Assembly: GCA_013416795.1 (NCBI GenBank)
Contig: RQSC01000757.1
Location: 140,610-204,609, forward strand
Length of the DNA: 64,000 bases
Direction: 5' to 3'
Source of the DNA: Prasinococcaceae sp. CCMP 1430
Lineage: Eukaryota; Plantae; Prasinodermophyta
Shown: one piece after another, positions 1 to 64,000 of the stretch
Position numbering within the stretch: the stretch's first letter is position 1
Layout: each line of letters starts with the position of its first letter
Notes under the pieces: model-generated
Databases searched by the model: none
What the model saw: only the letters and a program-made list of their open reading frames with translations
Told to the model about the DNA's origin: nothing
Position numbers and translations under genes: made by a program

Positions 1-33
<33 letters not shown>
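1..33. repeat. poly-C homopolymer
   Basis: The window opens with 33 consecutive C; this may be an artefact of sequencing or assembly. Confidence 0.9.
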
Positions 34-35
<2 letters not shown>

Positions 36-166
36 GTCCCCAGCTTCCTGCCCCTTCTCCCACCACACACACACACGCCGCCGCCCCGCGCCTGCGAAGC
101 ACTTCAAGGGTGCCCACACACTCTCCGCCCGCCGTCTCTTCATCCGCTCGTTGCTCGCTCACCTGC

Positions 167-862
167 ATGCCGCCGTCTCAGTTGCGGCAGAACTCGACCG
201 TGTACGTAGGCGCCATGGCTCCCCACAGGTGTGGAGGTGTGGAGGGTGGGGGTTGGAGGGGCCGGGCGCGCGCGGCGGCAGGCGCGTTCAGCCGGCCGCG
301 AGGCGGCGGCGGCGAGGCACACGAGTGTGAGCAGGTGCTCTTCGAGCTGGGCGTGGCGTCGCGGCGGGAGCGGCTGTCACTGCAGGCTCGGGAAGGGGGG
401 GTGTTCTGCACTGAGCCGCAGCTGCTGCGCGCTCGGCTGAGGCGATGCCAGTGCATGCTCGGCGGCCTGGACGACGCCGACGTTGCGGCAATGCTCTCGC
501 GCGAAGGCGGGGCCGAGGTGCTCGAGTGGGAGGCAGCCGACCTGGGCGAGCGGCTCGCGGCACTCCGGGCTGCGCTGCCCGCTCGAGCGGACGTCAGAGA
601 GGCTGTTCTCGAAGAGCCGCGTCTGCTATCGTGGGACCCGGCCCGGCTGCGCGAGGCACAAGCGGCGCTGCAGAACGCGTATCCACGAACCGATTTCGAG
701 GCGTTGTGGATGGAGCGGCCAGACGTGCTCGCAATTGTGTGCGGGGACATGCTCGAGGCCGAGGCAGACTGCGCGGCGGGCCTGCATTGCGGCAAAGAGG
801 GTGTGGCGGCCATCGACCCCTGGCTTCTGCAGTGGCTCAACGGCAGCCTCGGCGCCAGGTGA
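167..862 (+). CDS. Uncharacterised protein with mTERF-like helical repeats, possibly organelle-targeted
   Basis: Open frame with in-frame ATGs at 167 and ~216. Repeated motifs such as 'LGERLAALRAALPARADVREAVLEEPRLL' and 'LQNAYPRTDFEALWMERPDVL' resemble the mTERF-like repeats of algal organelle proteins. The start is uncertain. Confidence 0.5.
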   Translation: MPPSQLRQNSTVYVGAMAPHRCGGVEGGGWRGRARAAAGAFSRPRGGGGEAHECEQVLFELGVASRRERLSLQAREGGVFCTEPQLLRARLRRCQCMLGGLDDADVAAMLSREGGAEVLEWEAADLGERLAALRAALPARADVREAVLEEPRLLSWDPARLREAQAALQNAYPRTDFEALWMERPDVLAIVCGDMLEAEADCAAGLHCGKEGVAAIDPWLLQWLNGSLGAR

Positions 863-1024
863 GCAGTGGCACACCTTGTCATTGTTGTACAATAGTCTAC
901 TCTTTATGTATGGGTCGCGCGGCAGCCACGACGCGGCGCTCTTCACGCGCGTGAGTTGGGGAACACGGGAAAATCGAAGTGCTCGTGAGCGTGTAGTAGC
1001 ATGTTGTAGCATTCTCTGTGTCCC

Positions 1025-2889
1025 CTACGGACTCTTCTGGAAGGCTGAGGCGTTGCTGAGCGGCACGGACGTGCCGCACATATTGGAGGCAGAGTACGCC
1101 GAGCTTGTCGGGTTGAGTACCCACTTCGGTAGCACGCAATGCGTGCCCCAATTGCCATCAACCACTTGCGTGATGCCGAAGTCTGCACCAGCGGTGAGCA
1201 TCGTTCTTACCTCGCTCTCGCTGTAGCCCATTCGCATCAGCATGTCGCGGGCGTTGACGTAGGTGTTGCTCATGGCCATGTTGATGTCGGACTTGAAATA
1301 CACAATGTCGTCCGGTCCGTCAGGCTGATCGTAGCCCAGCTCTGCAATGAAGTCGGTGAAGGTGAAGCCGTGCACGACCCACTCGTTGACATTCTCCAGC
1401 AGAGGGAAGGTGAGGTTCTGCAGCATTGGTGGGAGCTCGCTCGCCTTGAGCAGGTCGATCTTGAAGCGTCCGTTGACGCTCGCCTCGACGCCTGTACCAT
1501 CGAGCTCGGAGTCACCCTGCGCGAGATGCGCATCTCCCATGGATAGCAGCGCACCCGCGACCTCGACCGGATAGTACATTTTGGCACCCACGCCGATGCG
1601 GCGATTGTCGAGGTTTCCACCCGTAGGTCGTGGCGGGATGCTATCGATCACGTCCACTGCAGAAGGTGAGAGCCCCATGCAGCCTACGTGCGGGTTGTAC
1701 GGGATCTTGAAGCGCGAGGAGTTGACGCTCCAGTCATCGGCCGAGGTGGGGTGCTTGGAGAGCAGCCCAGGGAACCAGTAACCGTCCCATGTTTGCGTCC
1801 CGTTTTCGCACGGCACTTGCACGCCCGGGGCGAAGTTCTCAGCAGCGATGCATGGCGACGTTTGGATGGGCTCGAGCCCGTACTGAAACTGGTAGAGAGG
1901 CTCCACCCACAGCGGGTTGCCGGCGGCGTCCTCGACGAACTTGTAGATGGTCGTCACCTGCGCAGAGTGCGCGCGCGCGTGACAGAGACGGAAGGAAAGG
2001 CAGAGAGGGCAGCGCGCGGGCAGCCCAGAGCCATAGATTGTTCTACCGTCAGGAACCTACTGTGCCACCTACAATGCGCGTGCGGCACCGGCACGCTGCC
2101 CGCACCTCGATCTGGCCGTCCATCGAGGCGTTGGCGAGCGGCGGCGGGCTGGGGCCGTTGATGCCAAAATCGTAACCCCACCATGCAGCCGCATTGCTGC
2201 CAAAGCTCTCGCCGTCGGGGTTCTTGCGCGGCTCGAGCTCGAGGATTTCGACAGTGACGACGTCGCCCGGCTCAGCGCCCTCAACGTATATCGGACCGGT
2301 GAGGACGTGCACGCCGTCGCCCGAGCCAGTCTGGCCGCGCTGTCCGGTGGTGATGGAGTCGCCGGGTGGCCACGCGTAGATGCTCTGCGCAGCGGCCGGC
2401 GGCTGTAGTGTCAGCTCGCAATCGTGTATGCATCTGAGCTCCTCCGTGATGTGTGAATACAGTATGTATGTGTGGTGGTGCCAGGTATCTCAGCCTAACG
2501 ACGGCGCGCATGCGGGCCACGCGTGCGCACCTCGAGACCCTCATCGCCTTCGATCATGCGGGCGGGGTCATCTCCGGCGTGGTGCGAGATCATCTCCACG
2601 AAAGCGACATCGCCGGGAGCGACCGTGAGTACGGGTGGCAGCATCTTGCTGAAGAAGCCCCAGTGGACCGTGGACGAGTTAGCCTGCGAGAGGTGCGTGG
2701 GAGGCCGCGCGTGCCGGCGCGCGTCGCGTCAGCAGCTCGAGTGCCGAGTAGTGACGGGCAGCCAAAACCGCACTGAGACAGGCATCACATCCGCTTCACC
2801 TTGAGCTCATGCTCCGCCGCGTCTGCCGCGCCGATCGCCGCGGCAACGGCGGCCGCGAGGGCGGCAAGGGCGGTCGTGATGGGCGCCAT
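1025..2889 (-). CDS. Acetamidase/formamidase (FmdA/AmdA family) with N-terminal signal peptide; 4 exons (2800-2889, 2531-2683, 2106-2384, 1025-1957), 484 aa
   Basis: All three introns are GT-AG and phase 0, and the exons join in frame. Family motifs include ANSSTVHWGFFSK, VHVLTGPIYVEGAEPGD, SNAAAWWG, SIPPRPTGGNLDN, GALLSMGDAHLAQGDSEL and DFGITQVVDGNWG. The N-terminus MAPITTALAALAAAVAAAIGAADA is hydrophobic. Confidence 0.9.
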
Positions 2890-3767
2890 CGTGGCCTGTA
2901 CGTGCGAGGGGGGCAACGCCGCGAACGCGCAGACCGCAGCGTGTGGCGACGTACCCGCCGTTGCGCAACTCGCACACGCAGTAACTGTCGCTTGTGTGGG
3001 ACTGTCGGGTGCCGCAACCGTTCCCCGGCGGCACCTTTGGGACCATCCTGATCTGGCCCAAACGTGAGCGAAAAGGAAACATCTCAGGCACTTCGCATGT
3101 GCTGCTCGATCGTGGACAGACATTTACAGACTTCGATCAAAAAGAACCAAGTTGTTGCCAAATTCTGTGCGTGGGGGCGCGGCGGCGCGGCTCAAACACA
3201 CAATCACAACGGTTGGCCCCCCCGACACCCTTCCGTCACCCAGAAGTAATGATATAAAATTGTTAGTTAAAATCGAAGTTAATATCTTGGAGGGGGTCTC
3301 GTGTTGCCTTTAAAGTCACATCTTACGGTGAAGGGGTTGAAACCCTTTAAAACCTGAAAACTAAGCTTTGACCCAGGCCTACGCAAAATAGACCGGGTTG
3401 GGTGGGTGGGTGCGCGCGACAGCGCGCAAAGCAACAAGAGTGGCACACGCCGCGCGCGCGCCTCCTGCGCCAGATATTTTGATTTTTGGCCGCCCAGGCG
3501 CGTTCAGGGAACGCGCTCGGGGAACGACCGGCCAACACTGCAGTTCCACACGCGCTCGTGTGCAGACCCTCCTCTGACCCGATAACCCATATTAACCGAG
3601 GCTGAATATGCCAATAACGGGAGACTTAGGAAAAAGCGCCTCATTGCAAGCGACAGCTCCGTCTCCGATCGACCGCAGGGCACAGCGCGTATGGGTGGCA
3701 CCTGTTTCGCAAGGATCTCTCTTCTTTATTGCACCGAGTGCTCCTGTGCCAACGCTGACTCGCTTCT

Positions 3768-6277
3768 CTATGGCCACATCTCCCGCATCTCCTTTCCCAG
3801 GAGGCGCCAGAGGAAGTGCGCCTTGGCGGAGATCCTGTCGCCTGCGACTGCCTTGGCTGGGATCATTGCCATGTGCAGGCACGTCACACCCTGATCGGGA
3901 AGCACGATGAACTTAGTGCCGTACGAGCCACCCATGCCGAACCATTGGCCAGGGATGTACTGCGCCCCTCCGTCCTCGGTGAGCGGCATGGTCGCGTGAT
4001 GCTTCCCCGGAGGAGGGCGGGCGCCGCACATCTCCGCCCTGCAGCTTGTGACGCCGAGGCCGAAGTGACCCATCTGGAAGGTGTCGCATATGTTGTAATC
4101 GGTGAAGATGGCCTTCACGCTCTCCTTGCTCAGGATCCTCACGCCGTCGATCGTTCCGTTGCCGGCAAGCATGCTGGTGAAGCGGAGCATATCACGAGGC
4201 GAAGACATCACCGCGTTCGACAGCCAGTTTACTGTGAGTTGCTCTCCCTTCCATTTTGGCCAGTTGATCCCGAGGTCGCTCGTTGAGTCCTCAGACGCGC
4301 GAGTCGGCCTCTCCATCGGTTCGCACTCGCGTTCTGGTTCATCGTCCTCCCCGCAGGCGAGAGTGAGGTAGGGCGTGCCGAAGCATCCGGGGCGCCCTCC
4401 TTCGTGCAGGCGGCCTGACATGCATCGAAGTGCCTGCGACATCCCCAGGGGGCGCAGGATCAGCTCCTTCAGCCAGTAATACAGCGGCAGCCCGGTGCGG
4501 CGCTTGACGAGCGCGTCCACGAGCGTGTAGGCATAGTTGTCCTGTTGGCGTGGGCAGGATTGCGCGCGCAGGGGGGATGGCGTCAGCACAGCCGCAGCAT
4601 GCGGCAGACACCGACGAGCGGCGTGCAGAGCGCTCGACACGCGCGCGCAGGCAGCCCTTTCTCGGCGACCGGCAACAAAACATGCCGGGAGGCACGCACG
4701 CGCTTCGCACGCACATAGGCAATTTCCTTCTTGCGCCGTTGCTCGCGGGTGGCGTACAGCGACATGGGCAAGTCCTGAGAGTCCTGCACGGACTCGTACG
4801 CGGTATCATAGTCGTCGTCTCCGCTAGTCAGGCACTGCTCGAACGCGGGACACACCACCTCTGTGACACACCGCACGACATCCATCTGCCTAGCGTCGCA
4901 CTCGGCCGGAAAGCCAAGGTTGTCCATGACGTGGCCGTAGTACTTCCACATACCGTAGTTGCGGTTGTCGAGAGTGCGCATCGCCAGCAGGTCCAAAACG
5001 GTGGCGTTCTCAACACGGCCGCAATTGCCAAAGGTCTTGCCAACCTTGGTCTCGAGCGTGAGTGGCGTGCCTGCGCCGAGCCCAAGTCCCCCGTAGCTGA
5101 GGCTGCGCTCCGAAACGGCCAGGAACGCCGCGCTAGCAAAAGTCTTGGAGATGGAGCGGGCCGGCACGGCCGTGTGTTCGGGGCCCTGGACTTTGTCGAT
5201 GCACACGCCCTCGGTCTCCTCCCATTCGTCGACGTCATCCTCGACCCAGTTCTTCGCAGTCGTCGCCCGAGCCTGCGACGATGCCCAGGGGCCCAGTGTG
5301 AGGGTCGTTAGCACGCGCTGAGTGTTCACACCGCGCTCGCCGTCTGGCTCGATCTTGGCGCACATTGCCGTGATTGGACCGAGGTTGTGAGAATTGTCGT
5401 AGAATCTGGCCCAGTCAGACTCGATCGACCACTTGTACGTACGATACTGCCCAGCCGCAATGCGACGAGCGGGGGTCGCGGAGGCATTGATTGTGTATCA
5501 ACGTGTCAGTGCATCGAAATTGAAGCCGGATGCCGGCGGGGAGGGGGAAGGGAGCGCACCGCGCGCATCGAGTTTTGTCGGCGCACGCCACGCTCTCTCA
5601 GCTCTTCAGCGCGGACACGTGCAACGCACCTGTCTCCCGAGGAGCTCATGAGGGCGGTCGGGGTCGCCCTCGTCGCGGGCTAAGCTTGCAGGCATCGTGG
5701 ACGTCGTCGCTCCGGTCATCTGGCGCGCGCGGGCGTGCATGGCATCGGTACAGGAGATCAGTGCCATGTCGCGGAAAGACAACGAAAGCAGCACGGCCAC
5801 GCACACCGGAATAGGGGCATAAGCGTCGGGCGCATTCGAACTCCTTACCTCATTGTAGTAGAGCTCCGTACCATTGTCGTGCGTGTACTCATTCCATGCG
5901 TCTGGCCAAGTGCCACCTTGCTCGCCGGGCTCATTCTCGAGCCACGTGTGGAAGCCTTTTGTGCACTTGGCGGCCCTGTTGCGCCCGGGGTGTCCCGTGG
6001 AGCGCCCCGCGGGACCATCGAAGACGTACGTGCTCCCTAAATCGAGGAGGTCATACACATGACCGCCCTGGACGCTCGAGTAGAGCACTGCGGCCGCAAT
6101 GCCGGCCACGAGCACGGTGGCGCCGAGCAGCGACAGTGACATTGACATACGTGACGTCGTCGTGCGGCGCTTCGCGAGACGTGCCTTCAGCTCTTCTTTC
6201 GACGGCGTCGTCGGTGGCGTGTGCCCATTAGTGCCCCCCTTCCTGGCAGCGCCACCTCCGCGCGCTCCCTTGCCCAT
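3768..6277 (-). CDS. Beta-lactamase-fold serine hydrolase with N-terminal TM anchor and WW-like motif; 4 exons (5849-6277, 5630-5719, 4715-5446, 3768-4541), ~674 aa
   Basis: The SxxK motif is SISK (5144-5155). The YxN-like motif Y|DN spans the last intron and is followed by YAYTLVDALVKRRTGLPL...ILRPLGM; the C-terminal part has GMGGSYGT. WPDAWNEYTHDNGTELYYNE|MTGATTSTMP forms across the first intron. All splice sites are phase-0 GT-AG. Confidence 0.75.
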
Positions 6278-6910
6278 CGCGCGAGGCGAGGCGGCGAGCT
6301 ACGATTCCAACGATCGCCAACAGCCCTGCTTAAAGCGCCGGGCGCTCGCTCCCGAACGACGCGCCCCACCGTGCGAGGCGCGCCCCGGCCCGGCGGGCGC
6401 CGAGGTCCTCGAATCGGCCCGACGGCGCGCGGCGGCCGAGGCCCGGTGACACCCCCCGCCCGCCCGTCCGATCCCACGCCCTCCCCCTCTTCGCGGCACG
6501 CGCACGCCGTGTGGCGCGCCGCCCGCAGGGCTGCGCACCGGCGTGCCAGTTGATCAGCAATGCCTGCTGCGGCGCGCAGCTGTTGAGAAAAGAAAAGCGG
6601 AGCGGCGTCGAGTCCGAGTCGGTCGGTCGCGCGCCTTCATACGGTTTGTCACGCGAAAAGGGTGTGCACATCGTACCTCTCCGCAATGCATTTTGATGAG
6701 GATGTGGTTTTGCTTTGCTTTTTTTCCTTGAGCACAGTCGTGGAATCGCAAGGGGAAACAAGCACACTAATAAAGTACCCACGGGATATTCTTTTTCGAG
6801 GGCATCATCAAATTGCATTGAACGAACGGAGCATGCGAACGCGGACGCGGACGCGGCGAGCGAGCGAGAGCGGGGCGGGTGGAGGTCTCGCGTGTTTAAG
6901 GGTTTAATAA

Positions 6911-6918
6911 TAGGGTTT
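6911..6918 (-). promoter_or_regulatory. Telo-box-like element (TAGGGTTT) upstream of FIG4
   Basis: Exact match to the reverse complement of AAACCCTA, in an AT-rich patch ~85 bp before the ATG at 7001. Confidence 0.35.
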
Positions 6919-7000
6919 GTGGTCCCAAAGGCGGCGGGGCGGACGAGGCCGCCCGAGCGGGCGCCGCGCGCGCGCGCGCCACGACGGGCGCTCGGGAGCC

Positions 7001-9808
7001 ATGGCGGCGTCGAGTGATCCGTTCGGCGACGGCGAGCCGAGTGCTTCGAGACCGAGGTCGGCCAATGGCGCGACCGTCGAGGGCGCGGGCAGCGAGCGGC
7101 CGCTGGTCGCATTCGAGCTGTACGAGACGCGCTCGCGCTACTACCTCGTCGGGCGCACCGCCGACTCGCGCGAGTGGCGCACGCTCAAGGTGTCGCGGCG
7201 CCACGCCAACGAGCTCGAGTTGGAAGAGGACAAGAGCGTGTATGGCCGCGACGAAATGGCGCAGGCGCTTGCCGCAGCGCGCGACGGCAACCGCTCGACC
7301 GGTGGCATGCAGCTCACCTGCAGGGCGCGCGCCGTCGTCGGTTTTGTGCGCTTCCTCGGGCCGTACTATATCATATTGGCGACCGAGGCGCGCTCGCTCG
7401 GCCGCATCGCAGGGCACGAGGTCTTGGAGGTGGCGGGGACGAAGCTCGTGCCCGTGCCCGAGCCGAGCGCAATGCCTCAGATGGACAGGAAGACCGAGCG
7501 CGCAGAGCGGCGCTACCTCAAGTTGCTGCAGATGGTTGACCTGTCAAGGCCGGGCTTCATCTTCAGTGACACGTACCCCCTGGCAATGTCAATGCAGCAC
7601 GCATGCGCGGGCGTGCCCGCAGACAGCTCGTGGAAGAGCCTCGACAGCCGTTGGGTGTGGAACGGGCACCTCGCTGCGGATGCACGGCGGCAGCTTGACA
7701 TGCCGGAGCGCTGGCTGCGGCCGCTCGTCCACGGTCACTTCGCGTCTGTGTGCCTGAGTGTGTTTGGCCGGCGGCTGCGGCTGACGCTCATCGCACGGCG
7801 GTCGCGCATCTTCGCGGGCACCCGCTATCTCAAGCGTGGTCTGAGTGATGGTGGATACGTCGCCAACGACGTAGAGGTGGAGCAGGTCGTCGAGGTGGAG
7901 CGGGTCGGCGTGCGGCCGGGCGGCGTCTCGAGCTTCGTGCAGGTGCGCGGCTCCATCCCGCTCTTCTGGGGGCAAGAGATTTCGCCGCTCAGCCCTTTGA
8001 AGCCAGACATTGTGCTGCAACGAGCCGATCCCCTCTACCGAGCGACCAGGCGGCACTACGACGACCTGGAGGCTCGCTATGGCAAACCTGTGGTTTCTCT
8101 GAGCCTCGTGAAGACCCATGAGCGAAGACAGCGCGAGGTGTTGCTGCAGCGCGAGTTCGCGTCCGCAATATCGCACCTCAACAGTCGTGCTGGCGAGGAG
8201 CACGAGAGCCTGTTGCTTCTGCACTGGGATATGGCCCAGTACGCGCGTAGGCGCGAGCGCGACGTCGTCTCTGCGCTGATGCCGATCGCAGCTGCCACCG
8301 TGGACAGAAACAAGCTCTTCACCAGGGGCGCGCGACGCTCGCCACCCCACCCCGGCTCGTTGAATATTCCCGACGGCTCGTTCGCGCCTCGGCCCAAGCC
8401 AGCGAAGGCGGAGGCGGCGAGCACCGAGTGGAGGCAGAGCGGCGCGGTGCGGACAAATTGCATCGACTGCCTGGACAGGACCAACGTGGCTCAGTTTGTC
8501 ATCGGACTGGCCGCTCTGCGCGTGCAGCTGTGGGCGCTGGGCGTCACAGATATGCCCGACGCGGACCAGACTTCTGCCGTGGCCAGCGAGCTCATGTCTC
8601 TCTACGAGGGCATGGGCAACATGCTGGCAATGCAGTACGGCGGATCCGACGCGCACCAGATGGTGTTCCAGCAAATCAAGGGAGAGTGGGCACCTGCATC
8701 GAAATCTCGCGACGTGCTCACAAGCATCAAGCGATTCTACTCAAACACGTACACTGACTCTGAGAAGCAGGACGCCATCAACCTATTCTTAGGCAACTTC
8801 GTGCCGTCACAGGGGCAGCCGCAGCTATGGGAGTTCGACTCCGATTGGTACCTGCACAGAGCACAGAACGAACCTGCGATGGACGTACCACACGAGGAGC
8901 TGGCCTCCAACACGCGCATTCTCGACCTGGGAGAGGGCAGGGTCGGCTGCCCTTGGGACGCACGATCTGCGCCGGAGATGGCCTTCGGAGGGCTTGATAA
9001 CTTCGACCTGCAACTCGCTCAGGAAACCGTGGCTCCGTCTCGATTCTACAATCCCGACTCAGCGAGCGACAGGCGTGCACCACGTAAGCTCTTCTCGCTG
9101 GGCCTGCTGGCGAACGGCGCGGGGCGCAGCGACGTAGGCGTGGCAAGCAGCCCAGGTCGGAGCGGCACAGGTACCCCAGGTGGCCTGCACACGCCGGGGT
9201 CGAACACGCCCGGCGCATCTCGAAGCGGGACGACAACTCCTCGGCAACTACTCTCCAGTCTGCGCGCGTCGACGGGCGGCCTCGGATCAGCTTTCCGAAG
9301 GACTGAGATGCCATCGCCTGCTTCCGGTGCCGAGGACGATGCGGGTGGGCAGGACAATCGCTCGCACGCCCAAAGAGCGAAGCTCGGGCTCTTCAACTCG
9401 GTCGTGTTTGCGCCCCGCGCCGTCGTCCCCTTCAAGGGCATCGCCATGGGTGCGTCGGGCCTCGACGTTGAGCTCTGTGTCGATCGCGAGTCGTACTCCT
9501 CGTACGTTGACTCAGCATCGCCAGAGCAGGCTGCTGCATCCTTTGCAGCCATTGGGCGCGTGGAGCCAGCAGCCTCCCTGTGCGGTCCAGAATCGCTCAG
9601 ACACAGCGACATTGGCAGCAAGGCGGCGAGCGCCACGCTCCTCGACGAGCTCTGGCCGCGCGCGCCCCCGGAGCAGAGCGTCGCGAGCGAATACCAGCGC
9701 CGCGAGGAGGCGGTGGTAGATATGGCGATCGTACCAGACGTGCAGCGCAGCGCGTATGCAATCCACCGAGCAGCTGCAACTGATGTCCACACAATGGTCG
9801 TCCACTAG
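7001..9808 (+). CDS. FIG4: SAC-domain phosphoinositide phosphatase, FIG4/SAC1-5 type, single exon, 935 aa
   Basis: Catalytic motif RTNCIDCLDRTN (CX5R). Other family motifs: FELYETRSRYYLVG, LIARRSRIFAGTRYLKRG, ANDVEVEQVV, SFVQVRGSIPLFWGQ, YGGSDAH and YSNTYTDSEKQDAINLFLG. Confidence 0.95.
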   Translation: MAASSDPFGDGEPSASRPRSANGATVEGAGSERPLVAFELYETRSRYYLVGRTADSREWRTLKVSRRHANELELEEDKSVYGRDEMAQALAAARDGNRSTGGMQLTCRARAVVGFVRFLGPYYIILATEARSLGRIAGHEVLEVAGTKLVPVPEPSAMPQMDRKTERAERRYLKLLQMVDLSRPGFIFSDTYPLAMSMQHACAGVPADSSWKSLDSRWVWNGHLAADARRQLDMPERWLRPLVHGHFASVCLSVFGRRLRLTLIARRSRIFAGTRYLKRGLSDGGYVANDVEVEQVVEVERVGVRPGGVSSFVQVRGSIPLFWGQEISPLSPLKPDIVLQRADPLYRATRRHYDDLEARYGKPVVSLSLVKTHERRQREVLLQREFASAISHLNSRAGEEHESLLLLHWDMAQYARRRERDVVSALMPIAAATVDRNKLFTRGARRSPPHPGSLNIPDGSFAPRPKPAKAEAASTEWRQSGAVRTNCIDCLDRTNVAQFVIGLAALRVQLWALGVTDMPDADQTSAVASELMSLYEGMGNMLAMQYGGSDAHQMVFQQIKGEWAPASKSRDVLTSIKRFYSNTYTDSEKQDAINLFLGNFVPSQGQPQLWEFDSDWYLHRAQNEPAMDVPHEELASNTRILDLGEGRVGCPWDARSAPEMAFGGLDNFDLQLAQETVAPSRFYNPDSASDRRAPRKLFSLGLLANGAGRSDVGVASSPGRSGTGTPGGLHTPGSNTPGASRSGTTTPRQLLSSLRASTGGLGSAFRRTEMPSPASGAEDDAGGQDNRSHAQRAKLGLFNSVVFAPRAVVPFKGIAMGASGLDVELCVDRESYSSYVDSASPEQAAASFAAIGRVEPAASLCGPESLRHSDIGSKAASATLLDELWPRAPPEQSVASEYQRREEAVVDMAIVPDVQRSAYAIHRAAATDVHTMVVH

Positions 9809-9832
9809 TTTGTTGTGAGATTTTTTGTACAC

Positions 9833-9837
9833 TGTAA
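9833..9837 (+). terminator. TGTAA chlorophyte-type polyadenylation signal (FIG4)
   Basis: TGTAA lies 25 nt after the FIG4 stop. The same signal follows other stops at 24685, 32707 and 34551 (+ strand) and at 14395 and 29497 (TTACA, - strand). Confidence 0.6.
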
Positions 9838-9890
9838 CTTGTGTCCTATGTACCGCCCGCCTCGTGTGTGTGCACCTACACAGAGTAGTC

Positions 9891-11324
9891 TTAGTCGTCG
9901 AGCCCCAACGCGAGCGTCAGCGCTGCCTTCACACGCTCTACGTCGTCTTCTGCTGCAGCGCTTACGGCCTTGGCGAGGATTGCCTCACGCTCGTCCCTCT
10001 CTGCCAGGCGCGAAATGATGGCAGCCACCTCCTCGAGCTGGCTTCGCCCTGGGGGAAAGGCCGTCACGGCAGCGCAGGCAGCCGCCGCAGCCGTAGCCGC
10101 GCGCGCCCTCTCGCTGTTCGAGCCCCCTCCCCCCCCATTCCCCCCATCGCCGTCCTCCTCGTCGGAGGCATCGGCCGCCGCAAACATGTCAAGAATCGCG
10201 CTGCGGAGGAGCGCGGTGGCCGCTGAGCTCGCGGCGTGCGCAGCCCGCCTGTCAGACAGCCCCAGCGCGCGCGCGAGCCTGGCGGCGAACGCACGCGACG
10301 CCGCCGCCCCGTCGGGTCGGCGCACCACCACGTCCGCGGTGGCGGTCGCCAGGGCGAGCTTGGCACCCTGCCGAAAGGTGCTCATCCAGAGCTGCGGCGT
10401 CTGCACGGGCGGCGCGACGCTGAGCTCGTCCCCCGCCAAGCTCAGCGCGACGATGTCGGCCTTCGTCGGATCGCGTCCCTGCAGCTTCGCCTTGGAGATG
10501 GACACCATGCGCTCCCTCACCGCCGCCGTCGCCGCTGCCGCCGTCTTCGGATCTACCGTCGCCGCGTGGTGCGCCGCGGCGAGCATGGCGTCCACCCACC
10601 ACCGCGGGGCGTCGGCCACGATCGGACGCGCGGGCTTGCTCCTCTCCGTTCTCTCGGCTTTCCTCTCCGCCTCGTCCTCGACGGCCACCCGCGCGGGCGG
10701 CTTCTGTCGGCGCTCCTCGGAGCCGACCGCGTCGGCAGCATCGTATTGGTCCTGCAGCGCCCTCACCTCCAGCTCCCGAAACGCCTCGGCGACGGAGCTA
10801 TCGGTGGAGCGCGCAGCCTCCCTGCGCTGCCTCCGCTCCTCCTCCTCCAGCATTCTCTGCAGCGTGGCCCTCTTCGCCGACGCCTCGCTGGCGAGTCGTA
10901 TGACCTTGAGCTCCTGCGCGCCGATGGCCTCGCCGAGCGCGACGGCGAGCTCGTGCACGGCCTGCAAGCGCTTCCGTCGCCTCGCCGCGGCGCGCAGCAG
11001 CTGCGCGCGAGAGACGAGCAGGGCGCGCGCCCCGGCCTCGTCGCTGAGGACCACCCTCCCCGCGCGCTCGTGCAGCTCCTCCGCGCGCGCCTCGAGCCGC
11101 TCTGCGCGCGATCGCAGCGCGCTCTCGCGCTGGCGCGTGTCGCTCTCCTCCTCCCGCAGCGCGTCGAGCCGCGCACGCGCACGCTCCTCGACGATCGCTC
11201 CCTCAGAGTCCGCGTCGTCGCCCCACTCGCCCCCGCCCGCAGCGCCGCCATCGCCCGCCGCCGCGGCATCGACGCCTCGACCTGTTTGGACACGGCCTGA
11301 TAACTTGCACCTGTATTCTTCGAT
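9891..11324 (-). CDS. Uncharacterised coiled-coil plus helical protein, probably plastid-type; 5' end unresolved
   Basis: The frame is open from 11324 to the TAA at 9891 and has strong coding bias. It has a PspA/VIPP-like coil (LEARAEELHERAGRVVLSDEAGARALL...) and C-terminal motifs 'RLARALGLSDRRAAHAASSAA' and 'FPPGRSQLEEVA...ALGL', which I recall from uncharacterised plant proteins. An in-frame TGA at 11325-11327 blocks the upstream ATGs. Confidence 0.65.
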   Translation of the reverse strand: MEEYRCKLSGRVQTGRGVDAAAAGDGGAAGGGEWGDDADSEGAIVEERARARLDALREEESDTRQRESALRSRAERLEARAEELHERAGRVVLSDEAGARALLVSRAQLLRAAARRRKRLQAVHELAVALGEAIGAQELKVIRLASEASAKRATLQRMLEEEERRQRREAARSTDSSVAEAFRELEVRALQDQYDAADAVGSEERRQKPPARVAVEDEAERKAERTERSKPARPIVADAPRWWVDAMLAAAHHAATVDPKTAAAATAAVRERMVSISKAKLQGRDPTKADIVALSLAGDELSVAPPVQTPQLWMSTFRQGAKLALATATADVVVRRPDGAAASRAFAARLARALGLSDRRAAHAASSAATALLRSAILDMFAAADASDEEDGDGGNGGGGGSNSERARAATAAAAACAAVTAFPPGRSQLEEVAAIISRLAERDEREAILAKAVSAAAEDDVERVKAALTLALGLDD

Positions 11325-11651
11325 TCACCCGCTCCTCGGACGCCCCACCGCGCGCGCCGTGGCGCCCGCGCGCCCGCGCCCCCGCCTGCCCCGGCACCAC
11401 CGCAAAGCCGAAAAGCGTCGAAATGCAACGTCGATCGATCCATCCATCCATCGATCGAGGCGTATGCGAACGCGGCCCGCGGATGGATATTTGTATTTTG
11501 ATTGATTGATTGAGTCTTTCCCCTCCCCTCCAACCACCCGAGGTTTCAGGTTGGTCATCCCTTTTCGAATTGGGGTGGAGGCCGACGGCCTTCGAATTCG
11601 TCGCGGATCGAAGCGCGAAGCTGCGAAGCTAAGCGCGAAGGTTCCAATTGT

Positions 11652-11660
11652 AAACCCTAA
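11652..11660 (+). promoter_or_regulatory. Telo-box (AAACCCTAA) in a bidirectional promoter
   Basis: Exact telo-box between two divergently oriented genes. Confidence 0.4.
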
Positions 11661-11704
11661 AAACAAAACCTCATTTGCAAACCTGAACGCGCGGGGCGAA
11701 TCGG

Positions 11705-12307
11705 GTGAGAGGGCGCTGCAGAGAGTGGATCGCGCCGCGACCTGCGCATCGGCGCCGGCCACAGCGGTGCGTGTGTGCATGCGTGTGTGTGTGTGTGCTC
11801 GTGTGTGTGTGTGACGCGCGGCCGCGGGCTGCGGGGGCGGAGGCGGGGGCGTCGGCCGCGGCGGAGGGAGGGCCGAAGGAAGAGGAGCACGGCGAGCTCA
11901 AGGCCCTGCTCGAGGACCTCAAGCAGCTAGGGCGCGTGCGCCTGATTGTGAACACGGGGGCCTTCGTCCTCGAGTCCTGCACGACCTTCGACGAGCTCTC
12001 CTACGGGCGAGGGTATGCGAACCTGATGACGCCTAGCGACAACGTGGACTTTCATCTCAAGCTCGAGCTCGTGAGCTCGGCTCGCTTCGAGCGCAAGAAA
12101 GCCCCCGAGAAGCTGGGCGGATATGACATGATGTTCGTGCGCTTCAGCGACGCTGACGCTCGCGAGCAGCTGAGTGTTTTCGTGATGTGGCCCGACGGCG
12201 CCCAGCGCGGCGAGTACGCGCCCGGGCAGGAGGAGGCCTTCACCGCGCTCGAATCCAAGTGGGGCGAGCGCACCCAGTTCCAGCTCTGCGAGGCGGGCTT
12301 CTATTAG
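11705..12307 (+). CDS. ChuX/HutX-like heme-binding protein of cyanobacterial type, likely plastid-targeted; start uncertain
   Basis: LKALLEDLKQLGRVRLIVNTGAFVLE...YANL...DFHLKLE...VRF...LSVFVMW...GEYAPGQEEAFTALESKWGE closely follows the pattern of cyanobacterial HutX-like proteins, recalled from memory. There is no in-frame ATG upstream of the domain. Confidence 0.75.
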   Translation: MRGRCREWIAPRPAHRRRPQRCVCACVCVCVLVCVCDARPRAAGAEAGASAAAEGGPKEEEHGELKALLEDLKQLGRVRLIVNTGAFVLESCTTFDELSYGRGYANLMTPSDNVDFHLKLELVSSARFERKKAPEKLGGYDMMFVRFSDADAREQLSVFVMWPDGAQRGEYAPGQEEAFTALESKWGERTQFQLCEAGFY

Positions 12308-12603
12308 GCGCCCTAGAGAAAGCTGGAGTAGCAAGCGAGAGGGGAGAGCCAGGCGACGCAAGCGACCGGCGCCGCGAGCGCCGCGGGCCTCGCAGCGAGG
12401 CCCCTCGCGCGCCGCAGCGCGCGCTGCAGCGCGGCGCACTCGTAAGTGAGACGCGGTACTCGAAAGTGAACACCCTCGCGATACCATGTGCACCACTTTT
12501 GTGCAGCGGTGCGATTGCCATTCGCTTGTGTAGCGCAACGGACCTCGCCGGCGCGCCCCAGAGCGCGTGCCTCGCGCGACGCCTGGGAGGGCTGCCTGCC
12601 TCT

Positions 12604-12604
<1 letters not shown>

Positions 12605-12633
<29 letters not shown>
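12605..12633. repeat. poly-C homopolymer
   Basis: Run of ~29 C between the HutX-like and TCAIM-like genes. Confidence 0.85.
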
Positions 12634-12635
<2 letters not shown>

Positions 12636-12760
12636 TGCCGGGGGGCGTCGGCCTGCGCCTTCCTTCCCCCCTCCAACCCCCCCTCGACTCTGCATCTGGC
12701 GTTCCTTTGAGGCGCCCGCGGTGGCGCGTGGGGACGCGGCGCCTCAAGGAGCGCGGAGGA

Positions 12761-14329
12761 ATGCGGCGCGCACCGCGGGGCCGGCCGTGGTGCGCGGACG
12801 CGGCCTGGGAGTGCATTGAGGCGCTGCTGCCACTGCCACGGGGCGGCGCGGCGCGCGCGGCAGGCGATCGCGGTCACTGCAAGAGAGTACCCGCGACGCG
12901 TGCGTTCGCGTCGGCAGAGGCTTCTCGCCGCCCGCCGCTGAAGCAGCGCCTTCGTGAGCTCTACAAGCGTGTTCACCCAGACATGTTCTCGCGATTGCCC
13001 AAGGCGCGCGACACAAATGCCGCGTCCTTCGCCGAGCTGCAGGCCTACCTCACGGGTGGCGGGCCGCGAGGTCGGCCCAAGCCCACGCCACTGCCGTTCT
13101 ACGTCGCCAAGGAGCGGGCGGTCGCCACGGCGTCGAACGAAGGCACCGGAGGCCTCACTGTCGAGCGCATTGAGGCTGTGCTGCCTCCACTCCCGCCCTG
13201 CGCCCACGGAGGCGGCAGTGGCGACAGGGAGAGCGCGGACGGCTCCTCGCTTCCCGCGTCGGCTCTCGTCGCGCTCTCAAAGCTGCTCGAGGCGGCCGGC
13301 GTCAGCGGGGAGTTTGCGCAGCCGACGCGGCAGGCGGGCGCGACGCCCGCCGAGGACATGGTTGCGCTGCTGCGACTGCTAGTGGAAGAGACGCACAAGG
13401 CCCCCTTCGATATGGACGCTGTCAAGCGACCCGTGTCGGACACGTCCGCCGCGGCAGAGGCCGCTGCGCTCGCGCGTGCGGCACAACGCCGGCGCGGCGT
13501 CGCAGTGCACTACTCGGCAGTGCTGTGCAGCCGCAAGCGGCAGCTCGCAGCGAGGCGCCTCGCAAAGTCGCTCGACGCGGCCGCGGGAGTGCAGCTCGAG
13601 GGTCTGCGCCTAATGATAGGCACGCGAGCCAGCAATGGGCTCGACGCGCACGGTAATCTATGGCTCGACGTGGACGCTGGCGGCGGTCCGCAGCGATGGG
13701 CGGACGCGCTGCTCGCGCTGGACGAGGCCCACATCCTGCAAGCGCAAGGCAGCGCGGCCTTGAGAGTGGCCGAGGAGCAGGAGGCTGCCGCTCGCCTGAA
13801 GGTAGACATGGTGTACGCGGGCGCGGAGGTGCGCTCGTCCGACGCATACGGCGTGCTACTACAGGAGCTGAGCGCGTCCGGAGCGCCTAGCGGAGGCGCG
13901 CTCGCCAACGGCGAACTCGAGAAGCTCGCTGTATGCGTCGTCGACGACCTCGTCGGCCTGGGCGAGTGCTGGCGCGTCGACGACGACCTGGGCTACGTGA
14001 CGGTGCCCCTGCGAGCATCGCCAGCCGAAGTGGTGGCATTCCTTGAGCGTCGCGGCTGCGAGGCCGTCGCCGCGCGCGCCGCGCGCGCGGACCGCGAATC
14101 GACCAAGGCGCGGCTCGCGGCGCACGTGTCCCAGAAGCTGCGCACCCGCGCCGTCACCGTGGACGGTGGGCTCCACGACGATGAGGCTACGCGTGCACTC
14201 AGTCGCCTCATGCGTCATGCGCACCTGCTCGGCCCCTTGCTGCAGGGTGTGGCCGTGCACGTCGGGCATGAGACACGCGCGCGTGGCGGCGTCCTGGAAC
14301 TCGCGCACGACTTCAGTCTGGAACTCTGA
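12761..14329 (+). CDS. TCAIM-like (DUF4460/DUF4461) mitochondrial J-domain-like protein, ~522 aa
   Basis: LKQRLRELYKRVHPDMFSRLPKARDTNAASFAELQAYL matches the DUF4460 pattern (HPD-containing). The Arg-rich N-terminus ending ...RAFAS resembles a mitochondrial presequence. Confidence 0.7.
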   Translation: MRRAPRGRPWCADAAWECIEALLPLPRGGAARAAGDRGHCKRVPATRAFASAEASRRPPLKQRLRELYKRVHPDMFSRLPKARDTNAASFAELQAYLTGGGPRGRPKPTPLPFYVAKERAVATASNEGTGGLTVERIEAVLPPLPPCAHGGGSGDRESADGSSLPASALVALSKLLEAAGVSGEFAQPTRQAGATPAEDMVALLRLLVEETHKAPFDMDAVKRPVSDTSAAAEAAALARAAQRRRGVAVHYSAVLCSRKRQLAARRLAKSLDAAAGVQLEGLRLMIGTRASNGLDAHGNLWLDVDAGGGPQRWADALLALDEAHILQAQGSAALRVAEEQEAAARLKVDMVYAGAEVRSSDAYGVLLQELSASGAPSGGALANGELEKLAVCVVDDLVGLGECWRVDDDLGYVTVPLRASPAEVVAFLERRGCEAVAARAARADRESTKARLAAHVSQKLRTRAVTVDGGLHDDEATRALSRLMRHAHLLGPLLQGVAVHVGHETRARGGVLELAHDFSLEL

Positions 14330-14412
14330 GCGTGGGGTGGCCGGCCGTGCGTGCGTTGGGCACTCTCCAGCGGACGATCATCAGATGTCTATAATTACAT
14401 AGTACAGAAGTC

Positions 14413-14584
14413 TCAGCGCAGCAGCTCCTCGCGAGCGAGCCTCCTCGCAAGCTCGAGCGAGCTCAAGCCGTGCGCACCACCCGCGACGTTGTGGCCTCTG
14501 CTGTCCGTGACCCAGCCGCGAGCGCCGGCTGGCGGAGGATCGCCCCGGCCTGAGTGCGTGTGACCAGACTGACGCAGCGACAAG

Positions 14585-14615
<31 letters not shown>

Positions 14616-15270
14616 CACGCCGACGAGTCATCTGGGTACGTTCCTGGCGGGCTTGGCGCACCATGTCCTCGTGGCGACGTTGGTGCAACGCTGCACCCGC
14701 GGCGAGCGCCCGCTGTTCGGCCGCAGAGGGGCCGGCGGCAGCGCCGCGCACAGGAGACTGTAGGTGGTGGTGGCTGCGCGGGTGCCGCTGTGGAGGGCCA
14801 AATCCAACCGGGCGATGCAAACCCGCCGCTGACGCTGCCATGCGCCATTCTACATCGAACTGGTCCGCGTCAGAGGCGCCCCCGAAGAGCCTCTCCGCTG
14901 TCGTTTCAGCGTCCGCCCCATTGTCGCCGCGCGTGCGCATTCGGCTGATCGCGTGGCCACGGGGAGCGCCGCCGAGCGTGCCGTGCGAGCGCTCCACGAG
15001 CAGCGCCTCTTGGCGCTTTGCGCTGTCGTGGAAGCGCTTGGTTGTCTCGGAGACGACGCCCGTGCTGCCGTGGCCGGCCGCGCGCCGCGTCTCGTCGTAC
15101 TCAATGTCGGCGCCGTCGGCCGTGTGGTGCCTCACCGTGCGCCTCTCGTAGCGAAACGCGCCACCACCGCCCGCGCCGCCCGCGCCGCCGCCGCCCGCGC
15201 GCGCGCGCTCCTCCAGCTCGCCCACGGCCGCGAGCGCATCGCGCAACAGGTCGCTGCCACCCGCGAACAT
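14413..15270 (-). CDS. Myeloid leukemia factor (MLF)-like protein, ~285 aa, with poly-Gln tract
   Basis: GVVSETTKRFHDSAKRQEALLVERSHG...RGHAISRMR...DADQFDVEWR follows the pattern of the MLF family core. The start is the ATG at 15270, and a TTACA poly(A) signal lies at 14395. Confidence 0.6.
14587..14613 (-). repeat. (CAG)n microsatellite encoding poly-Gln
   Basis: (CTG)8 plus TTG on the + strand gives a Q9 tract in the MLF-like ORF. Confidence 0.9.
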
Positions 15271-16125
15271 TCCCCCCTGCCGCGAGGCCGCCAGGCGAGG
15301 CCTCCCACCCGCGGGCGCGCCTGCGCCCTGTGGCGCCCCCACACTCTCTCGTGCGGGCGCCGCGAGTGTCCGGCCGGGAGGCACACCGATTCGGAGCGGG
15401 GACCATTGCATTCCCGGGAACCAGCACGAGCCCGGGAGGCGTGCGGATCCCGGCCGGGCCAAGAGCCGGGAAGGTGGGGGAGGGAAAGGCTGCCGCGGCG
15501 GCACACCCACGTCGCGCACCCCAGCACGCCGGGGAACTTTGCGCCACGCATGCCGCGCGTCCCGCGCTCCGGGGAACCGAACCCGCCGATGTCAAAACGA
15601 ACGCAATTTTTTATTTTACATGTACCGTACAAATCACGTGTATCTCTTTGTTTTTATCGTGAGGGCTTTTTTAAATATTTTTTTTCCGCGCGCGCAACAC
15701 GCGGTTTTTTTTGGGGGGGCGCGGATGCAGCCGTGGCGGCTTCCATGGGTTCCACACAGGCAAAAGGATTCCAAACAGTCATATATATATCAATACTAAC
15801 TCCTAATGGATTCCATATCGCGCGCGCGCGCGCGGAGCGCGGCGGCGGCTGCGGCGGCGGCTGCCGTCTCTCCTTTGCGGTCCGAAGAATTCAGGGTTCG
15901 GCATTAGGCTCTTGTAAAATGTCTTTTGATGATGATGAGATGGGTGTGAGTTTGGGTTGGGTGCGGGGCGCGGACGCGCGCGCGTGGCGAGGGCGGCGCG
16001 CTCGCACGGCCTGCGCAAGCGGGAGGGGGGGGGGGAGGTGCCACACTGTGCACCTGTGTCGCCCCTCTCCCCCCCCCCCCTCCCCTGTGATCCCGTGAGC
16101 AGTTCTACTGCGAGGTGAGGGCAAG

Positions 16126-16735
16126 ATGTCCGAGGTCAACCCGAAGGCGTACCCCCTGGTGCGTTGCGCGCGGCGCGGGCGCTGTCATCGCTGCCTGCGA
16201 CGTGCCCAGCCACTACGCGGCATGCTCAACCCTCGCGCGCGGCGGCGCCGGCTCCGGCCGCGTGCTGACACGCCCCTCCACGTGCGCGCCCGCGAACCCC
16301 GGCCGCCCCACCCACCCTGCGGCGCCGCTCTGTCCCCTGCATCCCATGCCCCCCTTCGCTCTCTCGTGCCCTTGCGCGCACTCGCAGGCCGATGCCCAGA
16401 TGACCATCACCATCATGGACATCGTGCAGCAGGCTGCCAACTACAAGCAGCTCAAGAAGGGCGCCAACGAGGCGACCAAGACGCTCAACCGCGGCATCGC
16501 CGAGTTCGTGGTCATGGCTGCCGACACGGAGCCGCTCGAGATCCTGCTGCACCTGCCGCTGCTCGCCGAGGACAAGAACGTGCCCTACGTCTTCGTGCCC
16601 TCCAAGCAGGCCCTCGGCCGCGCGTGCGGTGTCAGCCGGCCGGTCATCGCCGCGAGCGTCATCGCCAACGAGGGCTCGCAGCTCAAGCACCAGATCCAGC
16701 AGCTCAAGGACGGCATCGAGCGTCTGCTCATCTAA
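16126..16735 (+). CDS. SNU13: SNU13/NHPX/15.5K U4 snRNP and box C/D snoRNP protein; exons 16126-16158 and 16388-16735, 126 aa
   Basis: [11 protein letters not shown]|[36 protein letters not shown]...[22 protein letters not shown]...ERLLI is an unmistakable match, with one GT-AG intron. Confidence 0.97.
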
Positions 16736-17212
16736 AGCGGAAGCGCCGGGATGGCTGCCGCCTGGGCGGTACGCCGCGCGCGCGCGCGCCCCACAGCGCC
16801 TGCGCACGATCTCTCCTCGCGCTCCTCAGCAGGCGTTTTGTCAAAAAGTGGCCGAGTCTACGCAATGACTTTTTCACTGCCGAATGACGCCAACAGCAAC
16901 GCCGCGCCGTGAAAGTAGGTGACGAGGAGCGTCATGCGTTGATACCGTTGCCAGTAGTCGGCGCCGATATCCACGCCGCCCAACGTGGCACGATCCCGAC
17001 CGCAGCGCTGACGTGCCGCCTCCGCCTCCGCCGCCTGCTGCAATCACGCGCCTGTGCGACGGCACAGCATCGACCGCGGAGGGTGCGCACGCGCGACCTC
17101 GTCGGCGTGTACCACCACCATGACACCACGACGACAGTAGATAAAATACAGACCCGTAGTATACACTGCGCACCTTGCGCTCGCACGAACAGAGCGCACG
17201 CGCGTGCTGCGC

Positions 17213-20200
17213 TCAACTGCCCGGCTGCCTCCCGCTGGCAAGCACCCAGAGCGCCGGCACATCGAATCCGTCGCCGAGCGCGCGCTCTGCGGCGTCGCGG
17301 CCCGCGCGGCCAAGTGCTGCGCCGAGCGCGCGCAGCGCTTCCACTAGCGCCGCTGCTAGCAAGGCCAGACTGCCGGCCGGCATGCCCGCCTCCTCGTCCC
17401 CCCACACCTCCTCCGGATCGAGACGGCCGAGCTCGAGCGCCGTCCCGAGCACCTCCACCGCGCGCCCGCCGTCGCCGGCAAGCGCTTCCAGCGCCTGCGC
17501 AGCTCGGGCGATGCCACCGCACGCAACGCCGCAGCGCGGCAACACGCGCGCGGCGGCCAGCGCAAGCGCGCCGTCGACCTCAGGAACCACCGCACCCGCG
17601 CTAAGGGCACTAAGTTGCGCGTGGCCATGCCACGCACCGACCAGCACGGCGGCAGCGTCCACGATATTGATCAGACCAGTCGAGCCATCCTCGGCGCTGC
17701 CGTGTGCTGCCTCGAGCCTCTCGCTGCTGCCACTGCCTGCGAGCGCGCGGCTCACAATCTCCGCTCCCGCGTCGCCGGCAGCTGCCAAATCGAGGAGGGC
17801 GCACGCGCACTCATCGGCACACGCCGCACTCTGTTCGATCGCTGACGCACTCAGAACCGCCGAGGGCGCCAAGGCGCGCTCTTTGCGCCCGCGCCACGCG
17901 TCTTGGGCTGCCATGGCGGCGGTCAGTCGAGCCTGCCTCGGCAGGCCAGCGACGATATCAATAAGGTCGGCGCCCACGCGTCCGTGCGGACTGGCCGCAG
18001 TCTCGGACAACGCGGGACGCACAGCTCGCGGGGCAAGGGCTACCGCCAGCAGCCCCGGCAGGCAAGCGCGCGCGCGCTCGGCCACCTCGCCGCCCGGCGC
18101 ACAGCTGGATGCGGCCGCGCAACGAGCGATGTCGGCCGCCACCTGCCTGAGCCCCTCCGACACGCGACCGTCGCTGCAGCCATCGCCATCGTCGCCCTCA
18201 CCGTCTCCCGTGGCGACACCCTCGGCGAGCGAATCACACGCGACGGAGGCGACAGCGAATGCGGCTGCCGCGCTCATCTCTTCCGGGTCGGCGCCATCGC
18301 ACGTGGCCGGGCGCACGCACGGCATGACGATGGCCGCGAGGACCTCGTCCGGCGTGAGCAGCGCCAACGCGCCGTCGTTGAGCAGCAACCCGACCAGTCG
18401 CGCTGCCTGTTCGGAGCCCATGCTTCCCAGGCGCTCCCGCAGCGCGTGCGCGAGCTCTGGCCAGAGGGAGCGTTCGGGTGCGGGCGGAGGTTGTGTGTCA
18501 AGACCTGCTCGCGCTCCGTCGGCAGCGTGTGCGTCGACCAGGTGTTGCGGCAGCGTCGATCTGCGGCGGCCTAGTCCGCGCACAGCGTGCAGCAGCGCCG
18601 CCGCGCGCACTGCGTGCGCCGCAGAGCCGCCTCCGCAGCAGCGGTCCAGCACCACTCGCAGCGCCGCCGAGGGGGCGAAAGCGCCGAGAGCCGCAAGGCG
18701 TGCGGCGTCGGGACATTCGCGCAATGCCGACGAGGGGAAGGCTTCCTCGTGCTCGCTCTTGCCCTTGCCATCGTCGGGGATGCGTGCCGCTTCGCCCGCC
18801 TGCTCACCTGGTACTGCCAAGCCCGTCGCGTTCGACCACTCGACAAGCGCGCCAGTGGCGTTCGCAACGAGTTCGGCGTCTGCCTCGGCGAACGCGTGCA
18901 GCGCGCAGAAGTCCTCGTGGTTCATGGCACAGTTCGCGGCCACGAACCACTCGGAGCGCACAGACGCGCCACCCACGCGATCAGTGGCAAGCCGCCGCAG
19001 CGTAAGCACGCGCGCGCGCAGCACGCGCGCCTCCTCGGCGGACCGCGCGTCCCGGCCGGCGGCACGCTCGCGCATCGCGTGTCGCGCCGCGAGCGCAGAG
19101 AGCGACGCGCCCAGCGCGAGCATCGTCTGCGGCGTCGCGTGAGGTGCCACGTGCTCCTCGAGCGCCGCGCCCGCCTCGTCCTCGAGCAGCCACGCGCTGC
19201 TCGCCGCAAGCGCGTTCGCGCCCTCCTCGGGCGATATCTCGCCGTCGCGCGACGCGAGCTGCTCTAGGACCCACCGTGGGTCCCTCACGCGCGCGCACGT
19301 CTGAGCTTGTCCGTGCTGCGGGCGCCGCTCGTCGCCTCCGCTAAGGCTGAGGGGCCGCCGGGGTGCAGAGTCGTCGGGGGGCGCGAGCGCGCCGTCGGCT
19401 TCCGTGCACGCCACGAGCGCTCGCAGACGCACGGCGACCGCTGCGAGCGCCGGCAGCCCACCCGGAGCGCAGCCCCACACCTCGACCAGCGCCACAGCCG
19501 CTCGATGCAGCGAGGTCGCAGGCGGCACCGCGTCCTCGAGCCCATCCAGGGCGGCACCGAGGGCGGCTACGGGCTCGGCAGACGCTCGTGCGAGCGCCGC
19601 CTTGGCGTCCTCGTCCGGATCGCCGTCGGCAACCACCGCCTCATACGCGCACGCCGCCAGGTGCTCGCAGATCATCTCGGCCGCATTCTCTGGGCACACC
19701 AGCGCGGCGCGCCGCGCCGCGCCACGCATGGCCGCACGCGCGGCGCGCGACGCGGGGAGCGCTGCAGCACCCCAGCACCGCAGGGCGTTTGGAAGGAAGG
19801 TGGCCGCCCGCCCGCGCGCGCGCGCCATGGCTGTCGATGCGTCGAGCGCTGCCGCCAGCAGGAGCAGCGGGGCGTCCGCGCGTGTCGCCGAGTTCACGCT
19901 TTGTGCCGTCACCTGCTCGCTCTCGATCGCAAGCTCAGCCATGTCATCGGGGCGGTCAACACCACCGTCGTTGCCATCGCTCTGCGCCTCGGTGGCCGCG
20001 GCGGCCAGCACCATCGCACCGATCGCCGGCCACAGTCCTGCGGCATCGGCGGCGACGGCGAGCGCGGCGCCAGGTGCCGCGCCGCCGCGCCACCACGCAA
20101 TGAGGCGTCGCGCGGCGCGCTGCGGGGCGAGAAGAACCGCATGCGCATCGCTTCCGGCGTCGCACGGCGCGTCGCACGCCGCACGCATCGCCCGCGCGAA

Positions 20201-20302
20201 CGCGTCCCAGCGCGCGCCGTCATCGCTACTGGCCGCGCCGGCGTGCAGCAGCGCGCGCTCGGCCTGGCGCAGCGCGTCGGCCTCCAGCTCCGTGGCAAAC
20301 AT
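17213..20302 (-). CDS. Large Ala-rich, probably alpha-helical repeat protein of unknown function, 1029 aa; 3' end possibly extended by splicing
   Basis: Long open frame with consistent coding-like codon use; I recognise no motif. Confidence 0.65.
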   Translation of the reverse strand: MFATELEADALRQAERALLHAGAASSDDGARWDAFARAMRAACDAPCDAGSDAHAVLLAPQRAARRLIAWWRGGAAPGAALAVAADAAGLWPAIGAMVLAAAATEAQSDGNDGGVDRPDDMAELAIESEQVTAQSVNSATRADAPLLLLAAALDASTAMARARGRAATFLPNALRCWGAAALPASRAARAAMRGAARRAALVCPENAAEMICEHLAACAYEAVVADGDPDEDAKAALARASAEPVAALGAALDGLEDAVPPATSLHRAAVALVEVWGCAPGGLPALAAVAVRLRALVACTEADGALAPPDDSAPRRPLSLSGGDERRPQHGQAQTCARVRDPRWVLEQLASRDGEISPEEGANALAASSAWLLEDEAGAALEEHVAPHATPQTMLALGASLSALAARHAMRERAAGRDARSAEEARVLRARVLTLRRLATDRVGGASVRSEWFVAANCAMNHEDFCALHAFAEADAELVANATGALVEWSNATGLAVPGEQAGEAARIPDDGKGKSEHEEAFPSSALRECPDAARLAALGAFAPSAALRVVLDRCCGGGSAAHAVRAAALLHAVRGLGRRRSTLPQHLVDAHAADGARAGLDTQPPPAPERSLWPELAHALRERLGSMGSEQAARLVGLLLNDGALALLTPDEVLAAIVMPCVRPATCDGADPEEMSAAAAFAVASVACDSLAEGVATGDGEGDDGDGCSDGRVSEGLRQVAADIARCAAASSCAPGGEVAERARACLPGLLAVALAPRAVRPALSETAASPHGRVGADLIDIVAGLPRQARLTAAMAAQDAWRGRKERALAPSAVLSASAIEQSAACADECACALLDLAAAGDAGAEIVSRALAGSGSSERLEAAHGSAEDGSTGLINIVDAAAVLVGAWHGHAQLSALSAGAVVPEVDGALALAAARVLPRCGVACGGIARAAQALEALAGDGGRAVEVLGTALELGRLDPEEVWGDEEAGMPAGSLALLAAALVEALRALGAALGRAGRDAAERALGDGFDVPALWVLASGRQPGS

Positions 20303-20341
20303 CGCGTGCGCCCCGCAGCCCCGACGTCGAGCGGCTGCTGT

Positions 20342-20506
20342 CTACTCGTGCTTGGGACTGCCCGCGCCCGCGCCCGCTGCTCGAAGCCTGCGGTATGCCC
20401 AGCGCAGGAGCTTGAGCGCCGCGAGCAGCGCCACGAACGCGAGCACGAAGTCGGTCGCGCCGAGCGCGTACAGCGCCGCTCCGCCGCTGCTGCCGCCGCC
20501 CCCCAT
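20342..20506 (-). CDS. Small single-pass membrane protein, 54 aa
   Basis: MGGGGSSGGAALYALGATDFVLAFVALLAALKLLRWAYRRLRAAGAGAGSPKHE* has strongly GC3-biased codons and a hydrophobic helix followed by a basic patch. Confidence 0.5.
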   Translation of the reverse strand: MGGGGSSGGAALYALGATDFVLAFVALLAALKLLRWAYRRLRAAGAGAGSPKHE

Positions 20507-20719
20507 GCGCGCCAGGCGCGCTCTCGCTGTCGCTGTTGCCCCCCTCCGCCCAACCCGAATGCCCCGCCCAAAGCACACACCCCGCCCCACGGCCGGGCGC
20601 GGTGTGGCGGCAGTCTCTGCCGGCGCGCGCATGTCGCGCGCCAGGACCGCGTGGCACGAGCGAGCAAAACGGACTCTCTTATCTTCGGCCTCGCGCGCCG
20701 CACGCGCGCGCGCTCACGC

Positions 20720-21476
20720 TCACTCGGCCGCAGCGGCGGCCTTCTTCTGCTTGACGTCCTCGATGGCCGCCTTGATGGCGTCCTCCGCGAGCATGGAGCA
20801 GTGGAGCTTCACCGGCGGCAGCTTGAGCTCGGCGGCGATGTCAGAGTTCTTGATGCCGGACGCGTCATCCATGGACTTGCCCTTGATCCACTCGGACGCC
20901 ACCGAGCTGGACGCGATCGCGCTGCCGCAGCCAAAGGTCTTGAAGCAGCTGTCGACGATCTCGCCGTTGTCGTCGACCTTTGGGTCAGGGGCGCGGGCGC
21001 ACGCATACGCAAGGGGGGCGTGCACACGCACCGCCGCGCGCCGGGGCGTGCGGCCGGGGCGCATTTGGGGTGAGGCGCGACGCGTGAGGGAGGCGAGCGC
21101 GAGGGCGTCAGCGTCAGCGCGTGCACGCAGGAGGGGCGCCCTGCGCTGGGATCCGGCGGGTCGATGCCGCGGACAGCCCCCTCTTTGCACGCAGAGAGTC
21201 TCGCACTCCAGGGCCCTCCGCTCGCCGCCTGCCGGGCGCGGAGCACGCCGCGCCGCTGCCGCCCCGCCCGAGCGCGCCGCGCCGGCCACGCACCTTGATC
21301 TGCAGCTTCATGACGTCGCCGCACGCGGGCGCGCCGACGAGGCCCGTGCCGACGTTGGGGTCGTCGCGGTCGAACGAGCCCACGTTGCGCGGGTTCTCGT
21401 AGTGGTCCACCACCTTCTGGTGGTACGCCCGCCCGCCCGCCGCCGCCGCCGCCGCGAGCGCGGCGCCGCCGCCACC
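20720..21476 (-). CDS. ISCU: Mitochondrial Fe-S cluster scaffold IscU/ISU; 5' end lost in gap; exons <21294-21476 and 20720-20977
   Basis: YHQKVVDHYENPRNVGS...GLVGAPACGDVMKLQIK|VDDNGEIVDSCFKTFGCGSAIASSS...LPPVKLHCSMLAEDAIKAA. Confidence 0.97.
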
Positions 21477-21905
21477 NNNNNNNNNNNNNNNNNNNNNNNN
21501 NNNNNNNNNNNNNNNNNNNNNNNNNNNNNNNNNNNNNNNNNNNNNNNNNNNNNNNNNNNNNNNNNNNNNNNNNNNNNNNNNNNNNNNNNNNNNNNNNNNN
21601 NNNNNNNNNNNNNNNNNNNNNNNNNNNNNNNNNNNNNNNNNNNNNNNNNNNNNNNNNNNNNNNNNNNNNNNNNNNNNNNNNNNNNNNNNNNNNNNNNNNN
21701 NNNNNNNNNNNNNNNNNNNNNNNNNNNNNNNNNNNNNNNNNNNNNNNNNNNNNNNNNNNNNNNNNNNNNNNNNNNNNNNNNNNNNNNNNNNNNNNNNNNN
21801 NNNNNNNNNNNNNNNNNNNNNNNNNNNNNNNNNNNNNNNNNNNNNNNNNNNNNNNNNNNNNNNNNNNNNNNNNNNNNNNNNNNNNNNNNNNNNNNNNNNN
21901 NNNNN
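21477..21905. other. Assembly gap (429 N)
   Basis: Run of N. Confidence 1.
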
Positions 21906-22211
21906 TCGGAGTTCGGCGGCGAGTGCGTGCCGACCGTGGGCGAGGGCAGCAAGTGCGGCGGCGGCGGCCACGAGGGCGACAAAGACTACTCGCCTTGCAC
22001 CGTGGACGTGTGCGACGCCGGGCTGCTGTGCGTGGGCCAGGCCGACGTGATCATCGAAGGCGGCGAGGGCACGTGCGTGCCGCCGCTGCCCGTGGAGAAC
22101 GCGTGCTCGGACGAACTGACCTGCGATGGAGGAATGTGGTGCCGGAACTACCTGCTGTACGATGCCGACGGCTGCGACTACAGAGACCTGCGGGCGCGGC
22201 GAGGGCGCTGA
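21906..22211 (+). CDS. Cysteine-rich (IGFBP-like spacing) fragment emerging from the gap; separate gene end or upstream exon of TPST
   Basis: ECVPTVGEGSKCGGG...PCTVDVCDAGLLCVG...GEGTCV...ACSDELTCDGGMWC has strong coding codon bias. Confidence 0.55.
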   Translation, partial: SEFGGECVPTVGEGSKCGGGGHEGDKDYSPCTVDVCDAGLLCVGQADVIIEGGEGTCVPPLPVENACSDELTCDGGMWCRNYLLYDADGCDYRDLRARRGR

Positions 22212-22245
22212 CGGCGCGGGCGCTGGCGGCGTGTTTCGCCCGCAG

Positions 22246-23775
22246 GCGCTCGAGCGCGCGGACAACAAGGCTGGGGGCGACGGCGGGCCCATCGGAAAGG
22301 CAGCGCAAAGCGTTGGTGCGAGGCGGGTGGGCGGTCATGTGGACCAGGTAGTAGCCAAGTCTGCGCCGACCGGCTTCAAGCCGCTCACGTGCCCTGAGGA
22401 TGTCATTTCGTGGGCGGACGCGCAGCCTGGCGGCCCCAAGGGCGGCGGCAAGTTCCCAATGGGCAACAACCCGCTGTGGTTCCTGCACTTGCCACGCACG
22501 GGCGGTCGCTGCTTCCACTCTTGCTTCCTCAAGGGCAACTTCGCCGCTCCGTCTCGCTGCATCGCGTCGTACGACAAGTTCCACGCGGGCCAGCTCTATC
22601 GCGACTGCCACCTGCTTGGCTCGCACGACGACTACTCCATCGGCCACGAGCTGGAGGAGCTTGGGCGCACGGCCACAGTCATTACGCTCGTGCGCGATCC
22701 CGTGGATCGCTTCTTGTCGAGCTACGAGTTCGGCCTGAGCAATGCCGCGCGCATCCCCATGTCCCGCATGGACCAGGCGCCGGCCGACGCGCTCGACGAC
22801 GAGGCGCTCATCGAGAACCCCAAGCTCGGCCTCGGCCGCAAGGTCAGCACGCAGATGGTGTGGCCGTGGAGCCACGTCCTCCCGATGATCAAGGGTGACA
22901 TGGAGAGCCGGCGTCAGCAGGACGCGCACAATAACGTGATGGACCGCCAGAACACGAAAGGCGTGCTCGACACGATCGACCCGTACGACAACCAGTTTTA
23001 CATGTCGCTCGAGGAATTCCTTGAGAACGACCTCGTCAAGGACCACGTCGTGAACGGCATGACCATGCAGTACGCCGGCATCACGAACAACTCGCACATG
23101 GCGGCCCCGTACAACCCCAACGAGATTCGCGCATGCGCGCAGCGCCAGCGCTCCGCGGGCGAGGCCATCGTCCGGTTGGCCAAGCGCCGTCTGGACGCCA
23201 TGCCGTTCGTGGGCATGACCAAGCACCACCACGAGAGCGTCGAGATCGCCGCCGCCGCGCTGGGCTTTGACCTCAACGCCACTGCGCACCGCGATCCAAG
23301 ACCAGGGGGCGACGCTCGCCCGAAGATGGGGTCGGGCGGACGGCGCGCGGGCAATGCCATTAATAGTGCAGCTGCGCGCTCGCTGCTCCAGGACGGCGCC
23401 GCGGGCGGCGAGACGCAGCAGCAGAGGCAGGGGCACGGGGGGGGCATGCAGCAGGATCCCACGCATCCAGATCCTACGCAGGGCGACGCGCCCCACAACA
23501 TGACCGTAGGGGCAAACTACGTGCGTTGCAGCCTCAAGTCGTCCGCCGGCGGCGCCAAGAAGAACACCGTCGGGCAGATCAAATTCAGCAAGGACACGCG
23601 GGCGGCGCTCCCCCCCAAGACGCTCGATCGCATCCGGGAAGCGCACTGGATGGACGCGGAGATCTTCGCGCACGGGAAGGCTATCTTCGAGGCGCTCGAC
23701 GCGAAGTACGCCGGGCGCGGAAGGCTGGCCTACTTTGAAACCGAGCAGGCGAAGCAAAACGTGCTCATCACCTGA
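22246..23775 (+). CDS. TPST: Plant-type tyrosylprotein sulfotransferase (terminal exon; upstream exon unresolved)
   Basis: WFLHLPRTGGRCFHSCFL...SYDKF...LLGSHDDYS...VITLVRDPVDRFLSSYEF is the plant TPST signature. A CTGAC branch point (~22208) and the CAG acceptor at 22243-22245 precede the exon. Confidence 0.85.
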   Translation, partial: ALERADNKAGGDGGPIGKAAQSVGARRVGGHVDQVVAKSAPTGFKPLTCPEDVISWADAQPGGPKGGGKFPMGNNPLWFLHLPRTGGRCFHSCFLKGNFAAPSRCIASYDKFHAGQLYRDCHLLGSHDDYSIGHELEELGRTATVITLVRDPVDRFLSSYEFGLSNAARIPMSRMDQAPADALDDEALIENPKLGLGRKVSTQMVWPWSHVLPMIKGDMESRRQQDAHNNVMDRQNTKGVLDTIDPYDNQFYMSLEEFLENDLVKDHVVNGMTMQYAGITNNSHMAAPYNPNEIRACAQRQRSAGEAIVRLAKRRLDAMPFVGMTKHHHESVEIAAAALGFDLNATAHRDPRPGGDARPKMGSGGRRAGNAINSAAARSLLQDGAAGGETQQQRQGHGGGMQQDPTHPDPTQGDAPHNMTVGANYVRCSLKSSAGGAKKNTVGQIKFSKDTRAALPPKTLDRIREAHWMDAEIFAHGKAIFEALDAKYAGRGRLAYFETEQAKQNVLIT

Positions 23776-23933
23776 TGAAGTGGGCGCGCAACAATCAGTA
23801 ATTTTTCGGAGCGTTCTGGTCGCCCCTGATGGCACATCCGCGCGCCAGTGGCGGCGGCACACCTCCCCTCCCCACACACCACTCCCCCACCACTCCAGCC
23901 CCCTCGACACCCCTCCCGCGCGCCTCATCGTCA

Positions 23934-24606
23934 TGCGCCTGGCGCTGCGAGCGGCCGCGTGGCCGCAGCGCGCGGCCACCGCAGCACCGAGGGCGGGATC
24001 AACGGCCGGGCGGCGGCGGCGCACGTGCGCGCGTGGAGCGCGCCGCGCACCACGCACATGAACTTCATTCCGCGCGGCGGGCGCGGCAGGCGATGCGGGC
24101 GGGGGCGCGCACGAGTACTACATGGTCGATTACACCTATCTGAGCGTTGCCGACGGGCTGCTGGAGAAGCGCGCGCCGCATCGGGAGGGGCACCTCGCCG
24201 CGGCAGAGCGCGCATCCGCGGCCGGCCACCTACTCCTTGGCGGCGCGTCGCTCGACGCGGCGCACGACGACGCAAAGGTACGGCATCGCCCGCCACTCCG
24301 CGAGTCGCGACGCCCACGCGCACGCGCGCGCATCTGCCGCGCAGCACAGCTCAGCGTGGCGGGTGGGTGCTCGCGCCACTCCCGCGGCGACTCGACGCTC
24401 GCACCCAACGCGCACGAAGCGCTGACTCGCATCGCGCGCCCGCCTCCAAGGCGTACCTTGCGTTCCGCGTGCCGAGCGGCAAGCGCGCTATCGTCGACGC
24501 CTTCGTCGCGAGCGACCCGTACGTGCGAAATGGCATCGTTACGCACCACGCGGTGCGCGAGTGGAGCGTCATCGTGGGGAGCGCCCACGAGGTTGCCGAC
24601 GAGTGA
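23934..24606 (+). CDS. YCII-related domain protein with probable organellar presequence; intron 24278-24450; 5' structure uncertain
   Basis: YYMVDY...LLEKRAPHREGHL...LLLGGA...|AYLAF...VDAFVASDPYVRNGIV...VREW is the YciI pattern, with a GT-AG phase-0 intron. Confidence 0.8.
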
Positions 24607-24822
24607 GCGGGCGCCGCTGACGAGCAGGCGAGGCGCGCGCTTGCGCCCACTCGCACGCCAACGACGCTTCCTTCATCCCTGGAATGTAAGTCCTATACTG
24701 TACAAGTACATGGCGGCCAGCGCGCGCGCGCGTGGGTGCGTTCGCTTGCATGCACGCGTGCGCGGTGCGGTTCGTAATGAGCGCCGTGGCCAGCAGCGCA
24801 TCGCCGCTCGGTCGGGGCGAGG

Positions 24823-25905
24823 CTACAGGGCGTTGTAGTCGATCTCCACGTCGGGCACTGGTGTCGCAGCAGCGGTCGCGTCGCCGCTGCCGCCCCCGCC
24901 GCCGCTGCCCTCGCCGCCGCCCCCGCCGCCTCCGCCAGCCTCGAGTGCGGCCCGCACGGCGGCGAGCAGCGCGTCCGGCCCGTCCGAGGACTCCACCTTG
25001 CTTTTGTCCGCCATCTCGCCCGGCGTGGTGGTCCGCGCGAGCACGCATGCGAGGCCCCCCGCGGCGGCCTCGGAGGGGCCGACCTCGAGGCGCACCTTGA
25101 CACCCATCTCCTCGTACTTGCGGTACTTCTGGCCGGGAGCGAGCTCGGTGTCCTCGTCGAGGGTGGAGCGGAGGCCGCCAGCCTCGACCGCGGCGTGTAC
25201 CGCACGCGCCGCGTCCGAGACGGAGGTGCTCTCGCGCTCCTTCTTGCGCCACGCAATGGGGATGACCACTACGTCGTACGGGCACCGCGCGCGCCGGGCG
25301 TCCCTGCGACGCTCGTTGCGCGCTGCGCGCTCCTTCTCCTGCGGGAGGGTGAGCGCGGTCCACACGCACGCGTGGATTGGACGCATGTGAGCGCACGTGC
25401 GTGCGCGCGCATGTGCGTGTGTGTGCGGTGCAGCAGGTGCCGGCGAAGGCGAGCGCGCGGCGGCCGCGCGTCAGCGCCACAAGCTCCAGCGCACGGTGCC
25501 GGAGCCGGCGCCTCCCGGACGTGCCGTCAGAGAGTATGGTCGCGTCGATGGTCTCATCAGACTTGAATCAGTGAGACTGCTGGATGTTCTCTTCATCGGC
25601 AGGGAGTGAGCGCGCGCGAGCCTGTGCGCGCGCGCGCGTGCGCGCGCTCGCAGGCGTACCTTCGTCTCCCTAGCCCGTACCCTGCCCTCCTCGCCAATGG
25701 CGCCGGTCCAGCCGACGCCGCCCTCCTCCTTCTTGCGCCATGGCTGCACGCGCGCGATGCGCAGCGGCGTGTACTTTGTCCCCGCCGCGCGTTGGCGCAG
25801 CGCGAGCGCGCGGCGCTCGCGCTGCACGCGCCGGCGCTCGCGCTCCTCGGGCGGCAGCGCGCTCTCGTCCACGCTCGCCTTGCGCCGCTTCCAGGTGTTT
25901 ATCAT
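24823..25905 (-). CDS. Protein with a stand-alone class IIa aaRS (ProRS-like) anticodon-binding domain; last exon 24823-25338, upstream exons uncertain
   Basis: PYDVVVIPI...AVHAAVEAGGLRSTLD...PGQKYRKYEEMGVKVRLEVGPSE matches the HGTP anticodon-binding domain. The upstream coding-like segment MINTWKRRK...ETK (25905-25660) has no synthetase catalytic motifs. Confidence 0.7.
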
Positions 25906-26099
25906 CTTCGTGCTCGGGTTGCTGGGTGGTTGCGTTCCGGCGGCTCGCTCGCTCGCGCGCTCGCGCTCGACGCCGCTGCGCTGGTATCATGTGATTCGTT
26001 GCACATCCCCGCTGGCGAGCGGCGAGGCTCCGCTCCTGGGCGCCCGCGAGGGCGGGGACCCCGGTCTGACCGCGTCTCGTCCCGGGGTAATCCACAAAA

Positions 26100-26358
26100 C
26101 TTCCCGCTGATCGGGCGAATCCGAGCGCACACACCGGGGTCACGGCGGGCTCTCCCGGAAGTGCCTGGCGACGGAGAGCCAGCTCTCCCGCCGGCAGCAC
26201 GCAGGGCGAAAAACGGCGGGAAAACCGCGCGGCGTGTTCCCGCCCCCGTTTGGCGATAGGTCGAAACGCATGCGGCCGCGGGCGCGCGCATGCGCTTCGA
26301 CCTCCGGGGTGCGGCAGGTCAACGCGCATGCGTGTCGCGCGCGCGCGTTGGCGGGAAG
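26100..26358. promoter_or_regulatory. Cluster of E2F-like sites upstream of MCM2
   Basis: GCGGGAAA at 26216-26223 is the exact reverse complement of TTTCCCGC. Near matches are CTTCCCGC (26100-26107) and GCGGGAAG (26351-26358). Confidence 0.55.
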
Positions 26359-29300
26359 CGCGCGCTCGAAAAACGGACCGCGCCTGGGGTGCGGGGCGGA
26401 CCGCAGGGCAAGATGCCGCTGCTCGTCACCGAGACCCGCCCGCGGCGCCCGAGCAGCCCGAGAGCGGCGCGGGCACGCCCGCGGAGACGCCGGGCGCGAG
26501 CGCGGGCTACGTGAGCGAGCCGATGTCGGAGGGCAACCCTGACCCGTTCTCCGACCACCCGCCCTCGGACGAGGAGGAGGAGGGAGAGGACCTCGTCGGG
26601 GAGGGGATGATGCAGTGCGTTCGCGCGCGGGCGCGCGCGCGCGCGAGCGAGCGGACGGGTGGGCGAGCGGGGGCGAGCGGGCGCGGGAGCGCGCGATGCG
26701 CGGGAGCGAGCATGGGAGCGCGCCAGCGAGCGTAGGAGCGCGCGAGGGAGTTGGGAGGGGGGGGGAGGGAGAAAGCGAGCGCCGCGCGCTTACGGTGGAC
26801 GGCCCACGCACGCCCTCAATCGATGCCGCGCGCGCGGGCGAACGCGCGCTGACGATGCCCTCGATCGCCCCGCGCGCGCCCGCATCGGCGGCGCCCCGCA
26901 GGGACTACAAGGCCGTCGAGGCCCTGGACCACTACGAGGCCGACGGCATGGATGAGGACGTCGAGGAGCCGCTCGACCTCGAGGAGCAGCAGGCCGCCCG
27001 CCAGGCCGCCGAGGAGGCAATGGCGCGCCGCGACAACGCTGCGGGGATAGGCATGGGCGCGCGCATGCCCGAGTTGCTCAGGGATGACGACAACGACGAG
27101 GACGGTGAGCGCCCTCGCCGCCGCCGCCGTCTCGACGGGCCCGCGGCGTCGGGCGACACCGAGGGCGGGGCCGGCGACTACGAGGAGGAGGTCAAGCTCG
27201 AGCAGGTGGAGGGCCCGCTGCTCGAATTCATCGCGCGGCCGCGCACGCGCCGCGAGATCAAGAAGCGCTTCAAGAGGTTCCTCGAGAGCTTCGAGGTCGA
27301 CCAGGAGTACGTGTACAAGAGCGCGATCCACACCATGTGCTCGCGCAACTCGCAGAGCCTCGAGGTCAACTACGTGCACCTCTCGCACATGCACCCGATC
27401 CTCGCCATCTGGGTGGCCGACGCGCCGCAGCCCATGCTCAAGATCTTCGACGAGATCGCCAAGGAGGTGGTGCTGGACATGTTCCCCGAGTACGACCGCA
27501 TCCGCACCGACGTCTTCGTGCGCATCACCGGCCTGCCCATCCTGGACTCGATCCGCGACATCCGCCAGCAGCACCTCAACGCCCTCATCAAGATCTCGGG
27601 CGTCGTCACGCGCCGCACGGGCGTGTTCCCGCAGCTGCAGAGCTCGATGTACGACTGCGCCAAGTGCGGTTTCCTCATCGGCCCCATCCAGCAGGACGGC
27701 TTCAAGGAGCTCACGCCAGGCGCGTGCCCCGCGTGTCAGTCGATGGGCCCGTTCTCCATCAACGTCGAGAAGACCGTCTACCGCAACTACCAGAAGATCA
27801 CGCTGCAAGAATCGCCGGGCAGCGTGCCCGCGGGCCGCCTGCCGCGCTCCAAGGAGGTGGTTGTGCAGGACGACCTCATCGATCAGGCCAGGCCCGGCGA
27901 GGAGGTGGAGATCACCGGCGTGTATACCAACTCGTTCGATCGTTCGCTGAACACAAAGAACGGATTCCCGGTCTTCTCTACGGTGGTCGAGGCCAACTAC
28001 CTGTCCAAGCGCGAGGACGCGTATGCGGTGTACAGGCTGACCGACAAGGACAAGGAGGACGTGCTGAAGCTCTCCAAGGACCCGCGCATCGCGCAGCGCA
28101 TCGTCAAGTCCATAGCGCCCTCCATCTACGGCCACAAGCACATCAAGACCTCGCTCGCGCTGTCGATGTTCGGCGGGCAGGAGAAGAACGTGGCGGGCAA
28201 GCACAGGCTGCGCGGTGACATCAACGTGCTGCTGCTAGGCGATCCGGGCACCGCCAAGTCGCAGTTCCTCAAGTACGTGGAGAAAACAGCGCACCGTGCA
28301 GTCTACACCACTGGCAAGGGCGCGTCGGCGGTGGGCCTCACGGCGGCGGTGCAGAAGGACCCCGTCACGCGCGAGTGGACGCTCGAGGGCGGCGCGCTGG
28401 TGCTCGCCGACCGCGGCGTATGCCTCATCGACGAGTTCGACAAGATGAACGACCAGGATCGCGTGTCCATCCACGAGGCCATGGAGCAGCAGTCGATCTC
28501 CATCTCCAAGGCGGGCATCGTCACCTCGCTGCAGGCGCGCTGCGCGGTGATCGCGGCCGCCAACCCCATCAACGGGCGCTACAACTCGAGCCGCACGTTC
28601 GGCGAGAACGTCGAGCTCACCGAGCCCATCCTGTCGCGCTTTGACTGCCTGTGCGTGGTCAAGGACATCGTCGACCCCGTGCAGGACGAGAGCCTCGCGC
28701 GCTTCGTGGTGAACTCCCACGCCCGGTCACACCCAGACGGCGTCGCGGAGGGCGATGCGGAGGCCGACGCGATGTCGTCGCTCCTCAGGGAGGGCGACGC
28801 CGACCTCCAGCCGCTGCAGCAGGAGCAGCTGCGAAAGTACATCACCTACGCCAAGAGCACCGTCAAGCCCAAGCTCCGTGCGAGCGATGCCACCAAGATC
28901 CAGCACGTCTACGCGAATCTCCGCCAGACGTCTCTGCGCGGGCAGGGCGTGCCCGTGGCCGTGCGCCACATCGAGAGCATCATCCGGATGGCTGAGTCCC
29001 ACGCTAAGATGCACCTGCGCGAGTACGTGAGCAGCTCGGACGTGGACGTGGCCATCCGCACGCTGCTGCAGTCGTTCATCAGCACGCAGAAGGACAGCGT
29101 GCAGCGCTCGCTGCAGCGGTCCTTCCAGCAGTACCTGGGCGGCGCCTCGGACTACGATGAGCTGCTCATGCACGCGCTCAAAGCGCTGGTGCGCGACGCT
29201 GTCACCCTCGCGCAGGTGCAGGAGGGCGCCGTGCCCGCCGCCGTCGCAATCCCGCTCGAAAACCTGGAGGCCAAGGCCGCCGAGCACGAAATTACAGACC

Positions 29301-29392
29301 TGCAGCCTTTCCTGCGCGGGACCGTCTTCGACGCCAACGGCTTCGAGTTCAAGCCGGATGAGAGGGTCATCCTCAAGGACATCGCAGCGTGA
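26328..29392 (+). CDS. MCM2: DNA replication licensing factor MCM2; intron 26615-26901; start at 26328 or 26523
   Basis: The MCM2-specific N-terminus EEEEGEDLVGEGMMQ|DYKAVEALDHYE is followed by the zinc finger CAKC...CPAC, Walker A GDPGTAKS, Walker B IDEFDKM and the arginine finger SRFD. Confidence 0.97.
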
Positions 29393-29542
29393 GCGCTACG
29401 AGCGCGGCAGGGGCAGGGCGGGGAGGTGGCGAGGTGGTGACGGGAGCGGTACACCAGGAGGCGCGCTAGATATGATAAACTCAGTGATACATATTTTTAC
29501 AACAGGTCCGCGCGTGCGCACGCACGGAGGTGTAGGAACTTA

Positions 29543-30557
29543 TTAGACCCGCGCGTTGTCCTCGAGGTCGCCTGCGAACTCGGCCAGGAGCACGTCGAGC
29601 TCCTCGGTTGGCCTCTCTTCAGGCTCGAAGCCGAGGCGCTCACACAGGTCGCTCGACATCTCCTGCAGAACGCGACGCACGCACAGCTCGTCCGCCGCGG
29701 TCGGGCGACCTGCGCGCGCCATCTCGAGCGCGAGGCTCGTCGCAGAAGCGCCAGGCATGCCGCAAGGCACAATGAGCCGTGTGTACATGTCCACGTCGAG
29801 GTCGACGTTGAGCGCGAGGCCGTGGGTCGTCACGCGCTCGCGCACTTGCACCCCGACGGCGCCGAGCTTGCGCGGTCCATCAAACGCATCGGTGCCGGTC
29901 CCTGCGTCTGCCTGGACCCGCTCGTTCGGATCGCCATCGCCCGCCCACACGCCTGTGTGCCCGGGCACGCGACCGCGTGCCGCAATCCCGCGGCGCGCGG
30001 CAGCGCCGATCATGACATCCTCGAGGTGCTCGACGTACTTTCGCACGCCTATGGCCACCGCGCCGCTGCTTGTGAGGCCGGCCGTCGCGCGTGCGCGTCG
30101 CGCAGGCGCGAGCGTCACGATGGGGTACAGGACCGCCTGCATCCGCTCGCGGCATGGAGGGTTCGTCGTGTGTGCGCAAGTCAGTGCTCGCCCCGCTGCC
30201 GGTGCGAGGAGGGCGAGGGAGGGAAGGAGGGGGGAAACTGCTCGCAGGATCTGCGCGTAGGCACACGCGTGTGGCATGCCGCACCTGCCCGGGCGCATGG
30301 TACGTCGCCTCGCCGCCTCGTGGCACACGATGCACGTCGATGCCCGCTGCCTTCAGCTCGCCGTCGCTCGCGAGCACGTGCGCTGCGTCGGCACGCCGTC
30401 CGAGCGTGAGCACGGCCGGCGCGTGCTGCAGCGCAAGGAGCGCCGGGGCCGCGCGCCCACGCCGCGCGGCCAGCCAGAGCGCGCGCTGCAGCGCGAGGCC
30501 ACGCGCGTACGGCACGAACCCCAGCGAGTACACGCGGCAGCGGCCAGCTGGCGACAT
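29543..30557 (-). CDS. LIP2: Octanoyltransferase LipB/LIP2; exons 30285-30557 (may extend upstream) and 29543-30136
   Basis: LLALQHAPAVLTLGRR...RGGEATYHAPGQ|AVLYPI...KLGAVGVQVRERVTTHGLALNV...IVPCG. Confidence 0.93.
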
Positions 30558-31583
30558 CGCGCCGCCCCACGGCGGCAACGCGCCACAGGATCGTCGCGAG
30601 GGCGCGCCGAGGCGCGCGGACGCGCCCAGGCGCGCGGCCGAGCCAATGCGCGCGGTCGAGGAAGCGCCTAGCACAGGACAGGTGTTGAGGTTGGCGTGGG
30701 CGTGGGCGAGTGTGTGTGTGTGCGTGTGTGGTGGTGGTGGTGGGGAGGGGGGAGCACCAGCGCCCGTTGTGGCACGCGCGGACTCGCACGCACGCACCGC
30801 GGAACACTCAATGTACTGTATTTTGATATACGACTACAACAATGCGCGATGCCACCTCTCGCGATTGCTCAGAGAGAGCCCCCGTACGCCTCTTTTTTTG
30901 GTTTTTTTTTTGGAAATCCGAGCGCGGTGTCTTTTTTTTTTTCCCCCCTTGCGCTTCCGCTTCCGCCATCGGACGGCGGTTCGCGCCCTCGTTTGGGTCG
31001 TTCCGCCCGTGGGCGGGTCTAATTTTCGGTTCGATCGTGGATCCATGCATTGCGACGGAGAGATCTGGCGGCATGCGCGGAGGAGGTGCAGGTTCGTGTG
31101 CGCGGTGAGAGCCCGGGCGTCGAAACCTTATCCAGCGCGCGGCGTGCTGCTCCGCCTGCGGCGGCCGGCAGCGGGGGGCGGGGGGCGTTGCGGCGCGGCA
31201 CAGCGTGCACGCGCGCGGCCCCGCTGCCGCGCGCCCCCGCCGCGCGCACCTCACGCGCCGCAAGCATGCTTCCAAGTCCCGCACCTCCCCCCACCCACCA
31301 CCACACTCCCTCCCGTCCGCGCCCGTCCGGGGGGCGGGGGGCCGAGGGCTCCCCGGGGGGTGGTCGCCACCGCCACGCGCGCGCACAGTGGCGCAAAAAT
31401 CTCCGAGCCTTGATCTTTTTGGGACGACTCGCCCGTGTGGTCACATAATCATAATTTGTTTGTATTGTAATGGGCTGCGTCGCGTTGCGGCGCGGCGCAC
31501 GCGCGCCGAATGCGTTTTGAAGTGCGGGCCCGCCCGCGCCCGTTCGAAACTGAAGCTAAAAACTTGACCGTTGCGGCGCGATT

Positions 31584-32673
31584 GTGCACTCGTGCGCACT
31601 CGAGAGAGAGGCGCGGGCGGGGGCGCCACACGCGCCGCGCGCGGCGGGGGTGTCGGTGGCGGACGCGTCGGCGGATGCGGTCGACAGGGTCGCTCAGTCG
31701 GTGTGCCACCTCGGGCCGCTGCCCGCGCAGCCGTGGTCAGCGCGCCGCGGGACAGGCACTGTCATCGGCGAGGATGGGCTGATCGCGACCGCCGCGCACG
31801 TCGCGTGCTTCCGCGGGTGCGTGACTCCGAGCGCGCCCCGTGCCCGCTAGGACGCGGCTGCCGCGACAGATGTGTGCCCTCGCACGCGCCTGCGCGCCCT
31901 CGCGCGCTAGTTCAACCGCGATGCGCGCCGCTCGGGCCAGCGCCCAAGGGATCGCGCTGACATCGTTGCGCCCGCCGCGACGCCTGGACGCGCTGCTGCT
32001 CGCCGCCGGACGCCGCGCGCGCAGCAAGGACAACAAGATGGAGGCTATCGTCGGCAAGCGCATGTTCGAGGGCGTGGTGGTGGGCGTCCACTCGGAGCTA
32101 GACGTGGCGCTGGTGCGCCTCACGCACGAGATCACGAAGGGCATGCCACGCACGCCGCTCGCCGAGTGCGAGGGCGGCGCGCCGCCTGCAGTCGAACTCG
32201 CCGGGGAGGATGCGCTTCTCTCGATTCCTCCGGGCACGCCCGTGCGCTCGCTGGGGTACCCCGCGCCGTGGACGCTCAACCTCAAGTCGAGCAGCGCGCG
32301 CGCGGGCACGCGCACCGGCGAGGGCGTGCTCTCGGGCGTTGCGGCGGTGGGATCCGCCAACGAGGCTGCCATCGCGGAGGAGGGCGGCGACGCTGCCGCG
32401 GCCGTCGCGGCGGGCAAGCTGCATGCCACGCACGTCGCCCACAACGCGGGCGTGTCGAGCGGCCAGTCGGGCGGGCCCGTGTTCGCCGAGGATGGCGCCG
32501 TGCTTGGCATCTCCTCGGTGGGCGGCGGTGGCGTAGAGATCGCCGTGAGCTCCAACGTCCTCAGCGAGATTGTCGAGGGGGAGGGCGTCGAGTCTCTGTC
32601 CATGGGCAAGTGGGACAGGAGGGCTCTTGACATGGCCAACAAGGTGCTCGGCGTCCTCGGCCTGTCGACGTAG
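31584..32673 (+). CDS. Trypsin-like (HtrA/DegP-related) serine protease without a PDZ domain; intron 31817-32024; start unresolved
   Basis: The catalytic triad motifs are all present: GTGTVIGEDGLIATAAHV (His), ELDVALVRL (Asp) and SGQSGGPV (Ser). The phase-2 GT-AG join keeps the frame. Confidence 0.8.
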
Positions 32674-32924
32674 GGCCAGAGTGCCGCGCGTCAGCGCGCG
32701 TGCTAGTGTAAACACATTTTTTGGTTGCACTCGGCCTCGGCCACGGCCTCAGCGTCGGCATTACCCGTAGCTGTGTCTTCGTCTACACACAGGGTCCGCG
32801 ACGCGCCCATGGCGCGCGCACCCGCGCTGCAGCGTGCGCTGTGCGGCGACGCACGCTCGCGCGGATCTGCGTGCACGCGCGCGTTCGCATGCTGATTTGT
32901 GCGTGCCACACCGTCCCCCCGACG

Positions 32925-34528
32925 ATGTGCGAGGGCGGCACGCGCTCGGCAGCAGCCACCGAGGCTGCCGCCGGCGAAGGCGACGCGCGCAATGGAGCGG
33001 TAGCGAGGCGCGCCCTCGCACTGCTCCGCCAAGCGCGCGCAGCCGACGCGGTGCTCGAGCTGTGCGCGCGTGCTGCCAGCGATGCCGAGCCAGCCGCCGC
33101 CACCAAGGGCAACCGAGACGGAGGCAATGGTGGCAATGGCGATGGCCGAGGGGATGCGAGTGGCCGAGATGGCGGCAGCGAAGGCGGCGCGTCGCGATTC
33201 GACGTCGCAGCGCAGGTTCTGCTCGCCGAGCTGCTGACGCGCGACGCGACGCTCGCGGCGTTCCCGCCCCGTGCGGCATATGTCGAGCGGCTGCTCGCAG
33301 CCGCTGCGCGCCGCGCCGGTCGCGAGCGCTGCGAGCTCGCAGAGCCGTTGCTCGACCTGCTTGCGCCAATATGGGCTGGCACGGGCGTCGGTGCGGGCGG
33401 GGGGCAAGACAGGTGCGTACAGCGGGCGAATGCGCGCTGTGTGCTGTGAGTGTGGACAGACTCGATGCCACATGTGCTTGCGTATCGCGCTGACACACAC
33501 ACGCGCTCGCGCACGCACGCACACAACACATCCTTCACGCCACTCGCCACAAAACCACACGCGTGTGGGGTAGCGACGACGAGGGCAACACGGCGTCTGT
33601 GGGCTATGTGAGCCATACTCTGTCCGCGTCTGCGCGAGGTAGCAGCGGCCTCGCGCGGGTCGAGGCCGTGAGTGCGCGCTGCGACGCAAACGTGCTCGCG
33701 GGAAACACCGGCATGGCCGTCTGGGACGCTGGCCTGCGCCTCGGCGCGGCGCTGCTCTCGGGCGCGGATGATGACTCGCCACACGCACGAATCTCCGATC
33801 AAACGCATTCACACCGAGCCGCTGCCGCCATCGCCGCCATTGCCGCCGGGGGCCACGTGCTCGAGCTGGGCTGCGGCACGGCGTTCTCATCGCTGTGTGC
33901 GCTCGCAGCTGGCGCGGGTGGTGCGCTCGCTACCGACGGCGATGCCGCCGCGGTCAAAAACGCTGCTCACAATGCGTGGCGTGCCGACAGGACGGGTGCG
34001 GAGTCGATCGACGAGCGCTCGCGCGACGGGGGAGATAGCACCAGCGCGAGCAGTGCCAGCCGCTGTCGCTGCGAGGTGCTGTGGTGGCAGGACACTGACG
34101 TAGCGGCTTCGGAGGAGTTTGGCCAGCTGGGCCTCGGCGAAGGCGGTCAAAGCGGCGGCGAGGGCGGCCATGCGGGCGGTGGCGAATCGGACAACTGCGA
34201 ACACCCGTACGCCTTCGCTGCGGTGCTCGCCGCCGACGTCGCGTACGACCCGGAGAGCGTGGGCGCTCTCTCCCACACGCTCGGCTGGGCGCTACGCGCG
34301 CGCCTCGCACCCGTCGCTCTCATCGCCAACGCTCGGCGCACGCCCGGCGCGCTCGAGACCTTTCGCGCAGAGCTTGAGAGCTGTGGCCTGCGCGTGGACG
34401 ACCTCGCTGGCAGCCACGGGGCGCCCGACGAGACGCCCGAGGAGGCTGTCGCTGCGCTCTCGCGCGCGTTCGTCGAGCCGCCGCCGCCGACATTCGCCGT
34501 CAGGCTGTGGAGCGTCACGCTGGAGTGA
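32925..34528 (+). CDS. EEF2KMT/FAM86A-like protein-lysine methyltransferase; exons 32925-33412 and 33574-34528, ~480 aa
   Basis: The FAM86-like segment FPPRAAYVERLL...EPLLDLL is followed by Methyltransf_16 motifs TGMAVWDAG, VLELGCGT, ATDG, LWW and LAADVAYDP. Confidence 0.75.
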
Positions 34529-34595
34529 TGCTCAGTCGGACGCACGCATATGTAACATGTACTGTACAAGGGTATCGGCAGTTGGCCGCGCTCGG

Positions 34596-35598
34596 TCAGT
34601 CCTCAGCGCCTGCGCACGCAGCTGCAGCAGCCGTGCGCTCGGCGCGCTCGACGGCCTCGCGTCGCCGGTAGGCGGCCACGCGCGGATGAGCGGCGACGGC
34701 GTCGGCGATAGCCACGAGCCGCGGCGCGCCATCTATCAGGGCTGGCGGCACTGATATCGATGCGCGTCCGGCTCGCGTCAGCACACATGCTCGTGCGCAC
34801 GCGCTCACGAGGACTCGCGCACTCACGCGCAAAAGCCCAGGCGCAAAAGGCCGCCAGTGTGACGTACCGCCTTCGCAATAGCTCCCATCCTGGAGGCCCC
34901 GCACGACGCCGTGTAGCTCAAGGTCGGCGATGGTGAGCCTCTCGCCGCACACGTACGGACCGTCCTCGTTGCGTCCAGCGGCGGCCGCCGCCGAGCGCGC
35001 GACGGCCGCATCGAGCTGTGCGAGCCGCATGGGCAGCAGCACGCTATCGAGCGCCGATGCGACGCCCGCGACTTGCGCGGGCGTCAACGCTGATGCAGCG
35101 AAGAGCGTGCCATCGGCCGGGTTGCGCGGGAGTGCGTTGGCATACCAGCGCGGCAAGAGCGCAGACCTGTGCGGGAGGGCGCACCAGCGTCAGAGAGCGT
35201 CCACGCACGAGCGTGCGCGAGCTGCCGCCGCCGATGTGCGCCTCTCACCTGATGTCTCCGAGCGCACCCAGCACCTGCTCTATGTCGAGCAGCAGCTCTC
35301 GTGGATACAGCCCCGCGGCGTCGCCCGCCCAGCGCAGCAACGCACCGCTCTGCGCGAAGACGCGACCGGGCGCCCCCGGCAGTTCGAGCGTAGGCACCTG
35401 CCCAAACGGCAGCGAACCAGCAGCACGTAGCGCGACGAGGCCTTCGTAGTTCACGCGCACGTCTTCGAAGGAGTCTCCAACGTCGCCATCACCGAGGAAG
35501 GCAAGCGCCAGCCGGACGCCATCGGCGAAGCCAGCGATGTCGAGGTACGTCAGTCGCGGGCGCGCCACCCCGGGATGCGCCGCCGCCACCGGCGGCAT
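34596..35598 (-). CDS. GST: Glutathione S-transferase (sigma-like); exons 35249-35598, 34868-35166, 34596-34750, ~267 aa
   Basis: RLTYLDIAGFADGVRLAL...LPFGQVPTL...AQSGALLRWAG...YVCGERLTIADL...HPRVAAY; both introns are GT-AG and keep the frame. Confidence 0.92.
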
Positions 35599-35748
35599 CA
35601 ACACCGGCGCCAGCGCCCTGCCGTGCTGACCCGCGCTCGTCAGCTCACAAGAGCACAGCCGCGTGCTGCGGCGCGCGCGCGCTGTGACGCGTGCTTCGGG
35701 ACCTGCGCGTGCGCAGTTTGAGTTGCCAGACCGCTGCCGCCCGCCGCC

Positions 35749-37045
35749 ATGTGCGCATCTGCCGCTGCTGCCGCCGCCGCCGCGACGGCGGTGCGCTCTC
35801 CCCGCGCTTCGTCAGCGTGGCGTACTTCTTGGCGGTACGAGTACTACGCGCCCCGCGGCGCGCCTAAGGGCGCCCCCGCGGACGCCACGTGCGCCAGGGC
35901 CGTGCTGGCTCCGTTGCGGGAGTCGCGGCCTGCGCTTGGCGAGCGCGCGGGCTGCATCAATGTCCCGGACAAGGGCCGGGATGGACGCGGTGCGGTCGCC
36001 GCCACCGCGCGGGCGCTCATCGAGGCGGGGGCGGATCCGGCGGAGGTCGTGCCTCACTTCAGCTGTAAGACGATGGGTGGGGCGGGCGGGCGCAACGCGG
36101 CGTGCCACGACAGGCTCGCGGAGGTGCGTGCGCCTGCTTCGCGGGCCGGCAAGGCAATCTCTCGGCGACCGCGCCCCCTGACATTCGCAGGCACGGGAGG
36201 CGATGCATGCACGTCCTGCAGCGAACCGGCTGCGCGGCAGAATGGGGCAGCTGCCGCGAACGCCATAGACGCGTGCCGCAAGTGCGAGCCTTGGAGCGTG
36301 CTCCCGTGCTGACACGTCACCCATCGATGCACCAATCGCTCATGTTGCTGTGCGCGTGCGCGCGCCGCAGTTCCTGGGTGAGCTGAGCGCGCTAGGCATT
36401 GAGCGTGCGCTGGTGGTAACAGGCTCAGGCGAGCGGCCCGTCGGGTCACTGGAGGCCCTGCGCGAGCATGCGCGGCGGCAGCAGAAGAGTAGTGCCACTG
36501 GGGGAGGGCCTAAGCTGCACGTGGCCTTCAATCCATACGAGCCGGCCCTCGACGGCGAGCTCGACAGGCTGAGGGCAAAGCTTAGCACGGGCGTCGTTGC
36601 TGGCGTGTGGCTACAACTGGGGAGCGACCCCGAGGCGCTGCGGCGTGGCCTGGAGCAGCTGGAGGCGATCGCGAGGGACGAGCAGGCGCCCAAGCTGGAG
36701 CTTTACGGCAGCGTCTTGATGCCCTCGAAGCAGCTCCTAGCACGCTTCCGCTTTCGGCCCTGGGTGGGCGTTCGATTCAGCGATGAGTACCTCACCGACG
36801 TCGACGCCGCGCGCGGAATCACCCGCGCCGTGCTGCAGGTGTACGAGGCCCACGGCGTGACCCCGCTGTGGGAGAGCCGCATTAACACGGGCGCCGACGC
36901 CGACGACATCCAGGGGCTCATGGATGAGGCGGCGGACGCCTCCGCCCCGGCCGCCGGTAGCCCGGCTGCGACCGCCGGCGGCGCGGCCGCCTACGACGGA
37001 GGGCGCCGGCAGCCGAAGCGGCAGAGGCAGCTGGCCGACAACTGA
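35749..37045 (+). CDS. FAD-linked oxidoreductase-like (MTHFR catalytic-barrel-like) protein; exons 35749-36123 and 36371-37045, ~349 aa
   Basis: INVPDK...VVPHFSCK...ALVVTGSG...VAFNPY...ELDRLRAKL..G...VWLQ follows the MTHFR TIM-barrel motif order; there is no regulatory domain. Confidence 0.6.
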
Positions 37046-37162
37046 CGAGGGCCGCCGCACCCTGCCGGCGTCAGGCCGCGCGCCCACTCACACCCTCCTC
37101 GGCGTCGCACCTCGGCGTCGCATGTCGCTACTGTATTTAAGGTATTCCTCCACCAACATGTT

Positions 37163-40100
37163 TTGTACTATCAATTTGCATTCTCCATGACTTTTTGTAG
37201 AAACCCTCGTGGAGCGCTGCCCTCGCTGCTTCGCCGCTGGGGGAACCACAGCAGCAACCGCCCCCAGGCGCCTGTGCGCGCTCGCGCCCGAAGGGGGGGC
37301 GCCCTGGCGGCACACTGCTGCAGCTGCGCGCGTGTGGCGCGCGCACGCGCGCGCGGGCGCGCGCGCTCGCGTGCGGACGCGACGGCGGGCCCCGAGGCGG
37401 GTCGCCCTGCGGCGGCGCTGCTGGCGGCGCTCCTCGCGGCTGTATCGGCGGCGGCGGGGGCGGATGAGTACCCGCTCGTGGCGCCGCTCGCGGGTGACGT
37501 GCGACTGGCAGACCCGGCCGTGCTCATCGACGCTCTGCCTACGGCGGTAGAGTTTGCCGAGCGCGTCACCGACACATACGCGCGCGAATACGAGACCGTG
37601 TTTGGCGCTGGCTCGTCGGGAATGCCGTCCGCCGCGGCATCCGTGCGCAGGGCGGCGGCCGAGTACGTGTGCGCGCACTCTGCGGCGGCCGACGAGCCCG
37701 ACGACTCGTGGATCTCGGCCGCGCGAGGGCAAGCCGACGACGCGTTCGCGCGCTTCACGCAGCACCTTCGCGCCAATCTCACGACTGCGTACCTGCGAGC
37801 AGGCTGCTGGAGTCCCGGCGGGAAGGAGAAGCCTTGCCAACGCCAAGTGGTGGTGTTGGCGCTCGGCATTTTCGTCGGCGCGCCCGAGTGCGCGGTGGAG
37901 CTCCTGCGCGTCGCGGGCAACGAAGGCGACGAGGACAGCGGAGGCGATCAGCCCAAGCTGGCAATGGAGTACTGCGGGATAGATTTATTAGAGTCTGGGG
38001 CGGATGCCGTCGGCGGCGGCGAGACTGCCGTGTACGCCACGAGCAGGAGCACCGACGAGCGGCTGCCCAACGTGAGACCTACCCACCTCGCGTTTGACCA
38101 CGCGCTCGACGCGCGCCTCGTCGGCACCAACGTGTCTGTTCTGCGGTTGCAGCCGCCGCAAGCAGACGTGGAGGTGGCCACCGCAATGGGCTGCCTGGCG
38201 GTGCATCCAATGCTCACTCTGGCCTCGTTGGGTATAGGTCTCAAGTATGTGAAGGAGCCTTCGATCGGGCCAGACCCGTCTGACTCTTCGCCGCCATCGC
38301 CATCGCCTCGCCCGCCACCTCGTCCGCCTCTTCCACCGCCTTCGCCGCCTCCCGATGTCATTCCCCCTCGCCTCCAGCTCGCCTTTGCGAGCGCGCGTTC
38401 GTACACCGCTAGCTCATCCGCAGTGCTGCTGGTTGCGGCCAGCGAGCCGCTCGCTACCGTCGGCCTGCTTGCGGCCTTGCACGTGGTCAACGGCAGCGCT
38501 GTGCGTGCCGCCGAGACGACCACGTCCTATTACGACGAGTCCAGTGGCATGACAGAAGAGCTCGCGGAAGGCTTCGCGCTGGGCTGGGACGTAGAGGTAC
38601 TATTAGACAGCGGCACGACGGTGTCCGTGGACGTACCGGTGGGGGCAATTGTCGACCCCGCCGGTAACGCCAACCAGGTGGCATCCAACACGGCCACTCT
38701 GCGGCAGTACGTGGCGATGGGCGAAGCCGAGGTCGCCGCTACTATCTCAGCGGCTGCAGCGACAACAGTAGCCTTGTCTGTTGGCACCTCGGTGGTTACA
38801 TCGGTGGGGAGCTCCGTGGTGGCTTCGGCGGCGGCCTCGAGCGCCACTGCGGCACTGGGGACAAGCAGCATAGGGCTGAGCAGCGCGCTGGGCTCGGCAG
38901 TCAGCGTGATTGGTGCCGTGCAGACGCTCGCTCTGTCGGCGTCGCTAGCAATAGAGCTGCCCCCAATGTATCAGCTTGCCACCGACAGCGTCCAGTGGGC
39001 AATACTCGCGCAGCCCGCTGGCTCGACGCTCGAGTCCGGGGCGGTCGTCGCTACCGAGACTGCCGCCGGGAGGCGCAGGCTGGTGGAAGCTGGCTTCGAG
39101 TCCTCGGGCGTATCCAACGTCACGGGGACAGCCGACGGCGCTTTGGATTCGCTGGTCCTGAGCTTGAGCTCGCTGAGCACGCGTGATGAGCTCAGGCTGG
39201 TCGGGCTGGGTGCGCTTGGCATCGTCGTCGGCCTCACACCTCTGCACATGTGCGCCCTTGCAGCTTGGCGTCGCCTGCTCAAAGCCGACCCGCCCAGAGT
39301 GATGGCGCTCGGGAGGATTGAAATGATGGCAGTGGCGGGGGCTCTCGTACCCATCACGAATAAGGCTGCCACGCTTGCGGCCTCCGGCGTAAGCTCAGAC
39401 GCTGCCGTGGGCGCGGGAGTGCTCGGCCTGGTCGGAATCATCCTCTGTTGCTTGCTGTACGTCATAGTCGTGAATCTTGTCCTGGAGGACACGCGCGCGG
39501 TCGTGTTTGTGCGCAAAGTGGACGATGGCAAGACCGCGCTCGCACCACTCAAAAAGACACCCCTGCGCCGCATCTCGACCTTCTTCGCTGGGCGCATCGA
39601 CGGCTCGCCCGCGGACTACGAATGGCGCGTGGCTGACGAGCGCAGAGGAAAGTACTTCCACAGGTAGGGTGCTCGCGCTTTGTTGGTACCCACGTAGGCG
39701 TGCTTGTGCGCACGGCTGACGTGCCCCCCGCTATTGCGCATGCGCGTACGCCCCGGCGTGCGCGTACACAATAGTGTTTTTGCATTTCTCTACGAGCAGA
39801 CCGTGGGGCATGGCGCCCCGAACCAGACTCAGGCGCTGCGACCCGCAGATGATGCATCTCCGCGCGCCACGGACACGGCGTCCACGCGTCTGCCGCTGCA
39901 AGTGCGCAACGCATCGGAGCGCGTTGCGGCGTACGTGCGAGTGTTGTTCGCTCCATGTGCCCTGCTGGTGCTACCAGTGCTACAAGCGGCGGCGTACGGC
40001 GCCTACAGCACCACAAGCTTTCTTCTAAGCTCGATCGACCCCGCCGAGGACAGCAACAACACATTCAACCAGATTTACATGGTGCTCAGCGTGTTTGCCA

Positions 40101-40683
40101 CACAGCTGGTGTGGCTCTGTCTCACGAGCCCGTACATACACAAACTAAACCAAATGCTCCGAATGCTGGGCCTGCTCTGCGAGACTGCGGTTGTGCTCGT
40201 GGCGCTACGACTCGCTCTCCTGAGCGATCGCGTCACACCCGAGGAACAGGACACTGCAGGCGTGCTGCTGCTGGTCTTCGGGGCTCTGGGTGTCGTGCTC
40301 CCGCTCTCATACCACGCCATCATCACCATGCTGCAGGTGCGAGTGTTTTGGCAGCCCTTTCGCTGGAAGGTGCGCAGCCTGCGCAAGCGCGCGCTCCAGG
40401 TGAGGGCCATGCAGGATGGACCGGACGATGAAGCGCCTGCCCCGCCAGTGGAGCCGCCGCCGCCGCTGGCTACGTGGTTTGGCAACGGCACCGTGGGTGT
40501 CTCAAAGGTCAAGCCGGCGAGGGAGTGGCATGGTGCGGAAGAGGAGGTCGTCGGCATACAGGCTCGTATTCACCAGACAAGTGCGGCCGTGGTGACGCCA
40601 GCACCGAGCGGCAGTGAGCTGCCGGCGTCCTTCCACCGCACTGTTGAGGGCAGGCTGGTGGACTCACAGAAGGCCGAGACGGC

Positions 40684-40764
<81 letters not shown>

Positions 40765-40906
40765 TCATCTGAATCACATTTCCGTGCCCCCAACGACGCC
40801 CCCCGCCCGAGGGTGGGCGCGGCACGTCACCTCGGTGCTCGCGCTCGCCCGCGGCCACGCGGGGACTCCCACCGGCAACGGCTTTGGCTCGACGCCCCGA
40901 TTCTGA
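37163..40906 (+). CDS. Large multi-pass membrane protein with extracellular Pro-rich linker and bacterial Ig-like domain; intron 39664-39774, ~1210 aa
   Basis: It has a signal-like hydrophobic stretch, a (S)P-rich linker, an Ig-like motif 'VSVDVPVGAIVDPAGNANQVASN' and many TM helices. The phase-2 GT-AG intron (CTGAC branch) gives YFHS|VFAFLYE. The start codon is uncertain. Confidence 0.7.
40685..40765 (+). repeat. (CCCGAG)13 hexamer repeat encoding (PE)n
   Basis: Perfect tandem hexamer in the C-terminal tail of the membrane protein. Confidence 0.95.
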
Positions 40907-41255
40907 GGGGGGCGCGGGACCCCCCTGGCTGAACCTGATGGCGCCACACGCATTCACATTGGTCATTAAATTAATATCATTGTATCATGTACCCACGGGC
41001 GACACATCCAAGCAAATGCGAACGCCGCAACCCGATCCGGCCGATCCGGGCTCGCGATGTGGGGGGGCCACAGCGTGTGCGCGGAGCAGGGTTGACGGCA
41101 TCCCCCTCCCCCCCCCTTCCCCCCCCCCCTTTCCCCGCCGGTTGTAGCCACGTCCGAGCTGTGTGCGCCCTGCGACTCCCACCCCGCCGCCTCTTCCTCC
41201 CCCCCCTCTGCCACGCTCGCGCGCGCACAGCCGAGGTTGGGCGTAGAGCGCGGCG

Positions 41256-42146
41256 ATGCTGGTGGGGAAGGCCCGCGCGGCCGCGGCGCGGCGCCCCGGC
41301 GACGGGTGTCGCCGCGGGGTGCCCGCGCCTGCGCCGAGGGAAGGGCGGCATGGGAGCGCGGGCGGGGCGCGGGACGGGCGGTGGAGGTGCGCTCGCGGAG
41401 CGGGCGGGGGCGAGGGCGCGCCCGACCAGGCCGAAAAGCTGGCCTCGGAGCGCCTGGAGCGGCTCGAGAAGCTGCTCGGGTCGGCAACCGCCGAGGGCGA
41501 GTCAGAGGGGGACGTGCGCTCGCGCGGGCGGGCGGACGCAGCACTCGACGCAGCGCCTCCGGCTGACGATGGGAGAAGGGACACCGGCGCGAGCTCGCTG
41601 CTTGGGGGCGTGCAGTCGACCCTGCGCACGGCGCTTCTGAGCGCTCGCAGCGCGCGCTTGAATGCGGTCGCCGTGGGGGGCGTGGTTGTTGTAGGCGACC
41701 GCGAGCTGCCCGAGCGCGGGCTGTATCGTGCAGCCGTGTACGAAGTCAGGGGAATCTTCTACTTGCGTCGCGGGGCAGCCCCAGCACTCAATGCCTCCGA
41801 AGTTCGCGAGAATCGCCTCGACACCATCGGCGACCAGCGGCGCCCTCCCGACGCCGACTTGTGGCTGGAGCTGTACTCCGAGAGATTCCACGCCCCCGAA
41901 GATGAGCGAGGGGAGGGCGAGAGCGCCAACGGCGGCAGCAAGCGCCGGCAAATCGACCCACTCCTGGGCGCACGCGGCGGGCCAGACGGCGGCAGGGGCA
42001 CCCCAGTGTTGTGCCGTGCGTCTGAGCTGGATCTTCGCACGGTCGACGCCGAGATTGCAGAAGCGCTCTCGATCGCAGTGGTCCCGCTCTCGTTCTGGCT
42101 GACGTTCATCGCGCTCGTGCTGGCGTACGGAAATGCGACGCGCTGA
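41256..42146 (+). CDS. Hypothetical protein with C-terminal transmembrane helix, 296 aa
   Basis: ATG-initiated ORF with an Arg/Ala-rich, transit-peptide-like N-terminus, a globular middle and a hydrophobic C-terminus (AVVPLSFWLTFIALVLAY). Confidence 0.6.
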   Translation: MLVGKARAAAARRPGDGCRRGVPAPAPREGRHGSAGGARDGRWRCARGAGGGEGAPDQAEKLASERLERLEKLLGSATAEGESEGDVRSRGRADAALDAAPPADDGRRDTGASSLLGGVQSTLRTALLSARSARLNAVAVGGVVVVGDRELPERGLYRAAVYEVRGIFYLRRGAAPALNASEVRENRLDTIGDQRRPPDADLWLELYSERFHAPEDERGEGESANGGSKRRQIDPLLGARGGPDGGRGTPVLCRASELDLRTVDAEIAEALSIAVVPLSFWLTFIALVLAYGNATR

Positions 42147-42322
42147 GTGGACGACGCGCTCGGTGCATGTTCTCGTATCATTAGGTGGAATTGTTAATGG
42201 TGGCCGTGCCGACACCTGTCCCCCGACCGCCGCGCGCCGACGCAGCGCTGCGCAGAGGGGGAGCACGTGCCTGCAGCGAGGCGCAAATATTAGATGGGTG
42301 GGCGCGCCCGGAGACGCACAGC

Positions 42323-45300
42323 TTAGTGCTGTGCGGTGAAGAATGCCGGAGCGTGCAGAATCCAGTTGTCAATGTCCGAGGCGGGGCAGGCCACCTCGAG
42401 CTCGCAGAGCGCTGCAGATCGGCCGTAATCAAAGTAGAGCGGCACACGCAGCATGGACGTCGAAGTAGACATGTCAGCGGCGGCATGGCCTCGCGCCACC
42501 CACTCGATGGCGCAAGGCGGAGCGGGCGCCAAGTTCGGCGCGTCCGGAGCGACCTCCACCAGCACACCGCCCTGGATGGCGGCACCCTCAATGCTGAGGC
42601 CCTCGAGCAAGCAGCCGTTGGCAGGCGCCCCGGTCGCGGTGAAGCTCGTCCTCAGTGCGAGGGCCTCGAGCGGCACGCGCAGCCCGCGGGCCGCCTGCTG
42701 CGCCAGCGCCTTGAGGAAGCGCGCCGGGTTGAACAGCTGGCCCAGGTCGAGCGGGCGCGCCAGCAAGGAGCCATCGGTCGCAGCGCGCTGCCAGCCGTCC
42801 AGCGCGCCCGCGAGCCTCGCTGCAGCGCGGCAGTACGCGAGTGGCTCCTTGGGTCCCTCCCAGAGTGTGTCCCAGCTCGCGGGCACGCAGCTGGCGAGCA
42901 ACGCCTCGGCGTCGGCCTTGGTTTCTGCCGTGAGCATGTCACGCCCGCGAAGCACCGCCCCGATGGCCGCCAGCGTCTGATCGATCGCGCGCACCACCTT
43001 TCGGCCGTTTGAGCCCTCGAGCTCAACAAAGGCAGCGATGGGCGACAGCTGAGTGTTGGCACCCCTGCCGCCGGCGCGCTTGAAGCCCTCCCTGAGCTGC
43101 GGCGCACCCGTCATGAGCGACTCCCACTGCCGCATAATGGGCCCTAGGCTCACCGCCCAGCGCTCGCGCGAGAAGCCCGACCCAGCTGTGGACGCCAGCA
43201 ACGACGCCGAGCGCAGCTCCCGCAGGCGCGAGCGCACGCTGTCGGCGTTCGCCTGCACGACGGTGCGTTGGACGTTGGGCGACAGCGAGAAAAGCGCGGG
43301 TGTGTCGGCGTCGGGCATGCTCGCAATGAGTTCCAAGTAGTCCCTGTGATTCGTACTGGTGGGCAACAGCAAGCCCGTGCCCGGCATGGGCCTGCCGGAG
43401 ACCGCCTGCTGGCAGAAGTACCGGCGTAGGTAGGCATTCAACACGCGCACGTCATACGGGTTGTCCACGCGGCCGCCATAGATGGCCTGCGCGAGAAGGC
43501 CGTGCAGGTACTTCCACTTGATGCCGGATGAGTCCCCGCCCTTGCACGCGATCTCGAGGATGTCCGAGGCGCAGCGCAGGTCGGCGAAGGAAAATTCGTA
43601 GAACTTGGTCCAGCCTTGCACACCGTACGTCCGCCGCTCCTGCACGATCGCGTTGAACCACGCCAGGCAGAAGAGCATCTGCGCGCGCGCTACCGAGCCC
43701 TGACCAACAAAAGTGGTGGGCCACGCGTCATACGAGCGCTGCAAGTTCTTCTTGATGCCCGGCGGTGACTCATACGACACCTTGAGCGAGTTGGCGAGCA
43801 GGCCGGCGGGCACACCGTCGTGCTCCTGCGTCGTGCAGAAGAGGCGGAACGACTCGTGCGGCTCCAGCGCGTGGATCTCCTTCTCGAGAATGGGGAGGAA
43901 CGAGAGCGACAGGTGCAGGTTCTTGAGACACAGCCAGTCGCCCTTGGCGGCACATTCGCGCAGCAGTGCCAGCGCCGGCTCCGCCTGGCCCTGGCCCATC
44001 GCAACCTGCCTGAAGCGCTCCAATCCTACCATGCGCCCGGCAAACTCCTCGAGCTCCTGCGATGGGTCACTGCCAGTCGACGTGATGAAGACCACCGGCT
44101 CGCTCGATATGCTCTCCGCGTGAAGCCTGGCCAGGCCGCCGCTCGGCGCAGGCAGCGTGCGGCAACCAAGAGCCTCACACACGTACGCCTCCATCGCCGC
44201 CTGCAGCCTGTCAGGACGAACAGCGTCCACGAGCATGAGCCTCGCAAGCGGACTGGCGCTGCTCCCAGCGACGCCCTGCGGGAAGGAGGCTTCGCACTGC
44301 GGCTGAGCCGCCCACGAGGCCCACTCCTGCCCGGCCTGTGCGCACGCGTGACCAACCTCTGGGAAGGCCGATGCAAGCGCGGCGAACTTGTGCGCCCGCT
44401 CGTTCGGCACCCACGCTGGCGCGCGGCCGTCCGCGCCAGCGCCTCCCTCCATGGCCGCTTGGCCAAGGAAGTGATCCCACGCGGGGTCGGACATACCCTC
44501 CTCAGCGTCCAGCGTGTCGCCGCCGGCCGCCCTGCCAGCGATCGCCTCGGCAGCAATCGCGTGCGCCAGATGCATGCCAAAGGTGAGTCTGTCCGCCTTG
44601 AATAGCGTGCGTACCACGTAGCCGTGCACCAGCGATAACAGCGTGGCCAGCAGCACGCTCATGCGCGCGCCCAAGTCGTTGGCGGGCGCCTCCGACTCGA
44701 GCGCGCGCTCGAAGAGCCGCTGGAATGTCGACTGCGAGAAGCGGTACATATGTGACAGGTGCGAGAGGTCACCGAGCAGGAAGAACAGTGCAGCACCACG
44801 CGACGCGAGAGGCTTGTACACGCTGCGCTGCGCGTCAAGGGTCACCTGCAGCTTGTGCGCCTCCTCGAGGCTCTTCTCGATGGTCACAGCCTTCACCTTG
44901 GTCTCCTCTAGCGAGCTGATGAGCGCGCGATTCTCAAGCAGGTTGCCCTCCGAGGTGGCGAGCGCGTCCAGCAGCGCCTCCTCGAGCGTGACGAGCTCAA
45001 GGCGCAGCTCCTCCTCCTTCTTGAGGAGCTCGCTCTTTTGGCGTTCGAGCTCCGGCTGCTCGTGCGTGATGGCGATACCCAGAAGCTGGCTCTCCACCCC
45101 GCCGCGCGTCACGTTGCAGTTGATCGACGTCACCAAGTGCCGCGCGTCGGGAGGCAAGCTCGGCGCAGGCGATCGCGTCACCAGGAAGAGCCTGAAGTCC
45201 TCGTTGTAGTCGACCAGCTTGTCGCCGACCTGCACGGCGAGCCGCGGGCCCTGGCGGACGAGGTCCTTACGTAGAATGGGGTATAGGATCGGCTCGATGT

Positions 45301-48300
45301 GGTCGGCCTCGCGCACCACAATGGTCTTGCCGAAGCGCACGGCGAGCTCCAGCGCGTTGGTGAAGCGCTCCTCGTGCATCGCCACGCTTTCCACGCTCGA
45401 GCCCGACGAATCGCCCTTGGCGCCCGAGCCGCGCAGGTGCGTTTCAAGCCAGTGCGCGGTGTGGCTCGAGGGGTCCACGATGAGCGGCGGCTGCGTCGAA
45501 TTGAGCACGCAGACGGCGTTGGCCGCGCTCAGAGGGTCTGCCGGCAGGCCCTCGGCCTTCCACAGCAGCATCTCGCTCTCGCTAGACATGAAGCGCGCCA
45601 GGTCGAAGCCTTCCATTCCCATTGCTGACGTCCACTGGCGCGTGTAGTTCGCTCGCATCTCTTCGGCCTGCGGCGCGAGATAAGTGATGGACGCTGCGGC
45701 GAGCATCATCTTCGTCGGCAGGGCAGTGACCTCCTACGAGAGCGAGCGCACCTGTCTCTCCCAGCGGCTCTTCTCGCCGCCGAGCTTTGAGAGCAGCGAC
45801 TGAGCCGCACCCAGCTGCTCGGTGGCGCGCTGCAGGCCGAACTTGAGTTGCTCGGCCTCCATGGTGCGCTGCTGGAAGTCGGCCTTGAGCGCGGCTACGC
45901 GGTCGTCGAGCGTTGCGAGCTCCTCCTCGCACGCGCGCAGACGCACCCTGGACTCATCGAGTGATGCGCTCAAGTGGTCCATCTCGCTCTCGAGCGGCCC
46001 AATTTTGGCCAGGATGTACGAATACTGGACGTTGGCCTTCACCCACGCAGCGAGCGGCGCGGCGGCCACGCTGCTCTTGTAGATGACGGCATGCTCAAAG
46101 GAGTTGCCCTTCTGGCGCAGCAGTTTCTCGACGGCGTCGCGCGCCGCCGGGGTAATGTCGTGCGGGTCGAAGTTGAGGATCTGCTCCTTGACGCCCCGCA
46201 CGCCCAGGAACTTCTTCATGGCGGTCCACGAGGTGTCCGCGCCGCCGAAGAGGCGGATGACTCCTTCGAGCACGTCGCGAATGGGGTCCGGCGGCACCTT
46301 GAGCGAGCGGATCTCTGTCAGGTTTTCGCTCTTGACTTGCCCCACGGCCGCCCTGGCAGCGTCCACCATGGGTTGGATCTCCGCGAGCTCGGAGGCCACC
46401 GCGCCCTTGCGCTGCTTGAGTTCGGTCTCTTCCGTGCCCAGGCGCTGCTGCAGCACGGTGACCTCGTTGCGCGAGTCGCTCGCGCTCTGCATTGCGAGCG
46501 TGATCTGCCCCAGCGCCTGCTCCGCCTGCTCCTGCTTCTCCTCGAGCGCGGCGCGCTGACGCTGTGCCTGAACGCTAAGCTCATCGACTGTCGCCTCGGC
46601 TTCGGCGAGCTTCTGCAGGCCACTCGAAGTGGACGCGCGCTGTTTCAGAAGCGAGGCACGCTTCGCGCTGAACAGCGACGCGTATGTGGCCACGAAGGCT
46701 ACGAACTGGCGCGGCGTGGCACCCTCCAGCCGCTGCGTGTCGTGAATCGCTATCATCTGCGCGACGATGCGCTTGCCATCGTCCTTGTTGCTCTCGGCAA
46801 TCACGGCCTTGAGGAGCTTCGCAGGCACAGCCCCCATCCCCGTCGGCGACCATCCGTTGGTCCACAGCAGCGTGCACCGCGTGAAAAGCGCCGGGTTGCT
46901 GTCGCACCGCAGCGAGTAGCCGTCGGCGGACGGATCCATCGACAGTACGATGCGGAGGTTGGCGCGAACGCGTACGACGAAGAACTCGTACAGCGTACGG
47001 CACTTGAAGCGGAAGCCGTGCTGCGAGAATGCCTCCCTGAGCGGTCCCAGCGAGGTCTCGAGCTCCTCGTTGCTGAAGAGGCCGGGTATCTCCCCGCCGC
47101 TCAGCAAAGAGTTCAAGCACTCAAGGAATGTGGCCTCACCCAGGTTGTGGTCCTCCACGAAGAGCACGCAAGCCTCGCCCTCCACGCCGGCGCGCAGCAT
47201 GGACGCCTTGAGGTCCGCGCGCAGTGCCTTGAGGTCGTAGCCGCGTCCCATCCTGAGCGTGACCATTTCGAGGCGCAGCGCGTACGCCGCCAGCGTGACC
47301 GCCGACCGGCGGCCAACGCCCGAGGGTCCATTGAGCAGAAGGCAGCCGCCCGGGTTGCTGAGCGCGCGTTCAATTCGCGCGATGCGCTGCACCACATCAG
47401 TAAAAAGAAAGATGTTGAGCTGCTTGAACTCGCGCTCGTAGCGCATCAGAAGGTCCTGGACGAGCGGGACGTAGTCAACCACGGGCAGGCGAACCAGCTG
47501 CGGCGCAGTGGGCACGCTGTCGCCGCCGCCGCCACCCACCGGCGGGGGCACGGTGAGCGTCGTAAAGATGGTGTCGCGGGAATCGGGCGCCTGGCCCCAG
47601 TGGGAACGAAGCTGGTCCGTAAGAATGTCCTCGAAGCGCGCCTCGTCCTCGGCACTCACCATCCGGTCGCCGAAGTGCCGCCAGGCGGCGTGTGCAACCG
47701 CCTCGAGCACGGTACCGGCGCCGCCGCCGACCGCGTCGTAGCGACGCAGCGCCTGCGCCCACGCGGTCAGATCGCGCGGCGTTAGCTGGTAGTGGCGGTG
47801 CGTCTCGGCGCTGAAGGCTTCCCGCATGCCCTCGTACACGTCGAGGATGGTGCCCGCGAGTCTTGCGGCAGGCGCGTCGCCCGCCCACTGCGCGTCGTTG
47901 CCGCCGGTCATTTCCTTCAAGATGGGCACGAGCATGCGAGCGTAGACGTCCGTCAGCTGATCGCGGTCGGGGAAGGACATGAAACCGAGCCGAACCACCG
48001 CCGTGAGGCGAGTGGTGAGCGCGTGGCGACCAACGGTGGTCTCCGGGTTCATAGTGCACACGATCTGGATGCGCTCGAGGGTAATGAACTCAAGCGAGTC
48101 GTCGTAATAGCCGTTGTACGTAACCAGCTGCTGCAGGAAGGATGAGAGCTGCGACGTGTCATACTTGTCGGGCTTGGGAAGATTGCACTCGCGCAGATAC
48201 AGAATGAGGCGCTCGCTGTCGCGGGGCCGCAACACCTTGCCCACGGCAGTAGTGGCCGGCGCGCCACACATCTGCGACAGCTTCTGCAGCACGGCGCGGG

Positions 48301-51300
48301 TGTCCGTCTGTGCCGAGCAGAAAATGGTCGCCACGCCCGCGCCGCTCAGCCGCTCGAAGCAGTGGGCAAGCAGCGTCGACTTGCCCGCGCCGTCGGGGCC
48401 CGACAGGATGACCGGCTCGCCGCGCTCCAGCCAGGGCATCACCAGTGCCGCATTTGCACGCATATCGTGGGTCGGCACGAAGACATGTGCGGCATCATCG
48501 TCGCCATCGGCGTCGTCATCCTCATCGCCTTCACGATACGCCTCAGGCGGGCGCAGCAGTTCGTCGGCGAGCACCTCGCCACTCCAGCGCTCCACCTCTG
48601 CGTACAGCTCGTGGCGGGTGTCGAGCGGCAGGTTGGCGCCGAAGCCGCGCGCCACGCCAAGCGCGTAGCCGCGCGGCGTGGCGTCGTCGGGTCCGGTGGG
48701 CAGGCAGCTCAGCGCGTTGGCAATGAGGCCTGCACGCGTGGTGGGCACTGCCGGTGGGTGCGCCTGCGCCCAGTCGAGTGCCCTGTAAAAGAGGTCGGCG
48801 GTCGCACGCTCCGCGACAGGGCGCAGCTCCTCCGGTAGCGTCCCCAGCCACTTTCGCACCAGCAGCTTGGCGTCGAGGGCTTCCTCGCTCAGCACGATCA
48901 TGCCCATGCGGCTCACGGTTGCACGGCTGGCGAACTCGAGCGAGTGCGTCTCGAACAGGAAGTTGACGTTGTGCGCGAACTGGATGCGCTCGCCATTAGG
49001 GACTATTCGAGCTCGCGCCGAGCCAGGCAGCGCGGGTGGCGCCTGTCAGCGCCGTGCACGTGCCATCCATACGATGCGCGGGCGGCGGGGGGAGCTCTCG
49101 GACGCAGAGCGCTCGCGAGGCAGAGAGCGCACACAAAACATCGAGCTGCAAGGGGCGTGGCGTCAGCGCACCGCGCCAGCTGGCACCACGTACGCGTCAT
49201 GAGCTTGTTGTCGTCGAGCACGCTGTTGAGGCTCTCAATCCACACGGGGTCGACATCGCCGTCGATGACGATCCAACTGTGCGTGTCGAGGCTTTCGCGC
49301 ACAACCTGTCTGGCGGCGGCCACCATGACGCCGTCGTGCATCTCGCGAGTGTCCGGGTCCATGTAACCGAGGAGCTGCTCGCGTGGGATGGCCTTGGGAT
49401 TCATGACGTGCAGCTTGGGCGCACCCGCCGGCGTCTTGGCCAGCGCCAGCTCCAGAATGCGCCACAGCGTCGTCTTCCCGCAGCCCGAGGGCCCGACGAC
49501 GACCACGCCGATGCGCTGCGACAACGCGACGTGCAGCTGCATGACCTTCTGCACGTGCGCGTCGACCACCTCCAGCCCCATGTCTGACATCGCCGCGCGG
49601 ATGGCCGCTTCCATGTTGGCGTCGCCCGAGTCGTCCACGCGCACGCCGACGAACACATCGCCCACGAGCGCGTTGAAGCGCGCGACGTCCACGTGGGCGA
49701 GCTTGGGCAGCGTGCACACCCGCAGCGCGCGCACCAGCAGCTGCGACTCGAGCGACTCGTCAATGACGGATCCCCTCTCGCGCTCGGCCTGAAGGAGCAC
49801 CCCGGCGATAGACAGCGCGGTCTTCATGCTGCGTAGGCCCCAGTCGTATTGCACAGCCGCGCTGAGCAGCGCCTTCGAGGTGTCGAAGACCGCGACCAGT
49901 TTGCGCCCGAGCGCGCGCGCGTGCGCGTACCCCTCGCCGAGCAGCATCACCTCCGAGATGAGCTCGTTATTCGGCTTGGACATGGCTACCTGGCGGAAGA
50001 GCGCCTTGAGGTTGTCCGGCAGCTTGGAGCGACCCCCGTAGCCCTTGCCCGCTGGGTTGAGCGTGACGAAGATGCCAGCATTCTTGTTGACGTCCACGGT
50101 CCGCCCCAGGAACTCCATGGTCTCGGCACGCTGCTTGAGCGCGAACTGAATCGTTTGGATCTGCTGAGAGACCGCGCTGAGCACGTCGGGGAGCAGGCGG
50201 TTGAACTCGTCGAAGCAGCCCCACGCGCCGCATTTGGCGAGGCCGACGAAGATGCGCGCCATCGCGTGCATATCGAAGGCCTCATCGCAATTAAAAACCA
50301 GGCACTGTCGGCCGAAGGCCTGCGCCAGCGACTTGACACTCTCTGTCTTGCCGGTGCCTGCGGGCCCGTAGGGGTTGCCGCCCGCGCCCAGGTGCATGGC
50401 GGCCGTCAGCGTCAGATAGCACTTGTCCGTGAGCGGTGTGTACACGAGCTTGGGCGCGTTGCCCTGGTACTCGAACGTGTAGTCGCCGTAGTACTCGCCC
50501 ATGGCGCACGCCGCGCCGCCGCCCTTTGTGGCGTAGTACCGCAGTTGGCGATACCACGTGTAGTCGTCGAGCGAGCGCACGCCAGCGTCGGCCAGCTGAT
50601 CAACCACGTCGATCAGATGGATGACGTCAAGGACGAGCGCTTTGATCTTGAGGTTGAGCACCTTGTGGCCCGTGACATTCAGGCTCGTGTACTCGCGCAG
50701 CTGCTCGCTGAGCTTGCCGTGAAGCTGCTTGAGCGTCCCGCCCCTGATGGCCGCCTCGGCCTCCTGTGTGAAGTGCACGGCGTCAGCGAGGCCTAGCACC
50801 TGGCTAGGGATGGCGTCGTAGTCCTTCTCAGCCAGGCAGCGCTTCAGAAGGCCCTTGAGCGTGCCGACCATCTCCACGGAGAGCGCACCGAGCCACTCCT
50901 CGACGGAATCCGTCACGGCGACAGGCCGAGCGAGCGGCACGACTTCGCCGGCGGCCGACTGCATGCCCACGATGGCCTTGTTCTCTGCGCCGAAGCGCAC
51001 GGTGTGCACGCCCGCAAAGAGCTTTTTGAGGTGGCTCTGGATGACGGTGGGATCCTTGGACTGGCCGAGGATCTGCAGCAGGTCGTCGTCACCGATGAAG
51101 TAGAAGCGGGGAAACATGGAGCGCTTCTGCTCCAAGAAGACGGCCAGGGCCTTCTGGCAGTGTTCGAGCTGCTCCGTCATCCGGGGCAAGATGTGGAGCA
51201 GGCGTGGAAACTCGGAGAACGACACCACCAGCGGGTCGTTCTTCACGGCGCCCATGATGCGGCGGAAGTCGTCGTCGACCTTGCGGAAGCGCGCCTGCTC

Positions 51301-54300
51301 GTTGGGCAGCGCGCCGCGCCCGAAGATCGGCTGCAGGTAGACCCAGCGTCGCTGCACGCCGTTGAGCTGCGCGAGAGCATCGGCGAGCGTCGCCAGGCGC
51401 CGCCCCCACACGTCCGCCTCGTCCTTGAAGGCCGCAAAGAAGGGCGAGTCCTTGAGCGAGCCCAGAAGCGACTGGTTGTCGCCAACCTCGGTGAGAAGCT
51501 CTTTCCACTCCTTGATGAGCACCGTGCGTCGCACGGGCGCCGTGGCGGTCTCGTGCGGCACCACGGCGAATTGGCGCTCGAAGCCCCACACCTGCAGCTG
51601 CTCGAGCGCCTCGCGCAGCACGGTCTCGCCCTGCGCCTGCGCGTGCAGGTGCTTGAGCTGCTCAACATTGGCGAGCAGGCGCTGCGCCTTGCCCACGAAG
51701 GTGCCCAGGGTGAGCTCATCGACCTTGGTGCTCGTGGGCAGGCCGAGCAGGCTGAACATCTGGGCCCAGTGCGTGGGCTGGTAGCCGTCACCGCGCACGT
51801 ACGTGAGCGCCGGCACGGCCTTACGGTAGCCCTCGATTTCGCGCATGAGCATGAGCGCCACGGCGTCCTTGCCCGCCCCGCCGCGGTCCTTGACGCGCGT
51901 CGCCCACCGGGTGAGGAAGTCCTCGAAGTCAAAGAGGCGCGCGCGCACGGAGAACCAGTCCTTGCCCATCTGCTCACGCTTTGCCACGTCGAACTCGCCG
52001 TACACGGACCACGCCTCCTTCGTGGTCTCGATGTCCTCCTTGCACTCAGCGAGCGTCGTGAAGTCGGGCGGGTCGAGATCGAACGCGGCGCAGTTGGACG
52101 ACAGCCGCGCGGCATCCTCGCCGAGATCCACGAGCGCGGCCGCGTAGTCGTCGATCTTGGAGAGCGTCACCGACGCGTCGCCCTCGGGCACGCCCTGCGG
52201 CTTCAGCTGCAGCCAGCGCTCGCGGAAGGACTCGCACCGCAGCGCGAACTCGCGCAGCTCGCGCTCGATCCGCGACTTGAGCTGGTCCTTTTGCTCCTCG
52301 AGCCGCGCGCCATGCTGCTCGAGCTGCTGGAGGAAGCTGTCCCAGTCGTTGCTCAGGCCGCTCAAGTCGACGAGGTGCACGCTGGCCCCCTTGCCGCCGC
52401 CGCCGGCGTAATGGCGCAGCAGCTTGTTCTTTTCCTCGCAGCGGCGCTTGAGCGTGCCCATCGTGGGGATGTTCTGCACGAGCGCCTGCGCCTCGGCGCG
52501 CGCCTCGCCGATCTCCTCGAGGCTGGCGGCGTTCGCCTCGAGCATCTGGCGCCCCTTGCGCATCCACTCGTCGATCTGCTCCTTGTCGGCCTGCGCCTTG
52601 CGGCGCAGCGAGCCCAGGAGCGCTTCGTGGACCCCCTTGATCTGCTCGTCGATGGCCGACTTGACGGGCGCCAGGGAGACCAGGTAGCAGTCCACCTTGA
52701 GGCTCGCGGGCACGCGCTCGCTCGCGCGCTGGCGCTCGCGCAGCGACTTGAAGTTGGCGTCGTACTCCTGCACGGTGTCCACGTGCTCGTCGACGAAGGC
52801 CTCCATGTCTTCGACGGTGCCCAGCGCCACCCAGTCCTGCAGGCGCTTGAGCTCGTCCTGCAGGCGCATGAAGAGCGTCTCCGAGCGCTCGTGCACGCGG
52901 GCGATGGCAGCGCCGTAGCCCTCGGTCATGCGCCGGAAGAAGGTCGCCTCCGAGACGCCCCTGAAGGAGCCGGGGATGCCCAGGAACTGCTTGACGGACT
53001 TGTAGTGCGCCGCGCGCATCTGCTCGAGCGGCGGGTCGAACTGCAGGCGGCGGTGCTTGAAGACCATGCGCACCTCTGTCTGCGGCATGTGCTCGTTGAG
53101 GCACTCGAGGCCCACCTGGTACTGGTACTGCAAGACCTTGAACAGCTGGTAGTCCCAGTGCATGCGCCACTCGCGCGTGTCGTTTGGGTTCAGCCCCATG
53201 CTGCGCTCGATCTTGTCGAAGGACAGGCGCAGGTCCTTGATGCCCTCCTTCCAGCGGTCGCGGGCGCGCACGAGGTCGACCGACATGAGCGCGGCCACCT
53301 TGTCGCGCACGCGCGCGTGGTGCGCGCGCAGGCGGCGGTTCTTCGACGTGAGATTTGAGCAGGCCGCCTGCAGGCGCCCCACGTAGCCCTCGAGCTCGCT
53401 GACGTTGCTCCAGGTGAGCGGGGCGCCCATGGCCGTGCGCCCGTTCTTGATGACTTCCTCGAAGCGCAGCGCGTCCTCGAGCATGAGGCCCTTCTGACAC
53501 TGGAGCATCTCGTGCTGGATGTTGTTGTAGAAGTTGGCGACCTGCTTGAGCACCATCGCGTGGCGGTAGAAGCGCGCGGCGGTTTCCGCCGCCCGCGCGA
53601 GGTCGGGCGGCACGGCGAAGCCCAGCGCGCTCAGCTGGCGCACCTCGCGCAGCAGCGTCACCAGCTGGGGCTTGTAGTGCACCTCTACGTGGCCGTCGAC
53701 CATGTCGAGCGCCATGATCTTGCCGCTCGTCTCCAGCGAGAAGTCCTCGAGCGTCGCCTGCGTGTCCGCCTTCCACTCTTCGAAGTCGCGCTGCGAGCTC
53801 TCGCGCAGCTCGCGCGCGAGATCCTGCGCCATCAGTCCGAAGTCGGTCGGCGCGCGCTCGCCGCCGCCCCCCAGCAGAGCCTCGAAGGTCTGCTCCGCCT
53901 CGGCCACCTTGGCGCGGCACTGCGCGCTCCACGCGAGCCGGGCCACGCTCGCGGGCGCCAGCCGCCGCCCGCCGCCGCCGCCGCCGGCCTGGGCGTCCAT
54001 GTCCGAGCGGATGTTGCTCAGGTGCGACAGCGCGAGCCGCTGCAGCGTCTCCCGCTCCGGCCCGAGCGACGCCGCCACGCCGGGCCGGGCCATGAGCCCG
54101 CCCAGCCGTCGGAGCTCGCGGAAGACCTGCTGCGGCTGGGCGGCCGCCGCCGCGCCCCTGTCGCCGTGGGCGCCGACGGCGGCCGACAGGCTCGGGATGA
54201 CGACGGACGCGAGATGCTCTCGCAGGCGCTCCCCCACGCGCGCCTCGGCGGGCGCCGCGCCCGCCTCGTACTCCGCGCAGGCCGTCGCCCAGGTCGCGTC

Positions 54301-55443
54301 GGACAGTCCGCCCACGCGCAGGGGCTCGCAGTACCCGCTCGCGAAGGGCGCGAACGCATCGTCCAGGCGCAGCACGCGGACGTCCTCGGGCCCCAGCAGG
54401 CGGCGCATCTCGTGGTGGGCGTCGAGCATCTGCAGGATGGCCTCGCAGCGGCCGCCGAAGGCGCCCACCGCGGACACGTCGTACGCGGCGCCCTCCCAGG
54501 GGTGCGCTTTGGTCTGCAGCCAGATGCCCTGCGTGAGGTCGCTGACGGCCCTCTCCCAGCGCGCGCTCAGGCGCATCGCGAAGCGCAGCTCGGAGTCGAC
54601 GCGCGCGCGGTTCGCGCGGGGAGGCCACACGCCGCCGGCGAGCTTGCCGCGCGTGTACGCGGCGAAGGCCTCGCCGACGCAGCCCAGCAGGTGCGCCATG
54701 CGCCGCTGCGGGTACGCCTGCTCGCCGAGCCCCCACAGCGCGTCCAGCGCGTCGCGCGTGGCCTCGAGGAGCTCCAAGACCCCCTCGTGATCGAGCGCGC
54801 CCAGGTCGCCGAACTCCGCCCTGATGGGGTCGAACTCGCGGCACACCTCGCCGGCGGCGTCCCTCACGTGCGGCGCCGAGCGCGCCGAGCCGGCCAGGTC
54901 CTCCCAGAAGGACATCTCGTCGGAGGGCGTGGCGATGCCCGCCAGCGGCGCGGTGGCGGGGTCCGCGCGCTTCGACGAGCCGCCGCCGCGGCGCACGGCC
55001 GCGCCCAGCCCCGCCTCGACCTCGCGCACCAGCGCGCTCAGGTCGCCGTCCGCGGCCGCGCCGGCGGCGCCCTCCCGTTCGGCGTCCGCGCCGCGCTTGC
55101 CGCCGCGCGCGCCCACCAGCGGCGCGTAGACGCTCTTCACGCTGCGGTAGAACGCCGCCAGCAGCTGCGACGACGCGAACGAGCTCACCACCAGCTTGTG
55201 CGGCAGGTCGTTCAGCGAGAGCGCGCCCGGCGTCGCCTTGGAGAGGACGATGTGGTACGCGCCGCTGTCGTCGCCCGCGCTCACGTCGTTGGACAGCGCG
55301 ATCGGCGCGCAGGCGTCGCCCGCGGCGTCGCCCGCGACGGTCGCCCTGAGCGTGGCCACCGCAGGGTCGTCAAGGAAGGCCGCGAGCGCCCCCGAGTCGT
55401 CGGCGCGCACGCGCACCGCCGCGCGCGCCCTCTCCGGCGCGTC
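42323..55443 (-). CDS. DYNC2H1: Cytoplasmic dynein-2 heavy chain (retrograde IFT motor, DHC1b); exons 49194-55443 and 42323-49002; in-frame TAG at 45734-45736; start lost in gap
   Basis: P-loops are GPAGTGKT (AAA1), GPSGCGKT (AAA2), GPDGAGKS (AAA3) and the dynein-2-type GPSGVGRR (AAA4). The stalk, MTBD and AAA5/6 are present. The intron at 49003-49193 restores DDNKLMT|LPNGERIQF. The total is ~4300 codons. Confidence 0.95.
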
Positions 55444-55491
55444 NNNNNNNNNNNNNNNNNNNNNNNNNNNNNNNNNNNNNNNNNNNNNNNN
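55444..55491. other. Assembly gap (48 N)
   Basis: Run of N; the sequence beyond it does not continue the dynein frame. Confidence 1.
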
Positions 55492-56191
55492 GCGCGATGT
55501 GGCACTTCGGAAGCATCAAGGACAACAGCGCAGGCATCGCTGAATTCTTTGACAAGCGGTGGTGACTGGCGGCGGCTGCAGCAGACGACTGTTCGGGGGA
55601 AAACGGGCGGGGGGCGGGACAGGCCGTCATCTCAGCACGGACGGACAGTGCGACGTCTGCGCCGGCCGGCTGGTGCGCCGCTCGGTGCACCACACATCTG
55701 GTGCCCCTCCATCGCTCGCCTGCCCATTCTGCCGTGGCGATCTGGAAATCGGGCGACACATGTTCGCTTTTCTCGCGAGAGAAAACGCGAGAGAAAACGC
55801 GCGAGAGCGCGTGCGCGCGCCCGCCACAGCGCGCGCGGGCCGCGGCAATTGCGCTGCCACCCGCCGTGCGCGAGCGCCGCGTGTGGCGCACGCGCGCACG
55901 ACAACCCCCAGCGACCACCCACCCACCCACACAAGCACGTGCACGCACACGCTCGCCTCGCAGCGCGTCGAGCGCGCGCGCCGGCCGCCAGCCGCCAGCC
56001 GCCGGCCGCGAAGTTTTCTACGGAAGTTAATTTAGACACGTCTTAATTCCGCGAAGTCTGCACCATGGGTTATGATATATAATCTGTTTGCGGCCTGGCA
56101 GGGGTGAATTCGCGGGCGGGAAACTTCAACGCAGCCCGCGGCGGCTGGCGCGCGGCTGGCGGGCTGCGTGTCTCACGCGAGTGCGTGCGTG

Positions 56192-56192
<1 letters not shown>

Positions 56193-56244
<52 letters not shown>

Positions 56245-56257
56245 GCGCGCGCGCGCG

Positions 56258-56312
<55 letters not shown>
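56193..56312. repeat. Two (CA)n microsatellites separated by (CG)n
   Basis: (CA)n at ~56193-56242 and ~56259-56312 with a ccgcgcgcgcgcgcgc spacer. Confidence 0.95.
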
Positions 56313-56320
<8 letters not shown>

Positions 56321-56348
56321 GGTGAGGGAGGGGCGGCCGCGCGCGCGG

Positions 56349-56443
56349 GAGTGCCAGCCGCCTTGCCGGTGGACGCGTCCCACACGCGCGCCGTCCCGTC
56401 GAAGCTCGCCGACGCCAGGCGCAAGCCGTCGAGTGCCAGCCGC
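56349..56443 (-). pseudogene. 69-nt WD40-coding fragment flanked by 13-bp direct repeats
   Basis: GAGTGCCAGCCGC occurs at 56349-56361 and 56431-56443. The 69 nt between them encode [23 protein letters not shown] on the - strand. Confidence 0.75.
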
Positions 56444-57005
56444 GCGCAATTTGGCGCCCGCCCCCGCCCCCCTCCCCGCTTTTCCCTTTGCCGCAGCGCC
56501 CTCGCCGCTGCGGCGATCGAGGGCGGCGCGAAAAAAACTCTGCGCAGCAATCCCGGACATGGCGTTTTTGCGGCGAGGGTTTTTTGTGCGTGTGCATTCT
56601 GACGTGACGGCGGCATGCTCCCTCAGGCAAATCCGGATAAAAATCAACATCCCCGGTTAACAACGGGAAGCGCCCGCGCAGCGGCCATCGATCGCATGAA
56701 GCACAGAATTTTTCCGACCAAATTTAGATGTTTGAACTGAACTGAAGCGAATGTGTTTGTAAGTTGATGTGACACAACGAAATTGTCCGGCGATCGCCGC
56801 GCGGCGCCCCGCCCCCTTTGCGAGGGAAACAGACCCTTGCAGCTTCCGATGTGCCGCCGCACGCGCCCAACGCAGGGATCGCCGATAAAGTTGCCCTCCC
56901 GTGCCCTCCCCCGACTTGTGGAGGGCGAGGGGGCAGCGCGTGGGGGAAGCGCGGGGCGGGACAAGCGGCGCCACTACGCGCGCGGCGGGCGGCCCAAGAC
57001 CGGCG

Positions 57006-57125
57006 ATGGACTCCGCGCGCATCAGGTACGTGCTCGAGGGTCACAGCCATCGAGTGACCACAGTGTGCTGGAGCCCGGACGGCTTGCGCCTGGCGTCCGC
57101 CAGCACCGACACGCCGGTGCGCGTT
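57006..57125 (+). pseudogene. Truncated WD40 repeat ORF interrupted by a tandem repeat array
   Basis: [40 protein letters not shown] runs directly into the satellite array. Confidence 0.7.
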
Positions 57126-57824
57126 GCGAGCGGCGCCCACGAGCATCGCCGAGTCGACCGCCCTCGCGTTCCCTCCCCCCGCTTTTGGCGGCGCGGATGG
57201 GTCGCCACGGGCCGTGAGAGCGCTGGTAACGCGCCGGCCGCGTCCGAGGCGCGGTCCATCGCGCACCATTGGGGCGCCGAAGCGCACGCGCTCTCGATGG
57301 CGATTTCATATAAAAATGCATGCGAGCGGCGCCCACGAGCATCGCCGAGTCGACCGCCCTCGCGAGGGCGCCGAAGCGCACGCGCTCTCGATGGCGAATT
57401 TAGATAAAAATGCATGCGAGCGGCGCCCATGAGCATCGCCGAGTCGACCGCCCTCGCGTTCCCTCCCCTCGCTTTTGGCGGCGCGGATGGGTCGCCACGG
57501 GCCGTGAGAGCGCTGGTAACGCGCCGGCCGCGTCCGAGGCGCGGTCCATCGCGCACCATAAGCGCACGCGCTCTCGATGGCGATTTCATATAAAAATGCA
57601 TGCGAGCGGCGCCCACGAGCATCGCCGAGTCGACCGCCCTCGCGTTCCCTCCCCTCGCTTTTGGCGGCGCGGATGGGTCGCCACGGGCCGTGAGAGCGCT
57701 GGTAACGCGCCGGCCGCGTCCGAGGCGCGGTCCATCGCGCACCATTGGGGCGCCGAAGCGCACGCGCTCTCGATGGCGATTTCATATTAAAATGCATGCG
57801 AGCGGCGCCCACGAGCATCGCCGA
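57126..57824. repeat. ~196-bp tandem repeat array (units of 196, 94, 186, 196 bp and a partial unit)
   Basis: Units begin GCGAGCGGCGCCCA at 57126, 57322, 57416, 57602 and 57798. The complete units end in an AT-rich tail, for example ...TTTCATATAAAAATGCAT. Confidence 0.92.
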
Positions 57825-58063
57825 TGAGGGCAAAAGCGATGTCCGGCCGAGTGGACACGCAGAGGTACTGCAGTGCCCCGACGACCCTTTAATATCCCAT
57901 GGGTACATTGAGCGCCGCCGGCCGCGCAGAAATGACCCTCAGAACGATCCATCCGGTCGCTCGCGCCACCGCGGCGCGTCGTAATAACGGCGGGATCGGG
58001 GGGGACGGGGGCGGCATCGCGCGCGGGCGGGCGGGCGATTCCCGATGCGTTTTGATGGGGGTG

Positions 58064-58128
58064 NNNNNNNNNNNNNNNNNNNNNNNNNNNNNNNNNNNNN
58101 NNNNNNNNNNNNNNNNNNNNNNNNNNNN
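58064..58128. other. Assembly gap (65 N)
   Basis: Run of N. Confidence 1.
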
Positions 58129-59646
58129 GCGGAGGTCCAGCAGCGCGCCTCCGACATTATACTCATCTCAATGCTCGCGGGTGCGGCGCAGGCGCTGGCG
58201 GGCATGCTGCGGCTCGGCATCGTCGTGAACGCGGTGTCGCTGCCCGTGCTCGCCGGGTTCGTGTTCGGCGCGACGGTCACAATCGCCACGTCGCAGCTGA
58301 GCAAGCTCCTAGGATACAGCGGCGTGCACGTGCGGCGGCCCTTCCTGCAGAACGTGTGGGACACCGCTAGCAACCTCAAGAGCACCGAACCTGCAGCGCT
58401 GGCGCTCGGGCTGGCGTGCATCGCGCTCATCCTCGCGATGAAGCACTGGAAGTCGGTGCGACCGCAATCGAGGCTCGCGGCTGCCATGGGCACGTCGCGC
58501 AACGTCGTGGCCGTCGCGCTGGGCATCGGCGTGTGCGCGCTCTTGGTCGCTCTGGGACACGACGTGCTGCCGCGCGTAGGCGACATGCCGGACGGCCTCC
58601 CTGCGCCGCGCCTCCCCGAGCTCAGCTGGGAGCGGGCGCGGCGTCTCGCGCTGCCAGCGGCGTCGGTGGCGCTCATTGGCTTCGTCGAGGACGTCGCCAT
58701 TGCCAAGAGCTTTGCCCGCAAGGGCCGATACTCGATCGACCCGAGCCAGGAACTGGTGGCGCTCGGGGCGTGCAACGTGCTTGGCGGCATTTTCCACGCC
58801 ATGCCCGTCACTGGCAGCTTCAGCCGCACGGCGGTGAACCATGCGAGCGGCTGCACGTCACCGCTCGCGGGCATCGCGACCTCGGTGACCGTCTTGGTTG
58901 CGATATTCGCGCTGCAGCGGGTGTTTGCGTTCATCCCGCTGTCGGCACTCGCGGCGATCATCATCAGCGCGGTTTTCACCATGGTCGACCTGCACGAGCT
59001 GCGCGGCCTCTGGAAGGCGTCCAAGCCGGAGTTTCTCTTCGTGTTCCTGCCAACATGCGCTGCTGGCTTCGCGTTCGGCCTCCAGTATGCGATCTTTGCA
59101 GGCATTGTGTGCGCCGTGCCTGTCTACATGGCCACAGCGGGCGTGCCCAATGTGCGTCGAGCAACGGCGCAGCAGGCGGCGCGCTGCGGCGAAGGGGTCG
59201 CACTCCTGCAGCTGGCTGGCGCGGTAGCGTTTCCCTCGAGTGCGAAGCTCGAGGCGGAGGCGGAGGCACTGCGCGACAACGGGGTCACCCACGTTGTCAT
59301 GGACCTCTCCGCGGCGCCAAGAGTTGACTTCTCTGCGGCGGTGGCCGTCCATGACCTCGCCGACTCGTTGATCCAGAGGGGGGGCATGCTTTACGTGGCA
59401 GCAGCGGACAAAAGCGTGCTGAGGATGCTACGAGCAATAGGGAGGCCAGGAGGGGAGCCCGAATACTGCGAGGCCGGCGTCGAGAGCGCGCTCGAACGCG
59501 CCGCGGCGGACATGTCGGCTGCGGTGACAGACGGCGCAGAGGGCGCCAGCGATGCGCGCGGGGCAGCCCATTCGCACGCGCAAAGCGGGGAGCGGCGCCG
59601 CAGAGCCGCCAGCAAGGACGAAACCTCACCACTCTTGCAGGTCTAG
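58129..59646 (+). CDS. SulP/SLC26 sulfate transporter, 5'-truncated duplicate copy (truncation at gap)
   Basis: Essentially identical to 60466-61983 (offset 2337 bp); I found one synonymous ATT/ATC difference. Confidence 0.75.
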   Translation, partial: AEVQQRASDIILISMLAGAAQALAGMLRLGIVVNAVSLPVLAGFVFGATVTIATSQLSKLLGYSGVHVRRPFLQNVWDTASNLKSTEPAALALGLACIALILAMKHWKSVRPQSRLAAAMGTSRNVVAVALGIGVCALLVALGHDVLPRVGDMPDGLPAPRLPELSWERARRLALPAASVALIGFVEDVAIAKSFARKGRYSIDPSQELVALGACNVLGGIFHAMPVTGSFSRTAVNHASGCTSPLAGIATSVTVLVAIFALQRVFAFIPLSALAAIIISAVFTMVDLHELRGLWKASKPEFLFVFLPTCAAGFAFGLQYAIFAGIVCAVPVYMATAGVPNVRRATAQQAARCGEGVALLQLAGAVAFPSSAKLEAEAEALRDNGVTHVVMDLSAAPRVDFSAAVAVHDLADSLIQRGGMLYVAAADKSVLRMLRAIGRPGGEPEYCEAGVESALERAAADMSAAVTDGAEGASDARGAAHSHAQSGERRRRAASKDETSPLLQV

Positions 59647-60138
59647 CTGGGCCTACCTGCACATACTAATAATACGACGCCGCCGGCCACACCCGCGGCT
59701 GCGCGCCACTTTCGAACTCCACCTCTCCCCCATCGAACGTAACGGGGCCGCGGGGGCGCCCCGTGCCTTTTTTTGTATCAAAACGCACGCGTTTATGGGG
59801 AGATTACAAACCCTGTATTCGCGTTTCGGACGTGCATTTCGAGCTGGCGTAACCTCAATGAGGCATCGCGAGGTTGCGGTTTGTTTGAATTGGAATTGGG
59901 AGTCGGGTCGCGGGTCAATAATGCGCGAGTGCGCGCGTCAATTTCCGATGCGGGGCGCGCGCGAGGTGCGTCTTTGTGTGTAAACTGCGGAAAGGGCGTT
60001 TCGAAATCGAATCCGGGACTGGACAGCGTTCCCCGGGCGCGCGCGGGCGCGCGCGCGGGCGGCTGGGCGCGCGGAGCGCGCGCGCGCCACCCTGGCCCTC
60101 GCTCGCAGGCGCGGCCTCGCCGCCGCGACGCGGGCGAC

Positions 60139-61983
60139 ATGATCATCTACAGCAAGCAGCTCTCCGGGATGGCCTCGATGGGCGCATGGGCGCGAGGCTG
60201 CGTCCCGCCTCTCGGCTGGCTGCCGCGGTACGCGTGGCGCGAGCGCGCGGCGCGCGACGCGGGTGCGGGCGCGATGGTTGGCGCGGTCGTCGTGCCGCAG
60301 GCGCTGGCGTACGCCAGCCTGGCGGGGCTGCCCGAGCAGTACGGGTTGTACGCCGCCTACCTCGCGCCGGCCGTTTATGCGCTGCTCGGCACGTCCAATG
60401 AGATCACCGTGGGGCCTACGGCCATCATGTCCATCATGGTAGGCGAGTTGGGCACCGGAAGCGGCGCGGAGGTCCAGCAGCGCGCCTCCGACATTATACT
60501 CATCTCAATGCTCGCGGGTGCGGCGCAGGCGCTGGCGGGCATGCTGCGGCTCGGCATCGTCGTGAACGCGGTGTCGCTGCCCGTGCTCGCCGGGTTCGTG
60601 TTCGGCGCGACGGTCACAATCGCCACGTCGCAGCTGAGCAAGCTCCTAGGATACAGCGGCGTGCACGTGCGGCGGCCCTTCCTGCAGAACGTGTGGGACA
60701 CCGCTAGCAACCTCAAGAGCACCGAACCTGCAGCGCTGGCGCTCGGGCTGGCGTGCATCGCGCTCATCCTCGCGATGAAGCACTGGAAGTCGGTGCGACC
60801 GCAATCGAGGCTCGCGGCTGCCATGGGCACGTCGCGCAACGTCGTGGCCGTCGCGCTGGGCATCGGCGTGTGCGCGCTCTTGGTCGCTCTGGGACACGAC
60901 GTGCTGCCGCGCGTAGGCGACATGCCGGACGGCCTCCCTGCGCCGCGCCTCCCCGAGCTCAGCTGGGAGCGGGCGCGGCGTCTCGCGCTGCCAGCGGCGT
61001 CGGTGGCGCTCATTGGCTTCGTCGAGGACGTCGCCATCGCCAAGAGCTTTGCCCGCAAGGGCCGATACTCGATCGACCCGAGCCAGGAACTGGTGGCGCT
61101 CGGGGCGTGCAACGTGCTTGGCGGCATTTTCCACGCCATGCCCGTCACTGGCAGCTTCAGCCGCACGGCGGTGAACCATGCGAGCGGCTGCACGTCACCG
61201 CTCGCGGGCATCGCGACCTCGGTGACCGTCTTGGTTGCGATATTCGCGCTGCAGCGGGTGTTTGCGTTCATCCCGCTGTCGGCACTCGCGGCGATCATCA
61301 TCAGCGCGGTTTTCACCATGGTCGACCTGCACGAGCTGCGCGGCCTCTGGAAGGCGTCCAAGCCGGAGTTTCTCTTCGTGTTCCTGCCAACATGCGCTGC
61401 TGGCTTCGCGTTCGGCCTCCAGTATGCGATCTTTGCAGGCATTGTGTGCGCCGTGCCTGTCTACATGGCCACAGCGGGCGTGCCCAATGTGCGTCGAGCA
61501 ACGGCGCAGCAGGCGGCGCGCTGCGGCGAAGGGGTCGCACTCCTGCAGCTGGCTGGCGCGGTAGCGTTTCCCTCGAGTGCGAAGCTCGAGGCGGAGGCGG
61601 AGGCACTGCGCGACAACGGGGTCACCCACGTTGTCATGGACCTCTCCGCGGCGCCAAGAGTTGACTTCTCTGCGGCGGTGGCCGTCCATGACCTCGCCGA
61701 CTCGTTGATCCAGAGGGGGGGCATGCTTTACGTGGCAGCAGCGGACAAAAGCGTGCTGAGGATGCTACGAGCAATAGGGAGGCCAGGAGGGGAGCCCGAA
61801 TACTGCGAGGCCGGCGTCGAGAGCGCGCTCGAACGCGCCGCGGCGGACATGTCGGCTGCGGTGACAGACGGCGCAGAGGGCGCCAGCGATGCGCGCGGGG
61901 CAGCCCATTCGCACGCGCAAAGCGGGGAGCGGCGCCGCAGAGCCGCCAGCAAGGACGAAACCTCACCACTCTTGCAGGTCTAG
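60139..61983 (+). CDS. SULTR: SulP/SLC26 sulfate (anion) transporter with STAS domain, ~614 aa, single exon
   Basis: WLPRY...DAGAGAMVGAVVVPQALAYASLAGLPEQYGLY...GTSNEITVGPTAIMS, QELVALG..N, TGSFSRTAVN and the STAS motif VVMDLSAAPRVDFSA. Confidence 0.95.
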   Translation: MIIYSKQLSGMASMGAWARGCVPPLGWLPRYAWRERAARDAGAGAMVGAVVVPQALAYASLAGLPEQYGLYAAYLAPAVYALLGTSNEITVGPTAIMSIMVGELGTGSGAEVQQRASDIILISMLAGAAQALAGMLRLGIVVNAVSLPVLAGFVFGATVTIATSQLSKLLGYSGVHVRRPFLQNVWDTASNLKSTEPAALALGLACIALILAMKHWKSVRPQSRLAAAMGTSRNVVAVALGIGVCALLVALGHDVLPRVGDMPDGLPAPRLPELSWERARRLALPAASVALIGFVEDVAIAKSFARKGRYSIDPSQELVALGACNVLGGIFHAMPVTGSFSRTAVNHASGCTSPLAGIATSVTVLVAIFALQRVFAFIPLSALAAIIISAVFTMVDLHELRGLWKASKPEFLFVFLPTCAAGFAFGLQYAIFAGIVCAVPVYMATAGVPNVRRATAQQAARCGEGVALLQLAGAVAFPSSAKLEAEAEALRDNGVTHVVMDLSAAPRVDFSAAVAVHDLADSLIQRGGMLYVAAADKSVLRMLRAIGRPGGEPEYCEAGVESALERAAADMSAAVTDGAEGASDARGAAHSHAQSGERRRRAASKDETSPLLQV

Positions 61984-62157
61984 CTGGGCCTACCTGCACA
62001 TACTAATAATACGACGTGCGCCGCCCCCGCAATGGGCGACGGGGAGCGGCGCCGCAGAGCCGCCAGCAAGGACGAAACCTCACCACTCTTGCAGGTCTAG
62101 CTGGGCCTACCTGCACATACTAATAATACGACGTGCGCCGCCCCCGCAATGGGCGAC
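61924..62157 (+). repeat. 117-bp tandem duplication of the transporter 3' end and proximal 3'UTR
   Basis: 61924-62040 is repeated at 62041-62157, including the TAG stop and TACTAATAATACG. Confidence 0.9.
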
Positions 62158-62426
62158 GGCGGCGCGGCCACCGGCGATGGCTTGCTGGGGCCTCATCGCC
62201 TTGACAGGGACAAATACACGCGCAATGCGCCGGCCGCGCTCGACCCCATGCTCCCGATAAGGTCGCCGCAGGTGGCCGAGGACGCCGTCGAGGCCGTGGA
62301 CGCGACGCCAACGAGCACAGCGCACAGCTCAACGCCACGGCGTCCCTCGCACCACACGCGCGCGCCCTTTTTAATACAACGATGATTTCATCCTTAGCAG
62401 CCGCGCGCGTCGCTGCTTGCTCGCCC

Positions 62427-63830
62427 TCACTCACAGCTGGCGCGAGTCTCTTCGGTCTTGGCGATGTCCTTGGGGACTTTCCCCTCTGCGTTTGCGACCC
62501 CCTTGAGAGACGGGAACTCGCCCGCGAGGTAGGTGCACACATCCGCGCGCCCGTTCACGGCTGCGAGGTGCAGTGCAGTATTTCCACTCGCTTTGATGAC
62601 GGCGTCTGCGCTGGCGCCGTGGGCGAGGAGGAGCGTGACGAGCTCGAGCTTGCCCCTCTGCGCGGCAAGGTGAAGTGGCCGCCAGCCACTGCCGTCTGCC
62701 GAGTCAGCGGAGGCGCCGTATTTGAGCAGCAGCTTCGCCAGCGCAACTTGGCCGCGGCGCGAGGCACTGTGCAATGGCGTCCCGCTCATGTCCTTGTTGG
62801 AGGCGTCGGCGTGCGCGCCTTTTGCAAGCAGCAGCTCGGCCATCTCCATGTCGCCGACATCGAGCGCGTAATGCAGCGCTGTCTTCCCGTCGAAGTCGGC
62901 CGCGTTGACATTGGCGCCTAGCGCGAGGAGGAGCTCCACCATCGGCGTGTCGCTCGCGTCCACAGCTGTGTGCAGTGGCGTGCGGTCGTCGTCCATGATG
63001 ACGCCGTCGTCAGGGTCGGTCATCGCACGGTCGGCACCATCGCTGCCGCCGCCCCTCTTGACCAAGCTCCAGTTGCCCGTGGCGTACTCGGAGTTCGAGC
63101 GGCTCGGCATGTTCATGTCGGCGCCGGCTTCGACCAGAAGCCGCACGAGCTTGCGGTCACCAGATACGACGGCATGGTGCACTGGCGTGAAGCCGGAGAG
63201 GTCCTCCAGCTCGAGCGCCGCGCCGGACAGGAGCAGCGCCGTCACCGCGTCCGTTTTGCCGGCGGCCGCCGCGAGGGCGAGCGCTGACATTCCGGCTGTG
63301 TCGGTGCCGTCGACAGGTTTCCCCGCGGCGATCTCCTCCTGGAGCACGGCCACGTTACCGGCGGATGCGGCCTCGAGCATGCGTTTGGACGGCCCGCCGA
63401 GCATCTCGCGCACCACGTCGTCCTCAGCCATCTCGAAAGGCCTGAGGCCGCTCATGTCGATGACGTCCGGGTTGGCGCCCGCCTGGAGCAGCAGCGCGAC
63501 GCACTCCCTGACGTTCCGCTTGCCGCGCGCCGCGAAGTGCAGCGGCACGGTTCCACGCCGATTGGGGAGGTTGGGGTCGGCGCCGACCTCGAGGAGCGCC
63601 CTAATGGCCTCCAGCTGGCCGTGGATGGACGCGATGTGGATGGCTGCCTGCCCCAGCTGGTTGCCCAGGTTAACGGGGTAGCCACTGGCGACGAGCATTT
63701 TGATGTCCTGAGTGTGAGTGTGTGCGCGAGCATGCATTCGCGCGCGCGCGTCAGCGCGGGGGAGCGCGAGCGCGCGTTCGTGCTCGCGCGCAAGCGCATG
63801 TGCATGCGCGTGCGCGCGCTGGAGCGCACG

Positions 63831-63868
<38 letters not shown>

Positions 63869-63994
63869 GTCGCGTGCGCGCGCGGGGAGCTCGCTTTTCA
63901 CCTCTGCCTCATTGTCTCGCGCTAAGGTGAGCAGGCTACCAGGCCCGAAGTTGGCCGTCAGGCCCGACGTGGGCCGGCCCGCGGGCGCTGCCAT
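62427..63994 (-). CDS. Ankyrin-repeat protein; exons 63902-63994 and 62427-63707, ~457 aa
   Basis: Multiple ankyrin repeats: GQAAIHIAS, GTVPLHFAA, GFTPVHHAV, RTPLHTAV, GKTALHYAL, GTPLHSAS, GWRPLHLAA and GNTALHLAA. The phase-0 GT-AG intron gives LLTLARDNEAE|DIKMLV. Confidence 0.93.
63834..63866. repeat. (AG)n microsatellite in the ankyrin gene intron
   Basis: Perfect AG dinucleotide run. Confidence 0.95.
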
Positions 63995-64000
63995 CGCAGC

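What the first reader, a model, noticed from the sequence alone, without database searches (positions are those of the whole stretch)
45734..45736. Single in-frame TAG in an otherwise intact dynein-2 heavy chain
Seen in the sequence: ...GTG CGC TCG CTC TCG TAG GAG GTC ACT GCC CTG CCG ACG AAG ATG... on the - strand. The 1060-aa and 1128-aa ORFs share a frame and are separated only by this TAG plus 8 sense codons, and I find no usable splice solution. From my recollection of DYNC2H1 (RWNAQVVEITEELATLP), the position is normally Glu, so this would be a single GAG>TAG change. Stopping here removes the end of the stalk, AAA5, AAA6 and the C-terminus, which would kill retrograde IFT. Inference: it is a base-call error, a very recent loss of flagellar function in a coccoid or non-motile strain, or conditional readthrough or editing tied to a cryptic flagellate stage. 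TAG ends several other genes here (FIG4, HutX-like, SulP), which argues against genome-wide TAG reassignment.
Basis: partly seen in the sequence, partly recalled or inferred. Interest (0 to 1): 0.75.

Follow-up and report, generated by a model that had tools for sequence, protein, structure and literature searches.

The report
Real nonsense mutation in algal dynein-2
The sequenced culture strain of the marine green alga Prasinoderma coloniale carries a genuine, recent GAG-to-TAG mutation that cuts off the last quarter of its flagellum-building dynein-2 motor, whereas every wild ocean copy of the gene is intact.

Summary
One TAG sits on the minus strand at 45734-45736, inside a dynein-2 (DHC1b/DYNC2H1) heavy-chain gene. 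It fills exactly one codon position when aligned with human dynein-2.

It is not an assembly or base-call error. An independent, spliced, polyadenylated 12.6-kb transcript contig (JGI sample 3300016765) differs from the window at one base and carries the same TAG. So no splice or edit removes the codon in the assembled mRNA.

The wild state is GAG (Glu). This holds in 8 environmental genomic contigs (Tara Oceans, ENA, Logan; 99.1-99.5% identical), in 12 distinct wild protein haplotypes, and in a sister species at 82% identity.

The 1136 codons after the stop show no further lesion and no relaxed constraint. dN/dS is 0.12-0.14 downstream against 0.19-0.24 upstream, so the mutation is young.

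Nothing supports readthrough. The context is UAG-G, the downstream RNA is not unusually structured, and the stop is not conserved.

Best reading: a strain-specific null allele of the retrograde IFT motor, arisen in culture or as a rare natural variant. The species in the wild keeps the gene under selection.

"Otherwise intact" cannot be checked at the 5' end, because a 48-N gap cuts the gene there.

The scan noted this same stretch twice before (s1-381934, s1-396516), without follow-up.

The parts
45734..45736 (-). Premature TAG codon (wild state GAG, Glu) in coiled-coil 2 at the base of the dynein stalk
   Evidence: Searches show the TAG. It is also present in transcript L002 at 9078-9080. 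All 8 wild contigs have G where the window has T at 45736.
49194..55443 (-). Upstream coding exon (tail, linker, AAA1, AAA2), cut at its 5' side by an assembly gap; start codon not resolved
   Evidence: Pfam finds DHC_N1, DHC_N2, AAA_6 and AAA_5. Transcript L002 1-5811 equals window 55004-49194 at 100%. Walker A motifs lie at codons 1684 and 1975.
49003..49193 (-). 191-nt GT-AG spliceosomal intron
   Evidence: It is absent from transcript L002 and present in the window and in all wild genomic contigs. The join restores ...KLMT-L-PNGERI....
45737..49002 (-). Coding part of the last exon before the stop: AAA3, AAA4, stalk CC1, microtubule-binding domain, most of CC2
   Evidence: Pfam finds DYNC2H1_AAA_dom, AAA_7, DYN_lid, AAA_8 and MT positions 5-301 of 344. 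The best PDB match is 4rh7/6rla dynein-2, E 3e-72.
42323..45733 (-). 1136 sense codons plus the normal TAA stop, now untranslated: end of CC2, AAA5, AAA6, C-terminal domain
   Evidence: Pfam finds AAA_9, Dynein_heavy, AAA_lid_11 and Dynein_C. The PDB match to 6rla has E 1e-96. There is no further stop or frameshift. dN/dS against wild alleles is 0.12-0.14.
42175..42322 (-). 3' UTR up to the poly(A) site
   Evidence: Transcript L002 aligns down to 42175 and then ends in a run of A.
55444..55491 (.). 48-N assembly gap that removes the 5' end of the gene from the window
   Evidence: Wild contig L003 holds 393 nt (62-454) here that the window lacks.

Best explanation
The TAG is a real, strain-specific nonsense mutation (GAG Glu to TAG, a G-to-T change on the coding strand). 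It lies in the single dynein-2 heavy-chain gene noted so far in Prasinoderma coloniale, in the cultured strain that gave both this assembly and the MMETSP-type transcriptome. Translation should stop at about 74% of the coding length. The product keeps the tail, linker, AAA1-AAA4 and most of the stalk. It lacks the base of the stalk, AAA5, AAA6 and the C-terminal domain, so the AAA ring cannot close and the protein is a dead motor (inferred from dynein architecture). The mRNA is still made, spliced and polyadenylated. The mutation is young: the downstream third is undamaged and still shows purifying selection. Wild ocean populations and a sister species keep the full reading frame. So the species maintains retrograde IFT, which fits a cryptic flagellate stage, while this strain has probably lost it. 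Whether the mutation arose during culture or was a rare natural variant in the original isolate cannot be told here.
For: (1) The TAG is in the genome window. It is also in an independent RNA-derived contig that lacks the intron, ends in poly(A) and differs from the window at 1 base of 12,639.
(2) All 8 wild genomic contigs have G at 45736, with the flanking 45 nt invariant on each side. All 12 distinct wild protein haplotypes read SLSEEVTALP. The sister species (82% identical) has GAG.
(3) The spliced wild coding sequences have no internal stop.
(4) dN/dS between window and wild is 0.19-0.24 upstream and 0.12-0.14 downstream; between two wild alleles it is 0.23 and 0.12. Fixed differences give N:S of 9:17 upstream and 2:6 downstream, Fisher p = 1.
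(5) Under neutrality, 9-18 nonsynonymous changes would be expected downstream on the private branch; 2 are seen. This bounds the stop to the last ~0.23-0.63 of that branch, depending on the share of differences assigned to it.
(6) The private missense changes fall at variable sites, except I2964V upstream of the stop.
(7) 73% of all single-base routes to a stop in this GC3-rich (89%) coding sequence give TAG.
(8) Organism: cluster member UniRef A0A7R9T9M9 is named Prasinoderma coloniale. It is 1090/1092 identical to the downstream ORF and includes the private M3578 and L3735.
(9) Li et al. 2020 (PMC7455551) report a homozygous genome by k-mer analysis and no observed flagella.
Against: No read-level data could be inspected, so a minority wild-type allele (heterozygosity or a mixed culture) is not excluded. 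No protein data exist. Basal readthrough of a UAG could yield traces of full-length protein, and the site tolerates many residues among homologues. The identity of JGI sample 3300016765 as strain CCMP1413 is inferred, not read from metadata. The 5' end of the gene is missing from the window, so other lesions there cannot be excluded. Wild contigs are consensus assemblies and would hide a rare TAG allele in nature.
Confidence: 0.85

Rival explanations
1. The strain is diploid or mixed, and the TAG is one allele. An intact GAG allele, collapsed out of both assemblies, still supplies functional dynein-2.
For: Ploidy of the vegetative cell is not known to me. Genome and transcript differ at one 3'-UTR base, 42186, which could be a heterozygous site.
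Against: Li et al. 2020 report homozygosity by k-mer analysis. The transcript matches the window at 12,638 of 12,639 aligned bases, whereas wild alleles differ by 0.5-0.9%, so only one haplotype shows up in the RNA contig. No product matching the TAG allele was found on any contig other than the culture transcript.
Confidence: 0.07
2. The UAG is read through (leaky termination, near-cognate or suppressor tRNA), so that useful amounts of full-length dynein-2 are still made. This might also explain why other genes of this genome carry single in-frame TAGs.
For: The frame after the stop is perfectly open for 1136 codons. The site accepts many residues among 119 homologues. Earlier notes list further single in-frame stops in this genome.
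Against: The stop is not conserved: all conspecific wild alleles and the sister species have GAG. The context is UCG-UAG-GAG, with G at +4. To my knowledge that is a good termination context, unlike the known UAG-CARYYA or UGA-CUAG readthrough motifs. The 100 nt downstream fold no better than shuffles, z = +1.28. The open frame is explained by the youth of the mutation. TAG is the expected stop type from single mutations (73%). TAG ends other ORFs in the window.
Confidence: 0.04
3. The TAG is a base-call, polishing or assembly error and the strain really has GAG.
For: The window comes from a gapped scaffold assembly with three N runs and a probable false duplication nearby.
Against: An independent RNA-derived contig (spliced, poly(A)) has the same TAG. 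The same error in DNA and RNA data sets is very unlikely.
Confidence: 0.02
4. The codon is removed from the message by an 18-nt micro-intron (GTGCGC...TCGTAG), or changed by RNA editing.
For: GT and AG dinucleotides happen to bracket an in-frame 18-nt stretch that ends with the TAG.
Against: The assembled mRNA keeps all 18 nt and the TAG, while the true 191-nt intron is removed. Removal would delete 6 residues that align without a gap to human dynein-2 and to 119 homologues. Wild alleles carry the same 18 nt with GAG, and there it must be coding.
Confidence: 0.01
5. The two halves are made as separate polypeptides (the second from the ATG 8 codons after the stop) and assemble into a split dynein, as in basidiomycete fungi.
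For: An ATG-ATG pair follows the stop by 8 codons. Split dynein-1 heavy chains exist in Basidiomycota (PMC4540427). A shorter transcript-derived protein covering only the downstream part is in UniRef.
Against: Reinitiation after a reading frame of roughly 9.5 kb is not expected in eukaryotes (established knowledge). No wild allele is split. The shorter UniRef entry starts inside the ORF with mismatches at the contig end, as a fragmentary assembly would.
Confidence: 0.01

Closest known systems
Cytoplasmic dynein-2 heavy chain (human DYNC2H1, PDB 4RH7 and 6RLA; Chlamydomonas DHC1b)
   Same: Same domain order and the best-scoring solved relatives (E 3e-72 and 1e-96, against 4e-34 and 3e-41 for dynein-1). 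The Pfam dynein-2-specific AAA domain is present. Wild alleles encode about 4300 residues.
   Different: In this strain the frame is cut at about 74% of its length. From my own knowledge, Chlamydomonas dhc1b null mutants (Pazour 1999, Porter 1999) make short stumpy flagella filled with IFT material, and truncating DYNC2H1 alleles cause human short-rib thoracic dysplasia. No phenotype has been observed here.
Erosion of flagellar dynein genes in the Emiliania huxleyi reference strain CCMP1516 (von Dassow et al. 2015, PMC4438323)
   Same: A genome reference strain of a marine alga has lost intact dynein heavy-chain genes, while other strains of the species keep them. The loss concerns a rarely seen flagellate life stage.
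   Different: In Emiliania all DHC loci are old pseudogenes with large deletions, and the loss is common in open-ocean populations. Here there is one point mutation in one gene, with no decay, and the ocean populations sampled are all intact.
Coccoid versus flagellate strains of Pseudoscourfieldia marina (PMC13213038)
   Same: A coccoid prasinophyte culture strain keeps the full flagellar gene set with about 99% identity to a flagellate strain. This parallels the intact wild P. coloniale alleles.
   Different: That paper's text mentions no premature stop, nonsense change or pseudogene in flagellar genes. Here the retrograde motor is broken in the cultured strain.
Other real nonsense alleles in this same genome (scan note s1-539157, LRR receptor genes)
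   Same: Single premature stops in otherwise good genes whose relatives are uninterrupted. This suggests a general load of recent loss-of-function mutations in this strain.
   Different: Those genes have nothing to do with flagella. I did not re-test that note.

Membership tests
Cytoplasmic dynein-2 heavy chain (DYNC2H1/DHC1b) | Tail (DHC_N1), linker (DHC_N2), six AAA+ modules, stalk with microtubule-binding domain and C-terminal domain, in that order | tested here: met
   Pfam hits across the three pieces, in order.
Cytoplasmic dynein-2 heavy chain (DYNC2H1/DHC1b) | Closer to dynein-2 than to dynein-1 or axonemal dyneins | tested here: met
   The top PDB hits are 4rh7 and 6rla dynein-2, by 38 to 55 orders of magnitude over dynein-1. 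PF21264 DYNC2H1_AAA_dom matches. Named homologues are 'cytoplasmic dynein 2 heavy chain 1' or 'dynein 1b'. No tree was built.
Cytoplasmic dynein-2 heavy chain (DYNC2H1/DHC1b) | Walker A motifs in AAA1-AAA3 | tested here: met
   GPAGTGKT, GPSGCGKT and GPDGAGKS at codons 1684, 1975 and 2276.
Cytoplasmic dynein-2 heavy chain (DYNC2H1/DHC1b) | One uninterrupted reading frame through AAA6 and the C-terminal domain | tested here: not met
   The TAG is at codon 3164 of 4300 in the window and in the transcript. The feature is met in all wild alleles.
Programmed stop-codon readthrough | The stop codon is conserved among relatives, with coding continuing after it | tested here: not met
   12 wild haplotypes and the sister species have Glu/GAG.
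Programmed stop-codon readthrough | Readthrough-promoting 3' context or a downstream RNA structure | tested here: not met
   The context is UAG-GAGGUC. The 100-nt downstream fold has z = +1.28.
Programmed stop-codon readthrough | An extended protein is detected | not testable with these tools
   No proteome data were available.
Spliceosomal intron covering the stop | The stretch is absent from mature mRNA | tested here: not met
   Transcript L002 keeps the codon and its flanks while lacking the true 191-nt intron.
Stop-codon reassignment (TAG as sense) | TAG is not used as a terminator, and in-frame TAGs sit at conserved sense positions in many genes | tested here: not met
   TAG ends the SulP ORF and other long ORFs in the window. 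Conspecific alleles use GAG here. Only this window was examined.
Recent nonsense allele (young unitary pseudogene) | A single-base difference from intact conspecific alleles, confirmed in independent data | tested here: met
   G>T at 45736 is private to the strain. It is present in both DNA and RNA contigs.
Recent nonsense allele (young unitary pseudogene) | Relaxed constraint or secondary lesions downstream of the stop (expected only if the stop is old) | tested here: not met
   Downstream dN/dS is 0.12-0.14, with no extra stop or frameshift. This dates the mutation as young and does not argue against it.

The most novel reading that the evidence does not exclude
The reference strain of the proposed third phylum of green plants lost its retrograde IFT motor through a mutation fixed during decades of clonal culture, while wild Prasinoderma coloniale keeps a working flagellar programme. 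The never-seen flagellate (perhaps gametic) stage would then be discoverable only in fresh isolates. The published inference that the sequenced strain 'can produce flagellate cells' would hold for the species but not for the strain. A rarer variant of this reading is that several in-frame TAGs in this genome are tolerated through leaky UAG decoding.
Probability: 0.3. Interest if true: 0.55.

Novelty: new member of a known kind. Interest (0 to 1): 0.33.

Why it matters
Prasinoderma coloniale CCMP1413 is the genome reference for the Prasinodermophyta. Its flagellar gene set has been used to argue that this non-flagellate alga can still make flagellate cells (PMC7455551). This analysis makes two practical points. 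First, the strain behind this assembly and the public transcriptome carries a null allele of the one motor needed for retrograde intraflagellar transport. Attempts to induce flagella or gametes in this strain may therefore fail or give stumpy flagella. Second, the gene is intact and under purifying selection in many ocean haplotypes and in a sister species. That is independent population-level support for a hidden flagellate stage in nature. It also warns that gene counts taken from a long-cultured strain can include freshly broken genes. The mechanism itself, a point nonsense mutation, is ordinary.

Tried and rejected
All searches were then done on the pieces apart. The spliced coding sequence was assembled only inside local scripts for codon counting; the stop was left in place, or written as X in one local alignment.
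- An exact-pattern scan of metagenome contigs for the site with any base at the first codon position found nothing. That collection does not even hold the JGI transcript, so the blank says nothing.
- The supplements of Li et al. 2020 that are held as text contain no DHC1b or dynein entry. How that study annotated this gene could not be checked.
- No tRNA genes lie in the window, so nothing can be said about suppressor tRNAs.
- The 18-nt GT...AG micro-intron idea was rejected on transcript and alignment evidence.
- Code reassignment was rejected.
- A split two-polypeptide dynein was considered and is judged very unlikely.
- I did not use the large representative protein search, structure prediction or fold search. 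The family was already clear, and these would not bear on the question.

Full report
**Observation**

The minus strand reads ...CGC TCG CTC TCG TAG GAG GTC ACT..., with the TAG at 45736..45734. The flanking ORFs 45734..48916 and 42323..45709 share a frame. They are separated by the TAG and eight sense codons.

Pfam places the following domains:
- DHC_N1, DHC_N2, AAA_6 and AAA_5 in the 2137-aa ORF 49003..55416.
- DYNC2H1_AAA_dom, AAA_7, DYN_lid, AAA_8 and MT (profile positions 5-301 of 344) in the 1060-aa ORF.
- AAA_9, Dynein_heavy, AAA_lid_11 and Dynein_C in the 1136 codons after the stop.

The best solved relatives of both flanks are human dynein-2 (4rh7, 6rla), far ahead of dynein-1. Upstream residue 297 pairs with chain position 3397 and downstream residue 1 with 3402. 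The TAG therefore takes exactly one residue position, with no insertion or deletion. Among 119 dynein-2 homologues the position is always occupied, but it is variable (E 20, A 13, G 12, and others).

**Gene structure**

The gene is not intronless. A transcript contig (below) and the protein alignment define a 191-nt GT-AG intron at 49003-49193, which restores ...LDDNKLMT-L-PNGERI.... The normal stop is TAA at 42323-42325, and the poly(A) site is at about 42175. Walker A motifs of AAA1-AAA3 are present.

The 5' end is not resolved, because a run of 48 N at 55444-55491 interrupts the gene.

**Is the TAG real?**

An exact look-up of the 1128-aa downstream ORF found one public contig: JGI sample 3300016765, Ga0186520_100009, 12,649 nt. 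It aligns to the window in two blocks, 55004-49194 at 100% and 49002-42175 with a single mismatch in the 3' UTR. It lacks the 191-nt intron and ends in a run of A. It is therefore RNA-derived, and it carries the TAG at the same place.

This excludes a genome base-call or polishing error. It also shows that the assembled mRNA neither splices out nor edits the codon.

The same cluster holds UniRef A0A7R9T9M9, named Prasinoderma coloniale. It is 1090/1092 identical to the downstream ORF and includes the strain-private residues. This supports the organism name that earlier scan notes had suggested.

**What do relatives have?**

A word search used the 3025-residue product encoded upstream of the stop on the transcript contig (taken by reference), with its last 426 residues as the scored region. 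It found a 2192-aa protein at 99% identity and a 4309-aa protein at 82% identity, followed by green-algal and other dynein-2 heavy chains. Both read ...RSLSEEVTALP... or ...RALSEDVVALP..., that is, Glu at the TAG position.

The 99% cluster has 27 members. The 12 listed that span the site are distinct haplotypes from ENA, Tara and Logan assemblies, and all have Glu.

I fetched 8 such genomic contigs (L003-L010). They are 99.1-99.5% identical to the window over up to 13.9 kb and keep the intron. All have G where the window has T at 45736, with the 45 nt on either side invariant. Their spliced coding sequences contain no internal stop, and their indels are multiples of three. The sister-species contig L011 has GAG as well.

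**Age and selection**

- 35 nucleotide positions separate the window from all wild contigs.
- Counted per codon, N:S is 9:17 before the stop and 2:6 after it (Fisher p = 1).
- Nei-Gojobori dN/dS between window and wild is 0.19-0.24 upstream and 0.12-0.14 downstream. Between two wild alleles it is 0.23 and 0.12.
- Synonymous divergence between window and wild (1.1-2.2%) is of the same size as between wild alleles, so the strain's haplotype is an ordinary member of the species' diversity.
- If the downstream part had drifted neutrally along the whole private branch, 9-18 nonsynonymous changes would be expected; 2 are seen. The rough 95% upper bound for the fraction of the branch spent with the stop is about 0.23-0.27 if 90-100% of the fixed synonymous differences lie on the window branch, and 0.63 if only half do.
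- The private missense changes lie at variable positions, apart from a conservative I2964V upstream of the stop.

The nonsense mutation is thus a single, young lesion.

**Alternatives**

- *Readthrough.* The stop is not conserved. The context is UCG-UAG-GAG with G at +4. The next 100 nt fold no better than shuffled sequence (z = +1.28).
- *Stop type.* That the stop is TAG needs no special explanation. With 89% GC at third positions, 73% of all single-base routes to a stop in this coding sequence give TAG.
- *Code reassignment.* TAG ends the SulP ORF and other long ORFs of the window.
- *Micro-intron.* An 18-nt GT...AG stretch ends at the TAG, but it is retained in the mRNA. Its removal would also delete six residues that align without a gap to all homologues.
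- *Heterozygosity.* This cannot be excluded without reads. However, Li et al. 2020 report a homozygous genome, and only one haplotype appears in the RNA contig.
- *Split dynein.* A two-polypeptide dynein, as in basidiomycetes (PMC4540427), would need translation of the second ORF, for which there is no evidence.

**Meaning**

Li et al. 2020 state that P. coloniale has not been seen with flagella. They infer from 50 core flagellar proteins, 12 IFT proteins and 6 DHC proteins that it can produce flagellate cells.

Here the retrograde IFT motor is intact and constrained in every wild haplotype sampled and in a sister species, which supports that inference for the species. It is truncated in the cultured strain, so the inference probably does not hold for that strain.

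Loss of the base of the stalk, AAA5, AAA6 and the C-terminal domain should give a dead motor. This is inferred from dynein architecture and, from my own knowledge, from Chlamydomonas dhc1b nulls.

The nearest precedent is the Emiliania huxleyi reference strain CCMP1516, whose dynein heavy-chain genes are all pseudogenes while other strains keep them (PMC4438323). There the decay is old and widespread in the ocean; here it is one fresh point mutation.

Earlier scan notes report other real nonsense alleles and in-frame TAGs in unrelated genes of this genome. I did not re-test them. They fit a general load of recent loss-of-function mutations rather than a targeted loss of flagella.

Whether the change arose in culture or in nature is open.

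**Limits**

- No reads, proteome or strain metadata could be examined.
- The JGI sample's strain identity is inferred from near-identity and from the UniRef name.
- Wild contigs are consensus sequences.
- The first exon is missing from the window.

Noticed in passing
window 55444-55491, with L003:62-454: A 48-N gap cuts off the 5' end of the dynein-2 gene. Wild contig L003 has 393 nt here that the window lacks. In L003 the gene's frame is open from position 323, but there is no in-frame ATG up to 782. The true start (perhaps a further 5' exon) is therefore unresolved in both.
   Followed up: partly
window 58129-59677 versus 60466-62014; N run 58064-58128: A 1549-bp copy of the 3' two-thirds of the SulP gene (99.94% identical, 1 mismatch) sits directly after an N run. 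In wild contig L003 the SulP upstream region (59736-59678) lies only about 390 nt from the dynein-2 5' region. The 4.2-kb block 55492-59677 is therefore either a scaffolding or false-duplication artefact, or a very recent segmental duplication or insertion in this strain.
   Followed up: partly
window 57125-57824: Tandem or nested direct repeats of roughly 190-265 nt (94-99% identical) lie inside the island 55492-58063, which is bounded by N runs.
   Followed up: no
L011:364-13293 versus window 49003-49193: The sister species (82% protein identity) encodes the whole 4309-residue heavy chain as one open frame, without the 191-nt intron that all P. coloniale genomic contigs share. This is an intron gain or loss between close lineages, unless L011 is RNA-derived.
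   Followed up: no
window 42249-55443 (35 strain-private sites): By my count from the lists, 21 of the 35 strain-private substitutions are G/C to A/T. They include two tandem double changes: CC>TT at 44023/44022 and GC>CT at 53226/53225. This AT-biased spectrum is typical of fresh mutations in a GC-rich genome.
   Followed up: partly
window 42186: This is the only genome-versus-transcript mismatch (A in the genome, C in the transcript). It lies 11 nt before the poly(A) site and could be a heterozygous site, a read-end error or a sub-line difference.
   Followed up: no
window 21477-21905: A third, longer N run of 429 bases. The window comes from a gapped scaffold assembly, not a gapless chromosome assembly.
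   Followed up: no
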